A stretch of DNA of 64,000 nt from Chlorokybus atmophyticus. Lineage: Eukaryota; Plantae; Mesostigma and Chlorokybus algae. Shown here piece by piece: positions 1 to 64,000 of this stretch. The position numbers were made by a program, and so were the translations under genes. The notes under the pieces were generated by a model, which worked only from the letters and a program-made list of their open reading frames with translations, was not told where the DNA came from and made no database searches. The stretch covers positions 308,158 to 372,157 of the forward strand of contig RHPI01001428.1 in assembly GCA_009103225.1 (NCBI GenBank), in the 5' to 3' direction. Numbering within the stretch: position 1 is the stretch's first letter; the number at the start of each line of letters is the position of its first letter.

Positions 1-616
1 GCTCGGATGCCACCAGAGGCATCGTCCCTATGACTCCCGCGCGCGAATGTGCTTGAACTCTTAATTTGCAGCGGTTGACGGCAAAACCAGCCTTCAGAGC
101 AAAGCGTACACCTCGTCGCACAACACATCAAAAATCATTGATCATGTTGGCATGCCCAGCGGTTGCGAGTGCACATGCAGCTGCCTGCTGCTAAGTGTGC
201 ATGCTTGCATGATGTTTTCCTCTACCCTATGCTTGCCTCGTGCTAGTCCCAAGTTGGGACTCCCAAGAGAGAGTAGTTGCTCGATTTGATCAATGCATTG
301 CTGTGCGCTATTACTTTCTTTGAGGCTTCTAACATTGTGCTGATGATGGCTGTGTGGACAGACCTTTGCGCTGAGCAGGTGCATGCACTACACTTACACG
401 CCTGCAAGCACTAGGCCAGACCTGCCGGTGGCCTGGCGCTGCTATGCACAGAGTTGAGAGAAATTTTTCTCAACTCACGTGAGGCGACGCGAAACCGGAT
501 CGTTTTTTAGCCAGTTTGACCGAGCCAGTTCCTTCCCTCGCATCACCTGATCCAGGTCCGATTCCGGACGGTGCTCTCGAGCGTCCACGTCAGCTTAAGG
601 GTCAGACAGAGATGAG

Positions 617-2801
617 ATGTCAGCTGGCGTGCCACTGGGCATGTCTCTGCGAACAATGGCGGCGGCGGTAGTGTCGACGGCAAGGGCAGTGCCTTCTGCT
701 GCGGTCAGGAGTGCTGCGGCAGCGAGCTGCAGTAGCAGCGGAAGGAGCAGCTTTAGTGCTAATAACAGCAGGCGGGATCAGCACAAGCAGAAGGCGTTTG
801 CTTCGTCTTGCTTTTCGTCCTCTTTTGCAGGACAGCAACTTGTAGCGAGGTGAGTATGCTGCTGTGATAGTTAGATTGGTCATGGCTGTTTGCTCAGTGG
901 CAGTGGAGTTGATGATTGACGTTGTTTGCATCCATGCACAGAGCTGCCCCTTCTCCCCTGCGGCCAAGGCAGCCGTCTGCAAGCGTCACCACGTGCGCAG
1001 TGCAGCAGACTGAGAACATGCAGGCTGAAAGCATGCAGGCAAGAGCCTTGTCGCTTTTGTGTTTGTACTTTGATATGTTTGCGTATCTGGGGCGCGGGAA
1101 AAGGGGGGGGGGGGGGGTCTTGTGGTGCTTGTGTGTGGTCGGTGTTTACGTAATTGCANGGGGGGGGGGGGGTCTCTTGTGGTGCTTGTGTGTGGTCGGT
1201 GTTTACGTAATTGCACGTATATTCAAATTCGCGTCGTCATCACAGTTTACGCAAGGCGTGTCTCGGTTATGATGCCATGTACTGGAACGAAACCACAGAT
1301 GCTGTAAGGTCACACAGTTAGCTTGCCGTTGGTTAGTTCTCACCCAACTATGCATCACTTGCAGCTTTCAACTAACGGGCAGAAGGAGTCCCCACTGCAG
1401 GTCACGTACTTGGAGGTGGGCGGTTTTGACACAACATGTACTCACAGCTGTTGCATTTGTGCTTGTTGAATCCTCACTCACTACCAATTCAACTACCGAT
1501 TATACCAACACAGAACAATGGGTGGATATGGGAGGTGGGCGGCGTGCGCATCCTCGTGGACCCATGGCTCGAGGACGCCCTCGACTTCGGCATCCCCTGG
1601 TTCTACAAAGCTTTCAAGAAGAAGCTCCGCTCGTACGGAGTAAGTAGTGATAGATGTGCACGCATGCATGTGCGCGGGCATGTGCGTGTATGTGCACATA
1701 TGTCTTTGTGTCATGACTACCTGGCTGCCTCTCTCAACCCCACTCAGCTCCCCACTCTCGTTTTCAGATCAAGGACCTCCCGCCGGTGGACCTGGTCCTC
1801 CTCACGCAGTCCCTGGACGACCACGCTCACATGAAGACCCTCGTCCCGCTCTCCCAGGTGCGCCCGGACCTCCCGGTCCTCACTGTGCCGAGCGCCGTTG
1901 AGAAGCTCAAGAAGACCTCATTCAAGAATGTAAGTGTTGGATCAACACAAATTTGACAATCGGTATGTTATGGTGTCATCATCAACCTCCTATCAATGAT
2001 ACACTACGACACAATTAAGCAAACATGAGAGCGCGCGCACGCACGTGTGTGCGTGTGCGAGCGCACGTCCATCAGTGGGTGCGCGCGTGCACTGACACAC
2101 ACATGCACATGTGTGCGCGCACACGCCCATACACACGCATACACGCAGGTGAGGGCCATACCGATTGGGGAGGAGGTGAGGTTGACAGACAACGTGACGG
2201 TACGCGCGACGACGGGGGCACTTGTCGGGCCGCCCTGGCAGAAGCAGGAAAACGGGTATGTCATTACCACCACGACACCGGAAACCTTCTCGATGTACTA
2301 TGAGCCGCACTGCATGTATGACGAGAGTGAGCTCAAAGACACCCGCGTCGACGTGGTAAGCAGGGATGTTGTTACTGTCGTCAGGCATGAGAACACGCAC
2401 ATGCACACGTACACATATGTAGATTCACGATACTCATGTGCGTGGGTGTTCATGCAGTCACGTACATACTGCGCATAAGCAAAAGCATTGAAGTCAGTCT
2501 CTGTTGATGACTCGTCGTGTGCACTTTGCAGGTGATTACTCCAATAGTGAGTCAGGAACTGCCGTTCTACACGCTTGTGGCGGGTGGCGAGAAGGCGGCG
2601 AGGTTAACGAAGCTGCTTGGTGCTAAGTATGTGGTGCCCTGCTTCAATGCGGACATGGAGGCCACTGGCATCCTTAATGTCGTAGTTAACAGCATAGGTG
2701 ACGCCGACAAATTTACAAAGTACCTAAGGGATGCTGGCTCGGACGCGCGCATTGTACGCCCCGAACCCGGTGAACCTTTTGCACTGCCCCTGCGAGAGTG
2801 A
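617..2801 (+). CDS. Plastid-targeted metallo-beta-lactamase-fold hydrolase (Lactamase_B_3 / At1g29700-like), about 7 exons
   Basis: The Ala/Ser-rich N-terminus (617-849) resembles a transit peptide. Spliced exons give VTYLE-NNGWIWEVGGVRILVDPWLEDALDFGIPWFY, DLPPVDLVLLTQSLDDHAHMKTL (MBL metal-binding region), ATTGALVGPPWQKQENGY, YYEPHC and VITPIV...YVVP. Splice sites are GT-AG and the stop is at 2801. Confidence 0.85.
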
Positions 2802-3855
2802 TTGTGTGGTTGTTGCAATCAGGTGGAAGGCAGTTGAGCTTGTGTATATTTGAAACATGTTGAGAAGCACATAGTTTTGGGACTTAGGATGTGCCTTCGA
2901 ATGGGTGGGTGTAAAGCCATTGCGGATGAATGTGTGCAAATTGTGTCTAGTTGTGTGTTAGGCAACGTTGATAACATTGATGTCGTGCACACTCTGTTAG
3001 GGTAGTGAAGTTAGAGGTAGCACATACCGTGTAACCTGGCTGTGTTGAACGCAAGGTTGTGGTAAGTGTGCATGCTGTTAGAATTGACATGACTGCTTGC
3101 ATGTGCGGCATGACAACATACCGCAACAGAGTGCGTATACAACTATATGCTAGCATGTGCAGCTGCCTACCCAATACACTCAGCTGGCGCATTGGCACCC
3201 CCATACTTATCTGTATGCATAATTGATATGCGCATGTTGCTTATTGGGCATGTATGTACGCAATACTCAATCTAGTGTGGTGTGGAGTCACAACTGCGTC
3301 AGGAACCTACGGCCTGTTTCGACAAGTGCGCCAGCCATGGATGCAGGCGATGCAAGTGGCATCCACAGCCTGTTGTGTCTCTTCTAAGTAGGCAGGCGTT
3401 GGTGGTGCTGGTACACACATTGTCGCAGATGCTAGCACTGTCTGTCGTGTTGGTCATTGTCAACATAAACCGCAAGTCGTATAATACAGTATGCAAGGAT
3501 TCGTGCACAAATTGCAAGCCCCATCAATGTCAGCCAATGTAGTGCAACATAACAGTTCGTGGGGTATACCACAACAACAGGCAATCACCCGTGCAACACT
3601 TGTATCAAGCACTGTTACAACTCTTCGCAATGCATGCCAGTGTGGCTTGTCCGCGCAACAGGGTAACTCAGTCCACTACAGCAGCTGTAACGTACATTCA
3701 CTATCATGTCACCTCGTGCTTTGTTTGCGTATGGGGAGTGCATGTGCATCCCTATACATGTTTGATACACACATTGTGCGGTGAAACAACAAGCCTGGTG
3801 TAATCACTCACTCACAAAAGAGGCGTTGTGCGCACATCACGACATCTACCCCTGT

Positions 3856-5343
3856 TCATTGCTGCGCTGCATCTGGCATGACAGTTTCTGGCACTACATC
3901 ACAGTCAGCACCAAAGTGCATATGTGAAGCAGCAACACTCGTGTCACCTCGTCCAGTCTCCACATCCTCTTGCACACGCGCCTTGTCATCAGAATCGGGC
4001 CACCACTGCCGGCTTTGGCTTGTGGACTTGGGAGAAGACTTGGGGGAAGACTTGGGGGAAGACTTGGAGGAAGACTTGCGCGGTGACTTGGGTGATTTTG
4101 GAGACTTGGGAGGTGTCTTGGGCCTCTTCTTTCTCTCGAGCGCGGCCCACGGGTTTTCCAACATGGACTTCTTGAAGTACACGTGCATGTCAGACCCGCC
4201 CCCTGTGCGCGGGGCTTTCGGCCCTCGGCCTCTGCTGGCAAAGTTTTTACTGCTTTGCCAACCGCCTCTCTGCTGTGCAATGTGACCAGCTTGTGGTCGT
4301 GCATGACCATAATAGCCTGGCGATGATGGTGGTGGTGGTGGGTGTTGTTGTTGTTGGTGCAACAAAGGAGGCCTGAACATCATCGGTGGAGGTGGTGGGA
4401 AAGGGTGCTGATGAGGCGGGATGAAGCCACCGCGAGGCGCGTAGCGCGGTTGAAAATGTGGCCGTTGATGTTGGTAATGTGGTTGTTGTTGGCGATGTTG
4501 TGGTGTAAATGCACCGGGAGACTGGTTGGCGGGGTAGTCATTGCTGTTGGTTTGCGGGTTGTATGCGGGTGGTAGAGCTTGTGCAATGGGGGTTGCGGCG
4601 TAGCTCGTGCGCTGTTCGCGCTGCACTGTAGACAGCGGATTGCTGTAGAATGTGAAGTTTGTCCTCGTGCTTGTGCTAGGCGCTTCTGCGGCTTCCGCCA
4701 GAGGGTTGAGCATATGCGAATTAGTTGCTGTAGGAAGACCTCCACCAGACTGGTCCTGCGCAGGTCAATATGAGTGTGTCAACAATTGTCACCATAGAGA
4801 CCAAAGAGACGAAGCACAAGCAGGCACACACAGGCACACGCACACAAGCCAGCCAGTAACACTGTGAAATGTGGCGCTCAGGCACTGCTACAGCCACTAC
4901 CTCACAAAGCAATGCAGAGATTCGTGGCATTGCACCTGACAAGACTGCGCTTTGTGACTGTGGAACCCTGCTTGATGTCATGCTCTTTGCGGCTACAGTG
5001 CAAGCGGCAATTCTTATTAACCGTGAGCAGCATTTGTAGACTTTGCACGCTCATGCTGCCAAGCATTTAACACAGAACAAGACAACAGCATACACGCAAC
5101 GTCAAGCCTCTGCTTGATAGGAGCCAACTGTGCTTATTCAACACGAAGAAAGGACAAAGCAACAGACACTCGACTAGCTATACTGTTGAACATGAATTAT
5201 CGGCTTTCACCTGCTTGCATGCAAGCAATTCGTTGTAACAACATATATGAGACAGATGTTATCCCGAGTTTTGGCCTTGCCTGCGCTGCTTCGCTACGCA
5301 TTGCCATCAACCGCTGCCGCCTCTCCGCCGCTCCTTCCTCCAT
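3856..5343 (-). CDS. SIC: SICKLE / MPLKIP(TTDN1)-like proline-rich protein
   Basis: First exon MEEGAAERRQRLMAMRSEAAQ (ATG at 5343). The large exon from the acceptor at 4755 contains MLNPLAE...FTFYSNPL, a P/Q/H-rich middle and YFKKSMLENPW. These blocks match my recollection of plant SICKLE (KRKQMLKAMRMEAA, LSNPLAE...RFDYYTDP, SMxEDPW). The intron 1 donor is ambiguous: GC at 5280, or GT near 5209 plus a 35-nt mini-exon. Confidence 0.7.
4025..4120 (-). repeat. Coding 12-bp and 9-bp tandem repeats encoding PKSPKSPKSPRKSSSKSSPKSSPKSSPKS
   Basis: On the + strand, gacttgg(g/a)g(g/a)aa occurs 4 times from 4025, followed by 9-bp units of the gacttgggt/gattttgga/gacttggga type. Confidence 0.9.
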
Positions 5344-5442
5344 AGCAACGACTCCCCTTGCTCTTCCTCCAACCCCTCCGCCTCCTCCTCCTGCTCCTCC
5401 TCTAGCTCCTCTTCCCGCACCGACCACCCTCGCCGCCAGCGC

Positions 5443-6554
5443 TTGGCCACACCTACGCATAGACAGCCCGGCAGAGCGTGTCCCCCTGCTCCCCCACCGG
5501 CGGCGCAGACACGGCAGGTGACAGGGCGGCCACCCCCAACGGCAACGACGACCACAGCGACAATGACGGCGACGACGACAACACCACACTGCTGGTTAGC
5601 CGGCAACTCTATCAGCAGGTCGTTGCCGTCGTCATCGGCGGCAGCGGCGGCGGCGGTGCCGGACAGGACGAACAACTTCAAGGCATCAGGCCGCATACGT
5701 ATCACTGAACGCACAATATGAGCAGTGCTTGAATCTGTGTGCATGTTGTGGTGCTGTGGTTGTATTTGCGCAGGAAAGGACGGGAACGCAGCGCATGGAG
5801 CTTGGGTACAAGGGGTGCATTGTGTGCACAAGACAGCCAGCCAACTCGAATAGCAAGCCGAACAACAGCTCTCTGGCGACATGTCATGCAAGCATGCACT
5901 CCGTTCCTACACTCAAATTCCTACATTCAAACAGTGATTGTCAGTCAATGGTTCAAAAGGAGATCCTCGCGGCAAACAACCACACAGGCGTGAGCAACTT
6001 ACAGGGACACTTCATGATAAGCAGCAACCAGACGCGCGCACGCAAGCAAGGGGTCCAGCCACAACGTCTTGAAAGCTACATGCAATGGTAGGGTGGGGCC
6101 CCTTGCTTGAACCGTCAGCAGGAGTTACGAAAGCTACGACGACGGTTCAAAGGACATGCCCCTTAGAACTAACCACATATGTATATAATAGAGGAACTTC
6201 AGTAATACGCAAACAGATGCGCGAATGCAAGCAATGGGCCAACCATACTGAGGAAAGCTGCATGCATGATTGAGGGTGGACCCCCTTGCATGAACCAGTC
6301 AGCAGGAATTGCACAAGCCATGACATCACAGCAACATAGACACAAGCTGCATTTCCTGCATTGAACTACAGCCGTAACGAACACGGCAGATCAAGACGAA
6401 ACGCCATGTACCGGACACAAGTACTGCGCTGGAGCAGGTGTTTAAAGTAGCCCAAAGCTCACAATGTAACACCGAGACAACGCTGGCACAGAGTGGACAA
6501 CAAGATGAGGTTGAACAGCAGATTAGGAGTGTAATACCGACGAAGATTGTTGGT
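5443..6554 (+). CDS. Possible small spliced hypothetical gene divergent from the SICKLE-like gene
   Basis: Low-complexity GC-rich ORF 5443-5721, an acceptor-like tttgcgcag at about 5772, and a terminal reading STALEQVFKVAQSS...IPTKIVGGL* near 6420-6554. No family was recognised and splicing was not resolved. Confidence 0.22.
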
Positions 6555-6684
6555 GGCCTATAGACGGCAGGCCGTTGCCACTTAGGGCACATGCCCTTGC
6601 GGCAAGCGTGTGGACTTGGCGAGAAGAATGAGCAGGAGTAGAATGTACAAGGAGTGTGGTGCGAGGTGCTGTTGCCAAAAAGAC

Positions 6685-8391
6685 TCACACCAATTTGGGG
6701 GAATGGCGTTGGATCCGATGAGGTAGTTTGCTGATCTCGATGTTGTGGGTTTCGTTATCAATGCACAGCTCCTTCCTCAAGGCGTCCAGCATCTGCAGTC
6801 GCTCCCACGTGAGCGTGGGAGCTTGGGTGTGAAATGTTTTCAGCACGGCGCCATACGCCTCCAGCTGCTGCACGGCAAGAGGCCTCTTGTCTGCAACATA
6901 GTTTGTTGAAGCCGCATTACGCCGCTTCCTGGCGGACTCCTGCTTGGACGGCAACTCAAAGGCCCTCGCATAGCTCGTCCGCCGCTTGCGTGGCGTGTCC
7001 CTCTCAGTTGCATGTACAGGAGCCGCCAATGCATGCGCGGGAACCGCTGCGTGTGGTGACAGCGACCAGGGTGACAGAAGTGTGGGGATATGTAACTGCA
7101 ACCACAAACCACTACTCAATCATTGACAGAAGTTGATTGGCAACAAGGGTGCTTACGCTTACCAACTCGTCTGAAGCTTCACTTGAGAATGCTGGCATCT
7201 CTTCCAGCTGCGGCTCACCAGACTGCCCTGGTATCAGTAAAACGGGGGTTCCTGCCCTGCATAGAAGAGTGGCAGTGTTGTCCTCAGGGGGAAGTCCCTT
7301 GCGTGCTCGATACTCGGCCAGTTGAGAGGGTGTGACATAAGGCAGTTCGGGTGGTGAGCGCTGCAGTATAGCGTTGTGTAAGAGAAAACGCAGAGTGGGT
7401 TTGGGTCAGCCCGCAGCGAGGATGTCGTAGACAAGCAGGATGCACTTACTTGGTATACGCGGTGCCATGCGCTGACTCCCACAACTGCATTGTTCGCCCA
7501 CTCGATGCGAGGCCGAATGTGGGGAGGCTCGAAACACATGTACTCAATAGTTGCAGGGAAAAAGACCCAGTACTTGCCGTCTGCATGCAAAATGTGCAGT
7601 CTGGGGACGGGCTCGTTGCAATGGAGGTGCATGTGTGACATGCAACCGGCTTAGCATGCATTGAAGCATCTGTTATTGCATGCAGCCTGCCATATTGTCA
7701 AGGCTCTTGCAATACCGCGACGCACAGAGCAAGCCCTGCTCAACACAATCACCTGCAAACCGCTCTTTGACCACCCCTTCCCACCATGAGTCCATGTAAT
7801 ACGCTTCAACAGCATCAGCTTCCTTCCATTGCTGTACAGATAACGGTACAAGTCAAACAGCAGACTAGTCACAATGTGCACACAGAGAGACTCCACCGAA
7901 CTCAGATGAAATCTTGCCAATGAAAGCTTGCTTGTTCTACACAGCAACTCAAACCCGCGCAGCATGCAGCTGCCATGCTCTCACCTGTTGAGAGACATCA
8001 GTCTGGGGAGGCCGCGGCCTCACGTTCTCGTGCAGCGCCGCCTCCACCTGCAGCGGGCTAGTGTCCTCCTCGCTCTCATGAATGTCGCAATACTGTACCC
8101 TGTACTCTGTTCTGAGCACCTCTAGAACCTACAAGCCACAACGAGACAATGTGCACCTCAAGGCGTTGCAACTCTCGTGAAGGGACCACCCAAATGCTTT
8201 TCGGTTTGCTGGAATGACATGATCAAGGTTGAACAACTTGAAACTGGTTACTGATTGCATACAGAAGACTGTAGGTATATAAACTGTAGGTATATAATCT
8301 GTTTGAGTCTCCGCACCGTGCATGTGAACCACGCTCCATAGTACCCGGCCTCTCGGACCGTCACTTCCGCCTCTTGGCCAGGCTGCAGCAT
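6685..8391 (-). CDS. Tandem Agenet/Tudor domain protein with C-terminal ENT (EMSY N-terminal) domain
   Basis: Agenet 1: MLQPGQEAEVTVREAGYYGAWFTCT and VQYCDIHESEEDTSPLQVEAALHENVRPRPP. Agenet 2: WKEADAVEAYYMDSWWEGVVKE and GKYWVFFPATIEYMCFEPPHIRPRIEW. ENT: QQLEAYGAVLKTFHTQAPTLTWERLQMLDALRKELCIDNETH. Confidence 0.75.
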
Positions 8392-8985
8392 GGGCTTTGG
8401 CTGGCTGAACAGCTTCGTTGTTGCTTGAGTGAGGCAACCAACACTGAGGCCCACATGCAAGAAGGAATCCTTCAACTGGGCTGGCTGTTTGCCTCACTCA
8501 CAGCTTCACGTCAGCCTCATCCTTTGACAGCTTTGACAATGTGCCATTCCACTAGATGCATGAAACTGCTCTGACTACTACGGTTGCTGCAACTCAGCAA
8601 AGCAGCAGCTGACAGCTCTCTCTCTACTTGCTACTCAGCGGAGCAGGCAAGTGATCCGTCGGCCAAGCCTCCAGGCCGCCCAAGCATGAGCCGCCCACAA
8701 TCGCGCCAGCAATCACGGTCACTGCATGAGAGCAAGCAAGAACAGGCAAGCTTAAGCCCATAAACACATCTATGCTAAAACACAATGCAAAGCACAACAT
8801 TGCTTCTGAAAGCTTTCTCAGAACGAAAAGCTGCGTGCTCCGTTTCAGAATCAGCAGCAGAGTGGTAATTTTAGGGTTGGGGCGGCGAGGTGGGCGGCGA
8901 GGTGGTTAAGGTGAGGGGCGGAAGCTGGGCGGGGATCGGGCGCCGGCTGGTCGTGGTGCTGGGTGGCAACTAGGGGCGTATACGC
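8392..8985. promoter_or_regulatory. Probable bidirectional promoter between the Agenet/ENT gene and MOS14
   Basis: Head-to-head start codons about 600 bp apart. This is a positional inference only and no motif was proven. Confidence 0.35.
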
Positions 8986-11900
8986 ATGTCTGCCGATGGC
9001 GGCAGCAGCGTCACCGCCGCGCAGACGGCCGCGACGCTGCTGCAGGCTCTGCAGGCGCTCTACCACCACCCGGATGAAGGAGTAAAGAAGGCTGCCGACC
9101 GCTGGCTTGAGGAGTTTCAACACAGCGTTGAAGCCTGGCAGGTGCGATTTACTGATGCTAACCAAGCTATAATCTATAATCTTAACGCCGATGGCAAGCT
9201 TCTCAACTCTGCAGCATGCGTTGCATGCTCAATGCAGTGCTTCTACAAGCATTGGCATTGTTATGGATACTGAGTCGTTGTCTACTTGCGTTGTAGGCAT
9301 AAGTGCACACGTGTTGTCCATATCAATGCTGCATGCAGGGGCGGCTTCTGTGTTGGACATGTGTTTCAGCGGATGTTGCCTTTAAGTGTGCACGCACGAA
9401 TGCACGAACGCCTCCACGCGTTACGGTCGTTGCACTCTGTAGCCACATCAGCTTCAGATCGTGTTCGTGATGTGTTCGCTGAAGCTTTGTAATCTTTGCC
9501 GGCTGTACGCATCGCGTTCACTGCATAAGACACAGTGTCTGTGCATGTCGAGCAATGTAGCACGCAGTATGAACGCCTCAAAGCAGACATACGCACATCA
9601 GGCTCACATGCCGCTACGCAGGTCACAGATGGTTTGCTGCACGATGACTCCATTGCCATGGAAGTGCAGTACTTTTGCGCACAGACACTGTGCACCAAGG
9701 TAAGTGATGGCATGCCAGCTGTAGCGACAGATTGCAACACCAAGCGCAGATGCTTGCTGTGGTGCGCAACCGCTGTTGCACAGGTGCAAAAAGATTTCGA
9801 GGAGCTTCCTCCTGGGGCCGGCCTCTCCTTGCGCGACTCTATGCTGGTAGTTGGAGTTAGCCAAGTTGTGCCCTCTGTCGGCCACACTGCTGTGACTGAG
9901 CGTTGAACTCATCTTGGTTGTTTTTGCGTGCAGGTGCTGCTTGCACGTTTTGCCAACGGGCCTCCTGCTGTTCGCACTCAGGCAAGCTTGCAGTGTATGT
10001 GGTGAAGTATATACGCATGTGTACATACGTGTGCATGCATGTTGTGGTGGTGGCCTCTAGCAACCTCGGCATAGCACATACACTTTCACATATGCATACA
10101 AACTGATGCCGCTAGACACTTCCAGACATGTACACTCAGTCGTATACGTTTATGTACGTGTGTACGAAAATACACACGCATGGTGTCGGTTATGACATTA
10201 AATGGTACATGATATGTTTATATTGTGATCATTGCACAATCACACAGTGACAGTGTTGTATGCATGTGCTTGCGCCTGATACAATATAGCATCATGCTGA
10301 TACCGTACCACCGGCTTACACGTTATGATTGCAGTTATGCCTGGCGACGGCGGCGCTTGCAGCCCACACAACTCAGGATGAGTGGCAGCGCGCCAGTGAA
10401 GGTGCAGGAGTTGTGCAGTGGTTGAGGTTGACACTCGGCTCAGATCCGTCCACTCTACCCTGCATGCTGGAGCTGTTGCATGTGCTTCCACAGGTACAGT
10501 GATGACGGGCATGTGCTTCATTCGCCATCACACACTAAAACGGGTTGCAGGAAGCAGGCAGTCACAAGATTGCAGTTGTCCCCGACCGGAGGCGGCAGTT
10601 CTGGGATGAACTGCAGGCTTCTGCATCGGATGCTTTGTCTATGCTGGCGGTGTGTTACCAGCAGTATTCAATGAAGGCGCCGGTACTGTCTGGTTGCCGT
10701 ACGTGGATCGGTCATTGTTGCGTATAACGCAAGCAGCCTGTATTGTGATGTGCAGCGCACTGACGCATCACTTTGTTTCTTTCTAGGCGCTTGCCGCATA
10801 CAGCACATGGCTGCGACTGTGTGAAAAGTAAGTGGGTTCCAAATTTGACGCAGCTCTACGTTGTTTCAATAGTGATGCAGCTGACAAAATACACTTTTGC
10901 ACGCTGCCTGTTGGTTGTCTTTGTGCGCAGCTTGGCCAACACTTGACATCTTGTGCTATTTGCAGAATACCTGCAAGGGAGATGGTCAACCACCCACTGA
11001 TGAAAGCCGCGTTGGACGGATTGGACTCTCTTGACACATTTGACGATGCTGTTGACGGTAACTTGACAGCCTTGCATTGTAGTGCCACTCTAAGCAAACC
11101 ACATTTACTGTAGTAAACTTGGACTCCGAGTTACCCAGACCTTGTGTGCAGCTGTGTGCGAATTGATACGCTACTCTGGCAACTGCCTATCCCAGTCCGA
11201 CGATGGTGCCATGGCGTTCATCCAAATCCTGGTCCAGCGAGTTCTGTCATTGAGGCCGCGGTTGGCGGCAGCAGCAGCTCGGGTACACATCAATGCTTGG
11301 TTGTCTGGAAGTGCAGCACACATGCTTACAGCTGTTAGCAGACATTCAATGACATTGATGCCATGCAGGTGCGCCACGCGGAACCCGGCTCATCAGAACT
11401 AGAGGTTGGTCCTGTGCACTGGAGTGCATCACTGCCGCATGTGCATTAAGTCATGATACTGCTGTGAACAGGATGAAGACACTGCAAAGGCTCTTGCTAG
11501 AGTCTTTGCAGAGGTGGGAGAAACGTATGTAACATTTGTGGCAGAAGGTGCAAACTCTTTGGTTGCTTTTAACAACATTGCTGCTTAAGAAATAGCATGT
11601 GCAACTTCACCATACGTGTTGATCAGCTGGATACTTGTCCATGCAGGAACGCAAGACGGGGTGATAGTGGTGGAGTCTTTACTTGACGTTGCTGCATATC
11701 CAGATGATGAGATTGCAGCGACGACGTTCAACTTCTGGCATGACTTGCAGAGAGCACTGGTTCGCAGGTCTGTTGCTAGTTTGGTGACACGTTTATCGCC
11801 TTGGTCTCTGCTTTAGTTGAGGTCATTGATAAGTCTTCCATGTGCACAGACCCATTTTCAGTCCTGCGCTGCATGCTGCTGGAGACACAGCAATGCAGGC

Positions 11901-14900
11901 TGAGAAGGATCGCCGCATTTCGTTCTTTCAACCTGCCTTCAGCAAGCTGGTCACACTGGTACATCGTGTACTCCCAACCAGCTCTGTTGAGGCCTGATTT
12001 GAGTTGTCACCATAGCCTCATGTGTGCATCTGTGCAGATCAGTGGGCGTGTCAGGTATCCTCTTGACTTTGAAAGTTGGAGAGATGCCGACAAGAAAGAC
12101 TTTAAACGCTCGAGATATGGTATGCATACGTGTCTTGTACCGAGCTTCAAGAGGATTACGGTTGTGGGCAGTATTTATTGTGAAGTGAATAATTTTGGTA
12201 ACTCTCCTGACTTGCTGCAATCTACAGAGCTGACGCACCAACCTTTTGTGCTGCAGCTGTCGCAGACACGCTGATCGATGCAGCAGATGTTCTTGGCGGT
12301 GAAACCGTGTTGCGGTTGCTGTTGCCGCCTCTGCAACAGGTAAGCGAGTCGACTGTGTCAAACAAGGATACAAGGTCGCACATGCCCATCAGTGCATCTC
12401 TGCAGTCTGCCGAGGCTCTGCTCCAAGGCAGGGAGTCAGAGTGGAGGGCTGCCGAAGCTGCACTCTACAGCATCAGAGCTGTTTCCAAGAGTGTGCCCCA
12501 TACAGAAAGCGCTGTTTTGCCCCAGGTCAGCACTCTTTGGTGTTCAGAGCCTTAGGAAGTCCTATTCAGAGACTGAACAGTACTTGAGCCACCAAGCAGT
12601 CAAGCGCGTGCACTGCAATGATCAATGCACAGATGCTTATTTCTGACAGGTCATGTCGCTCCTTCCGAGACTGCCAGCGCAACCGCAGCTGCTATACACT
12701 GGTACAACTTCCAGTGTATGTTCCGTAGTGTAGCATAGGACATGCATGTCTGTGGTTACGTGATCTCTCGTTTGCGTACAGCAAGCGACTGAGACTGTTC
12801 TCACTGATGTGGTTTTGTGCAGCTGCCTTGACAATCGCAGCCTACGCCGATTGGCTGCAAACGGTGTTAGCTGCTGATCCTTCTGCCCCACTCATTCCCA
12901 CCATTCTCCAATATTTGACATCGGCACTGTCGGCTGGTGACGATGCTGCTGCAGCTGTGGCGTTGGCCCTCAAACACGTCTGCGACGGTACCAATGTTTC
13001 CAAACAAAACATTGCATCACGTGGCATGCTGCATCATACAGTACTGAACAGGCTGCTATTGTGTTGTGCAGCATGTGCAAAGTATCTCACCACATCATTA
13101 GATGCGCTCTTGCAAGTTTATAGGCATCTCACCAGCATGGACAGCTCCGAGATTGGACAAGCTTCACCTCCACCCATGGACAATGAAGATTTCTTGCAAA
13201 TTCTTGAAGGGATCAGGTAGAGATACTCAGTGTGCAGGCGTATGGCCTAGCTACTTATGCTATGGCATCGTGCTGCACTTATTGCTACTGGCAACACGTG
13301 TCAGTTTGGTGGTGGCTGCGCTTCCAGACGAGCAGTTGCCAGTGGCGTTGAGCGCTCTATTACAACCGATTGCAACCGCATTGCAGGTATGCTTGTTGTG
13401 GCTCATGAGTCATGGCCCAGCGTTGTTTCATGTGGCATGTGCAGAGGCTATTGGCTACACCACCAGAGTCGCATGCTTCACAAACAGCCCATGCAGCTGC
13501 GGTGCAAGTGGATCGCCTCGCTACCATTGTCAGGTGTGTTGTGTGTTCAGGCTTTGCATTGCATTCAAGTCCTGTTTATCTCATGACGTGACTCTTCAGG
13601 CATGTTGCCCGACCAAAGCAGATTGCGGACGCCTTTCAAAAGCTCTGGCCGTTGGTTCAAGCTTGCTTTGATAGGTAGGCAACTTGCCGTCTTTGTGTGC
13701 CAAGCTGGTGCTTATACCACCCTGCCATAACTGAACTTGATTCTTGCCATTGCAAGGTTTGCATCTGATCCCCACATGATGGAGCGTTTGTGCCGAGCCT
13801 GCAAGTACGCTGTAAGTCCAACAGGGTGAGAGGTGTATGCTTGCCATGCAATTCAAGTGTTGTTTGTGATATCCTCGCAGCACTCGTCTTTGGCGCTCAT
13901 TGATGCTTGTTGTCAGTTGCGGAGCGCTGGCAAGGAAATCGGCCCTCTCTTACCAGTGCTTGTGAACGAAATCCAAGTGCGATTCAATCACAGGCGTCAG
14001 TCGAGCTTCCTGTATCTGGCGAACGAGCTAGTCAAGGTGCTTGGAGTTCCACTGCCCATGTGATGCATACATAGCAGCTGTCCGCATAAGTACTGACGCT
14101 TATCTTGTATGACAGCTGTTTGGTTCAGAACAGAGTTGTTCGGAGCCGCTCGCTGCGCTGCTAAGTACCCTCTTTGACTTGAGCTGTGCAACTGTGCGCA
14201 CACTTGAGGTGAAGATTAGTTTTCGCATGGCTAGGTGGCACTGCACTGCGTATCAAACATGCCCAATCCGCTCACGTTGTCATTTCATCACCTTGACTGC
14301 AGGACATGACTGCACAGCCTGACATAGTTGACGACCTCTTTTTGCTGGCGTCGCGATGTCTGAAAAGCTGTCCGCAACTCTTCATCCCTGCCAAGCTCCC
14401 TCAACTGATACAGTGCGCGTTGGTTGGCACGGGCATCCAGCACAGGTGCGCATGCCTTGCTTGTATTTTAGGCATGTATCTGGTGCCTTGATGTGACCCT
14501 GATGATGTTTGGACACCACTGTGGGTTCGTTACGCAGCTCACTTGAGTCGTGCATGCAGGGAAGCGTGTAGTTCCGTGATGTTCTTTATTCAGGGCGTGT
14601 TGCAGTTGCCAACCACGCGCCACGGCACACAGTTCATGGGAGTTGTTGAGAGCCTGTTGCAAACTCATGGCAGAGAACTGCTTGCTCGGTTGTTTAAGGG
14701 GCTTGCAGGAGGCCTTCCGGAAAACAGACTAGATGATGTAAGCACATGTTGGCAAACACTCAATGCTACTGCGGCAGCCGTTGGTAGGTAAAGTAGATTG
14801 CATAGGCCTGACATGACTCCTAATATGTTGTGTTACACACGCAGGTTGCAGAAGTTTTGGGAGCGTTGGCTGCTGCGAGCAGACAGCAGTTGATGCCCTG

Positions 14901-15096
14901 GGCTATGGAGTTGATGTCGGCGGTGCCTGCCGCCGCAGTCCCTGACATCAATAAGCAGAAGTTTGTGCAGGCGCTGGCAGCGGCGGCCAACGGACAAACC
15001 AACCCCGCCAACCTGATGGCTGCTGTGGACGAGATGTCGGACTTGTGCCGCAGAACGCGGCGCGTACAGGATATGGTTCATAACGCTGTTAGGTGA
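8986..15096 (+). CDS. MOS14: Transportin-SR / transportin-3 (importin-beta family), more than 20 exons
   Basis: LLQALQALYHHPDEGVKKAADRWLEEFQHSVEAWQ, YFCAQTLCTKVQKDFEELP, GPPAVRTQ-LCLATAALAAH, MLELLHVLPQE, ALARVFAEVGETY, IAATTFNFWH, WRAAEAALYSIRAV, PDIVDDLFLLASRCL and the terminal DEMSDLCRR are hallmark TNPO3/MOS14 blocks in the expected order. Confidence 0.95.
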
Positions 15097-15507
15097 CGAG
15101 TCTTGTGCTGCATGCAACATGAGTTGGCCATTGCTGGTGTTGAATTTTGTCCAATGTGCGAGTAATTGCACATGAGCATCGTTCCCGGGTATGAGAACTG
15201 CTCTGCTTAAGACACCCGGAGAACAACATGCAAGTGAAAACACTGTAATGGCAAATGCTCTATGTTGGTGCCTTGAAGCAGGCTGCGTCAGTATGCATAC
15301 CCCACAGGTTGACTGCACGGCACAATGCCTCATGAAAATTGCAGGGTCATCCGACACCTCACAGCTGGCAGTGTCAAAGATGCTGGCAACTAGCAACATG
15401 TTGAAAAGAACGCATGTAACCTGCTCATTTGGTCGCTGGATTGCGCTGCTGCTGGATTGTATTCCTTGATGTGAATTTTGCAAAAGGTATCGTACGATCA
15501 TATGCAT

Positions 15508-15722
15508 TGTACGTGCGCATAAGTCATGCCCTCTTCACCAAGGCGCACACCAAGCTCAACAGAAAATAATATCAAGGTATGCGCAGGTACAATTATGTTT
15601 CTCTGTATAAGCATGATATTGTATACGCGCATAAGTTGTGCAGTCTTCACCAAGGTGCGCACCAAGCTCAACAGACGACCATATGAAGGCATGCGCATGT
15701 ACCATTGTACTTCTCTGTACAG
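15508..15722. repeat. Diverged tandem duplication, 2 copies of about 112 bp
   Basis: tgtacgtgcgcataagt...tcttcaccaaggcgcacaccaagctcaacaga from 15508 versus tgtatacgcgcataagt...tcttcaccaaggtgcgcaccaagctcaacaga from 15620. Confidence 0.75.
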
Positions 15723-15759
15723 AAACATAACAGCAATGTGACGCATGGTGCTTGCATTC

Positions 15760-18681
15760 CTAACAAGCTATACAAGTTAGAAACACTCGCAATGTACGGA
15801 CTTGAACTAGAAGTAACGATATATTACTGGCACTTGTATATATACAATGCCAGTGCTTTGCGCTCGCGCAAAGCACTGGCATCTTGTATATATACAAGTT
15901 GCCATCTGTCAACCCTTGCGTCCTGCGCAATAGGTTCTGCGCGGCGGAATCCCTACCAAACCAATCTCGCACAGCAGCAGCAACCCACTCTGCAACGCCT
16001 GTGGCATTCACCACGAAATCCGGCGTGAACTTGATGCCAATTAACTTGAAGCCAACATCTTGATCACCCGACAAGCCAGCGCATGTTGAGGACGCATCAC
16101 TGCCTGCAACATGCCCGAAATAATCGCTGAAGTCCTTCGCAACAGAGGTGACTTGGATATGCCCGAGCTGTTCATCTCCGTCATGTTGCTTCTCGCAATT
16201 GGCGAAGCCGGCGGTAAGTCCAATGGCTTTTGCGTGCGTCGGTGCTGCTGACCAGAGCCCTCTCGCACACTCGGATGCAATCTGCTCACAAAAGAGAGCG
16301 TGAGTCGGTGTTGTAACGTTTGTGTGTATGCACTCATATACAACACCTGTTCGTGTACATGCAGTGTCCATTCACGCAATTACACCTGTAAGAAGATGGC
16401 ACAGCGGGGGAGGAAGATCGACAGAGCGCCGTTGGCACCGTGCGCGCCGACGTATACGTTCGCATTGGCATACAGCACCTGAAGCTCAGATGACTGACTG
16501 TACTACATGGGTCCGAAACACATACGTCCAGACATTACTGCACTGCCACATCATCAACGAGAAGGCATTCACACCCAGTCTGCCAAGGCAGCCTCGTGAC
16601 ACTGCTGCTTACAAATGAGGTGTGCGTATGCCTGTGTGCTTGAAGCGAAGTACCTACCTGATCTCGAAACTCAGGCTGGTGTTTGGGGTCTGCGCAACAC
16701 AACCACAGCTCAGACACTTATTGGTGGTATGCCACATGCCTCAAGCACAGCCATACCTGTAGCGCATAGTATGTGCACACCCTCGACACTGTCAAGACTT
16801 GTCACGTGCTTGCGGACTTTAGTTTGTTGTCGTGCGCTGCATTGGTGTCACGCACGGCTTTGGCCGCAGCCTCACCGACCTCATCCACGTTAAGCAGCGT
16901 GCGATGGTAAACATACTTCCTGAACATCTCAGGCAGTTGGATTGGTTGCATGACATGCATTGTGATCCGTAGTGTCTGGCTATCTGAAGATGATCTCGCT
17001 TACCTACCTACCTTCCGTACACGGTTACGCGAATCTCCTCAGCCTCCAAAAGCAAAGACAGGGGCGGCAGGGGCACCTGGAGGTACCTGAAGGTGGCCTG
17101 GTGGAAGAGTGCCAGCGCTTCATTGACCTGAGACTCGGTATATGTGCGACTCGCGGCGGGCGCGGGAACTGGTCTGCCAGCGTCCACAGCCACATCTGGT
17201 TCATTACCAGTGTCTCGAAACAGGTCAGTGCATCGCCTTGGGGGACTCTAATGAGATCTGCCTGTGCGGAAACACTTATACATAACTCAACACCCATGCA
17301 CGTGCGCACATGTGCATGCACGTGCGAGCATGTGTGTGGACGTGGGTTGACTTGTGCGTGAATGCGTGTGCGCTCATGTGTGCGCGTACATGCATGTGTT
17401 AGTACCTGTTTGCTGCTGTGTGTACATTGATTACTTGGTGTTCGTACAAAAGCAAGACACACACATCGGGAGTAGTCTCCATGACCGCGCGTGTAATGTG
17501 TCCGAGAAGCGCATGGCTAGGTCGCTGAAATGCTCGCATGCTCGCCATAAACAATATGGTCGATCCTCCCAATTGCATGCCTGCACAAAAGATCGTCACC
17601 TCGGAGCAAAGCCATTGCCTTACTCACACATTGGTTCAACTTGATGTCCACTGCACAGACCTGAACTCTGGAAGCTGGACAGCAGCCTCATGCAGGATGT
17701 TCTCCGTTATATGGTGGTTTGGGTTACCGATGCAGATAGCTAGGCGCATGCTCACGCCATTGACTCACACTGAGTTGGTTGGTACACCGTGTTCGCGCGA
17801 CTCCGTGAAGCGCACCTTGGGGCTCTTGTCTTTCTCAAACAGATGGACCCACTCTTCACCCCACAGTTTCTTCACGGAATCAACTTCCACCCAAGTCTGC
17901 ACGCAAGGGTAGGCTTCAGGTTGTGTGTCTTGTCATCAGTGACAATGTGCGTGTGTACGAGCGCATGTGTGTTGACGTGTGTCATTCTGTATTACCACCA
18001 ACTCCCACAAAAGCGAATGAGCTTTGCTGTCTCTTTATTCTGCTCACCTCATCTTGCCCAACGAAAACGTAATTCCAGTCAACGCTGGAGTTGTAGTGCA
18101 GTGCGTGCACGAACACACGCACTTCATGCTTACACAGCCTGGTACCAACCTTGACGTAATCTGTAATAAAGCTGCTGGGAAGCGGGCCGCCCACGTCGCA
18201 CGCGGACTTGATTCCCCCATGCACGCTGCCAAGAGTGCGCTGGAGGCCCCAGCCGGTGCCCGGGAGATTGCTCGGTTTACACGGCGGCAGAAAGCTTGGT
18301 CGCCTGCACGTTCATTCACGTTCACTGCATGGCAAACAGGCACATGCACATGCACATGCACATGCACACACGCATTCCTTCATGTACATGTGACTCTGCA
18401 CGCACGCACGCACACGTACGTGTGCACGTACACTCTTGTAGACCTCTCGATTGAAACCAACCTTTGGCAAAATGCATTGTCCGTTGTCCGAGGCAACTGG
18501 TTGCCATGTCGCCACGTTCAATCACTGCTTCGCCTGCAGCAGTGCTGCAAACGGTTGAGTGCCAGTTGCGGCCAACAGAGAAGTTGTCCATGGTAGGAAA
18601 CAGAGGGGGTGTCCATAGTAGGAAGGTTAGCACGGCCGCTGCGCCGGCAAGCAGGAGAATGAGGCGCAGGCAGGTAGGCAT
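15760..18681 (-). CDS. Putative multi-exon secretory/type-II membrane protein with a weak Fringe/GT31-like motif
   Basis: Signal-anchor MPTCLRLILLLAGAAAVLTFLLW (ATG 18681). Spliced readings VDWNYVFVGQDE|TWVEVDSVKKLW (resembles the W..xxDDDT motif region) and MQLGGSTILFMASMRAF (resembles GGxGxxxS). There is a long terminal ORF at 15760-16270. Some exon phases and both ends are uncertain. Confidence 0.4.
15832..15899. repeat. Near-perfect 68-bp inverted repeat (foldback hairpin)
   Basis: acttgtatatatacaatgccagtgctttgcgc-tc-gcgcaaagcactggcatcttgtatatatacaagt. It has 32 paired bases, one 2-nt bulge and a 2-nt loop. Confidence 0.92.
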
Positions 18682-21499
18682 ATGGTTTAAGGGGTCCCCC
18701 GACAGATGACGCCATGGTTGACTGATAGCGTGTTTTGTCAATGCGGCGCGTGCATGGCCACTTGGATGTTGCGGGCACCTGCACGGGCAACAGCATGCGG
18801 CATGCGTCTCAGTTAGCAATGCAGCAGAAACAACACGCACTGCCTGATGGGAAACAACTTGCGCAAGTGTGAGCACTATGAGCACAGATTACCTGCAGAC
18901 GAATGTACCGTTGCTGGTTGTAGACATCACTTGCTTGTTGTGCAGATGACCCCAAGATCTAGAATTTAGGTTGAACTCAAACCGCAGCATCCATAGCTGC
19001 AGGAAGTTCAGCAATGACCATAGAAAGAACAGTCGCTCAGAAGAGCTAAGCTAGGCTAAGTTGAGTTAAGCGCTTCCTGCTTGGCGCAGCACACGAATGG
19101 ACAGCGGTTGTGGTGTTCCAAGAACATAGATCCAATGTCTGGCGCGAGGCGCAGCACGGTCGGCAGACTGGTAGCGGACATCACGCCCAGCCCAGCCATG
19201 CAGCCAGCCAGCAATCCTGGACCAAGATTGCCAGCCGTCTTGATTGTGGCGTTGCCGCTGCCAGGACCCGACCGTCACATCAACATCTCAGTGAGCAGTA
19301 GCAGCAGCAGCAGCAGCAGCAGAGGGAACAATGCTGCCTGTGTGTTGGACACGCATACAGAAAGTCACAACAAGTCACATCATCCCAAGCACACATGGAT
19401 GAAGCGACAGTCTGCAAGCTTGACAGCTTACCCTAGCGCATTAGCGTGTTCCTGCGTGGTGGCAACTTTTCTGCGCGCGACTTTGTTCTCGGGGTGAAGT
19501 GGGAGCTGAGCTGAGCTGAGGCCAACAGCGAGCAGCAGCAGACACCCAGCAACGTCTTCAAGCGTGTGCGCGGTGTGTAGGCTGAGCAGCGGTGAGGACG
19601 GCTCGCCGCCGCCGCCGCTGCCACGACCACCGCTGCGAAGAAGCTTCTTCCTAAAGCCAAGGGCCGCTCAACAGCTCCGACTGCCTTTGGCACAAGGACT
19701 AGGATTGACGCAGCACTTTGGTATGTACTACAGCTGCGCGTGGGTGCGTGGATGCGTCATGCACACCAACCGCGTGCTACCGTGCTTGACTACTCTGGAA
19801 GACACCACCACCACCACCTACAGAACGCTACAGAAGCATGCATGGTGGCTCACACGTACCACAGCAAGAAAAGCAGGGCAGGCTGTGTCAAGGGTGGACC
19901 TGCACAGCCGGCGGGCACACGTCCCTGCCGCTGACGGTCAGCACCAAGCAGCTGCTTGACGTGTGATCGTAACCGCAGCAACATGGCACTGAGCCAACCC
20001 CCGCTTGCACGCAGGCACACACGCAAGTGCAACTGATAGCGGTAGTGACCTCTTTTCTCTGCCGCTGCTAGCAGTTGTGTTCGTCATGCGGGGTTGTTGG
20101 AGCAGAGGATGTGCTTGTGTGACCACGTAGCTGCATAATGTTTCTCTGTATTAGTAACACTGGAAGCGTTATGCAGTAGTAGTGTCAGCACCATGACATC
20201 AGTAAGTGATATCCTCCAAGCCTAGATCCATCCTGTCCACGACTTTGCTCGCTAGCCATACAATACTATGGATGCGTACTTGTGCGAGTGGTCTCTCAGC
20301 GTTGGTTCAGCATGCAGAACCCATCACTGGCATGTCGTTCAAGGGTGGCCAGAAGCACTCATCGAGTCGACGATTATGCACTCCTCAATAGCACTAGGCA
20401 TTAACAACAAGGAGTGGATATCCACGTTGCACATCTTGTGGATACCCGTTCTGCAAGAGACTGCACTACCATGGACAACGAACTCTGTGGCCATAACATC
20501 ACGCCACACCAATGTCACACTTCTATTATCATTGACATACTAGCAATTGATGTCGGTGCTGCCACCATATCTACCCACCACTATGCCCAACCGTACAGTG
20601 CATTCCGTAGACGTTCTTTTGTACACAAACAATATACAAACCTACACGTGTATGTGCTGCACTATTGCATGCACGCAATAGCATCTTCAACTTCCTGTAC
20701 ACACACCCTGTCATGCTAAGCAAGCGCCGCGTCTGCCTCAGTAGTCGGAGGGCCTTGAGCCACAAGACTCCATCCCGGCTTCGCGGCCATATATTGATTG
20801 ATGCTACCTAAACATGTTGACTGATGCTACCCATGTGAGCAGGTACTAACTGAGTGCATGCTTGTATGTCTAACGGGGCGAGCTAGCATTGGTATAGTGT
20901 AGCAAGCAGCCATAGAACTAGCCCGGTGGTTAATTCTTATGTGTAAAGCGTGTGTATGCTTGTGCTGATACATGCCATTCGCATTGTCCACACCATGCAT
21001 GCTGCCACCGTACCATACCCATTATATATCCGCACACAGTATAAACAAAATGTTGCGAGCATGTGAAGCCACATCTATTGAGAAGGCTGGTTGTGCTTCA
21101 ATGGCACACAACAATCCACAGCGCTGCTGCCAACATGCACCATGCTCGCATCTCACAGGCTGAGTCGCGACATCCTGATGGCACTGTGCAGGTGACATCC
21201 AACCAAATCAAAATACTTCGCTGAGATTCAGATTCAGATTCAGAGGACACTGGCAAACACAAACTACGTCCTCCCAGAATGTCAACATGAGCTGCACATA
21301 GCAATCCCAAAACGGCAGGTGCAACAACTGTTGTGTTGCATAAGACTTATGCTGAAATCCGTGTGCGTGTGAAATTACATCATATCACACCCCTGTAGAA
21401 CCAAGTATGCTTGGCGCGCTGCTCATTAACAAAACTGTTCAGGACATATGATGTTTAGAGTTGTTGCATACGTACTACGATCTGCTAGCATCTGCGCAA

Positions 21500-22911
21500 C
21501 TATGAAAGCGTGGCGATGATATCCTGTGCGCGAAGCACCACGAATTGCGTGCCATCTGGACCCTGCAGTGACAGCCATAGTGTTACTGAATACTACACAA
21601 GCACCTTGCTCATCACTCAGCACAACTGAGCGACCACCCAACCAACCTTGAAGTCGGAACCAGCATACTTGGAGTACAAAACTGTTGAGCCAGCTTGGAT
21701 ACCAACAGCCTCACGCTTCTCTTCATCACCCTTGATGCCAGGACCCACAGCAACAACCTATTGCATGCAGGCGTTTGTATGCTGCTTGTTATGCAAACAC
21801 CAGAGGCATACTGCAAGCACCGACCTAACAGCAAGGCTATGTGACTATACTCACCTCGCCTGTCTGTGGCTTCTCCTTAGCTGAGTCTGTCAACAGCACA
21901 CCGCCAGAAGTGGTCTCTTCGGCCTTGGCCACCTAGCAGCGTGCACAAAGCAGCTAAGCCAATGGCACTCTATATCGGACTGATGCTAAGTGACATAGTC
22001 CATACAATCATTGTTTGATTTGCCGTAAATGTATACTTGCAAAAGTAATGTAGAACTAGGCCCAGATTGACAAGTAATGGTGCTTGCATTATACCTTAAC
22101 AAGGACACGATCTTGCAGCGGCTTCAATGTAGCGATGTCGTCGCTTGCAATGGTGCCAAGGACATCGTCTTCTTTGAGCAGCACATGGTCAGTGCCGTTA
22201 AGGTCCACGGTGGTACCAGCGTACTTGGAATACACAACGCGGTCACCAGCCTGCATCCAGCAAACAACACTCTTCAAGCGCTGACCAAGTTAATCACCGT
22301 TTCTCTGTGCATAAGTCTTTATGTGCACACCTTGACGTCCAGTGTAATGTAGCCACCATCAGGCTTAGCACGGCCGGGGCCGACAGCCAGAACATCACCC
22401 TGCGTTGGCTTGGTTTGTGCGGATGTGGGCAGGAGAATGCCACCAGAGCTCTTCTCCTCGATTTCCTTCACCTTCACGAAGACTCGGTCTGCAGCAGGCG
22501 TCACCTTGGTGAACTGCATGGTCACAACACAACATTGTTAACGCTCCAGCTACCATGCGACTCGGCACAAAGCAGGCCTTACTTCAAGCGAATGTGAATG
22601 CCATCACCCATGCCACAAGAAGCATACCAAGCAGTCGTAGTACTCGCACTACCAGCAATAGAGCGGGGTGGTGTTCAGCAATCAAGGGTCACCTTTTGTG
22701 TGATGGTAGCAGCATTGCTGACAACCAGCGCTCCTCGCCTGGATGATGAGGAAGATAAGCGTGGGGCGGCGGGAGCGGAGAAGCGAGCGGCGGAAGCGGG
22801 CCTGTCGACGCGGCGCAGACCATCAAACCGTGCCGGAGCGACGGCAGCGGACGACGACGCGGTGGACGCGAAGGACGCTGCGGCAGCGGTGGCGGCGGCG
22901 GCGGCGGCCAT
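21500..22911 (-). CDS. CPN20: Chloroplast 20-kDa co-chaperonin (tandem GroES domains), 6 exons
   Basis: An Ala/Ser-rich transit peptide, then FTKVTPAADRVFVKVKEIEEKSSGGILLP, GDRVVYSKYAGT, LKPLQDRVLVK-VAKAEETTSGGVLLT, VLYSKYAGSDFK-GPDGTQFVVLRAQDIIATLS*. All splice sites are GT-AG. Confidence 0.97.
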
Positions 22912-23532
22912 GATGAACGCACCAACAATGCACTTTTGCCAGAACAAACCCTAATCACTGCACTGCACTGCTGTGCTCAGAGCCCAAAGAATTCTTTCCG
23001 CTCTCACACAAACTTTGCCCGCCACGAGTATAAGCTGAAAAGTCTCTTTTCCCGGCCGCGCTACTTCGCGAAAACTCTTTTCTTTCATTTCAGACTTTTC
23101 TTGCTTTGCCTGCGCAGAAACACGGCTCGCCTTCCAGAGTTTTCTGCTGGCGGGCTGTTGACTGTTCGATCGTCACTAGTTGCATCGGACGGCTATTGCA
23201 CCCGCCCTGCTCGAGAACGGCTGCGTCACAGCCGGCTGCCAGTGCCTGCTAGTAACGCCTGCAACACCGGTGACTCAATGCAGGCAATGTGCTTGGTGGT
23301 CCTGCGCATTCTGCATGCATGCATGCATGCACAAAGCGCAAGCGCCAGTTGGTTGTTGCTGCCTTTTTGCGAGCTAGCTTCCCTGTAGAGTGCGGGATTC
23401 CACAATCCGGCCTTAGTATTGTGGCGTTCAGTTGCAAAGACTGCGTTCTCCTTTATAAGCAGTGTGTTGTGGGTGGTGCTGCAATGCACTTGCAGCAAGC
23501 TTTAGTGTGACTTGTGACTGGGCATAGTGTTC

Positions 23533-25137
23533 ATGCCTGCTGTGCGCACAAGCTGGAGCACGCGCTTCCTGCTGAGCTGCTTGACACTGGCACTGGCATT
23601 ACTAGCAGGGGCTTCACCTGACTCCGTGCCTGGCACGCCAACGGAGCACGAGGAGGATGCATTCCTGGGCTTGCCGCAGGTCTCAGCGGATGGTTGCGGA
23701 ACCCATGCACCGGAGGTCTTTGCAACAAGCTTCTTGCTATACGGGTACATCAGGCACGCATCTAAGTTTTCAACACTCAAGATTAAGCTCGGAGCTTTTT
23801 GCTTGATGAGACCCATCTGCAGCGTTGATTAATTGTGGGAGTGATGTGTTCCAGAGAGTTGCGCGTTGAGCGAGAGGAATGCTTCAATGTCGAGGTTAGC
23901 ATTGGCACACAGGTAAGCCAGTAGGATTCCTACAGGATGTCGTAGCAGGTTTCTTCCGGCCAACTAGTTTTAGAACATATTACACGTCGATTGTGTTTTG
24001 CAGGTTTGGCAGCGACCATGTGTCAATAGGACCTTTGCATTTGTTATTTCGTCCATGGCAGTGCTGGACGAGCTCGTTGGTGCGGTTATGGTCACTGTAA
24101 ACAGTACGGTAGGCAGGAACTGTCTCTGCACAGCAGCTGTCACCAAGTTATTTCCAGTTACAGGTATGTGTAATGATTGTGGTGCGGACACTGCAGCTTG
24201 CGTACGCACTACTGCAGTGCTTTGCCAATCAGCTTGCATGTTAAGCGCTTTCTGTATGCTGCTCAAGAGACAGTTGACTGCAATGGACACATTTAGAGCT
24301 TCCCTTTGGTTTTGTCTTGCCCACGTGCAGCAGGTGCCGTCACATACATCGCAATCAATGTTTCCCAGTTGTACCAGCAAGACGAACAGCTTGTCGTCAG
24401 CAACAATGTTCGCTCACAAGGTGTGCTTGGTGTTTGCAAATAAACTAGCAATGTGCTGTGGTCTGCAGTCTGCAACGGCAACCGTTGCCTCTGCAGACGT
24501 TCCAGTGACTACTGTCCGTGAATGCTGTTTGGAGGAAAGGCCACCACAGTTGTACTGGCAAGAGCAATGCGTCAATTGGGACGTCATACGCTCACAAGGT
24601 GGTGGCACAAACTGTATGCCAAACGTCCAGTCTCAGAACTACAACATACAGCATGTTGACTGACAAGCCTTATCACCTGCCTGCGCAGGTGTGCCCGACA
24701 TCAACACGGGCTTACATGCTGACCGGGAGGAAAGGCCAGCAAAGGGTGGCATGGTGATCATGCTGCCACTGTTTGTGCCTTTGCTCTTGCACTTGATTGG
24801 CAAATGTCTGTATCCCCAGCGTCAAAGCTGCAGGCAAGAACTGCATGCGCGAACAAGAGTCGAAGATGCAAGGCCTGTTGCACATGTACACCACCAGGCT
24901 GAGGGCGTCATCCTGCCGGCGTGTTCATCATCAGCGTCAGCAGCGAAACATCACCTTAATGGCACCGTGCACAGTAGCGCAGCACCGAGCATGCTGCGCA
25001 TTGGTGCAACCTTAGTCAGTGACAGGCAGCAGGCATGGAAGGCTGCGGAGGAGAAGATTGATCAGTTTATGGCTGACCCCGGAGTGGATGCTGCAGTGTT
25101 CTGCTACAATGTAGCCACCTCAAGACAAGGCCATTGA
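23533..25137 (+). CDS. Hypothetical single-pass (type I) membrane protein
   Basis: Signal peptide MPAVRTSWSTRFLLSCLTLALALLAGA. Phase-compatible exons follow (...LLYG-ELRVEREECFNVEVSIGTQ-VWQRPCVNRT...), then Cys-containing segments (ECCLEERPPQLYWQEQCVNWD), the hydrophobic stretch GGMVIMLPLFVPLLLHLIG and a tail of about 110 aa. The last splice phase is unresolved. Confidence 0.45.
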
Positions 25138-25199
25138 CTTTGTAGGGCGGTGTGTTCAGCCTGTACAACATGCATGGTTCTGGCTAGTTTGGTAAGCGA

Positions 25200-28100
25200 A
25201 GATGGCAACCAGAGCAGTACCTGCCAGCCTGCCAGAGGCTCAATGAGAAGGCTGTGCATGTTGACTAGCACATGAAGGTATGTGATGATTGTTCGGTGCT
25301 TGCACCTGAATTTAACTCAGATTCTGTGTCTTGGTCTCATTAGCATGCAAGGGACGAGACCTCGTATTATGCTGAATGGTCTCCTGTGATTATTGAATTG
25401 CAGCGTAGGCACTCTGAGCAGTTACCAACATCACCTTAGTTAGATTGCCTCACCTGAAGCTCCAGTTCACCAAGCACAAGCAAAATACATAGGGTACCAC
25501 ATTTGTTATGATTAATGTACTTACAATTTGACTTGAGTGTATGACATGGCATAAGAAAGCTCAGCCTGTCATTTCACAAGATTATTATAATTCCATATCA
25601 TATCAACAATGTCAAACACACGCTGAGTTATGTACATACTATTGAAAGTTCCGATCATTTTACTCAAACGCTAATTATACTATTACATGCATGAGATTCA
25701 TGAGCATTATTGATGTGCATTGCAATATGGTATTGCATGAGCTTTATGTGATGCATTGTGGTAAACATCAACACAACCCACCACATGCCTGCATGGTCGC
25801 AATAACATATGAAACAATACACTGATGTATGAGTATTTTTACATGTTAACTTTGGACCATGACATGACATATTGTGTACATAACAACTCTCAGCGTGTCA
25901 TTGCAAATGATTATTTTAATTATAAAATAAATATATATGCATATTCAATGACAATAAGCTTGCAACAAGTGCCATCAAGCATTAAAATATTATTGTACAG
26001 TATGTTTGAAATAACGCAGTGTTTGAAATATATAAATTCTCATTATGAGTAAGTCCGTCAACGACTGGCGGTGCTGTTATATTGATATTAGGATATGCCC
26101 ACCAACATGATACATATGACATAAGGCTAGCAATAATATATATAAATCGGTTGAGCAGGATCCCCGAAGAAGCGCGCAATGTTCATATGTTCCAATTGGC
26201 ATATCATGGATATCACACGTGTATACACGTGTCATATTTGCACGCTTGCACATCAGTCGCCAGTGTAGTGCATACGGCAATAATGTCTATGTAATTGCGG
26301 AATGCTATGTCATGAGCGGCTTATATCATGTTGCATTTGAGCGTAGAGATTGATTAACGTTTTTAGACCAAGTTATATCATCAATGAAGTATATAATTAC
26401 TCGACCTTTTTTATCACATGATTACTGCAAATTACAATTATTTAATCAAATATTTGATACAAATATTTAAGCTCAATACTCATTTACAAATCTATATCAC
26501 TTATTGAATATGCGATTGCGAACTGTCGCAATAGCAGATGCTTGAGGCTTAGCATATGATCATGTAGAATATAAATGCATAATTGGTTTACTGCTTATGT
26601 ACCTCATATCATTACGATAACGATCCTACTACGTTGCAATTAACGTTAAGAACTGCACTTATTTGTGGGTTGGCAATTATGGCTGTATCCGCTAAGTATT
26701 AGTAACGCATGAAAAGTCCTTAACACACTCCTTGCAGCATGCAACGTTTGCAAGTAATCTTCATGAAAATATATGGGAAAACACGTGCGTCAAAAAACCA
26801 TTGTAAAAGTATCATCCAAGATCAATGTCATGTTTTGCATATCGTCATTCAACTGCCACTTTTGCGCCCCATTTTAAACTCAAGGCGTATAAATTCAATC
26901 ACATTTGCATTAAAATCTTTTTGCGGATGTTATGAAAGCTTTTGTGTAACGTATATGGTGATTCTGCAAGTGTCATGTTTATAACATATACTTACGCATA
27001 TAGCGTATATTAACACTTTGTGTACAAAGTATTAATGTTATAATCATAGCAATTACTGTTGTGTATATGTAAACCATGTTAGGATTTGATGTTGTCGCTG
27101 ATTCAATGACGCACGGTACGCGAAGTTGTTATATACGTAAATGTGTATAAATAAAATGTAATCGTATAGTAGAGTTAGTTACAGCATCTGCAGGATAAAG
27201 CGACAACGTACAAAGCTGATTTAACAGCCAAGCTAAATGGAGACACAATGCAAAAAAGGTAATTGCTACACTTGGTTTCACTTTTGTACAACTTTGTTGC
27301 AATAACATAATCGATTACCGCTCCGGTCGATGTAATAGGTTGTATCTAAGTAATTCTCATTTTACATCGACCCGAGCCCGCGGCAATTGACTCCAACCGT
27401 CACTAGACTGCATGTTTGCACTTTGCTTTGCTGCACTTAATGTTGATCTACGATATGAAGTCATCTAAGGCGCAGTGCGGTCGATAGCTATCTGCGATAC
27501 CTGCATATGCAGCCCCCATAAATTTATCTTTGAATTACTCTGCATCAAAGATTGCAGAACAGCAAATTACCACCGATTGCAAAAGAGCCAACTTTATTGC
27601 ATGCAGCTAACAACTGTCTTTAAACATTGTAAAGTGTTAAACATGTTGAAGGGCCGAGTTGGACAAGTATTGATGAAACTACCTATTAGGATGCTAGGAT
27701 CGTGTATACAGCCCTAGGAAGCTAAGACGAGGCAAGAGCAAACTACCACTATAAACTACCAGCTGCATCAAGGTCTGGCTAGGCTAGGCCTGGCCAGGTT
27801 AGAAACTACTAGCTGCATGCATGCATGCATCTTGCGGTATAGCATTGAGCATAGTAAGAAGCTACTACTGTACTGCAGTGATATGTAAGAAAGATGTGGC
27901 AGCCTAGTCCACACGATGATTGAAACATTCAAAATGCACGGTTTAAGAATCCAACCGTAGATTAACGGCTTTCAATGGTGGTTCTTCTACGAGTTACCTT
28001 CTGATCTAACAACTTTTTCAGGTAAGACATCTTTGAATGTAAGAGTACGTGAGACATGTAACAAGGTGGGCAACCCTCTAGATGTCATGCATGTTCCGGG

Positions 28101-30350
28101 GCTCAAGGTGTTACAGAAAGCGAGGTGATATGTAAGTGGTTAATAATGAGTTTTTGAAAGACGCGTTTTGCATGCCTGTCTTTCAATTAAAAATGACAGA
28201 CTTCCACAGCACTCCATTGTTCAGCAGTGTAATCGCTTTCTACCTTGATGTCAATGAAGTATAAATTATGATTCCAGTGCTGCTGCTGCCTGCAACGCGG
28301 TGCAAAAAGCTTGCCTTTCACTGCATGCAGCTCGATGCATTGCAGTAAGCGCAATGGAATGGGGAGACAAAGCAAAAACGAATAAACTTTACTTTTACAA
28401 TTGGGGGATATACATGCAGAGGTAGACTTTACTTTTACTTGATTTTACTCTCTGTGTGACAAGAAAATATAACAACAAATTATTGTATAACACAATCAGT
28501 TTGGAAGGGGACTTTGTTGGACCCTTTTGTTAGAAAACAAAAATGTATCAAATTCAACCAAGAAAGTAATGAAAAGAATGAACAATAGGTTGGCTATTGT
28601 ATCATTTGTAGTACTTGTACTATAATATATACCACAAATCGGACTTTTTTAGCCATCAAGTTGCAAATGTGTTGTACCGATTTATAATCGTGCCATATAT
28701 GGTTGAAAGCGGAATTCCGCGGGCCTACACGAGAAAATCAATGTTAAAATTTATTCAATACCAAGTTGGTCTATGGTGTAGCACCCTTCAATTTTCAAAG
28801 TCATACTAATATTGCTGCACAGCATGACCCACTGGGTAGTTATAAATTAATCATGCTATTTCAAGCATATCATGGCTACCAACTTTGCAGTAGCATTCAT
28901 ACATGCTAGCAAACACATGTTACATTTAATTGTGCACACATTATCAGGTTTGGGATGTTGTTGAAGTAAAACATTATGGCACATTGCGCACCCGCAGGCT
29001 GCATACATAAGTATGTTTTGAAATTTCCACGCCATACTCGTGTGCCAATCAATCCAACAAGTAATTTTCTATGAATATTACGTTGCAAGGGATGCCCTCC
29101 CAGGAGGGTTTTAGTTTTAAAGGTCTATATCTACGGTAGCATGTTACCCAAGTTGCATAAAACAAGTTCTGAATGCAATACCGTTACCGGCCAGCCTAGT
29201 ATTGAGAAGACCAATCATTTAAAAAAAGGATCTTGTAAACGAGTGCGTAAATGTTTAAAAAAAATAAAATAAATGAGATGCCGAGGTAATGTTGTTTAGG
29301 TAGACTTAATGAGTTCAACAATATGCTATGATGTACTTTATGTTTTTTCACACCAATAAAAGTCAAGGAAGGCCGGTTACACCATCACAAGAGATTACAT
29401 CTCGCCTGCGCCTTGTTGAACGAATCATCTTGTACAACAAGCGCTATTTGCATGCTGTTGTTAAGTAATGCTCAATCGTAATGAACACACATGCAAAGCT
29501 TCTCGCACTGATGTAGTCTGGCCCACGCACAAGGTGCTGTAACATGCGTCAACGTCAATAGGTCTCAGTTGTAGCGTTAAGTTCATATAATGGTTGGTTG
29601 CAAATGCTTGCTCACATCTTCAAGATGTGCAATGCAATAGCAATCATTGTCGAGGTCTGAACAGTGGAACATTTGTTGCCTTTGCAGACAATCCACCACT
29701 TCCATCCAACAAGTCCTTGAATATTGTTTTGGCAATGCCGAAATGGCCCCACTTGGCTCAAGAAGGGATGGTGCTGTATTGAGTGGGTGCGGTGTCACCG
29801 TACGCAAAACATGAACACAGCATCTGAGTTAATTTTTACCCGCCGTATGCATGCGTAGTATACGACGAATACCACGTGATTATGTATGGTACGTGCAGCA
29901 ATACGCAAGTTGTTATTCCGATACATGTACACATGCCTATGTATGTTCATTTATGTATGCGGTAAATTTGCTGCACGTACCATCATAATGTGTTTAACGC
30001 ATCGGATGTATATTCGCAATTTGCCGCAACAAATACCAACTTCTGATGGGGTAATTATCATCTTTGATCATGGCCTCTGATAAGTATGACTCTTTTGCAA
30101 TGCCTTGCGCTTGAAATTTTTGACCTCATGCTTCATACATTCATCGCAAACAACAGCACGATCATCACATTTCATTCTTCGAACTCTTAACAATCAATCC
30201 ACATCACGTGTTACTTCAATGCAACCTTTCAACAACATGTTTTCAGTTTAATCATTGTGTATACGCTGTAAAATCTCTCATCGATAGGAGTTGTTTCAAC
30301 CTTAGTCTTACTTAGTAGAAGAGAGGAGGGCTGTATCAATGGTGGGGATC
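25200..30350. other. AT-rich, ORF-poor intergenic island (possibly decayed mobile DNA)
   Basis: Visibly more AT-rich than the flanking genes. It contains only short stop-riddled ORFs and no spliced gene could be built. Confidence 0.65.
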
Positions 30351-30723
30351 TTATGGGGGAATAATCATACGGTACATGGGCTTTGAAGACGGTGAAGACG
30401 ATTGGACGGCGCTAAGCCTGCACTTTCCCAGAGCTGCTTGAATCCTTCAATTAGGAGATTCAACTTGAGGCCCTGCCGACGTGCCTACGTGTCCGTCTCT
30501 CAAAGCATCGTGGACTCCACTCTCGGGGTCACGTGAGGGGGCGTTTTGACCGCGAGAGCAAAATGGCGTCGTCATGATGGCGGTGGGCCGGACCGGACCA
30601 GGCCACGGGCCACGGGGCGGCGGCAGCAGCCTAAAGCGGCAGGCCTAGCCACTGGCTATGCCAAACCAGGCCAAAGCAGACCAGGCCAGGCTAGGCCCAA
30701 GCTAGAGCTGGAGCATAGCTGCG

Positions 30724-31463
30724 ATGGGTCCGCGGCGGCGAGCGGCGGCGGCGGTGAGCCCGTCGTGTTGGTGGAGGTGGTGCGTACTGAGCTTCAGCGC
30801 CGCCGCCTGCCTGGCCGCCTGCGCCCTGGCCCATCCCGAGGCTAACGCCGCCGGCAACGGCAATGCCCGACCGCTGCAGAGGCCGCTTGCACCTGGAGTT
30901 GTGGAAGAAGCCCTCGACCAGCTTGGCATTCTGCACTCTGCACACGTAAGACTGCGGCGCATTTGTACGTGTGCGGAGTGTAGGAGCTCGCGCACACACA
31001 CACACACACACATGATTGGTGTGTGTGTGCGTGCATTCGGGTGTCTCACTCGTGTGTGTCAAGCGTGAGGGTGTCGACGTCTCGTTCTAGCCTGTACACG
31101 CACATATGCACCTGGTGCACAGACACATGGAAGCGGACGTGCACGCGTCTGCAATTCAAGCATTATCAGATGCACAGACAAGAACTCTCACATAGGCGTT
31201 TGTGTGTGTTCTTTTTGTGCGCGCAGACACGCACGTACTCACGCACGTACACACACAAACACACACATAGACACACGTACACACACAGATCTGTACTGAA
31301 CTTGCGCTGTGTTGCTGATCACTGGCCATTGCACAGGTATCGCACTTAGAGCTTCCAGATGAGCACCCCGGCGACGGCACTCTGGCCATACAGGTTCTGC
31401 TAGGCGACGAGCACTACAGCCTGCAGGCAAGGGGCACTTAGCAACTGAGTGCGCGCGCATGCA

Positions 31464-31494
<31 letters not shown>

Positions 31495-34400
31495 CAAAGC
31501 ACTCGTACTCTATGTAATGTCATACTGAGAATCGCAACCCTCTCATTTTGCAGCTGAGCCCGTGTACCGTGCGCACTCCCAACTTCAAGGTGAGCAGAGT
31601 GTCCCTCTGCCTTTCCATCAGACAGTGGTTGATTTACGCATAACAAGACCCCCCCTCAATTTACACTCAACATCAACCACCCACCGTTGCAGTTGCTGGT
31701 GCACGGCGCCGACGGCTCATTGGAAGAGGTGCGTGCGGGCCCCGAGCACAGCGTGTGCGGCACCATCGCCGGCCGCCCGGACAGCCACATACGCGGCGCA
31801 CTGCGCAATGGAGGCCTCCACGCGGGTATGCACACACACACACACGCACACGCACACGCACACGCATACGCATACGCAGTCAACTCCAACTTTTGCTTCT
31901 TGCACAGGTATCCTGCACGACGATGAGTTCTACTACATCGAGCCTCTTCCTGGCCTCAGTCGCGCTCGGCCGGCTCGCATGGGCCGACGCCTGCTCAGGT
32001 ACCACTGTACCCATCATGTTGGTTTGCATCATTGTGGTGTCGGGACAGTGAGACACCAACATGTTGTGCGTGTGGCAGCACGGGGAACACCAACTTGCAC
32101 GCGGTGTACACGGCACGCGATAAGGCCGGGCAAGATGAACATGACCATGACCACGAGCATGCGCACGACCACGGGCGCATGCTTGTTGACGGTGTGAAGA
32201 CACCTCCCGTGCTTTCTGATCCCGCACTACCGGCACCAAAAGACACACCCACCAAGCAACAGCCACAAACCCAATCAGTGAGTATAGTCCAGTGTGTGTG
32301 TACGCATGCGTGCGCGTGTGTGCGTGTGTGCGTGCGTGCGTGCGTGTACATGCGTGCATGTGTATGTGACACAACAACAGTGTTTTACAATAACAACAAC
32401 TATCTCCTCCTCCAGGCCAAGTCTCCCCCCAAGACCTGCGGCGTGACCAACTCCACCCAGAAGGAGGTCGACGAGGGCGGCGCCGACGGTGCCCTCCCCG
32501 ACGGTTGCTTGTGGAACACCGAGCTCGCCATCGACGCCGACTACGCCTACTTCACCTCCTTCGGCTCCAACCTCAACGCCGTCACATCCCAAATACAACT
32601 CGTCATCAACACGATCAACTTGCAATACGCCCGCGACGTCAACATCACATTCACTCTATCGACAATAGTTGTGAGAAGCAGCGCAGCAACCAACCCGTAC
32701 ACGCAGTCCGGTGCTTCAGCGCTACTGAGTCAGTTCAGGTCATACTGGTTGGCGAATCACTGGAATGTCCAGAGAGATGTAGCTCAGTTGTTCACTGGGA
32801 TTGGACTCACGGGTGGTATCATCGGTCTAGCATGGACGGGAGTTGTATGCGATGACCCGTATGGTGGGTACGGCTTCAGTTTAGTTCAGAGTAACTATGA
32901 CGGGACTCTCAAAGATGCGACGGACTTGTCTGCTCACGAGTTGGGTCACACCTTCAATGCGGTTCATTGCGATTGCGCGGGGTCGAACCCGGGACCCTTC
33001 ACGATGAACTCGTGGATCACGGGAGCGAACCGGTTCAATCCCAACGCGGATATCCCCGTGATCAAGTCCTTCGCGGCCTCAGTGGCGTGCTTGCAAGCGC
33101 AGTGTCCGTGGATAACGAACCCACCGGCGCCGCCAGTGACGGTGATGACAAGTGCCCCAACAACAACCTCATCACCACCACCTCCACCTCCACCACCACC
33201 TCCTCCACCACCAATGACGCCACCACCGCCGCCGCCAACACCGCCACCGCCGCCGCCGCCGCCAGCGAGGACGCCCACGCCGAGGATTGAGTGGGGATCG
33301 GATACCGTCACGCAGAGCAACCAGAGCTACTGGAGGACCATATACCTGGAGGTGGGTGGGTGGTTGTGTGGGTGTGTGTATGTGCATGTGCGTGTCGCCG
33401 ACACCGGTTGTGGGTGCTCGCGCGTGCAAGTGTGTGTGTGAGAGAATGTGGGTGTGCGTGCGCGTGCGTAAAGCTCATGCATAGTTGTTGATTGCGGTGT
33501 GATGATCGTGTTGTTTGTGCTGTTGTGCTCAGAACACGTATATCAACCCCGTGGTGATTATGGGTCCCCCGACGAGCAACGGCGTGACGCCCGTTACGGT
33601 GCGCGTCAACCAGGTCACGCCCACCAGCTTCCAGTACCAGCTGCAGAACTGGAACTACCTTGGAAACATTGCTCGGCGAACCGAGAACGTGTCCTACCTC
33701 GTCGTCGAAGCAGGTGCACAGACCTGCAAGCCTTGTGCGTGCGTGCGTGCGTGCGTGCGTGCGGGTGTGAGCCTATTGTTGGTGGGATCAGGTGAAGGGC
33801 TGTGTGCACACGCAGACACGTGTGCATGCCCATGTCCATGCCTTGTAACACACACGCGCGCACGCGCACGCGCACGCGCACGCCCACGCGCGCGCACACA
33901 CACACATACGCATGCACGCACGCACGCATGCGTGTGCTTACTCACATGCTCTCCGACTTGTCTTCACGTGCGATATAATGTGCATCGCTAAAACAAGTGC
34001 CCTACCTGCATCACAGGCAATTGGGTGATTAACGGTCGGACGGTGATGGAGGCCGGTGTCCTCGAGAACGTCACCAACACGTGGGTGACCAAACGCTTCA
34101 CCTACGGGACCTTCAAGTACAGCCCCGCTCTCCTTACGCAGGTGCAAGTGCATAAGCATACCTGAACGCCCAACCCTCCCACCTACCCTCCCAACCCTCT
34201 CACCCCACACCCACACCCACACCAACACCCACGCAGACGATGACGAACCGCGACTCCTCGACAGTCTCCCCCCGCGTGACCGGTTTCGGCTACGCTGGTT
34301 TTAGTATCATGTTGGAGGAGCAGGCCAACCGCGACCCGTTCCACAGCGGGGAGCGGGTGGGTTACGTGGCTTTGACTCAAACGAGCGGGACGGACTTCTT

Positions 34401-35317
34401 GAACGCGTGGAGCTATGTCGCGGGAGCCGTGAAGAATGTGAGTGGAGATGTGGCGAATACGGCGTGGCCAGCGAATGCACCGGCGGCCATGTTCAATAAT
34501 ACGGTGTTGTTGGGAGCTATCACCACAACGAACGCCAACGACGTCAACGCAAAGGTGAGGATGACGCGAGTGCAAGCACACAGCTATGCGTGCGCATACG
34601 CACACACGCACGCACACGCACGCGCACAGGCACAGGCATACGTGCTCACACATGCGCTCGCACATAAATATGCTTGCGCGTGCACACATGCACACGCGCG
34701 CATGCATACGCATGGACAAGTGCGCACACATCAGACTCACCGCTGTCCTGTTTGCGCAGGACCTGCGTACCTCCACCCCTTCCTCCTCCGGTTTCTGCTT
34801 CGATATCGAGTCCGAGCTTTCCGCTCCGATATCCTCCCCACCCGGCGCCGAGACCGTCTCCTACCTCGCTTTAGCCCGCCCCTCCGGCCTCACCATCTCC
34901 GGCACCAACGACGATATCGCGTCCGCCCCCAACTCACTCCCGCTCGGATGGGCCGACGCGGATATCGGCGTCGGGACCTCACCCGCATTTAAGGTACGAG
35001 TTGTTGTTGTTGAAGTTGTGATGTTGTATAGTTGGTGTGGTGTTTGGTTGAAATTAACGTGATGACACTTGACTTCTTTATAGGCTGGGGGTGCGAGCTT
35101 CGACGGGAGGGTGTTTACTGTTGCGGGTTCGGGGACGGATATCTGGGGGACGGGGGATCAGTTCCACTTCGCGTGGAGGAGGAATGTCGGGGACGTGAGC
35201 GTGACGGCCAGGGTGACGAGCATACCAAATACGAATACGTGGGCAAAAGCGGGGGTCATGATACGGTGAGCGTGTAGTGGTGTCAAGTACTGATCGATTA
35301 GTCACTCTGTGTGCGCA

Positions 35318-35349
<32 letters not shown>

Positions 35350-36071
35350 TGTGGGCGTATGGGCGTTTGTGCATCCACACTCGTGACTGCACACACGCGT
35401 GTGTGTACGTCTGCACGTTTTGAATTGCTGTAAGGCACAATAACACATCCCCCCTCACACGCCATCTCTCCCACCACAGCGCGTCCTCGGCAGCCAACTC
35501 CCCTTTCGCCCTAATGGCCTTCTCCGCCGCCAGCGGCACCGCATTTCAATACCGCACAACAGGTTACACAAACAAACAAACAAGCCTGAACCACTCACTG
35601 ATTCACCAACTGATTCACTAACTCACTAAACTCTCCCCTGTTTCCCCCCAGTCGGCGGCACCGCCATCTCCGTCAACGACGCCACTCGCAAGGTCGCTCC
35701 CCTCTGGGTCCGCTTGATCCGATCCTCCTCCTCTGGTCTCGTGACCGCGTTCACCAGTGCGGACGGCCTGGCGTGGAAGCAGCAAGGGGCCCCGGTCGCG
35801 CTGCCGTTCAACGGGACAGGCACGGACGTCCAGTTCGCCGTCGGGCTGGCGGTCTCGGCGCACAACGTCAACAGCGTGTGCAACGCGACGTTCGACACTG
35901 TGGCGGTAGGTGTTGCAAAGTGTGTGTGTGTGTGTCTGTGTGCAGGGAAGTGTGCGTGTACGCGCAAACGTAGACGCGCGTGCGCGCGTATGTGCGTGTG
36001 ATGGCGTGTGTGTGTGTGTGCACGTGTCTCATGGTTGCTTGGCTGTTTTGCAGATTCCTGGCTACTTGTAA
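30724..36071 (+). CDS. Secreted reprolysin-like (metzincin, M12B-like) zinc metalloprotease with Pro-rich linker, three H-type-lectin-like repeats and a C-terminal ConA-like (DUF1349-type) module, about 15 exons
   Basis: Signal peptide (WWRWCVLSFSAAACLAACALA). Prodomain with YYIEPL and a KTCGV cysteine-switch-like motif. Catalytic domain with ELAIDADYAYF, RDVAQLFTG, IGLAWTGVVC, HELGHTFNAVH (32935-32967) and Met-turn TMNS. Poly-Pro linker at 33121-33285. Repeats of the W.T......PVV....S.G..PVTVRV..V....F..../E.VSYLVVEAG type. Terminal GSGTDIWGTGDQFHFAWR...WAKAGVMIR...FQYR...VGLAVSAHN. Ends IPGYL* at 36071. Confidence 0.9.
31464..31492. repeat. Intronic (GT)n microsatellite, representative of many CA/GT and CACG/GTGC tracts in introns at 2.0-2.1, 17.3-18.4, 31-36 and 42-47 kb
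   Basis: Directly visible tgtgtgtgtg runs. Other examples are gcacgcacgc, gcgtgcgtgc and cacacacac tracts. Confidence 0.9.
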
Positions 36072-36631
36072 ACTGGACTGCAATCGTCACACATTCTGTG
36101 CGCACGAGTCGCATTGACTCGTGCGTGGGTGTCCGACTCAGACACCTGCGCAAGATAGTACAGCAGCTTTCACCATTCAGATTACAATTTGAGATTTCAA
36201 CAGCCTCTACATTGTTAGAATTTATTGGGTGGGTATTGTTTAAAACATTGGTCTACTTCATAGCTTTGGCAGCCTTGGCACGCATTGGCTGGGCTGACAA
36301 CATACCGGTCCAGCAGTTGTTGCTCCTTCCAGCTATGTTGCTGCCTTGAGTTTTCCCTCTTGCTAGCTTGCTTATGCTGGTACCAGCCAGTTGCGATTGA
36401 TGCACAACACAGCCCCACACTCGCCTACAAATCCACAGAACAGCAAGCATTCGAACGAAGTCACGGAGACAGCAGCAACGAGTTAGGGCACAATTTGACA
36501 AGTGCATGCCGTGTGTGATCTTACGGACGTGTTGCCAACGCCTCAGCGGAGGCGAGGGCGAGGGCGGCAATGTCGTCGTCATCGTCGTCGTCGGTTCGGT
36601 GGCGAGGGGTGTAGTCCTCCACGGGGACGCC

Positions 36632-38710
36632 ATGGGCGCTGAGGGCAGCAAGCCCGCGGCGGCGGCGGCGGCTGACCTGCCGGGTATCGTGACCGTGCGC
36701 TCATACGACCCGGCGGCGGCATCGGCTTCCTTGTCGTCGGTGTCGTCGGCGGCGTCAGCGTCCGCAGCGGGGGCGGGAGCCGGAGTTGAGGAGGCGGATA
36801 GGAGGAGTGAGCGGACGCCTGTTGAAACTCTGATAGCGCTGCAAACGGTGAGAAGTGAAGCGTTGAATGCATGTCCGCTTAGCTGCTGCTGCTCGCTCTC
36901 GCATGCATGAGAGACACGTGCATCTACAGGTTGACTATGAACAACAAACAGTGAATGCAAGTCCTTCGTGTCACTTCACAGTCGTGTTAGAGATAAAAGG
37001 AGTGGCCGCTGCGACCAATGCGATTGCAGGGCAATTCATTCGCTGTGTAAAGTATGCGTAGTTGCACAGCGAGTTTGTTCTGCAGAATCTCCTGATCAAC
37101 TCATACCAAGTCATAGTTTTGACGCTACTCCGTGCTTACATCAGTGGTAGTTGAAGAGCTAAGCAGTTCTAAGCGGGCAGATGCAGGTGTGCACATGCAG
37201 CGTTTTGCACAAGTGAACACAGTGCACTATTGCAAAAACGTGGCAAGTTGCAACATGTTCCCCCACATATATGAGTATGGAACTGCTACTACTCATTCAG
37301 TGTAATTACGTACTCTATCAGGTCTGTGTGGGAGTGAGCTCACGCACTTAGGCACGGCACGGCAGGGCACTGGTGCAGTAAACAGAGAGCTACATGCCCT
37401 TAGCTGTCTGTGTTCTTGTCCGTGCGTGCCGTGTGTGACCGCTATCAGATGCAGCGCGCACACAGAGGAACGTGTGCATGCATGCCAATTGCAAACAACA
37501 GGAGCATATGCAGCGTCCCAGACAATGGCAACTACGTGCGTCAGCTGTGCATGCGCGTGCAGCTAGTGCACTATGAAGTGTGTGCTGCATGTTAGCAGAT
37601 TGCACTTAACTAATCGTACACACAACTCAATTGTTCGTGCTTACAAAACCTTTCAACAAGTTTTGGATGACTCTGCGTGGTACAACAGCACCAAACCGAC
37701 GTCCCAGCTATATCAATCAAGCTCAATATATGCCCATAAGCACATACATGCGTGCACATGCACGCACATGCACACACACAAACACAACCCTCTCAAACTC
37801 TCTCTGCTGCGCGCAGTTTCAACCGCTGCTCCCGGCCGTCCCAGAGCCGTCCTGGAAGGAGCTCATCCCGCGCAACCCCCTCACGCCAGGCGAACCCGCA
37901 ACAGGCAAGGTTTGTTGGTGATTACATCCACACTGTAGAGGTTGTGTGAGCAGCGCTAGGTGAGCAGGCATCATCAATGGTGTGCTCTGCTTTGCAGGTG
38001 TGATTGACTCATCCACAACAAAAGAACTCCTGGACTTGTACGTCCGATGGTAAGCTCTTTCAAGCTTGTTTGGGAGTACAAGCACGCAATCCTTTTGTGT
38101 TTGTTTGCGTGTCATTATCACGTAGCGTGCTTGATGACTTTGCGGTAGCATGGACTTTTCTCTTCAGGTGTAGGGAAGCGGTTATTGAGCTGTCCAAGAA
38201 CCAGGTACAGCTGTCTGAAAGGAGCATAGCTGCAAGCGTTACGTCAGAAACTCATGCTCTTGCTGCAGGAGTCCGTGCATCGCGGAGTGGAGGACGCGGA
38301 GGCCCGCGCAGAGCGGCTCCTGCAGTGGCTCGCGCAGGCGGCGCGCAGCACAACCAGGAGCGCAAAAGACCTGCAACAGGGTGAGCAGTGCATTTGTGCA
38401 CTCTTATCCAGTACTTGACTCAGTTTAGTCCTTGCGCCTATGTTTTCGGTGAGCACAGTCACTGCATTGTATCAGATTGACAAGTCATTTTCTGCCACCG
38501 CTTCTTCAATTTGTTGCAGATCTGTACAAAACACGCGGAGTATTTGTTAAGACTCAAAACTAACTAGATGCGCTCCCTGTTTACTTCTTTTGCACAGTGC
38601 ATGCGCTGCAGTCGGAGCTGGCGGAAGCGCAGAGGCGTCTGGACGACGTGCTGGTGAGCTACGAGAAGCTGTGCGGGCGGCTCGAGGGCGCGAGGGGCAG
38701 GATACGCTAA
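36632..38710 (+). CDS. BORCS5: BLOC-1-related complex subunit 5 (BORCS5/LOH12CR1)-like protein, 6 exons
   Basis: Starts MGAEGSK (myristoylation-like Gly2). Exons FQPLLPAVPEPSWKELIPR, GVIDSSTTKELLDLYVRW, CREAVIELSKNQ, ESVHRGVEDAEARAERLLQ and VHALQSELAEAQRRLDDVLVSYEKLCGRL* parallel the plant family pattern LLELFSMYREW...EVHALQVELGELKGRLTEVISNCDALCKRI, as recalled. Confidence 0.75.
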
Positions 38711-39131
38711 TCAGCTTGCTGTTTGCTGGAGAGAGGAACCTGCTTGACTAAGCCTGGAAATTACGCTGCTGTCTATGCTAGCCTGCTGATGTATATGGTG
38801 GCTGTAGGTGAGGCTGGCTTCATTCGCACAATGTCAGGTTTTGTTACCTACTATGATTAAAACTTGTAAATTGTTCGTGGGTGTACGTGGTTCATGAGGT
38901 TGACTCTCAGTATGCCTCTCATGTTGTAGAAAACAGTACAGTGGGTGTATCGGTTATGCGCAAACGTTGCTCTTCAACAAAACTATCATCATGTATACTG
39001 TGCAATCGTTTGTCGTGGCTGCGATTGCCATGCATGCAATTGCTGTTATTGCGGTGACTACAGGAGCTGCCAATTCTACTCAAGTCCTGTTTACTAGCAT
39101 GTTACAAGTACACTGCATGTGTGTGGCGCGT

Positions 39132-42100
39132 CTAAGCCGGCGAGTCATACGCGGGTGGTGGCGGTACATACTGCTGTCGTTGCACCTGCGGTGCTGCGGG
39201 ACTTCCACTATATGGCGGTGTGGCTGCGACGAGCAGCACCGCGTTGGCGCTATGTCCTCGTCGCCGGCGCACGAGGACGACGGCCACGGCTGCACCCACG
39301 GCAAGGAGGGCCCCGCCGACAGCCGCACCCACGACAATACCCACGGTAGATGAGGAAGTCTTTGTGGACTTTGTGATAGTGGTGGGTGGGGGAGGGGGCG
39401 GGGGAGACTGCGATGGCGTGGGGGATGATGTTGGTGGGGTGGTTGTTGGCGGGGGTGTGCTTGTGGCCGGTGGTGAAGAGGAGGTTGGCTTCGGGGTTTG
39501 GATGACCACGAAGTCGCCCGTGCGCGTGCTCGTGCACGTGACGGATGTTGATGAGGATGAGTTGACGGCGATGCCTGCGCTCGAGAGTGTCCCGTTGGCC
39601 GCGACGACAGTGTAGCACTGCATTGTCTGAGTTTGCGTGTTGACAAGAGCCGAGTCCACGGGTACACGCACGCGGTACGTGCCACCCGCCTTGGGAACGA
39701 CATTCACCTCAAGACCCGTGGCGGAGTCCGTGAAGTGAACCTGAAGCACGCCCGACACGAGTGTCCCGCCAACAGGAAGAGTCTTGACCGACCTCGCCAC
39801 GAGTACGGGGTCCTGCACGTACGTAAGTTGCATGTCGAGGGTGGTAGGACAAGTCCCATTGGCGTTGCTGCTCGGACACGTGTAACCCGTGACGGGGGTG
39901 TCGAACTTGGCCAACGCCGTGTTGACGGCGAGGAGCTGACGACGGCGTCGTGAAGGCGTGCTGGCAACATTGAGGAGGAATTGTGCGCCGAGGAGGCCCT
40001 CGAGGGTGTTGCGGTCGACGAGGAGGACGATGATGTCCGAGGAGACCACGACGGGAGCTTCGTCTGGGGAGGCGTCTTTGAGTAAAGAGTCTCCAAGTGA
40101 TTGTAGAGCTGTGTCGAAGCGAGCACGCTCTTGCGTGGAGGCCAACAAGGTGAGGCTGTCGGTGGAGTTGGAAGAGCTCGCGTTGTACGTGTACGTGCCG
40201 AGCATGTTGCCGAGCACGCTCAGGACGGTGTTGCCAACGTCGCTCGTGACCGCGTCCGTCGACGAAGACAACCTATCCGTCACGAACACAATTGTGCGCA
40301 TGGCCGCATCACGTGCACCTGCGTTGATCTCACCGGCGTCGCCGCCCGTGACTTCAACCAATGCACCGATGATGCCGACGAGGTTTACGTTGGCGCCGGA
40401 GCTCGCCGCGCCACTCGTGGCGGTAGAGTATAAAGCCACAGCGAGCGTGGCGCGGATCTCCGCGTTGCTCGTGGCGTTGGTGGTGGTGTTGGCGTTGAGG
40501 GCGGAGCCCGCGCGAAGCACGTTGGCAAGGGTGGCGGCGGTGTCTTGAACAGCCTGCGAGGAGGTTAGGGCAGAGAGTGCGGACGTGATGTCCACGACGT
40601 ACGGGTGAACATGCACGGATGCCGTGACACAAGTCTCGGCCCCGTATGCATCCGACACGCAGACGTAACACGTGCGCGTGTAGTTGTCGTCCGGCATGCC
40701 CGCAGGGAGCGACGTGTATGTGTATGTGCGCTGCTCCCAGTTCATCACGAGCGGGTAGCGCAGACCCGAGGTGAGGTAATACCCAAACTCGTACGTAAAC
40801 GTGCCACTATTGTCGGTCCATCCATTAGCCGTTGCCGTGAACTCATTCCCGCCAAAGGCCAAACCATCAATCCGATCGAAGGAGAAACAATCCGTCGCAT
40901 TGGCAGCGTTGCAGAAAGGCTTCTGATTCATCGCGATTGTAGTATACGCCTGCGCGCTGGCCCCACTCTCTACATCTGTCATGGTGAGAGTGAAGTCATA
41001 GCTCACGCCACTCTGCAGCGCAACAGACAACACCACGAGGGTCTTGGACACGTTGGACGTGGCTTGGATGGACGCATCACCAAGGTCCAACTTGTCACAC
41101 GTCCAGAGGTATGTCACGGGTCTAGACGAGGTCAACAGGGCCTTCAAGCGTAAAGGCGTGCTCGGGTTGAAGTACTTTGGACACGTTACTCCCGTCCCGC
41201 AGAGTGGTATGATCTGTCCCGAGGGCGTGTTGTCCGTCCCGAGCACCGCGTGGACCTCCGTGACAGTGGCGGACTCGCGCTCGCAGTTACCCGACGCGTC
41301 GCAGTCGCCCTTTGTTGCCACTAAAGTGATGACGTACGTGGTCCCGCCGCTCATCGCGTTGGACATGATGTCGTAGGTCGACGCGTGAGACTCGGGAGAG
41401 TATTGGAGAGTTGAGTTGGGCTCGGTCACGCCGAGGAAACAAGGCAACTCGTCGGAGGTGATGCAACTCCAGTGGAACTGGAAGGCTGCGAGAACACAAC
41501 ACAAGCAGGTGAGCTGCAGGACAAAAGACATGGCAAGATAGCAACTTTCTGTCTACACGTAATGACAGCAAGAATGCAAACTTAACGTACATCCGCAACG
41601 CTACGCAAACAACAAGCACAGCAGCAACAACAACAACAAGTCCCACGCAGTACGCATGTACACAGCTTAGTGCGTTGTTGCACCAACTCAGCACTCACGT
41701 TCGATCTCGTTGTTGGGATCATCGGGGTCGAGTGAGTTGGCTCCCGAGAGCGTGATCGGTTGATCCACACGTGCGTCACGGTTGCCACCATCAATGACAG
41801 CCAGTAACGGTGATGCCATCACCGTCAGGTCCACTCTCAGACTAGCACTGCCATCCGCAACACCCTCAAGACTAGCCGTGAGTGTTAACGTGTATGTTGT
41901 GCCGGGCACGAGGCCGGCCGTGCCGGGAGCCACGTAAAGGTCTTTGGAGGCGAGGGCCGCGGCGGGGAGGGAGAATGTGGGCGAGGATGCAGCGAAGGAC
42001 CACGCGTACTGCATGCGGAGGTTGGAGGCGGTGCTTGAGGATATTGTCGCAGCCGCGCAGAGAGCGGATTGAGCGTCGACGCTGGTTTGGACGTATACGC

Positions 42101-45100
42101 CGTCGGCGATGAAGAAGTTCCTGGCGCTGTCGCCCAACACGTAGACTCGTGGCACAGCCACACCCTTCTTCTCAAACCTGCAACATCACCCGCAGCTCGT
42201 GAGCAAACCTCTCATGTTGATAATCGTCATCTTCATGTGATCGACGCTTCTGACTATATGCATACGCATGCACACGCGCACGCACGCAGACGCAGACGCA
42301 TATGCATACGCACACGCACACGCACAAGGTAATGCAATCTGTATCCTTTCCCTCACCTCCAGATGGCATTGTCGGTGGCATTGAACGCTCCATACACCAC
42401 CAGTTCCACGCTATAGTTCCCCGCCGGCAAGCTATACGGCAGTTCCAACTCACTCTCCCCTTGCTGCGCCACTATCGCCCCCGCCACCACACTCGTTCCC
42501 GCTCCCGCCGGTGCCGACACAAGCCTCCACATATACCTCTCCACCTCATCTCCATCAGCGGCCATCGAGTATGACCCGTCTATTGTGAATATGTTGGTAT
42601 TGGCACAGTCTGCGGCGCCAACAACGGCGAGAGCGTTGATGATGGAGATGGGTGGGTCTGGGTTGGAGGGAGGGAGGAGGAAGACGGTGGTGGTGGTGTC
42701 GAAGGGGACGAAGGGGGAGACTTGCATGAGAGAGTTGGAGAGGAGGTGGAGGGTGCTGGCAATGGTCACGGCCGCCTGGCGACCAAGGGTCACGTGCACG
42801 AGCGCACCGGAAACAGTGCATATGGCACCGTCGCCGAGTCGGCCAGCGGTCGCGGCGTCAAAGAGGTTCTGATACAGATGACACAAAACTGGTAAGCTGT
42901 GTATGTGTGTTTGTGCGCGCTCGTGTGTATGTGTGTGCATGTGTGCGTGCATACCCGTGCGTGTGTGCATGCGTGTGCACGTAAAAGGATGCATATTCCA
43001 TCTGGCGTGCGTACCTTGCAGAAGACAGATTGGGGCACGGCGGCTGCTGTCAAGTTGACGTCGATCTTGCGTCCGTCATTAGAGAGGCGGGCGGCCGTCA
43101 TGGTGGGCGCAAGCGGGAGGCACTGTCCGTAGCACCGCGCGCAGGTCTGCGCGCCCGTCTGCTCGTCGCAAGCGCAGTCGTAGCAGCGGTCCGTCGCCTG
43201 GCATATGAGGCCCGCGCCGCAGGAAGCATCATTCGAATTGTAACAGTTCTGTCCCGGGCCAACCTGAGACAAAGACGACTATCAGTAAGACAAGGCAATC
43301 AAGTTGAGTGCGCGTCGTGTGGGTACATCCTTGGTGTCTATAAGTTGGTGGTTGTTAAGTACAACCCTCATGTTTTCAATTCAAGTTCAATCGTACTGCA
43401 GCTGTGAGCTTGAGTGCAAAACTCGCTGGTCACACACAGACACACACGCACGCACGCACGCACGCACGCACGCAGTGCATGCGACTTGCAAGTGACTGTT
43501 GTATGAGTAGTTTGCACGTCCACAATATACCAACCACAAGTACGTCAGCTCTTCTCACCACTTTGGGTTTGTTCTGGTAGTTCGCGCACGGACTGCTACA
43601 CGTTCCCAGGCACGGCCCGCAGTTCTCTCCTCCCGTATCTCCATCACACTCGCACTTCCTCTGACACCCGTTGCTGTTGCCGTTGTACGTCGCGAAGTTG
43701 TTGCAGCGCTGCGCTCCCGGGCAGTCCGTGCTGGCGTAGCAGCTGCAGACGGTGGAGGTGCCGTTTGAACGGCAGGAAGGAGGAGGGGCGGAGGGGGGCG
43801 AGTAGCCGGAACAGAGGTTCAGACCCAACTTGGCGTTGCAATCATCTGAAGGAGAGAAGAGTTGTCGGTGAGTGGCAGTCACAGAGACGCTAACACATCT
43901 TGCTGCACAGCAGTGTGGGACAAGTTTTCCAAGACGAGCTTCACTGCGCATACACGCACGTACGCATGCACATGCTCACACAGTCACACCTACGCACACG
44001 AGTACACAGACACACACACACACGCATGCGCGAGCACACACGCGCACACGCACACAGATACACGCACGCGCACGCCCCCCTCGCCCCAGCTCACACACCA
44101 TCAAGTACGTGCTCACACCCCTCACTGTCGTTCTCATTACCTGAGCAGAACGCCAGCATCTGGCACAGCCTCACCGGCCTCCCCGCCAGTCCCGGATTCG
44201 CGGCTATCGCCTGACTACCCTCTCTGCACGCATCCTCACTCCCCTCCCCTGACTCTTCCCGGCAGTACTGCAGGAATCCCGCCACGGGCGTGACGGACGC
44301 GGGCTGGGTCTTGAGCCATGCCGGGAAGGCTGAGACCTCGTCAATACAAGTCTGGCAGTCTTGGCACAATGATCTGCAATTGCCGCCAGGGATGCAGTCT
44401 TCGTCGGAGACACCAGTGCAGGACAGGAGGTCGGAGGCGGTGTAGCATTTGGAGGTGCCTGTATAGGGAGTGGAGGAGCGGTCATCAGACTCTCTTCGCA
44501 TGCACGCACGTACGCATGAAACAGAAGTCCCCATGCATATACATGCATGTGTAACGAGTGCCTCCGACCCACCATCGTAGCAGTAGCCGTTGGTGGAGTT
44601 GCCGCTGTCCGCCTTCCACACGCAGCCGTACGGCGTGTTGGCCTTCCGACACGCCTGCTCCGCAGTCCCCAACTGCTGGCACCAATCTGTTTCATCCACA
44701 CACCAACTCATCAACCGCCACCATCCCGCACCCCCACCCCCCCACCCCCACACCCTCCCACTCACCCCACGCCGGCCTGCACTCAAACTCCCACTCGCAG
44801 TCACTATCGCCACCACACTCAGGCAAGTCGCTCCCGATCCGACAGCACTGGTCGTCCCCTCCGCAGGCCTCGGTGGCGTTGCGGCAGCGCCCGGTGGAAA
44901 GGGAGTCGCAGAGGGGGTCGGAGGAGCAGGAGGAGGGGTCGGAGACGAGATAGATGCAGGGGTTGACGACTGGAAGGGGTAGAGAGAGAAGAGGTGAATG
45001 GGTGGGTGGGGGAGTGGGGGTGGGGGAGTGTGGGTAGGAGTAGGGTGTGGGTGTGCGTGCGCGCGTGCGTGCGTGCGCATGCGAGTGTGCCATGGAGTGT

Positions 45101-48100
45101 GCGTGGGGGTGCGCGTACACCCACCACACGAACACACTCGTGTGTGTATGTGCCTGTGCATGCTCAGTGTGTAACTTACCCGACCAACAGTACTGCGACT
45201 GAGGGTCCCATTCGCACCCGTTATCGATGTCGCCAAGGCACGTGGCCCCGGAGCGATGCCCATGGCATTCATCTAAACACAGCACAACACTTCAGCCACA
45301 CACACACACTCTCTCAACTCCACATACTAGACACATCCCTTGTCACCCACCTCGCGCGATGCGGCATCCCTCCTCCCACGCGCAATCCTCCTCTCCATCA
45401 CATGTATCCGCATCAGTGAGTCTGCTGCACCCATCACCTTGATCGTTGTTGTTGTGATCCGTCTGGTTGTTGCGCACGGTGCAGCGGCTCCCCATCTGGC
45501 ACGAAGGAGCGGCATCGCAGGCGGTCGGGTCCGAGATGTATCGACAGAAGTCTTGAGCTGGAAGAGGAAGAGAGGTGAGGAGAGATGGACAGTGTTGTTG
45601 TGTGGGTGGGTGTGCTGAATGTGGGTGGGTGTGCGCATACCAGTGTAGCAGAACCCGAGGTGGTTGTTGCGATCGCTCTCACGCGACCAACCGCACCCCA
45701 AACTTTCGTCACACGTTGCTTCATCGCCAAAGCCCTCGCAAGGACCTGTCAAACACATACCACATCAACTCTCTCCCACCCAACACCCCAAAACTTCCAT
45801 CACACTTCTCCCTCATCCTTACTTATGGGTGCGCAGTTCTCCTCCCACTCGCACTCCCCGCCGCACTTCTCCTCGGCCGTGACCGGGCAGCACGTGTCGC
45901 CTGGCGGGCACGTGTTGTTGTTGTTGGGCGGAGGGGCGCTACCGGATGTGTCGTTGCGGGCGCAGCGTGAGATGAAGGTGCACAGGTCAACACCGTTGTC
46001 TTCGCCAGCGGTCACGCAAGCGTCTTCGGAGGGGGCGGACTCGCACGGGTTGTCTGAGTCTGGTGTGGAGTATGAGTTAGTTGTTGTGTCGTTTGTATCA
46101 AAGAGTGGAGATGTGAGTTTGTGAATGTGTTGTTGTCGCGCGTACTTACCCATGTAACAGACGCTCTTGGTGCTGTCCCAAATGCAATAGTCGCTCTCGT
46201 CCTCACAATCGCTCTCAGTGCGTTTGTCGAAGCAAGAAACTGCACGGGAGAAGTCAATAGTCAAGCTAACACCACATGCACGTGAGTACGCACACACACA
46301 CGCACACAGACACACACACACGCTCTTACACACACAAGCGCGTACACAGGCACACGCACACGTGCAACAGCACTAACACCACACATCACACACGTCTCAC
46401 CATCATTAAGCACGCATTCCGTCTCCCACCCACACCCTCCCTCCCTCCCGCACTCCTCTTTGCTCCTCCCGCAGCACGCGGGGTCGTCCTCCGGTCCGCA
46501 CTGGCTGTCGGTGTTGTTGTTTTGCGTGATGTTGGCGAGGCAGCGTGGGGGAGAGAGGGAGCAGAGGGCGGTGTGGGCGTCGTCAAAGATGTTGGAGCAT
46601 TCGAGGGGGGAGAGGGAGACGCAGGGGTTGTAGGCTGGGGAAGGGGGGAGGAGTCAGGAGGGAGGTGTGTGTGTGCGTGCGTGCGTGCTATGTGTGCTTA
46701 CTTGCAGTGCAGAATCCTTGCTGAGGTTGTTGTTGCTGTTGTTGTTGTTGCCATCTGCAGCGTCCATTCGTCTGCTGGCACGCGTCCTGCGCCTTGTCTC
46801 TGCAATCATCTGCATACACACCACCCCTCCACAAAGTCAATCACACCACACTCCCTTCCCCTCCCTCCCCCCCTCACCCCACACCCACGCACACGCATAC
46901 GCACCGCGAATGAGCCCGCAATCGCTCCTCCACGCGCAAGATGTGTTATTGACCCCGCGCCGCGCAGCGCACTCGGCAGGTCCCTGAGCCCCGCAGCATG
47001 GACCGTCCTCGGGCAGGCACTGAGGACCCATCGGCGGCGTGTTGGGGCCATGTGGACCCGGGGCATAGGGACCGGGAGCGTAACCGGGACCCGGAGAAGG
47101 TCCTTGAGGACACCCTGCGAGGACAGGAAGTTAGTGTGCGTGTATGCGTGTGCGTGTGCGTGTGCGTGCGCGTGTACACTCTGGCTGTGTTGTTGCAATC
47201 CTCACCGCGTGTGTCGACGCAGATACCCAGTGCGTTGCATAGCCGCATCGGGTCTCTCAGTATGGTTGTGTCCTGGGTGACTCTGCGTGTGACATTGGCA
47301 CATTGATCTCTCGAGGCCCATCCCTGCATTACGCAGGATTGATTGAAGCGTCGAATGCCCTCATCAGGACTGATGTTGGCAGTGTAGTTGACGGTGATCC
47401 ACTGCGCGGCGCCGTCCATGCAGCGACCGCACGCCTCGCAGCTGCGGTTGTTGCCGTTGCTGGGAGGGGCCGGGGGGCTGTTGTTGTGGTTGTATGAGCA
47501 ATGGGCGGGTGAGAGAGTGCATAGCGGGGTGGTGCGTGCCGTGTCGGCGAACTTGATGTTACATTCGGAGGGGGAAAGGGCCGCGCATGGGTCCAACACT
47601 GTGTGTGTGCATGCATTAGTACAGTCCAACGACTTCTAGCTGTTGGTTTTGTCAGGCATTATCGTCATGGTCCTACCAGGTGAACAGAAGTCACCATCAG
47701 GGCCCTGCTGCCACTGGCACTGTCCGTTGTTGGCTCGCTGGCACTCGTCGCGCGACCGTGTGCTCCTGCAGTCATCTGCAACACAACAAAACCAAGGTGA
47801 CTTAGCACCAGAACATCCCTCCCAGCCACACACACAATAGTTTGTACCTTGTATGAGCGTGCAGTCCTGGCGCCACGAGCACAGGCCTCCCGCTCGTGAC
47901 CCGCAGTCGACTTGGTCCCGCGCCCCGCAGCAGGCGTCGTTGGCAGGGCACTGTGGGGGACCCGTTGGCGTTGGGGGACCCATTGGTGGTGTTGGGGGAC
48001 CCTGCTGAGGAGGGTTGTTGTTGTTGGGAGGAGGACCCACGGGAGGGAAGCACGCCGAAGGCATGTCGCACAACCCGAGCGCGTTGCAGATGCGTGGAGC

Positions 48101-51100
48101 GTCGCGTAGTAGCGATGGGTCGTCGAGAGTCTTGCGGACCATACCGACACACTGCAAGGCGAGAACCCATCGTAAGCATCGTGTACACGACTCGTGCGAC
48201 ACGCAACATGAGCGTGAGAGTGTCTCCTCACTTTTGTGGGCGTGGTGTTGTTCCATGTGGGGCAGGTGGCGTTCAACTTAAGTCTCATGTTGTCCGGCCC
48301 GGCATTGGCGTAGTCACGGATGAAGCGATTGGCATCATCCGCGCAGCGGTGACAGCTGTCGGTGCAGTTGGGTGTTGGGCCAACACCCGGAGCGGGAACA
48401 GGACCCGCGCCAGGACCCGGCCCGTACGTGATGTTGCTGTGGCACATGTTGTTGTATCGGCAAACGGACACGCCGCCGCGGGACAGTTGTGGGGATAGGC
48501 AGCCCTCCGCACCCGACCAACCGTCACACACGTTGCGCACTGGTACACAGGTAGTTAGCGCTGTTGTTGTTGTACAAGTATGCATAAGCCAAGATAATGT
48601 TAGCTTGTGCCACCAACTCTACCTGTTGTGCATCGGTCATTGGTTCTCTTGTCCAGGCCGCAGCCAAGGAAGTCGTAACCAGTGCACTCGCGCGTGCTTA
48701 GTGTGGAACAAAGGTCTGTGCAACAAGAGCGTCAGCAGCTGGCATCATATTATGCATGCGTTGTTGATCCTGCGGCCTGGTGTAAACTGCTGGAGGCATT
48801 GACACGAGTGTGGGATTGAGTGGGACCTACCATTAGCTGGCAGGCATTGGCCGCCCCATGTGCAATTGGCAAGCGGACAGTCTGTGATGGATGTGTACTG
48901 GCAGCACCAGTCTTGCCTGGAGTCGCACCCTGGATTGGAACACAGACTTGTTAGTAGCAGTACAATACACCTTGCTTGGCTTTCCGTTCTGTATCAGCAT
49001 ACACAGTATCTGTATCTCTGCTGCACCTGTGTTGTTAAGGTACGAGTTGGGGCTCGGGGCCGGTGCAATGGGCGGGCATCCTGCAGGTCAGAATGGAGGT
49101 TGTCTTTGGTGCAAGTGCAATACGTGATTGCCACAGCGGCATCATCCTGGCTTTGTTACTACTGACTCACCTTGGCAGAAAAATCGGGCGCACACCTCCA
49201 CCTGCGATCGCACGGGGCCAATGTCGCGTGATCGATTGTAGAACGCGAGGACGAAGTCGCACGGGACTGTGGTAAGGAGGTTCGACCCTGCCAGGCAGCT
49301 ATCCCTTGCCAGAGAGATATTGACCTGCCCATTGTCGATCGCGTTGGCTAAGCTCGCGCACATCCCGCAACCCTGATAATCGCATCCTCCGGAACCCTGA
49401 TTGGGTCCTGGTCCCGGGTTGGGTCCCGGGTTGGGGCTCCCAGGTGCTTGTGGTGCGCAGAAGGCACGGCGGGTACATGCCGGCGAGGGGCAGTCTTGAG
49501 GAGAGTACTGCGGGCAGGTGTTGGAGCTGTTGCGGCAGATGGCGTCGCCGCTGCCGACAGGCAACGAGGCTGCCGGGTGTGCCACGTCCCACACGCAAGG
49601 TGACCCAGCGGTCGTGCACGCTGACGAGGAATTATACTTAAGGCAGAAGTCTGCAACACATACACACCACGCCTTGTGAGGCCACATTAACCGCCACCAA
49701 ACAAGAAATTGTCTAAAAGCCGGAACAAACACTATACAAACAAGCACAGGTTGCTGACACACAAGATATCAACCGTATTACATAGATACGCGCAGTCTTA
49801 CCATCCCCCAGCGACCGGCACTCGTCTCTCCACACGCATCCGCTATCCTCGCCGCACCGCAGAAGCGTCTCCCTCTTCCCACATTGGCTGTTGTCTTGTC
49901 CCGGGGGGGCTCCCATGTTGGGACTCGGAGGCTGGGAACCAGGGCCTTGGCCAGGACCTTGGGGAGGACCTTGGCCAGGACCCTGGGGAGGAGCTTGGCC
50001 GGGAGCTTGGCCGGGGCCTTGGCCGGGGCAGGCGAAGCGTGGCCGGCAGACTGGCAGAGGGCTCCCCACGGATGTGCAGGAGGAGGGGTTGGTGGATGCC
50101 ATGCAGGGGTTGGAGACTGTTGCAAGGAGGGACAATTGAGATGTGTGTGTAACGTAAACATGCATTTTATTTGAAAGTAAAAGAGCGTCTTGAACGTACG
50201 GCTTGTGCATTGCGTGGAACGGTCGGACCACTGGCAGCCGAGGTTGGATGGGCAGGTCGTTGAATCCGCGCCAAGCGAGCATACGTCTGCGCACACCACA
50301 ATCAACGTCAATCGTTTTAGCGTCTAAACGTGAACCTGAAAAGCAGAAAGCAAGACGAGTTCAAGTACCAAAGGCCATGTCGCAGCCAGCATAGAGCTGT
50401 TGCTCGATGGGGCAGGCGTGAGGGTCAGCTTGCCGGCAGCCCTGGCGTGGGAGGCAGACGGGGACACCGCGGCTGTCGGTGAGGCCCATGCACGCCGCCA
50501 GCGAGCTGCCCGCCAGCTGGCACACGTCCACTACTGACTGGCAGGAGCCATCATTGCTGTTGTTGTTGCCGCCGCTGGTGTTCTGCTTTCTCCAGACGCA
50601 GCCCAGGTGCGCGTCGCAGTCCTTGTCTGTGCGGGCACTGCCGCAGACATCTATTGCAAACAAAAGTCAGCCCTCAAGGAATGGTGCACTGCTAATAGTC
50701 ACGTTGGCCTCTTGTTGTTTCTTACCCCATGCGAGTTGGCAGCCCGTCTGCCATGCGCACCCCTCAGCCTTGGCGCAGTTGGCTGGTGCAGCAATGGCGC
50801 AGCACGTGTTGTTGTTGCCTTGGCCCGGGCCGGGTGCAGCAGCAGCGTCTGTGCTAACACCTGCCGCCGCCGGTGTGCGCGTTGGTGGGGGAGTCCCGCC
50901 CTGCTGCTGGGGAGCTGGGGCACCACCTTGTTCACCTGGACTTGGAGGACCACCTTGGTTGGGACCTGGAGGACCGCCCTGGTTGGGATCTGGAGGACCA
51001 CCTTGGGTTGGGCCTGGCGGACCACCCTGGTTGGGACCTGGAGGACCACCTTGGGTTGGGCCTGGCGGACCACCCTGGTTGGGACCTGGGGGACCACCTT

Positions 51101-52440
51101 GGGTTGGGCCTGGCGGACCACCCTGGTTGGGACCTGGGGGACCGCCTTGGGTGGGGCCTGGAGGGCCGCCTTGGGTGGGACCTGGCGGGCCGCCTTGGGT
51201 GGGGCCTGGCGGGCCGCCTTGGGTGGGACCTGGCGGGCCGCCTTGGGTGGGACCTGGCGGGCCGCCTTGGGTGGGACCTGGAGGACCACCTTGGGTTGGG
51301 CCTGGCGGACCACCCTGGTTGGGACCTGGGGGACCGCCTTGGGTGGGACCTGGAGGACCGCCTTGGGTGGGACCTGGAGGACCGCCTTGGGTGGGACCTG
51401 GAGGACCGCCCTGGTTTGGACCTGGTGGGCTACCCTGGTTGGGCCCTGGAGGACCTCCTGAGGCTGGCCCCGGGGGTCCTTGGGTTGGAGCAGGACCGGG
51501 TCCTCCAGGTGGCCCGGGGACGGGACCGCCACTTGCAGGAGGCGCTCCGGCATTGAAGCAGGTGGTTGTGTCATAGCAAACGCCTTGCCAGCTGCATACA
51601 CCTGCCCCCGTTGCGTCGCGGTTGCCCAAGCAGAGCGTGCGGTTAAGCGCAGTGATGGCGCACACGTCCACACCTGCGTGCATGACGCAGCGAGGGGTGT
51701 GGTGGGTGCTGTGGTGTAGCTACGGGTTTGTTTGAGCTCTTATGAAGCGCATCTTTGCATGATATGTGCAGATGTGGTAGCAGTTGTTGGCATGCGCGGG
51801 CGACAGCACCCCCCCCCCCNNNNNNNNNNCCCCCCCCCCCCCAGCCCCCACCCCTCAACACCCACCCACCCACCAGTGCACCTTATGTTGAATAGGTGCT
51901 ACGGAGTTTGAGTGCAGCTTGTGTAAATATGCATGCAAGCATTAACGACCCCCCACCCCACCCCCTCCCACGCGCCCCCCCTTTCCCTACCCTATCATAT
52001 CTCCAACATGGTAGTTACAACACAGAACTAGTCACCTCATGATAGTAGAGGTACTAGTAGTGGTGGTGGTAGTAGTGGTAGTAGTGATAGTGGTAGTGAT
52101 AGTAGTAAAAGCCACCATAGTGCATGCACATCTAACTCTCGATCACCCCACTCACGTCTGTTGCAGGCCGTCCCGCCCGCTGAGTTGGTGTCCCAGGTGC
52201 ATCCCAGGCGCCCGAGGCAGGTGCCGGGCTGCTTCGCATCGGCGCAAGGGTCTGTCACAAAGAGAGAGCATACGTCATCCAGGTGAGTACCGAACTTATC
52301 CTCTCTCCCAGTCATCATATAGGAGGTGATGCGTTTCAGTTGCACTCAGCTCAAATTACCTTTGGGGGCTGTGCAGATCTCACTCCAGCCACAGATTGTG
52401 TTTGCTCTGCATTTGGCAGCGTCCAGTGGCCCGCAAGCAT
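39132..52440 (-). CDS. Giant type-I membrane protein: Cys-rich PSI-like repeats, Gly/Pro repeats, four saposin-like domains, REJ/PKD region, GAIN/GPS-like region, TM helix, short PPxY tail
   Basis: A continuous spliced reading runs from DACGPLDAAKCRANTICGW (acceptor 52441) through many CxxxxCxW modules and four saposin-like units ending in C..L..C or the variant CARFFC. REJ-type segments follow (FTIDGSYS, YSVELVV, LLAVIDGGNRDARVDQPITLSGANSLDPD, FQFHWSC, YLWTC, FTYEFGY, CYVCVSDAYGA), then VTCTSTRTGDFVV, a Thr/Pro stalk, TM GIVVGAAVGGALLAVGAAVAVVLV, RRRR and PPPPAY. The stop is at 39132. The true start is not found; a candidate first exon lies at 53098-53156. Confidence 0.85.
50955..51458 (-). 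repeat. Coding 24-bp minisatellite, about 21 units encoding GGPPGP[T/N]Q
   Basis: The translation of ORF 50667-51683 shows about 21 consecutive octapeptides, and 21 x 24 bp = 504 bp matches the span. Confidence 0.95.
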
Positions 52441-54961
52441 CTGCAACCACAATGGTATGAAGTAATGGACAACAACAGAGATTACACCAATCAAGCCAAG
52501 GACGCACTGTCACCAGAAACTAGCATGAAGGAGGGCAGTGGGGGTTGCATGCGTGCTTGAAGACAGTTTGCACAATGGACACATAGTGACTTTGAAACTG
52601 TATGATAGGTCAGTAAAGTGGTATGACCATCAGCTGTTAGACTGACTGAGCCTGGCAGGTCATGTCGTTACCACGAGCCTGAACTTGCTAAGAACAATTG
52701 CAGACAATTGTGGCGGAGCTTATAGGTTATGAGCTTCGTAGCAATGCACGAAAACCATGCGATGTATGCAAGATGAAGTCACTTCGTTTGCATAAAGCAT
52801 GACCGCGAATATCGACGTACAGAGTCAAGTCAATTCAAGCGTGCTTTCTCGTGATGACCATCTCGTTGACTAATTAGTCAAAATCAGTAAGTATCATCCC
52901 CCTTTCTAACATATCCCCCCCCACCCCACCCCCCCCACCCCACCCCATGCACGTAGGCCAAAGACAACATTGGCATGCACGCATGTGCATGTACGTGCAA
53001 GCAGAGTCGCGTGTTTGAATTACCGCACACGCGTGCACACACACACACATGCTTGCGCAGAAGCACACAAACTCCTACATGAACAAGCAACACTGACCTT
53101 GGGCGGAGACTGCGACAGTCAGTAATGCCAGCCCGCACAACACCAGCGCCAGACATCGCTTACTTATGCAATCGCCCATAAGGACGCGCTCAACGCCCAT
53201 CGTGGATGGTAAGCAAGTGTTGTACTCTTATTGCTACCAGGCTAGTTCATATATCTTAGGGCGAATGAAATAATGTGCTGTAATATGTAGTAATCGGAAA
53301 ATGTGCTGCAGTAGCAGCGGCAGTGATACACTAAACTAGCGAGTTGAATCAGAGGATGAGAGCCTAGGATTGTACACAGCTTCAGCCCCTCAACCAGCGG
53401 TTGAATCAGTTGTACAGTGTTGTGTAGCCAAACAGATCAGCAGAGGAGTGGTGAGATTGAAGCGCAAAACGACTTAGAGCCGTATCACCACTTGCTGTTT
53501 TCCACAAGCTCCCATCCCACTCCACCGCAGCCCAAGGCATAGTCAAGTCATACTGCCATACGCCCCGTTGCTTGACGTGGTTAAGCAGCTCGCCGCCTTC
53601 TGCTGTGCGAGCTCCACCTTTGAATCAGTCAGAGGCTGGAGGTTTGTAGGGTTGCTTCTGGCGATCAGATATCCACATTGTTGAGGGGCGGGCAATGCGT
53701 GCGTGTACCCTGTCTCCCCTTGACCGTTGTTGGTGGCAGACCGGCCGTTTTGAAAAAGCGCAGTCTGTGTGCCCGTTTCTCCTCTACTTCAGAGTTATGT
53801 TGAGGCAAGCAATGTGAGTTGAAGCAAACTGTGCAGTCGGATCGCCCGAGGGGGGCCCATCACCCCATCCATGTGGTAAAATTAGGGCATGCGCAACGTA
53901 GTTACTGTATAATTACGCCCTTGGCTCCCAAGACTTGGTATCTGCCTCTAATGCATAAGCCGGTGGATCAGATGGCGTTCCTTTTCAGGCTGAAAATTTC
54001 AGCACTATATTTGGCGTGTGTGCAAGGGGAGTCACGTGACGGCGCCCAGTGTGTCGCACACTGCGCGAGGCTGCTGCAGCGCGCGCCCGGGCATGTCGCT
54101 CTCGCTCTCTCTCTCTCTCGCTCTCTGTCGCTCTCTGTGCGCTAGCAGAGTCGTGTCGCGGTTGTCACTGACAACTTGTCAGGTCAGAATATTGCTCGAC
54201 GTCAAGGGCACTGTTCATATCTGTCTCTAATTCACTGACTACCTACCCATCACTGTTTACAAAAGAAGCAAAGCACAGCATGCATATGGTATAGCAAAGG
54301 GGCCAATAGTATAGCACACAACAACCAGCCAACATAACAATGCATATAAAAAGCTGGTGCTGCCCGCATGATGGGCCAAGTTTTGAAGTATAAACGTTCA
54401 GTACCGAAGTTTGTTTCATTTTGCAACCTCGCATGTTTTATATGTTGTATTTGTATAGCATAAGCAAGAACGATTATGTGCTGAGACGAAATTATCTTGT
54501 TTATGTTATTTGCATAATTAATGTTGATTATAATGATTATATCGTCAATCACACAGCATGTAACACAGCAGTATCTTGCATGCTGACAAGTATATCGTTA
54601 TGCAACATTAAAACTTTTGTGGGTGTCCTTTCGTGTCGTTAACAGCCACTAAAAATGTGACAACCCTAATAATGGACATTGCCACCACCGCTGTACAATG
54701 TTGCCACCGCCTTCTTGTGGACAGCTTTTATGAAAATTAGGCATGCATTTTATATTGCTAAACATAGTGTACTCTCATGTCATGGTGGCAAATGTTTTCC
54801 ACCATAAAGTATGGCATGATAGTGTGGTCCCCCCAATTACTACACCCGCAATCTTGTACTGTGGCAGTACGCGGAACACACTTTGCAGGGTACGTTGCAC
54901 AGTATAACACACGAGGCAATGCTACGCTGCGCATTGATACAACCCCCCTGTTCGCCCCCCC

Positions 54962-55823
54962 NNNNNNNNNNNNNNNNNNNNNNNNNNNNNNNNNNNNNNN
55001 NNNNNNNNNNNNNNNNNNNNNNNNNNNNNNNNNNNNNNNNNNNNNNNNNNNNNNNNNNNNNNNNNNNNNNNNNNNNNNNNNNNNNNNNNNNNNNNNNNNN
55101 NNNNNNNNNNNNNNNNNNNNNNNNNNNNNNNNNNNNNNNNNNNNNNNNNNNNNNNNNNNNNNNNNNNNNNNNNNNNNNNNNNNNNNNNNNNNNNNNNNNN
55201 NNNNNNNNNNNNNNNNNNNNNNNNNNNNNNNNNNNNNNNNNNNNNNNNNNNNNNNNNNNNNNNNNNNNNNNNNNNNNNNNNNNNNNNNNNNNNNNNNNNN
55301 NNNNNNNNNNNNNNNNNNNNNNNNNNNNNNNNNNNNNNNNNNNNNNNNNNNNNNNNNNNNNNNNNNNNNNNNNNNNNNNNNNNNNNNNNNNNNNNNNNNN
55401 NNNNNNNNNNNNNNNNNNNNNNNNNNNNNNNNNNNNNNNNNNNNNNNNNNNNNNNNNNNNNNNNNNNNNNNNNNNNNNNNNNNNNNNNNNNNNNNNNNNN
55501 NNNNNNNNNNNNNNNNNNNNNNNNNNNNNNNNNNNNNNNNNNNNNNNNNNNNNNNNNNNNNNNNNNNNNNNNNNNNNNNNNNNNNNNNNNNNNNNNNNNN
55601 NNNNNNNNNNNNNNNNNNNNNNNNNNNNNNNNNNNNNNNNNNNNNNNNNNNNNNNNNNNNNNNNNNNNNNNNNNNNNNNNNNNNNNNNNNNNNNNNNNNN
55701 NNNNNNNNNNNNNNNNNNNNNNNNNNNNNNNNNNNNNNNNNNNNNNNNNNNNNNNNNNNNNNNNNNNNNNNNNNNNNNNNNNNNNNNNNNNNNNNNNNNN
55801 NNNNNNNNNNNNNNNNNNNNNNN
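54962..55823. other. Assembly gap (N run) flanked by poly-C tracts
   Basis: A run of N. Smaller gaps occur at 1159, 51820-51829 and 57602. Confidence 0.99.
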
Positions 55824-56965
55824 GCCCCCCTTTCACCACGTGTATTTAGAGAAGTGTCGAATGCCCACATGTATATCATTTCACATGAGATGCCACATGT
55901 ATGCAGGCACTCGGGTGCTGTTTATTTTTGCTCGCATGAGCTGCCAGAGGGCCGCGGCTATGGCATCAGGAAGTCCTATTGCTATCAGATGCTAATGATC
56001 ATTAAGTTGTTATTATGGTTTTGGTACTACAAGCCGCTTGTTGTTATTTAATCATTGATAAACACTTGATAGGCTCAGATCCTATCAACGCACGCGTACG
56101 TCTGCTTAAGCAAAATCAATCAAAGCATATTGTGATTGACTTTTCAGGCTCGTCAACACCGCAGACATGTGGTCTTAAGACAGCAAGGTTGGTAAAACCG
56201 GCTGACAATACTCGAGACATGTGAGCTGTAAAATCGGCGCCTTAACCACTAGGCCATGGCAGCAAAAATCGCTGCCATAGGGGGAGCCACACGTGCCTCA
56301 TACATGTCCCATACCATATTCGCTACATGAGCAAAGCTTCCAGTGGCAGGGGTCGAGCAGTTGTTATTATTATTGTCATGCATGCTCTTGCACGCCCGAG
56401 GCTGACCTTTACCTCTGTTTTCCTAATGCGCTTTGCAACTTGCCTAACCATTGATATTTGCTCCTTACTTGTTACATATCACCCTGATGCTTGAGGGTCT
56501 TGTGTACATGAATGTACATAATGGGAGATGCACACATGCATAGACAACATAACTTGTCTATGGCATGCCTCATACCCCACACAACAACATCTGGACACGG
56601 TCAACACAACCACCAGGCCAACAAACACTCAGGTTACCAACTGCCTCGCTACTCCTACCAATATACCCCATCCCCGTCAGTTGTGCATAGGCTTTCCAAT
56701 CACAAGCACAAGCAAGATGCACAGGCAAGCACACACGGCCACCCACACAACCAGGCACAGGATAGGTTGCTGTAAAGACAGCGCACAGACAAACTATGTG
56801 CTGTAGCTAAGTGCGTGAAGTGTGCAGCGCGAGAGAGGTTTGTTGTGGGGCCAAGGAGGAGGGGATGCAACAGACCTATGTGCACAGGTGCCAGGGTCAG
56901 GCTGAGGTCTTGTTGTCGACGACAGCAACAATAACAGCAGCAGAAGGAGGTTGTGCATGGCAGCA

Positions 56966-57013
56966 TGTGGCTGCTGATCACGTTGACATGTGTCAACGTC
57001 ATCAGCAGCCACA
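56966..57013. repeat. 48-bp inverted repeat, 23-bp arms with one mismatch
   Basis: tgtggctgctgatcacgttgaca-tg-tgtcaacgtcatcagcagccaca. Confidence 0.9.
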
Positions 57014-57518
57014 CTCCAAGCGCATCAGTGTCGTCTCAGTATCACGGCAAGGACGACTACCAATTTCCCCCCGTCGCCGCTCCCAAAACCCACCACCACT
57101 ATCAGCTGCAGTCGTCGCTGCGGTTGCATTTCGCCAAGCTGTCGGCTTTTGTCAACATACCGTACCACATGCAACCGTATCGTACGCGCATGTGTTGTGA
57201 TTGACTCTACGTTGGCACCGACTTGATATGATGCTTGCTTGCATGTTTTCGCCTTGCTTTAAATTTTGATGTTTCCTTCAATGCAAATTTTGTACATACC
57301 ATGGATATGCAATCTTCCATGCACACAACATACAAGACACATGCAAGAATGCACGATTACAACATAGCATGCAGGCGACAACCATTGTTAACACATCCAC
57401 CACCGGGCTCACCTACTCTACCAAAGCTACTACCAATGCTATCACCCCGTTGGACATGCAAGCATGCATGCAATCATCATCACCTGCCCACACAGGCTGT
57501 GTTATGTAAAGGAAGGGG

Positions 57519-57601
57519 AGACGCAGCCCAGGTGCGCGTCGCAGTCCTTGTCTGTGCGGGCACTGCCGCAGACATCTATTGCAAACAAAAGTCAGCCCTC
57601 A
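57519..57601. repeat. Exact 83-bp copy of 50594-50676 (exon fragment plus intron end of the giant REJ gene)
   Basis: agacgcagcccaggtgcgcgtcgcagtccttgtctgtgcgggcactgccgcagacatctattgcaaacaaaagtcagccctca is identical at both sites in the same orientation. The copy ends next to the N at 57602. Confidence 0.92.
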
Positions 57602-58566
57602 NACACACAAACACACAACGTTCACACGCTCAAACACATGCACAACAGCAAGCAAGCACTCGAATTAACATAGAGGGCATACAGGCACTAGCTATGTGCA
57701 CTAACTAAGTGCGTGCAAGGGGTGACGATGAGGGCGGGTGAGCAGGCAGGGCAGGGCAGGGCAAAGGCGCGCAAAGAACCACCACCTGTGGTGGCGCAGC
57801 GACAGGCGTTAGACGTCGCAGTCCTCGCAGGTGCACAACAGCAGCAGCAGCAAGCAGGCAGCAGGGCGAGGGCGGGGTGAGGGATGCTGTGCTGTGCGGT
57901 GTTGTGGTTGGCGTTGCAGTGCAGCCGCCACAGGTAGTAGTGTCCATTGTAAGACCCGCCACAAGCAATCACAAACAGTCCAAAATAGCCTGCAGTCAAA
58001 GTTTCCAAAGGACTAATCAGTTTAAAGGCAAGATTAGCAAGTGCAGACCAGTGTGTGTAATTGATAAGACGTCAGAACTGACTGTCACGCAAGAGCAGCA
58101 TGCAGACACAGTATGCAGAGCATCACATGCAAATGATGCTAGCACACGCCGCAAGTACACTTGTCACCAGTCATGGGTGCACAAGTGTAGCTGCAAGCTG
58201 CACGAGTTCGGCGATATACACAGGCAAAGACATATGCATGCGCGGCACGTGTGCACGTGTACCATCCTTGAGCGTAAACATGGGCAAGCCTAAACATCAA
58301 CATACCGGCTCAGTTGGCATTTGTGACGAGAAAACAGCCACAATGGCTTGCTTCCAAGCTTTTACCACCACAACAATTGTGCAAGGGCGTGGCTGCAAGG
58401 GGTCCCAAGGGGCCATGCAACAACCAGCATGTCATAAGAGGCGACATAATGATTCAAGTGTTGTGTCGACGCCAATGCTTACTCAACAGCACTAAACGCA
58501 CTTTACGCACAGTGCTCATGGATTGCCACGGACGAATGCCCGTCTGCGTATGCTATGCTCATCTTG

Positions 58567-61500
58567 TCATGATGCGACAACCCCGTTTGACTGCAAAGGC
58601 AGCAAGGGGCCTATCCGCAACACAAACAGCTCGCTGAGCGCTTGTTGCACGTCAATCTGGGTGTGTCGACAGCGTATCAGCTCCACAAGCAATGGAAACA
58701 GCTTTGGCAAGTGAGACTTGAAAGTGGCATCGTCAAAAGCTCGCAACGCAAGCAGCGTGGCAACGACAACTGGAGCTCGAGCCGCAACCTCACGCCGCTG
58801 CAGGTGATCCAGCACGGCCGGAGCAAGGACACTGCGGTCTGTGTCTCTTGGTAACCTGCCAACAGCGGCCACAATGTAGCTTCTACAGATACAAGCAAGG
58901 CAAAGCAATGCTAGTGGTTGTACTGGTCGTGGACGCACCTGGCCGGATCAACCAATGACGTGAAAACTTGCATTACTTCCATGCAGATTGTCATCAACCG
59001 GTCTTCCACAGAGAAGGTGCCCGTTGGCACATCCGGTGCAAGAGCGCCCTTGCCCTTAGAGATGGATGTTGCGGCCATATGCAGCAGCACAGACATGTAT
59101 GCATGAACGGCCTCGTTCTCTAGCCTGAGAAGAGGTGGATCCGGCACCTGCAGGACGTACAAGGACAAATCACCGTCAGCAAGCAAGTCTTGAGGAGGAT
59201 AGCAGCAAGGTGGGTTGCAGCCGCACCTGTTCCAGAGTACAGACATGTCGCAGGCGCACTCGTAATTGGTGATCCACATTGACATTCCGAGCATGGGCAG
59301 CAATAAGCTGCAGGGTGTCCAATAGTAGTACCACATGCTGAGGTGCCAGCAAGGTGATATGCCTTGAAAACAACTCGCTCACCGCCTGATAACCAGCACA
59401 GGTCACACTTCAGTACCGTGCAATGGTGTTTACCAACGCCACCACATTATCACAGAAGGTAAGCAGCAGGCGACCAAGCACCAGTACCTGCACAAATAGA
59501 AGCTGCACTGCAGCACAGCGCCTGACATCTGCAACCAATTGTTCCACGTAAGTTGGATCACTCGTACTGACGGATGATCCATTGGAGTCGCGCCTGTCGT
59601 CTTGCATTTCTGGCACCACTTCCCTGGTTTTGTCCCCTGCATGCCCAAGCCATGTCAACATGAGATGCAAGCAACACACAAACATATCAACACATATAGG
59701 ATGACTCGTGCATGGCATAATCGTTACCAGGTGATGGTGTTGACGCCACTCCGTTGCTTCTAGCTGGCGTGACTGGTGAGCCAGCGCCCGAGACCGATGA
59801 CTTGGGAGAGCGAATGGAGTCAGACTTGTCAAGCAGAGGACCTGCTGTAGCTAGAGCTGCAACATTGGGAAGTGTGGACGTAGCGGTATTGCGCAAGGCT
59901 GTAAGCACTTGCTGCCATGTTTCAATTGTCAACGCAGGTCCCAATTGCACAACAAGCCGCACAAAGGCAGCAACCGCAACAGATGCCAGGTTCTGGTGTC
60001 TTCGCTTGATGAAGTTCGTAATAAATGTGATCATGCGACCTAGGAGAGGGGCTGTTTCTAAGTAGAACTTGATGAAAAGGTCAACCACAAGTTGAAGCGC
60101 TATCGTGCAGGTTTCATACAGCCAGGCATCAATTTCCTCTGCCTGCTGTGCAGCTGCCTTGCGCGCGCCTGCAAGCGTGCTGTTCCTTCGTACATAGTCA
60201 AAGATCGGGAACAGCACTGATTCATACACCCTCTCCCAAAATTCCGCTGAGAACATTTGCCCATGAAACCTCAATGTGTCAAAAAGAACCTGCGCAGCCA
60301 AATACAAGTAAAGATGGAGACACTTGGTGCATTGTGACACATGGTGGTGAGTATGCAGAAAACATGTTTCACCACCAACTATTACACTATCAAGTCACAG
60401 TATATGCATGTCCCAAAAGTGATGCTAATAGGCTGGTCTCTGCACTGATTATGAGCATGCGAACCTCAAGGGCACTTTTGCGGATGTTCGGGCGCGGGTC
60501 GAATGACAGTTCTGAAAGGCCAGCCAGCAGTGGAAACCAAAAATAGACATGAACGTCCTTGTCGGTGAGCTTGTCCTGTTATTGCATCACCAGGATAAGG
60601 CTATGGGGCATAGACAAAGGCAGTCAATTTAGAAAGCCACTGACCACATCAATCATACCTGATCAGGAATATCTTCACCAACTTTCTCCCTAAGCAAAAC
60701 TCCTTCAGCCAACTTCAGCGCACAAAACCGCAGGAAAGCGATAGCATTCAATGACACATCCTGACTGAAGGCATTGTTGGTAAAAGCAATCAGGCAGTTG
60801 ACGCAGTCTGTAAAGGTTGCAGCTTCCGTCTCCGTGATGAACCCAAAGTACTCGCGCACAATCTTTTCTATGGTTTCAAACGCCAACTGGCATGGGCAAC
60901 GCACATGTAAGGGCTTAGCTGCACGCCAGGCCATGTACTTGTGTGTCACAAGCAGCAAAAGTCACCTGCACAATGGCACGCTGATCATCAGATGCCGCTG
61001 TTGTAAAGACCATGAACATCGACTTCCATCCGGATTTGATATTTCTAGCGCGTGCAAAAACCATCTGCGAGACACACCTGGGAGAGAAATAAGAGGTCCA
61101 TGACGTAAGTACAACTTAAGCGGCAAGAGTTGCAAACACAAGGCCTGGTGCTTACAACTGCCATGTATCGCATGCAAACTGACCTGATCACCAGTTCCCG
61201 AATCTCCATGGATGTGCTCTTGCGCATGACAATTACAAACGGTTTCAGAAAGTCATTCTGGAATGTATAATTGGCGAGCTCATCGCGCTCCAAGAACTTC
61301 ATAGCAAGCTGCCGAAGGGAGTCCACAGCATACATGGCTACCGACAAGTTCTTGTGACAGCCGACGGTGACGAAGTACTCGGCCAGCACAGACCAAATAT
61401 GGGTCCATACAAGGCGAATACGCTGCATATTGAAGTGCCTGCATAGCAATTCATAAGGCACATGCAATGTGAGATTCAGACTTAGTCATGGTGAGTCATG

Positions 61501-64000
61501 ACTCCAACAGCAGACAAGCTGACATACGCAATCTCCACAATCTTGGTTAAGCTGAAAACTCGCGGGCTTTGTGGGGACTTCAGCTCCTCCATAGAAACCT
61601 GGCACAGGGCTTTCACAAAGTCCACAATAGCTTCACTATTCAACTGCGCACTCTGAGCGAAAAGTCGATTCATCTCTTGAATGTCAACCTGCTCAAGTAT
61701 GCACAGAGAATATGTCTGGTTAGATGCTGACGACTTGTTCCCAAGTGTAATGGGTTGCACTGTACGCAGCGCACACCTGCTCAAGGAGGGCAATGCTTGC
61801 AAGAGCCTCCGGGGTTTGCATACCAACGCCAAGCTGCAAACCGGAGTCATCAAGCCCACTGAACGAGCCAGATCCCTTCTTGCTTGGGGTGCGCCGCGCT
61901 GTCTTCTTGGGCTTTGCATCAACCTTGGCTGCCTCCTCACGCGGTGCAAACAGGATCGAGTCCGCAACTGCACCTTCGTTTATCAAGTGCAGCTGTTCAA
62001 AGCGGCTGACACACTTCAAGACGTGAACCCATGATTCCTGGAGATAGTTGCCGTCTTCTTCCGCCACCAGCAAGAGAGTCTATGCACGCAAGGAAAATCA
62101 TGACAAGAATATCCATGCATGCACAGCGGCACAAAACATATGTGCGCAACACGCAAACCGCGCCAGGTACACATTACAGTGGGTAAAGACCTCATGCGTT
62201 GAAGCAGACGACTGCCTTGATCATGCTCACCCGTATGGCTTCAATATTTTTCTGCTTGATGTCACCTATGGCGCGTAAGGATGTAAACTTGGCTAAGGAT
62301 GTCATGAAGGCGTCACGAATGACCTCCATGTAGAGAACAGAGGCAATTCTAATGGAATGGCGGTACCTGAGCATGACCAATTGCACGTCAGTGAGGTGTA
62401 CATGAGAGAAAGATTACACAAGCACAGCTTGCTGATAATGCGTCCACACCGATGCTGCAAAGTCCTGCTTTGGGCAAACCACTGATATAATCATCAAGCT
62501 TACCCTTCCAGACACAGAGCCACTGTTTGTCCTTCTTCACTATTCTCCAGCGGTACACTAAAGGCTGCCATCATTGGTGGCCATGCTACCTCCAACATAG
62601 GCCGCACATTTTCAATGTGTTTTGCAGCATAGAAAATGGAACCTGTTTTACCCTGCACATACAGGTTCTCAGTTTGGGCTGTGTGCGCTATGCACCTTGC
62701 TTCCTGCAATGTCACAACCGTCACAGCTGCACGCAAGGTAGCTTTTACCTTTTCACGCATCATTTCCTGTGTGTGCTTGATAATCTCTTCGCTGGTTTCA
62801 TACACTTGCACAGTTTTGCGCTTTGTCACCAAGTTCAGGATGGAGTCCAATCCACCAAGTTTGCCGCCTTGTGCACCCGCTGCTAGGCTAGGACCGTCTG
62901 GTTTCATCTTGATCTCATTGGTTGTGATGCGGTCGTAAAGGCCCTCAAGGAACTCTGCTGGCAAGTCCTCCGAGTTGTTGATGCCTCTGTTGTTCTTTAT
63001 GAAGTCTGCCTTGGACATCTGGATACAATTGTGCGGGAGTGAGCATGTGCACCAAAGATGAACCAGGGAAACAAGAGGACCGCTTGAGGAGCCTCTGAGC
63101 AGGTCCCCCCGCCCTCCTCCCCTCGATTCCCTTTTGCCGCTCACGCACACAGCACCAAGAAGATTGCAAACCCAGGAGGGCAATGAGGCCACTGCCGTTC
63201 CTTGCAACATGCCATGGGAGGTGAACCTACCTTGCTCTTGACTCCCGGATTGTGCGCATCTGTGTTGAGCATGATCACAGAATAGGCCAGCACATATGCA
63301 GTGTCGGCACTTGAAAACACATCCGGGTTGTTCTTGCAAAACCGTTCCGCAAACTTCTCCATCAACCTATCAATCTTTTGCGCTTCTCCCGGGAGGCGGA
63401 AGCCATTGAGGAACGTACGTATGGCTTCATCAAACACCAATCCAGAAAACTCCATGCTATCCACATAGGCATGCATGACCTGTGCAACATTGTGTAAGCA
63501 GCATTATCCAGAAGTCCCGCTCATGCCATGCAGCTCATGAATCAGCATAAGCGGCCATTCACCTTGAGATTGGTTTCCTCTCGCTCTCCGAGGTATTCTC
63601 CAATCATCGTCTTGTTCAAGCCCAGAGTGCTCTTCAGGAAATTGGCTATGTCTGATGGACTGTTACCAATCTTGCCTGTGGACTGCAGAAATTCAATACC
63701 CTTCTTGGGCTTTCTATTGAAAAGGGCAATGCCTTCCTGCAGTGCACGAGCCAATGGTTGAGAGAAGCTCAAACCACCAACATAACAATGCGCTCAAGCA
63801 AGATCAATTGACAGGTGGCGCTGCACAACCTCAAATTCAGTCTTGTACGCTTTGCGCTGCTCGAACTTTTCAGCATCAAAAGTTTTGGCCTTTGGCGTCT
63901 CGTCACCCTCACCATTGTCCTGGTCACCAGCAGCAGCTGCCATCGAAAAACAGAATAGGGTTTACACACTGTTTAAACCACGACTGGGGGCTGTTAGGAT
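58567..64000 (-). CDS. BIG: Brefeldin A-inhibited (BIG-class) Sec7 ARF guanine-nucleotide exchange factor, 5' part outside the window
   Basis: Sec7 domain: [88 protein letters not shown] regions: [65 protein letters not shown]. Terminal [10 protein letters not shown]...LF..RIGP. Confidence 0.96.

Follow-up and report, generated by a model that had tools for sequence, protein, structure and literature searches.

A predicted secreted M12B-type protease gene of probable bacterial origin in the streptophyte alga Chlorokybus atmophyticus

A nuclear gene for a zinc endopeptidase, predicted to be secreted and latent and about 1033 residues long, is, with fairly good confidence, the best explanation of a coding region at positions 30724..36071 of the Chlorokybus atmophyticus window (the whole stretch of 64,000 nucleotides that was analysed). 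The core of the protein, consisting of the prodomain and the catalytic domain, is probably bacterial in origin. An ancient horizontal transfer most likely brought this core into the algal lineage, where it would later have gained spliceosomal introns (five in the prodomain), acquired the host gene style and been joined to an extensin-like poly-proline linker, divergent repeats and a DUF1349-type ConA-like module of bacterial type.

Reading frames and splice sites gave 15 exons, all on the forward strand as are the features below, with 1033 codons followed by TAA. The start codon was placed at the ATG at 30724, which is the first ATG past an in-frame TAG (30703-30705), and the stop codon is the TAA at 36069-36071. 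Among the 14 introns, 13 are GT-AG and one (intron 2) is GC-AG. Exon 1 (E1; 30724-30945), defined by splice sites and frame, is followed by the prodomain exons E2 (31337-31426), E3 (31554-31589), E4 (31693-31825), E5 (31908-31998) and E6 (32079-32277), and by the catalytic exon E7 (32416-33351), which also encodes the linker and the opening part of the repeats. The repeat region continues through E8 (33533-33713), E9 (34017-34141) and E10 (34237-34554) into the first part of E11 (34760-34993), and the DUF1349-type module occupies the end of E11 together with E12 (35084-35265), E13 (35480-35562) and E14 (35652-35905). E15 (36054..36071) supplies the final five codons (IPGYL) and TAA, and was placed by splice sites and frame with no homology.

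Pfam, PDB sequence matches and a structure model all located an M12B adamalysin-type catalytic domain within E7 (32509..33108). Reprolysin_5 (PF13688) matched E7 with an E-value of 3.9e-23 (score 83.1 bits, cut-off 27), and Reprolysin_3, Reprolysin_4, Reprolysin_2 and Reprolysin likewise exceeded their own Pfam cut-offs. Residue conservation was judged in an alignment with 23 bacterial relatives, in which the algal sequence retains all family-invariant residues, including those of the zinc-binding motif HELGHTFNAVH (32935..32967; H174, E175, H178 and H184) and the C185 that follows it, as well as the Met-turn methionine M197 in FTMNSW (33004..33006). Thus, an HExxHxxxxxH zinc site with its catalytic Glu and a downstream Met-turn is present, and the family cysteines C145, C185 and C225 are all retained. 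The subfamily signature HELGHNW.A.HC.C...TMN reads HELGHTFNAVHCDC...FTMN in the alga, with T-F in place of N-W. The classical HExxHxxGxxHD motif differs from the algal HELGHTFNAVHC, in which the Gly position is occupied by Asn and the Asp position by Cys; Cys in the adamalysin Asp position is invariant in the bacterial subfamily, and by alignment this departure is a subfamily trait rather than a defect. The model of the domain (pLDDT 87, pTM 0.87) was compared with the PDB by Foldseek, and the best 50 of 163 matches (E <= 0.001) were all adamalysins, ADAMs or TACE; among these best 50 of 163, TM-scores by target were 0.74-0.86 for single-domain catalytic structures of snake venom metalloproteinases and of ADAM-8/33. 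As modelled, the domain adopts the adamalysin fold, and the gene product is a predicted zinc-dependent endopeptidase of the M12B type.

Upstream of the catalytic domain, hydropathy predicted a signal peptide of residues 1-36 (30724..30831), ending in ALA before HP. Its N-terminus is basic (RRR), and residues 19-35 form its hydrophobic core (Kyte-Doolittle value of about 2). The prodomain (E2-E6; 31337..32277) was recognized with a profile, built from 36 bacterial M12 proteins, that the exons matched in order at positions 51-73 (E2), 76-87 (E3), 88-131 (E4, E-value 1.3e-10), 135-149 (E5) and 157-171 (E6). Together with E7 (E-value 3.6e-103), these exons cover profile positions 51-403 in order, and the identity between E4 and bacterial prodomains is 37-52%. 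Two prodomain inserts were read from the sequence: a His/Asp-rich stretch in E6, DEHDHDHEHAHDH (32134..32172), which was unmatched by the bacterial M12 profile, and an Arg-rich insert, SRARPARMGRRLL, with no counterpart in that profile. The latter contains GRRLL (31982..31996), a possible candidate processing site. At the start of E7 lies PKTCGV (32428..32445), which presumably resembles the ADAM cysteine switch; in the family alignment its Cys aligns with C169, which is nearly invariant in the bacterial family. In the mechanism that we propose, the zymogen would be exported from the cell via the signal peptide, and the zinc site would be kept blocked by the prodomain until the prodomain is removed.

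The catalytic domain is followed by a proline-rich linker (33112..33291) in which 34 of the 60 residues are Pro, with runs of 13, 6 and 8. Next come divergent beta-type repeats, roughly 300 residues in all, which run from the tail of E7 to the first part of E11 (33292..34894). E10 can be aligned with E11 in register (p 0.011 by comparison with shuffles). H_lectin (PF09458) was the top Atlas lead for the region, as a lead only (0.84); E8 gave a sub-threshold match to it (E-value 0.009, 16.5 bits, cut-off 24), E9-E11 gave no Pfam match to H_lectin, and no relatives of the repeat region were found among PDB sequences, by word search or among viral contigs. An H-type-lectin reading of the repeats is therefore offered as a weak suggestion.

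The C-terminal module (34907..35905) was assigned to the DUF1349 type (PF07081, ConA-like) via its continuous bacterial counterparts, since each exon alone is too short to be matched by Pfam. The profile built from the bacterial modules matched the end of E11 at positions 554-575 (E-value 0.004), E12 at 579-638 (1.7e-33), E13 at 641-666 (1.9e-7) and E14 at 668-742 (2.9e-20), and PF07081 itself matched 29 of 40 bacterial carrier ORFs (best E-value 1.5e-24); DUF1349 was the Atlas lead for this module as well. The module has 424 uninterrupted metagenomic relatives, with 48-64% identity over E12. In bacteria, such modules ride on secreted GH43, GH44, CBM6, F5/8C, fucosidase and Laminin_G_3 proteins, and this company of carbohydrate-active enzymes suggests by analogy that the algal module is carbohydrate-associated. 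We know of no established ligand of DUF1349. The first-pass annotation, made from the letters of the window, had described a signal peptide, a prodomain, a complete metzincin site, a poly-Pro linker and two kinds of carbohydrate-binding-like beta-module at the C-terminus, spread over about 15 spliceosomal exons. The exon count was confirmed, with several junctions recovered by homology; the prodomain proved homologous to that of bacteria; the metzincin site was complete, with RDVAQLFTG, AHELGHTFNAVHCDC and FTMNSWITGANRF reading as quoted; and the linker and, on hydropathy, a predicted signal peptide were found. As to the two kinds of module, one ConA-like module that is CAZyme-associated in bacteria held up, whereas the other kind is a divergent repeat region whose lectin label stayed below threshold.

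As described above, the predicted protein combines an export signal, a latent protease and a lectin-like tail. The proline rod would serve as a spacer between the protease and the tail, the tail would anchor the protease on the carbohydrate-rich wall or mucilage, and matrix glycoproteins would be cleaved there. We regard tethering to the matrix via the tail, which the first-pass annotation had likewise put forward, as an even proposition, and its further idea of a lysin, here one that would attack the wall of the alga itself, as rather doubtful. A feeding or defence protease encoded by the same gene, with the same bacterial origin, is a real though tentative possibility; such an enzyme would digest foreign proteins, or the surfaces of the bacterial and fungal inhabitants of the mucilage, with its tail bound to foreign glycans rather than to the alga's own wall. 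This accords with the planctomycete M12B enzymes, the bacterial relatives, which are described as secreted endopeptidases (PMC6461901), some of them with dockerin, Ig or fn3 tails, and with the bacterial DUF1349-type modules that accompany degraders of external polysaccharides, whereas the extensin-like linker fits a protein resident in the matrix. Two further ideas, which we consider speculative and jointly quite improbable, concern a wider system. Chlorokybus may have a modular secretion system built from bacterial parts, in which a cassette of proline rod, small beta repeats and DUF1349-type module on unrelated catalytic domains is a common matrix address label; and, because the protease's own prodomain carries a GRRLL site, the protease family could trim GGR(R/K)LL-tagged proline rods of giant matrix proteins.

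An exhaustive search returned 4523 relatives, 360 of them at E<=1e-30, and the best were 40-54% identical to the algal sequence. The metagenomic relatives were mostly without a taxon label; the named ones were all bacterial (Phycisphaerales, Planctomycetota and Verrucomicrobia) and for the most part Planctomycetota, and the contigs that were examined were gene-dense and bacterial. A genome scan gave 80 best loci, of which 79 were used in a tree, and 70 of these 79 were labelled Planctomycetota. The tail of repeats and DUF1349-type module was found in none of 257 bacterial relatives. The best PDB relatives were animal adamalysins (54 bits, 16-27% identity), with sequence matches to snake venom metalloproteinases at 1.3e-13. 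In two trees with bacterial relatives, the algal branch was long (1.13-1.19; median 0.40-0.45), and the algal sequence attached deep in the sampled family at a position without support and with no supported set (best local SH-aLRT 82 and 53). With this long branch and unsupported position, the trees point to no particular donor and give no supported nesting within bacteria.

M12B enzymes occur in animals and fungi. Vertical inheritance of an old eukaryotic M12B gene, with losses in most lineages, would explain the planctomycete likeness by an ancient shared family or by reverse transfer, and it draws on the deep attachment without supported nesting and on the poor eukaryotic sampling of the searched libraries. 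These libraries returned no self match and lack the Chlorokybus proteome, perhaps with that of its kin, so the absence of eukaryotes is weakly tested; within them, Chlorokybus was the only eukaryote found among the relatives, in a family spanning two planctomycete classes, Lentisphaerota and Verrucomicrobia. We judge vertical descent improbable, since the identity to bacterial members is far above that to animal adamalysins, the bacterial family has the prodomain and the HC.C...TMN signature as well, and Pfam found no ADAM-type propeptide (Pep_M12B_propep), disintegrin or Cys-rich domain in any exon. Peptidase_M11 (PF05548) was likewise unmatched when the exons were scanned against Pfam. These results agree with the first-pass annotation in assigning the catalytic style to PVC/planctomycete proteins, unlike animal ADAMs or M11 gametolysins. 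Its further proposal of a horizontally acquired and domesticated gene gains from the introns, the eukaryotic neighbours and the bacterial family, and lacks tree support for nesting in a bacterial clade. Because the gene is intron-rich and flanked by eukaryotic genes, acquisition followed by domestication is the best reading, and the gene is a probable old horizontal transfer.

A silent or mis-modelled gene, either a decaying copy or two neighbours misread as one, is very improbable, and we are highly confident on sequence grounds that the gene is intact and genuine with the described architecture. E1 and E15 have no homology support; against a decaying copy, the coding length of 3102 nt in 15 exons has consistent exon phases and zero stops or frameshifts, and the family-invariant residues are all kept. 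The splice model is supported because the bacterial profiles match the exons in collinear, abutting order, and abutting matches of this kind back six of the 14 junctions (2, 3, 4, 11, 12 and 13). Because E7 encodes the catalytic domain together with the linker and the first part of the repeats, the protease and its tail belong physically to a single reading frame, which argues against two misread neighbours. Bacterial contamination assembled into an algal scaffold, to which the bacterial nature of the closest relatives might point and which had been named earlier as a potential objection, is refuted by the 14 spliceosomal introns, which split domain units that are uninterrupted in bacteria, and is further opposed by flanking genes with REJ, Sec7 and MPLKIP domains and by a G+C content similar to that of the flanks.

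To our knowledge, adamalysin-type proteases are not known in land plants, and our literature search found no paper on such a protease in a streptophyte alga. The protease family, fold and chemistry are themselves ordinary. If the transfer is true, one of the earliest-branching streptophytes took up a planctomycete secreted protease and added introns, a plant-style proline rod and lectin-like modules, and the gene would serve as a clear illustration of bacterial genes rebuilt as eukaryotic extracellular-matrix proteins. It also offers a concrete matrix-processing candidate in an alga for which little is known of the biology of wall and mucilage.

Among known systems, the planctomycete-type M12 family metallo-peptidases (Reprolysin_5/_4/_3; Phycisphaerae and Planctomycetia) are homologous in both prodomain and catalytic domain (40-54%), and share with the algal protein the pre-catalytic CG motif, HELGH..A.HC.C, the TMN Met-turn, the conserved cysteines and a secreted multi-domain layout, which in the alga is predicted. 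They differ from the algal gene, which is divided by 14 introns and encodes a long poly-proline linker and the His/Asp-rich and Arg-rich prodomain inserts; their tails include fn3, Ig, Big_1, dockerin and PKD, whereas the algal tail consists of the repeats and the DUF1349-type module. The animal adamalysins/reprolysins (snake venom metalloproteinases and ADAMs; MEROPS M12B) have in common with it the zinc histidines, the catalytic Glu, the Met-turn, the fold (rmsd mostly 2.1-3.7 A for the predicted model, best 50 of 163 matches) and latency by a prodomain, again predicted in the alga; in contrast, identity is 16-27%, Pep_M12B_propep, the disintegrin and the Cys-rich domain are absent from the algal protein, and Asn and Cys replace Gly and Asp. 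Bacterial CAZymes carry a DUF1349-type module that is 48-64% identical over E12 and collinear over E11-E14, whereas the algal module sits on a protease and is split by three introns. The gametolysin of Chlamydomonas and Volvox belongs to a different metzincin family (M11), whose domain is unmatched in the algal gene, and its likeness, as with other algal wall lysins, is a functional analogy only, that of a prodomain-bearing secreted zinc metalloprotease of a green alga.

The gene at 30724-36071 proved, at the level of its sequence, to be an intact gene for a predicted zymogen-type metalloprotease with a predicted secretion signal and a C-terminal tail that includes a ConA-like module. It lay on the plus strand and consisted of 15 exons with consistent phases (3102 coding bases). 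Inspection of the reading frames placed the start codon at 30724, the first ATG 3' of an in-frame TAG, and the TAA stop codon occupied 36069-36071, upholding the single intron-rich gene of the first-pass annotation. Thirteen introns were of the GT-AG type and one (intron 2) was GC-AG; they were 80 to 391 bases long, and CA/GT repeats were abundant in them. At the third codon positions of 30724-36071, the G versus C skew alternated blockwise, from -0.87 to +0.64 per 40 codons. Domain matches were obtained in three neighbouring long ORFs, all on the minus strand (REJ at 39135-41531, Sec7 at 62503-63339 and MPLKIP at 3859-4713), indicating that the gene lies in ordinary eukaryotic DNA. The region just upstream (26000-30000) was AT-rich (G+C 0.38-0.39), had no long ORF and could represent ancient repeats or intergenic sequence. 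About 22 tandem copies of a 24-base unit, with a higher order of 96 bases and 86% matches, were found at 50938-51459. Long apparent ORFs on both strands at 54758-56051 were rejected as an artefact of an assembly gap, filled with N, from 54963 to about 56000, which also explains the G+C of 0.26 there.

Exon 7 (312 residues) contained the entire catalytic domain and matched Reprolysin_5 in Pfam (E = 3.9e-23), with four sister models likewise above their cut-offs. The domain retained the HELGHTFNAVH zinc site with its catalytic Glu, the FTMNSW Met-turn and all three conserved cysteines, and alignment showed these columns to be invariant over 23 relatives; the catalytic motifs quoted in the first-pass annotation had thus been read correctly. 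Among solved structures, the best sequence matches were snake venom metalloproteinases (BaP1, 1.3e-13). An AlphaFold model of the domain, made from 24 aligned sequences, had a pLDDT of 87. When this model was compared with the PDB by Foldseek, the 50 top-ranking structures were without exception adamalysins, ADAMs or TACE; they shared 16-27% identity with it at an rmsd of mostly 2.1-3.7 A, and the single-domain chains gave a TM by target of 0.74-0.86. At the start of exon 7, the Cys of PKTCGV aligned with a Cys that is nearly invariant among the planctomycete-type M12 family metallo-peptidases (hereafter the bacterial family) and, by analogy with ADAMs, could serve as a cysteine switch.

With the catalytic part as the query, HMMER was run exhaustively against 1.84 billion cluster representatives and found 4523 relatives, of which 360 reached E<=1e-30. 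Among the top 150, identity to the algal sequence was 40-54% and none was closer, indicating that the library holds neither the gene's protein nor a close ortholog. The named relatives (a few names from two cluster look-ups) were all bacterial, belonging to Phycisphaerales, Planctomycetota and Verrucomicrobia, and frequently bore the label "M12 family metallo-peptidase". Only bacterial names, and no eukaryotic one, appeared among the best 120 matches of a profile word search, in libraries without this alga's proteome. A prokaryote scan with one genome per species found 362 relatives among its candidates. Planctomycetota of both classes accounted for 70 of the 79 loci, out of the best 80, that were placed in a tree; the rest were single bins of Lentisphaerota, Gemmatimonadota and Cyanobacteriota, two bins of Pseudomonadota and four unlabelled loci. 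With such relatives, the catalytic style is of bacterial type, as had been recognized from the sequence alone. The relative-bearing contigs that we examined were bacterial and gene-dense. Two short matches beginning at the catalytic domain were considered as exons and rejected, as both came from genes truncated by contig ends on gene-dense bacterial contigs. The protease of L079, a locus from a 'Cyanobacteria' bin, was almost identical to that of L077 from a Phycisphaerales bin, and two loci from 'Alphaproteobacteria' bins (L008 and L040) fell within planctomycete groups in the tree. The odd labels of L079, L008 and L040 are probably binning errors in metagenome-assembled genomes rather than transfers.

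The similarity extended into the prodomain, where exon 4 was 37-52% identical to bacterial prodomains. A core profile built from 36 full-length bacterial proteins matched exons 2, 3 and 4 at profile positions 51-73, 76-87 and 88-131, and exons 5, 6 and 7 at positions 135-149, 157-171 and 170-403. Exons 4 (1.3e-10) and 7 (3.6e-103) alone were significant by themselves; because the weak matches of the other exons were nonetheless ordered and abutting, the splice junctions, including the GC-AG intron, are supported, and a unit uninterrupted in bacteria is here divided by five introns. Two prodomain stretches had no counterpart in the bacterial profile. One was an Arg-rich insert, SRARPARMGRRLL, containing MGRRLL at the end of exon 5, of which GRRLL (31982-31996) may be a candidate processing site. 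The other was a His/Asp-rich stretch, DEHDHDHEHAHDH, at 32134-32172, which could bind metal. The N-terminus encoded by exon 1 was basic and was followed by a hydrophobic core (residues 19-35) and then ALA|HP, in agreement on hydropathy only with the signal peptide predicted previously.

These data bear on the earlier interpretation that the protease was transferred from bacteria and domesticated. A bacterial origin of the core is probable, to judge from sequence comparison: bacterial relatives scored 197 bits at about 50% identity, whereas animal ones scored 54 bits at about 25%, the prodomain and signature are common to the alga and the bacterial family, and the family is broad in bacteria. 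The bacterial-type core and the introns thus favour the interpretation, but supported nesting was found in neither of two trees, which were made by a quick tree search from 237 rows and from 80 rows of named genomes. In the 237-row tree, the algal end branch was 1.19 against a median of 0.4, and the sequence belonged to no strongly supported set. Its weak partners (SH-aLRT 82) were the most divergent rows, which suggests grouping through long-branch attraction. In the 80-row tree, it stood beside the midpoint root with a support of 53. Because neither set included an outgroup or labelled eukaryotes, the trees cannot distinguish a nested position from a sister one. If the transfer is true, it is old, to judge from the length of the branch, the number of introns (14) and a composition like the host's. 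We found no paper joining reprolysin with streptophyte algae, and neither transfer nor proteases are mentioned in the paper on the Chlorokybus genome.

C-terminal to the catalytic domain was a linker in which 34 of 60 residues were Pro, as the annotated poly-Pro linker required. Exon 7 encoded not only the catalytic domain but also this linker and the first part of the repeat region, placing protease and tail in one reading frame. All searches used single exons as queries, so that the modules split among exons (the repeat region and the DUF1349-type module) were judged piecewise. Exon 12 had 424 relatives at 48-64% identity among metagenome contigs, in uninterrupted ORFs of mostly 600-1600 residues and often in tandem, and exons 13 and 14 matched the same loci immediately downstream and in frame. 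Pfam DUF1349 was matched by 29 of 40 of these ORFs (best 1.5e-24), which also carried GH43, GH44, CBM6, F5/8 type C, fucosidase, Laminin_G_3, PA14 and a T9SS sorting tail. A profile of the module ORFs matched the end of exon 11 at positions 554-575 (E = 0.004), exon 12 at 579-638 (1.7e-33), exon 13 at 641-666 (1.9e-7) and exon 14 at 668-742 (2.9e-20). These collinear matches identify the C-terminal module as a DUF1349-type ConA-like sandwich of bacterial type with three introns within it. In some bacterial proteins, seen at two metagenome loci (L099 and L117), one ORF held five tandem copies of the module.

Of the two kinds of C-terminal beta-module noted earlier, one is therefore this ConA-like module; for the other, H-lectin repeats were matched only below threshold (exon 8 against Pfam H_lectin, E = 0.009). 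H_lectin was also the top Atlas lead for the repeat region (0.84), and Smith-Waterman alignment with shuffles paired exon 10 with exon 11 only, in the register expected of the repeats (p = 0.011). Single exons of the region had no match above cut-off in Pfam or NCBIfam, BLASTP matched exon 8 to neither exon 10 nor exon 11, and no relative appeared in PDB sequence searches, two viral-contig scans or a word search with the exon 10 region. We tentatively label the approximately 300 residues between the linker and the DUF1349-type module as H-type-lectin-like repeats. BLASTP, phmmer and tblastn did not find the tail (exons 8-14) in 257 bacterial relatives or 85 loci (80 planctomycete-dominated genome loci and 5 assembly loci); since neither module was present there, the fusion most likely arose in the alga.

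By analogy with its bacterial company of secreted carbohydrate-active enzymes, the sole support for such a function, the DUF1349-type module may bind sugar. The protease would be secreted, held latent by its prodomain and tethered to wall or mucilage, with an O-glycosylated proline rod, and it would cleave matrix glycoproteins. Feeding on, or defence against, foreign proteins is a possible though doubtful role that agrees with the evidence no less well than a lysin acting in spore or daughter-cell release, which we consider unlikely.

The gene places a protease family that is already known in a host where it was not expected, and in a new domain combination. In freshwater Planctomycetes, M12B Reprolysin_4-like enzymes have been described as secreted endopeptidases docked onto extracellular scaffolds (PMC6461901). 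In place of the algal tail, fn3, Ig, Big_1, dockerin and PKD domains occur in Pfam among the best 120 relatives.

Follow-up and report, generated by a model that had tools for sequence, protein, structure and literature searches.

The 64,000-nucleotide window of the Chlorokybus atmophyticus genome analyzed here carries, on the minus strand from 53200 to 39135, about 30 GT-AG exons that join into a single open frame of approximately 3,180 codons (Table 1). Starting at the ATG of the signal-peptide exon, the frame stays open through all 30 exons down to the stop; phase is 1-1 in 22 of them, and the number of cysteines is even in 24 of the 27 exons that encode Cys modules. The predicted protein contains one signal peptide (exon 1), one transmembrane (TM) segment according to hydropathy and 44 N-glycosylation sequons. 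The splice model was obtained by heuristic parsing of the genomic sequence and its third-pass version was used; two small splits introduced by the parser, one in the first and one in the last exon, were overridden as spurious, and the donor choice is ambiguous after unit 3 and unit 4. Searches and folding were performed exon by exon, the joined coding sequence being used only for bookkeeping of length, phase, cysteines and regular-expression (regex) matches. Read from the genomic sequence, one apparently intact gene is the most economical interpretation. The range 39132-52440 given in an earlier note on this DNA belongs to this same minus-strand gene, but the start, the ATG/signal-peptide exon, lies outside it.

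The assembly gap falls inside intron 3, between the exons 52251-52156 (donor GAC/GTGAGT) and 51673-50726 (acceptor CAG). Since both flanking exons are in phase 1, the frame is maintained irrespective of the gap; if the gap is larger, it may hide a whole phase-1/1 exon. The product of the Chlorokybus gene was absent from a library of 1.84 billion proteins in an exhaustive profile search (no match below E 1e-30), and word-index protein searches with the whole C-terminal exon, with its residues 1-660 or with residues 3040-4710 of the protein labeled P0009 in our searches returned the query alone.

Table 1. Features of the predicted gene and their positions in the window.
Feature	Positions	Strand	Remarks
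Exon 1, ATG and signal peptide	53098-53200	-	Donor AAG/GTCAGT, phase 1; hydrophobic core at residues 15-33
Stalk, exons 2-24	44573-52440	-	CxW modules, four-Cys 'NPC-type' modules, Pro/Gly spacers and units 1-3; nearly all phase 1-1
Assembly gap in poly-G/C run	51820-51829		Minus strand reads poly-G; inside intron 3 (51674-52155)
Pro/Gly spacer, tandem repeat of 24 nt x 21.8 copies	50938-51459	-	Encodes eight-residue GGPPGP(T/N)Q
Unit 1	49175-49369	-	Divergent six-Cys, C-x2-C-x20-C-x11-C-x22-C-x4-C; regex
Unit 2	48232-48357 and 48062-48151	-	Split by 80-nt phase-0 intron 48152-48231 (GTGAGG...TTGCAG)
Unit 3, best-supported saposin-like domain	47219-47431	-	Regex, profiles, AF2
Unit 4, saposin-like; has the N-terminal extension with Cys that typifies the algal subfamily	44145-44366	-	Regex, profiles, AF2
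Exons 26-27, two larger Cys-rich modules	43015-43845	-	Exon 27 similar to KAF8072463.1 residues 3949-4009 (BLASTP E 1.5e-8)
Exon 28, beta-rich PKD/Ig-like region	42357-42868	-	DGS...Y.W motif; BLASTP to KAF8072463.1 residues 4020-4069
REJ, N-terminal part	41709-42047	-	PF02010 positions 2-117, E 6.6e-14, 51.8 bits; BLASTP E 3.6e-19 to KAF8072463.1
REJ, C-terminal part	40572-41486	-	PF02010 positions 121-432, E 2.6e-23, 82.8 bits
GPS-like segment	39498-39620	-	Ends in TCTSTRTGDFVV; motif resemblance
Pro/Thr/Ser mucin-like stalk, 51 residues	39345-39497	-	Between GPS-like motif and membrane
Single TM helix, then RRRR	39270-39344	-	Hydropathy 2.5
Cytoplasmic tail, 45 residues	39135-39269	-	PPAY (PPxY-type) at 39147-39158
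Stop TAG	39132-39134	-	TGTAA motif at 39102-39106

The four six-Cys units that had been claimed were all located on the minus strand, at the positions given for them in the earlier note. Units 2-4 carry the saposin spacing C-x2-C-x26-28-C-x10/11-C-x20-C-x5-C; in unit 2, removal of the 80-nt intron restores an exact C-x10-C, and the second half of this unit is about 36 % identical to unit 3. The six-Cys pattern was found nowhere else in the six frames of the window and gave no match in 50 nucleotide shuffles. When the residues of the ectodomain (9.4 % Cys) were shuffled, a mean of 0.31 matches was obtained, with at least four matches in 0.3 % of the shuffles.

The units alternate with short CxW modules and Pro/Gly linkers, as had been described. 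About 22 such modules, of the form C-x8/9-C-x5/6-C-x-W-...-C, are interspersed with the spacers and the six-Cys units; they contain four cysteines, or six in a CC variant, and their alignment shows four invariant cysteines and the tryptophan. They resemble the PSI domain (PF01437) in size and in their ...C-x-W-... core, whereas the PSI domain has eight conserved cysteines. PSI matches remained below the Pfam threshold (E 0.003-0.26, 12-18 bits versus cut-offs of 23-27) and concerned 3 of the approximately 22 modules. Among the 11 exons with a single module, two gave such matches, exon 22 to PSI and exon 24 to both PSI and PSI_Plexin-B; a further match fell on the exon 22 module again. A profile of 11 CxW modules retrieved no PSI chain from the PDB and only a VSG C-terminal domain (E 0.41). 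The proposed label 'PSI-like' is not confirmed. Collagen was also considered for the Gly/Pro repeat and ruled out, as Gly does not occupy each third position.

Saposin-like proteins such as prosaposin, NK-lysin, hookworm Na-SLP-1 and the saposin domain of acyloxyacyl hydrolase consist of a helical domain of about 80 residues with the pattern C-x2-C/C-x10-C/C-x5-C, as do the units. Unlike known saposins, the Chlorokybus units score below the Pfam SapB thresholds and carry one to four extra terminal cysteines; with E limits of 1 or 10, the SapB_1, SapB_2 and Saposin models gave no match to any of the exon pieces. When a profile of the units was compared with 177,635 PDB sequences, saposin B was the sole match (E 0.01-0.025), and the six cysteines align one-for-one with those of saposin B (4v2o/1n69). 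The exhaustive profile search (1.84 billion sequences) retrieved canonical proteins with 9-11 Pfam SapB domains as well as an algal subfamily; P0001, P0004 and P0006 from the same search are repeat artefacts and not relatives. In hhalign comparisons the window units matched canonical SapB with a probability of 94.5 % (E 8e-8) and the algal subfamily with 97.6 % (E 4e-12). Against profiles made without window sequence, namely one of 16 non-window algal units and one of canonical SapB domains, unit 3 scored 41.4 and 26.1 bits and unit 4 scored 39.8 and 17.0 bits respectively, the best shuffled decoys reaching 6.4 and 4.8 bits; the canonical set had been retrieved with the window profile, which introduces some selection bias into the canonical scores. 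Unit 1 was not detected by these profiles.

The AlphaFold check suggested for the modules agreed with the saposin assignment. The AF2 models of unit 3 (pLDDT 79.7) and unit 4 (pLDDT 76.5; 85-92 in the core) both have a helical core. Compared with 48,161 chains by VIA-align, the unit 3 model had Na-SLP-1 as first match (Z 5.9; NK-lysin Z 4.4), and ranks 1-3 for unit 4 were Na-SLP-1 (Z 6.5), saposin D (Z 5.4) and NK-lysin (Z 5.1); for such small bundles of helices, Z values of 5-6.5 are modest. The units could belong to another small helical disulfide-rich fold whose cysteine spacing is coincidental. Besides the missing Pfam SapB match, such a reading draws on the Foldseek E-values of the unit models (0.7-2) and on acyl-carrier proteins, which reach Z values similar to those of saposin-fold chains for unit 3. 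We regard it as highly improbable: the profile searches lead to canonical SapB without recourse to structure, the six cysteines are all in register, and two separate models rank saposin-fold proteins first. Based on cysteine register, profile homology and predicted fold, the saposin-like identity claimed for the units is solid for units 3 and 4, extends to unit 2 by similarity and is tentative for unit 1, where it comes from the cysteine pattern. The stalk would bear three, probably four, true saposin-fold domains, divergent relatives of the lipid-binding saposins.

By their sequence, the units fall in an unnamed and divergent algal saposin-like subfamily with extra cysteines. Its members besides the window units carry the search labels P0007, P0008, P0009, P0010, P0012 and P0014 and share the motif ...C-x2-C-x2-C ... 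F..C-x10/11-C ... (K/R)(R/P)xxxC..LG.C ... C. The six core cysteines are nearly invariant in the alignment of the algal units (alignment A7), and no Pfam SapB match was obtained for the subfamily members.

Among the stop-free exon stretches, REJ is the only family that reached the Pfam threshold. It is spread over two adjacent exons with an intron between them, both parts scoring above the PF02010 cut-off of 25, and the REJ module and the single TM helix of the original description are thereby retained, the latter as one hydrophobic segment. The PKD label is not: PKD stayed below threshold (E 0.002, 18.5 bits versus a cut-off of 23.5). Exon 28 matched no Pfam family above threshold and exons 26-27 gave no Pfam match. 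The GPS-like region is kept as a motif resemblance. It ends in TCTSTRTGDFVV, which we take to be in register with the GPS consensus; the motif has R-T-G where GPS has H-L-T, and two of the four GPS cysteines are missing. No match to GPS was obtained in Pfam at E up to 10, nor to any PDB sequence, and the Atlas look-alikes of the segment, which are GPS clusters (0.84-0.86), serve as a lead only.

Nearly all PKD1 family members have a recognizable GPS domain, and many have PLAT and 11 TM helices. According to hydropathy and Pfam, the predicted protein contains no 11-TM region, PLAT or PKD_channel, and no 7-TM region such as adhesion GPCRs have after GAIN; it differs from the PKD1 family also in lacking the HL/T triad and in the 51-residue stalk placed between the motif and the membrane. 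Hence the term 'polycystin-1/adhesion-receptor-like' applies to the REJ module only. SpREJ1 of sea urchin resembles the Chlorokybus protein in being a large glycosylated surface protein with REJ near the membrane and N-terminal modules, which in this REJ receptor bind ligands; SpREJ1 and SpREJ2 have one or two TM helices (PMC1934368). The modules of SpREJ1 are C-type lectin and EGF, whereas those of the Chlorokybus protein are saposin-like.

P0009 is KAF8072463.1, a protein of 5,470 amino acids from Scenedesmus sp. PABB004 that was automatically named 'olpB'. Window exons 25-30 align with it in the same order, unit 4 through REJ (BLASTP E 1.9e-7 to 3.6e-19). The two proteins share the signal peptide, the algal-type saposin-like units (missed by Pfam in both), and a Cys-rich module followed by an Ig-like region and REJ; both end with a Pro-rich stalk, one TM helix and a short tail. 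When the part after REJ was aligned globally with KAF8072463.1, the query was scattered over the whole protein, and this alignment was discarded. The Scenedesmus protein differs in having eight units versus four here, in being about 2,300 residues longer, in the absence of CxW modules and in the presence of C-type lectin domains and a long N-terminus of Ala/Pro/Ser repeats. A related REJ giant thus exists in chlorophytes, as the earlier note had stated. With eight units ahead of a REJ region that is collinear, it shows that this architecture also occurs outside the Chlorokybus lineage. The combination of saposin-like units with a polycystin-type REJ is rare.

The collinearity from unit 4 through REJ indicates that the saposin-like part belongs with the receptor part. 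It bears on the alternative that the locus comprises two or more genes, one for a secreted Cys-rich protein with saposin-like units and a separate one downstream for a REJ receptor. The model is heuristic, the first two parser passes differed partly in their exon sets, and longer introns (280 and 295 nt) lie on either side of exon 26, between unit 4 and REJ, all of which would fit a division. However, an ATG with signal peptide is present in exon 1 only, inside the frame neither a stop nor a further TM helix or signal peptide was seen, the phases of all exons fit together, and KAF8072463.1 is annotated as one protein with the same order (units, Cys-rich module, Ig-like region, REJ, TM). These data make a division of the locus improbable.

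We consider it somewhat probable that a single gene encodes a type-I single-pass surface glycoprotein with stalk-borne saposin-like domains above REJ. In such a protein, the signal peptide would be followed by an extended stalk of about 2,000 residues, made of small modules held by disulfides and of stiff Pro/Gly spacers, that would present the saposin-like domains at intervals and away from the cell. Toward the membrane would come two larger Cys-rich modules, the Ig/PKD-like region, REJ, a GPS-like segment that is probably uncleaved, the mucin-like stalk, the TM helix and the PPxY tail. Saposin folds are best known for their interaction with lipids or membranes, and such domains are known from soluble proteins that handle lipids, from membrane-active peptides and as additions to hydrolases. 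The units may likewise bind lipids: the saposin-like domains would take up lipids or other hydrophobic ligands, or make contact with membranes, although the near-neutral charge of the units, neither strongly acidic nor strongly cationic, counts against this. By analogy with single-pass SpREJ1, the REJ region could form a compliant element next to the membrane. No enzymatic domain is present in the tail, so a signal would have to go through partner proteins or endocytosis.

Display of the domains outside the cell on a long stalk, together with NK-lysin among the top structural matches of both models, could also suit tethered or releasable modules that attack membranes as NK-lysin and amoebapores do, in antimicrobial defense at the cell surface. 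The charge of the four units is near neutral and not cationic (K+R versus D+E of 5/5, 10/8, 8/6 and 5/9), several of them carry N-glycosylation sequons, and processing sites were not identified; we therefore judge an attacking function very unlikely.

The protein could instead be mainly a structural or adhesive matrix anchor, a rod resembling hydroxyproline-rich glycoproteins that ties the plasma membrane to the packet mucilage or wall, its saposin-like and CxW modules being knobs for protein or glycan contacts. The REJ module and the PPxY tail are more typical of receptors, and the general affinity of the saposin fold for lipids and membranes also argues against this, so that we see an anchor as rather unlikely even with long Pro/Gly and Pro/Thr/Ser spacers, 44 sequons, a 45-residue tail devoid of a signaling domain, and the gelatinous matrix in which Chlorokybus cell packets sit (PMC8611356). 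A role in mating, raised in the earlier note, is unsupported, as no sexual reproduction is known for Chlorokybus (PMC7027972, PMC8611356).

Returning to the surface glycoprotein with saposin-like domains above REJ, both domain types are already known and one relative is already in GenBank ('olpB'). Known saposins are soluble, lysosomal, secreted or fused to hydrolases, whereas the Chlorokybus units are part of the extracellular region of a REJ protein anchored in the membrane; that they recur along this region, in a single-pass receptor of REJ type, suggests another use of the fold. The occurrence of this arrangement in a streptophyte (Chlorokybus) and a chlorophyte (Scenedesmus) defines a subfamily that is missed by curated SapB models, and the alignment A7 profile provides a practical means to survey algal proteomes for it. 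More tentatively, and with considerable doubt, the protein could represent an old, undescribed class of green-algal receptors, in which a saposin-fold ectodomain that escapes Pfam and binds lipids, sterols or foreign membranes is combined with a REJ/GAIN-like module and which has been kept on both sides of the chlorophyte/streptophyte split. If so, it would be, to our knowledge, the first receptor family with saposins as its sensing head, and it would give a non-animal context for the function of REJ modules. The Chlorokybus protein offers a tractable non-animal case for what REJ modules do without an attached polycystin channel part.

On the minus strand of the gene region (GC 0.56-0.64), Cys-rich stretches free of stop codons follow one another in a long series, separated by short spacers packed with CA/TG microsatellites. 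A custom dynamic-programming splice parser was run in three passes with two manual overrides; it considered GT-AG introns, and its codon model had been trained on the gene's large terminal exon. The resulting gene model is heuristic and predicts a CDS in which 30 exons join into one open frame of 9,540 nt (3,180 codons). The joined CDS served for bookkeeping only, all search and folding queries being single exon pieces. The predicted gene begins about 760 nt beyond the end proposed in the earlier note (52440), with an exon whose product is a typical signal peptide; 26 nt past the stop codon there is a TGTAA motif. Phase 1-1 was found in 22 of the 30 modelled exons, most of which code for one to three Cys modules. 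Of the 27 Cys-module exons (exons 2-27), 24 have an even number of Cys; the three with an odd number are those with a complete saposin-like unit at their end. Donor choice after units 3 and 4 is ambiguous in this model; in the case of unit 4, another candidate donor, also of phase 1, would retain the last Cys conserved in the subfamily. The gene product was not found by profile search among 1.84 billion representatives (no match below E 1e-30), and the public protein collections covered by this search seem to lack the gene, or the proteome of this genome.

Positions of the modelled gene features, saposin-like units and assembly gaps in the window
Feature	Position	Strand	Remark
Low-GC stretch	54000-56000		just upstream of the gene
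Assembly gap, 862 N	54962-55823		within the low-GC stretch
Start ATG	53200	minus	gene model
Exon 1, typical signal peptide	53200-53098	minus	donor AAG|GTCAGT; from sequence
Exon 3	52251-52156	minus	donor GAC|GTGAGT
Assembly gap	51820-51829		homopolymer run, poly-G on coding strand
Exon 4	51673-50726	minus	acceptor CAG
Saposin-like unit 1	49175-49369	minus	
Saposin-like unit 2	48062-48357	minus	
Saposin-like unit 3	47219-47431	minus	
Saposin-like unit 4	44145-44366	minus	
Alternative donor after unit 4	44098	minus	phase 1
Microsatellite-rich intron	43994-44071	minus	one of many
Post-REJ segment, 360 residues	39420-40499	minus	
PPAY motif	39147-39158	minus	cytoplasmic tail
Stop TAG	39132-39134	minus	gene model
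AT-rich block	26000-30000		GC 0.38-0.39, against about 0.55 around it

The shorter assembly gap falls inside the intron between exons 3 and 4, and none of the module types of the gene is readable in any frame of its flanks. As both exons are phase 1, the reading frame does not depend on the true length of the gap. Since nearly every exon is phase 1-1, the loss of an entire exon in a gap of larger true size would escape notice, and one may be hidden there. The 862-N gap leaves the promoter side of the gene incompletely assembled. Elsewhere in the window, the AT-rich block contains no ORF of at least 120 aa. Between 39135 and 53200, the phase 1-1 exons carry whole Cys modules, a layout that suits exon duplication and shuffling, and a GAT (Asp) codon is rebuilt at many exon junctions, directly before the first Cys of the module. 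The introns are rich in CA/TG and CACG-type microsatellites, which translate as His-Thr or Cys-Val runs and give long spurious ORFs on both strands.

Of the four six-Cys units described in the earlier note, units 1, 3 and 4 were recovered where they had been placed with a strict regular expression (C-x2-C, x20-30, C, x10-11, C, x18-24, C, x4-5, C). Unit 2 is split by an 80-nt phase-0 intron (GTGAGG...TTGCAG), removal of which gives exactly C-x10-C. No further match was present in the six frames of the window and none in 50 shuffles; at least four matches were obtained in 0.3 % of residue shuffles of the Cys-rich ectodomain. Pfam SapB models detected none of the four units. When a profile of units 2-4 (A2) was compared to all PDB sequences, three matches were found at E <=10. 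Each is human saposin B (E 0.01-0.025), and the alignments span the full length and keep the six Cys in register. In the saposin family, disulfides join the first Cys to the last, the second to the fifth and the third to the fourth, a pairing that would be expected for units 3 and 4 also.

An exhaustive search of 1.84 billion representatives with A2 returned 15 matches at E <=0.001. Six are canonical saposin proteins: five, from Haliotis, Paramuricea and Gigantopelta and two from JGI/IMG (one of these named "saposin"), have 5-11 Pfam SapB domains and the sixth is a two-domain Tritrichomonas protein. Another six (P0007, P0008, P0009, P0010, P0012 and P0014), without any Pfam call, form a distinct group with extra Cys on both sides of the saposin core and a (K/R)(R/P)xxxC..LG.C motif, features that the window units also have. 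The remaining three were discarded as repeat artefacts. Two profiles, algal-type and canonical SapB, were built without any window sequence. Unit 3 scored 41.4 and 26.1 bits respectively and unit 4 scored 39.8 and 17.0 bits, the best shuffled decoy reaching 6.4 and 4.8 bits. Each half of unit 2 was weak individually and unit 1 was detected by neither profile. With hhalign, the window units matched the algal units at 97.6 % (E 4e-12) and canonical SapB at 94.5 % (E 8e-8), the latter value carrying some selection bias because the window profile itself had served to collect the canonical set.

AlphaFold2 models were obtained for unit 3 (alignment A4; pLDDT 79.7, five helices) and for the unit 4 exon (alignment A7; pLDDT 76.5, core 85-92). 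Foldseek E-values were weak for both (0.7-2); almost all top rows for unit 3 were saposins, and the highest-probability row for unit 4 was the saposin-like protein Na-SLP-1. In a Foldseek-independent search of 48,161 chains, Na-SLP-1 ranked first for units 3 and 4 (Z 5.9 and 6.5), followed for unit 4 by saposin D (Z 5.4) and NK-lysin (Z 5.1); the acyloxyacyl hydrolase saposin domain, CDNF and PAS factor ranked lower. Z values of 5-6.5 are common among helical bundles and acyl-carrier proteins reach similar values for unit 3, so the fold evidence is insufficient alone, but it agrees with the independent sequence evidence. From profiles and predicted fold together, we conclude that units 3 and 4 are saposin-fold domains, and that unit 2, to judge from its close similarity to unit 3, is one as well. 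Unit 1, a candidate by its Cys pattern, is probably a divergent saposin-like copy.

Eleven exons each encode a single small CxW module, in which the four Cys are invariant and the Trp nearly so (alignment A5), and about 22 such modules are present when those within longer exons are counted. Their description as PSI-like holds as a resemblance only: no PSI match reached the gathering score, sub-threshold PSI or PSI_Plexin-B matches were found in two of the 11 exons (22 and 24; best E 0.003), and a PDB search with the module profile returned no chain with a PSI domain. The spacers are Pro/Gly-rich and one is a 24-nt repeat in 21.8 copies, for which a collagen reading was ruled out as Gly does not occupy every third position. 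A Cys-rich module of about 35 residues (C-x5-DC...C-x-C..G.D.C) precedes each saposin-like unit in P0009 and in the environmental sequences P0007/P0017 and P0012; exons 26-27 of the window gene resemble two modules of this type with no saposin unit after them.

Towards the C-terminus, the REJ domain is solid and divided across an intron, and a single TM helix is present; the Pfam score for PKD is sub-threshold. The post-REJ segment matches no Pfam family. A language-model comparison places it near GPS clusters (0.84-0.86), no more than a lead. The segment terminates in TCTSTRTGDFVV, in register with the GPS consensus but with R-T-G in place of H-L|T and with only two of the four Cys; as HL|T is missing, cleavage would not be expected. 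RRSGTFVV occupies the matching position in P0009. A 51-residue Pro/Thr/Ser stalk, the TM helix, RRRR and a 45-residue tail follow. The PPAY (PPxY-type) motif near the end of this short tail could possibly be a docking site for a WW domain or a ubiquitin ligase, which would fit regulated endocytosis.

Among the algal-type matches, all others of which come from environmental or Logan data, P0009 (KAF8072463.1, Scenedesmus sp. PABB004) is a protein of 5,470 aa. It has a signal peptide, one C-terminal TM helix and, at residues 2373-3850, eight algal-type units; its precomputed Pfam domains include Lectin_C and REJ. P0009 is collinear with the window gene over the exon of unit 4, that of the second Cys-rich module, the Ig-like exon and the two REJ exons (BLASTP E 1.9e-7 to 3.6e-19). 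This collinearity supports one transcript, at least from unit 4 to the stop, and shows that the saposin-like-plus-REJ architecture occurs in a chlorophyte too, so that it is not unique to the lineage of the window. P0009 lacks the CxW modules of the window protein. P0009, whose eight saposin-like units are uncalled by Pfam, was automatically named "olpB", probably because of its Pro-rich repeats. Its C-type lectin domains and REJ make up the pairing also found in SpREJ1 and polycystin-1, the saposin-like units being extra.

Among the papers listed in our literature search, none couples saposin with REJ, and the Chlorokybus genome paper mentions neither REJ, polycystin nor saposin. REJ-domain proteins are among the candidate male reproductive (gamete) proteins of Ectocarpus. 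As accounts of Chlorokybus give sexual reproduction as unknown or unobserved (PMC7027972, PMC8611356), the suggested mating role is unsupported. SpREJ1, a glycosylated REJ receptor of sea urchin that combines lectin and EGF modules with one or two TM helices (PMC1934368), is the closest analogue in function. Overall, the observation made in the earlier note is confirmed and its interpretation stands in part. The window protein, whose function is inferred only, is neither polycystin-1 nor an adhesion GPCR; it is a single-pass REJ receptor that displays saposin-like domains of a divergent subfamily.
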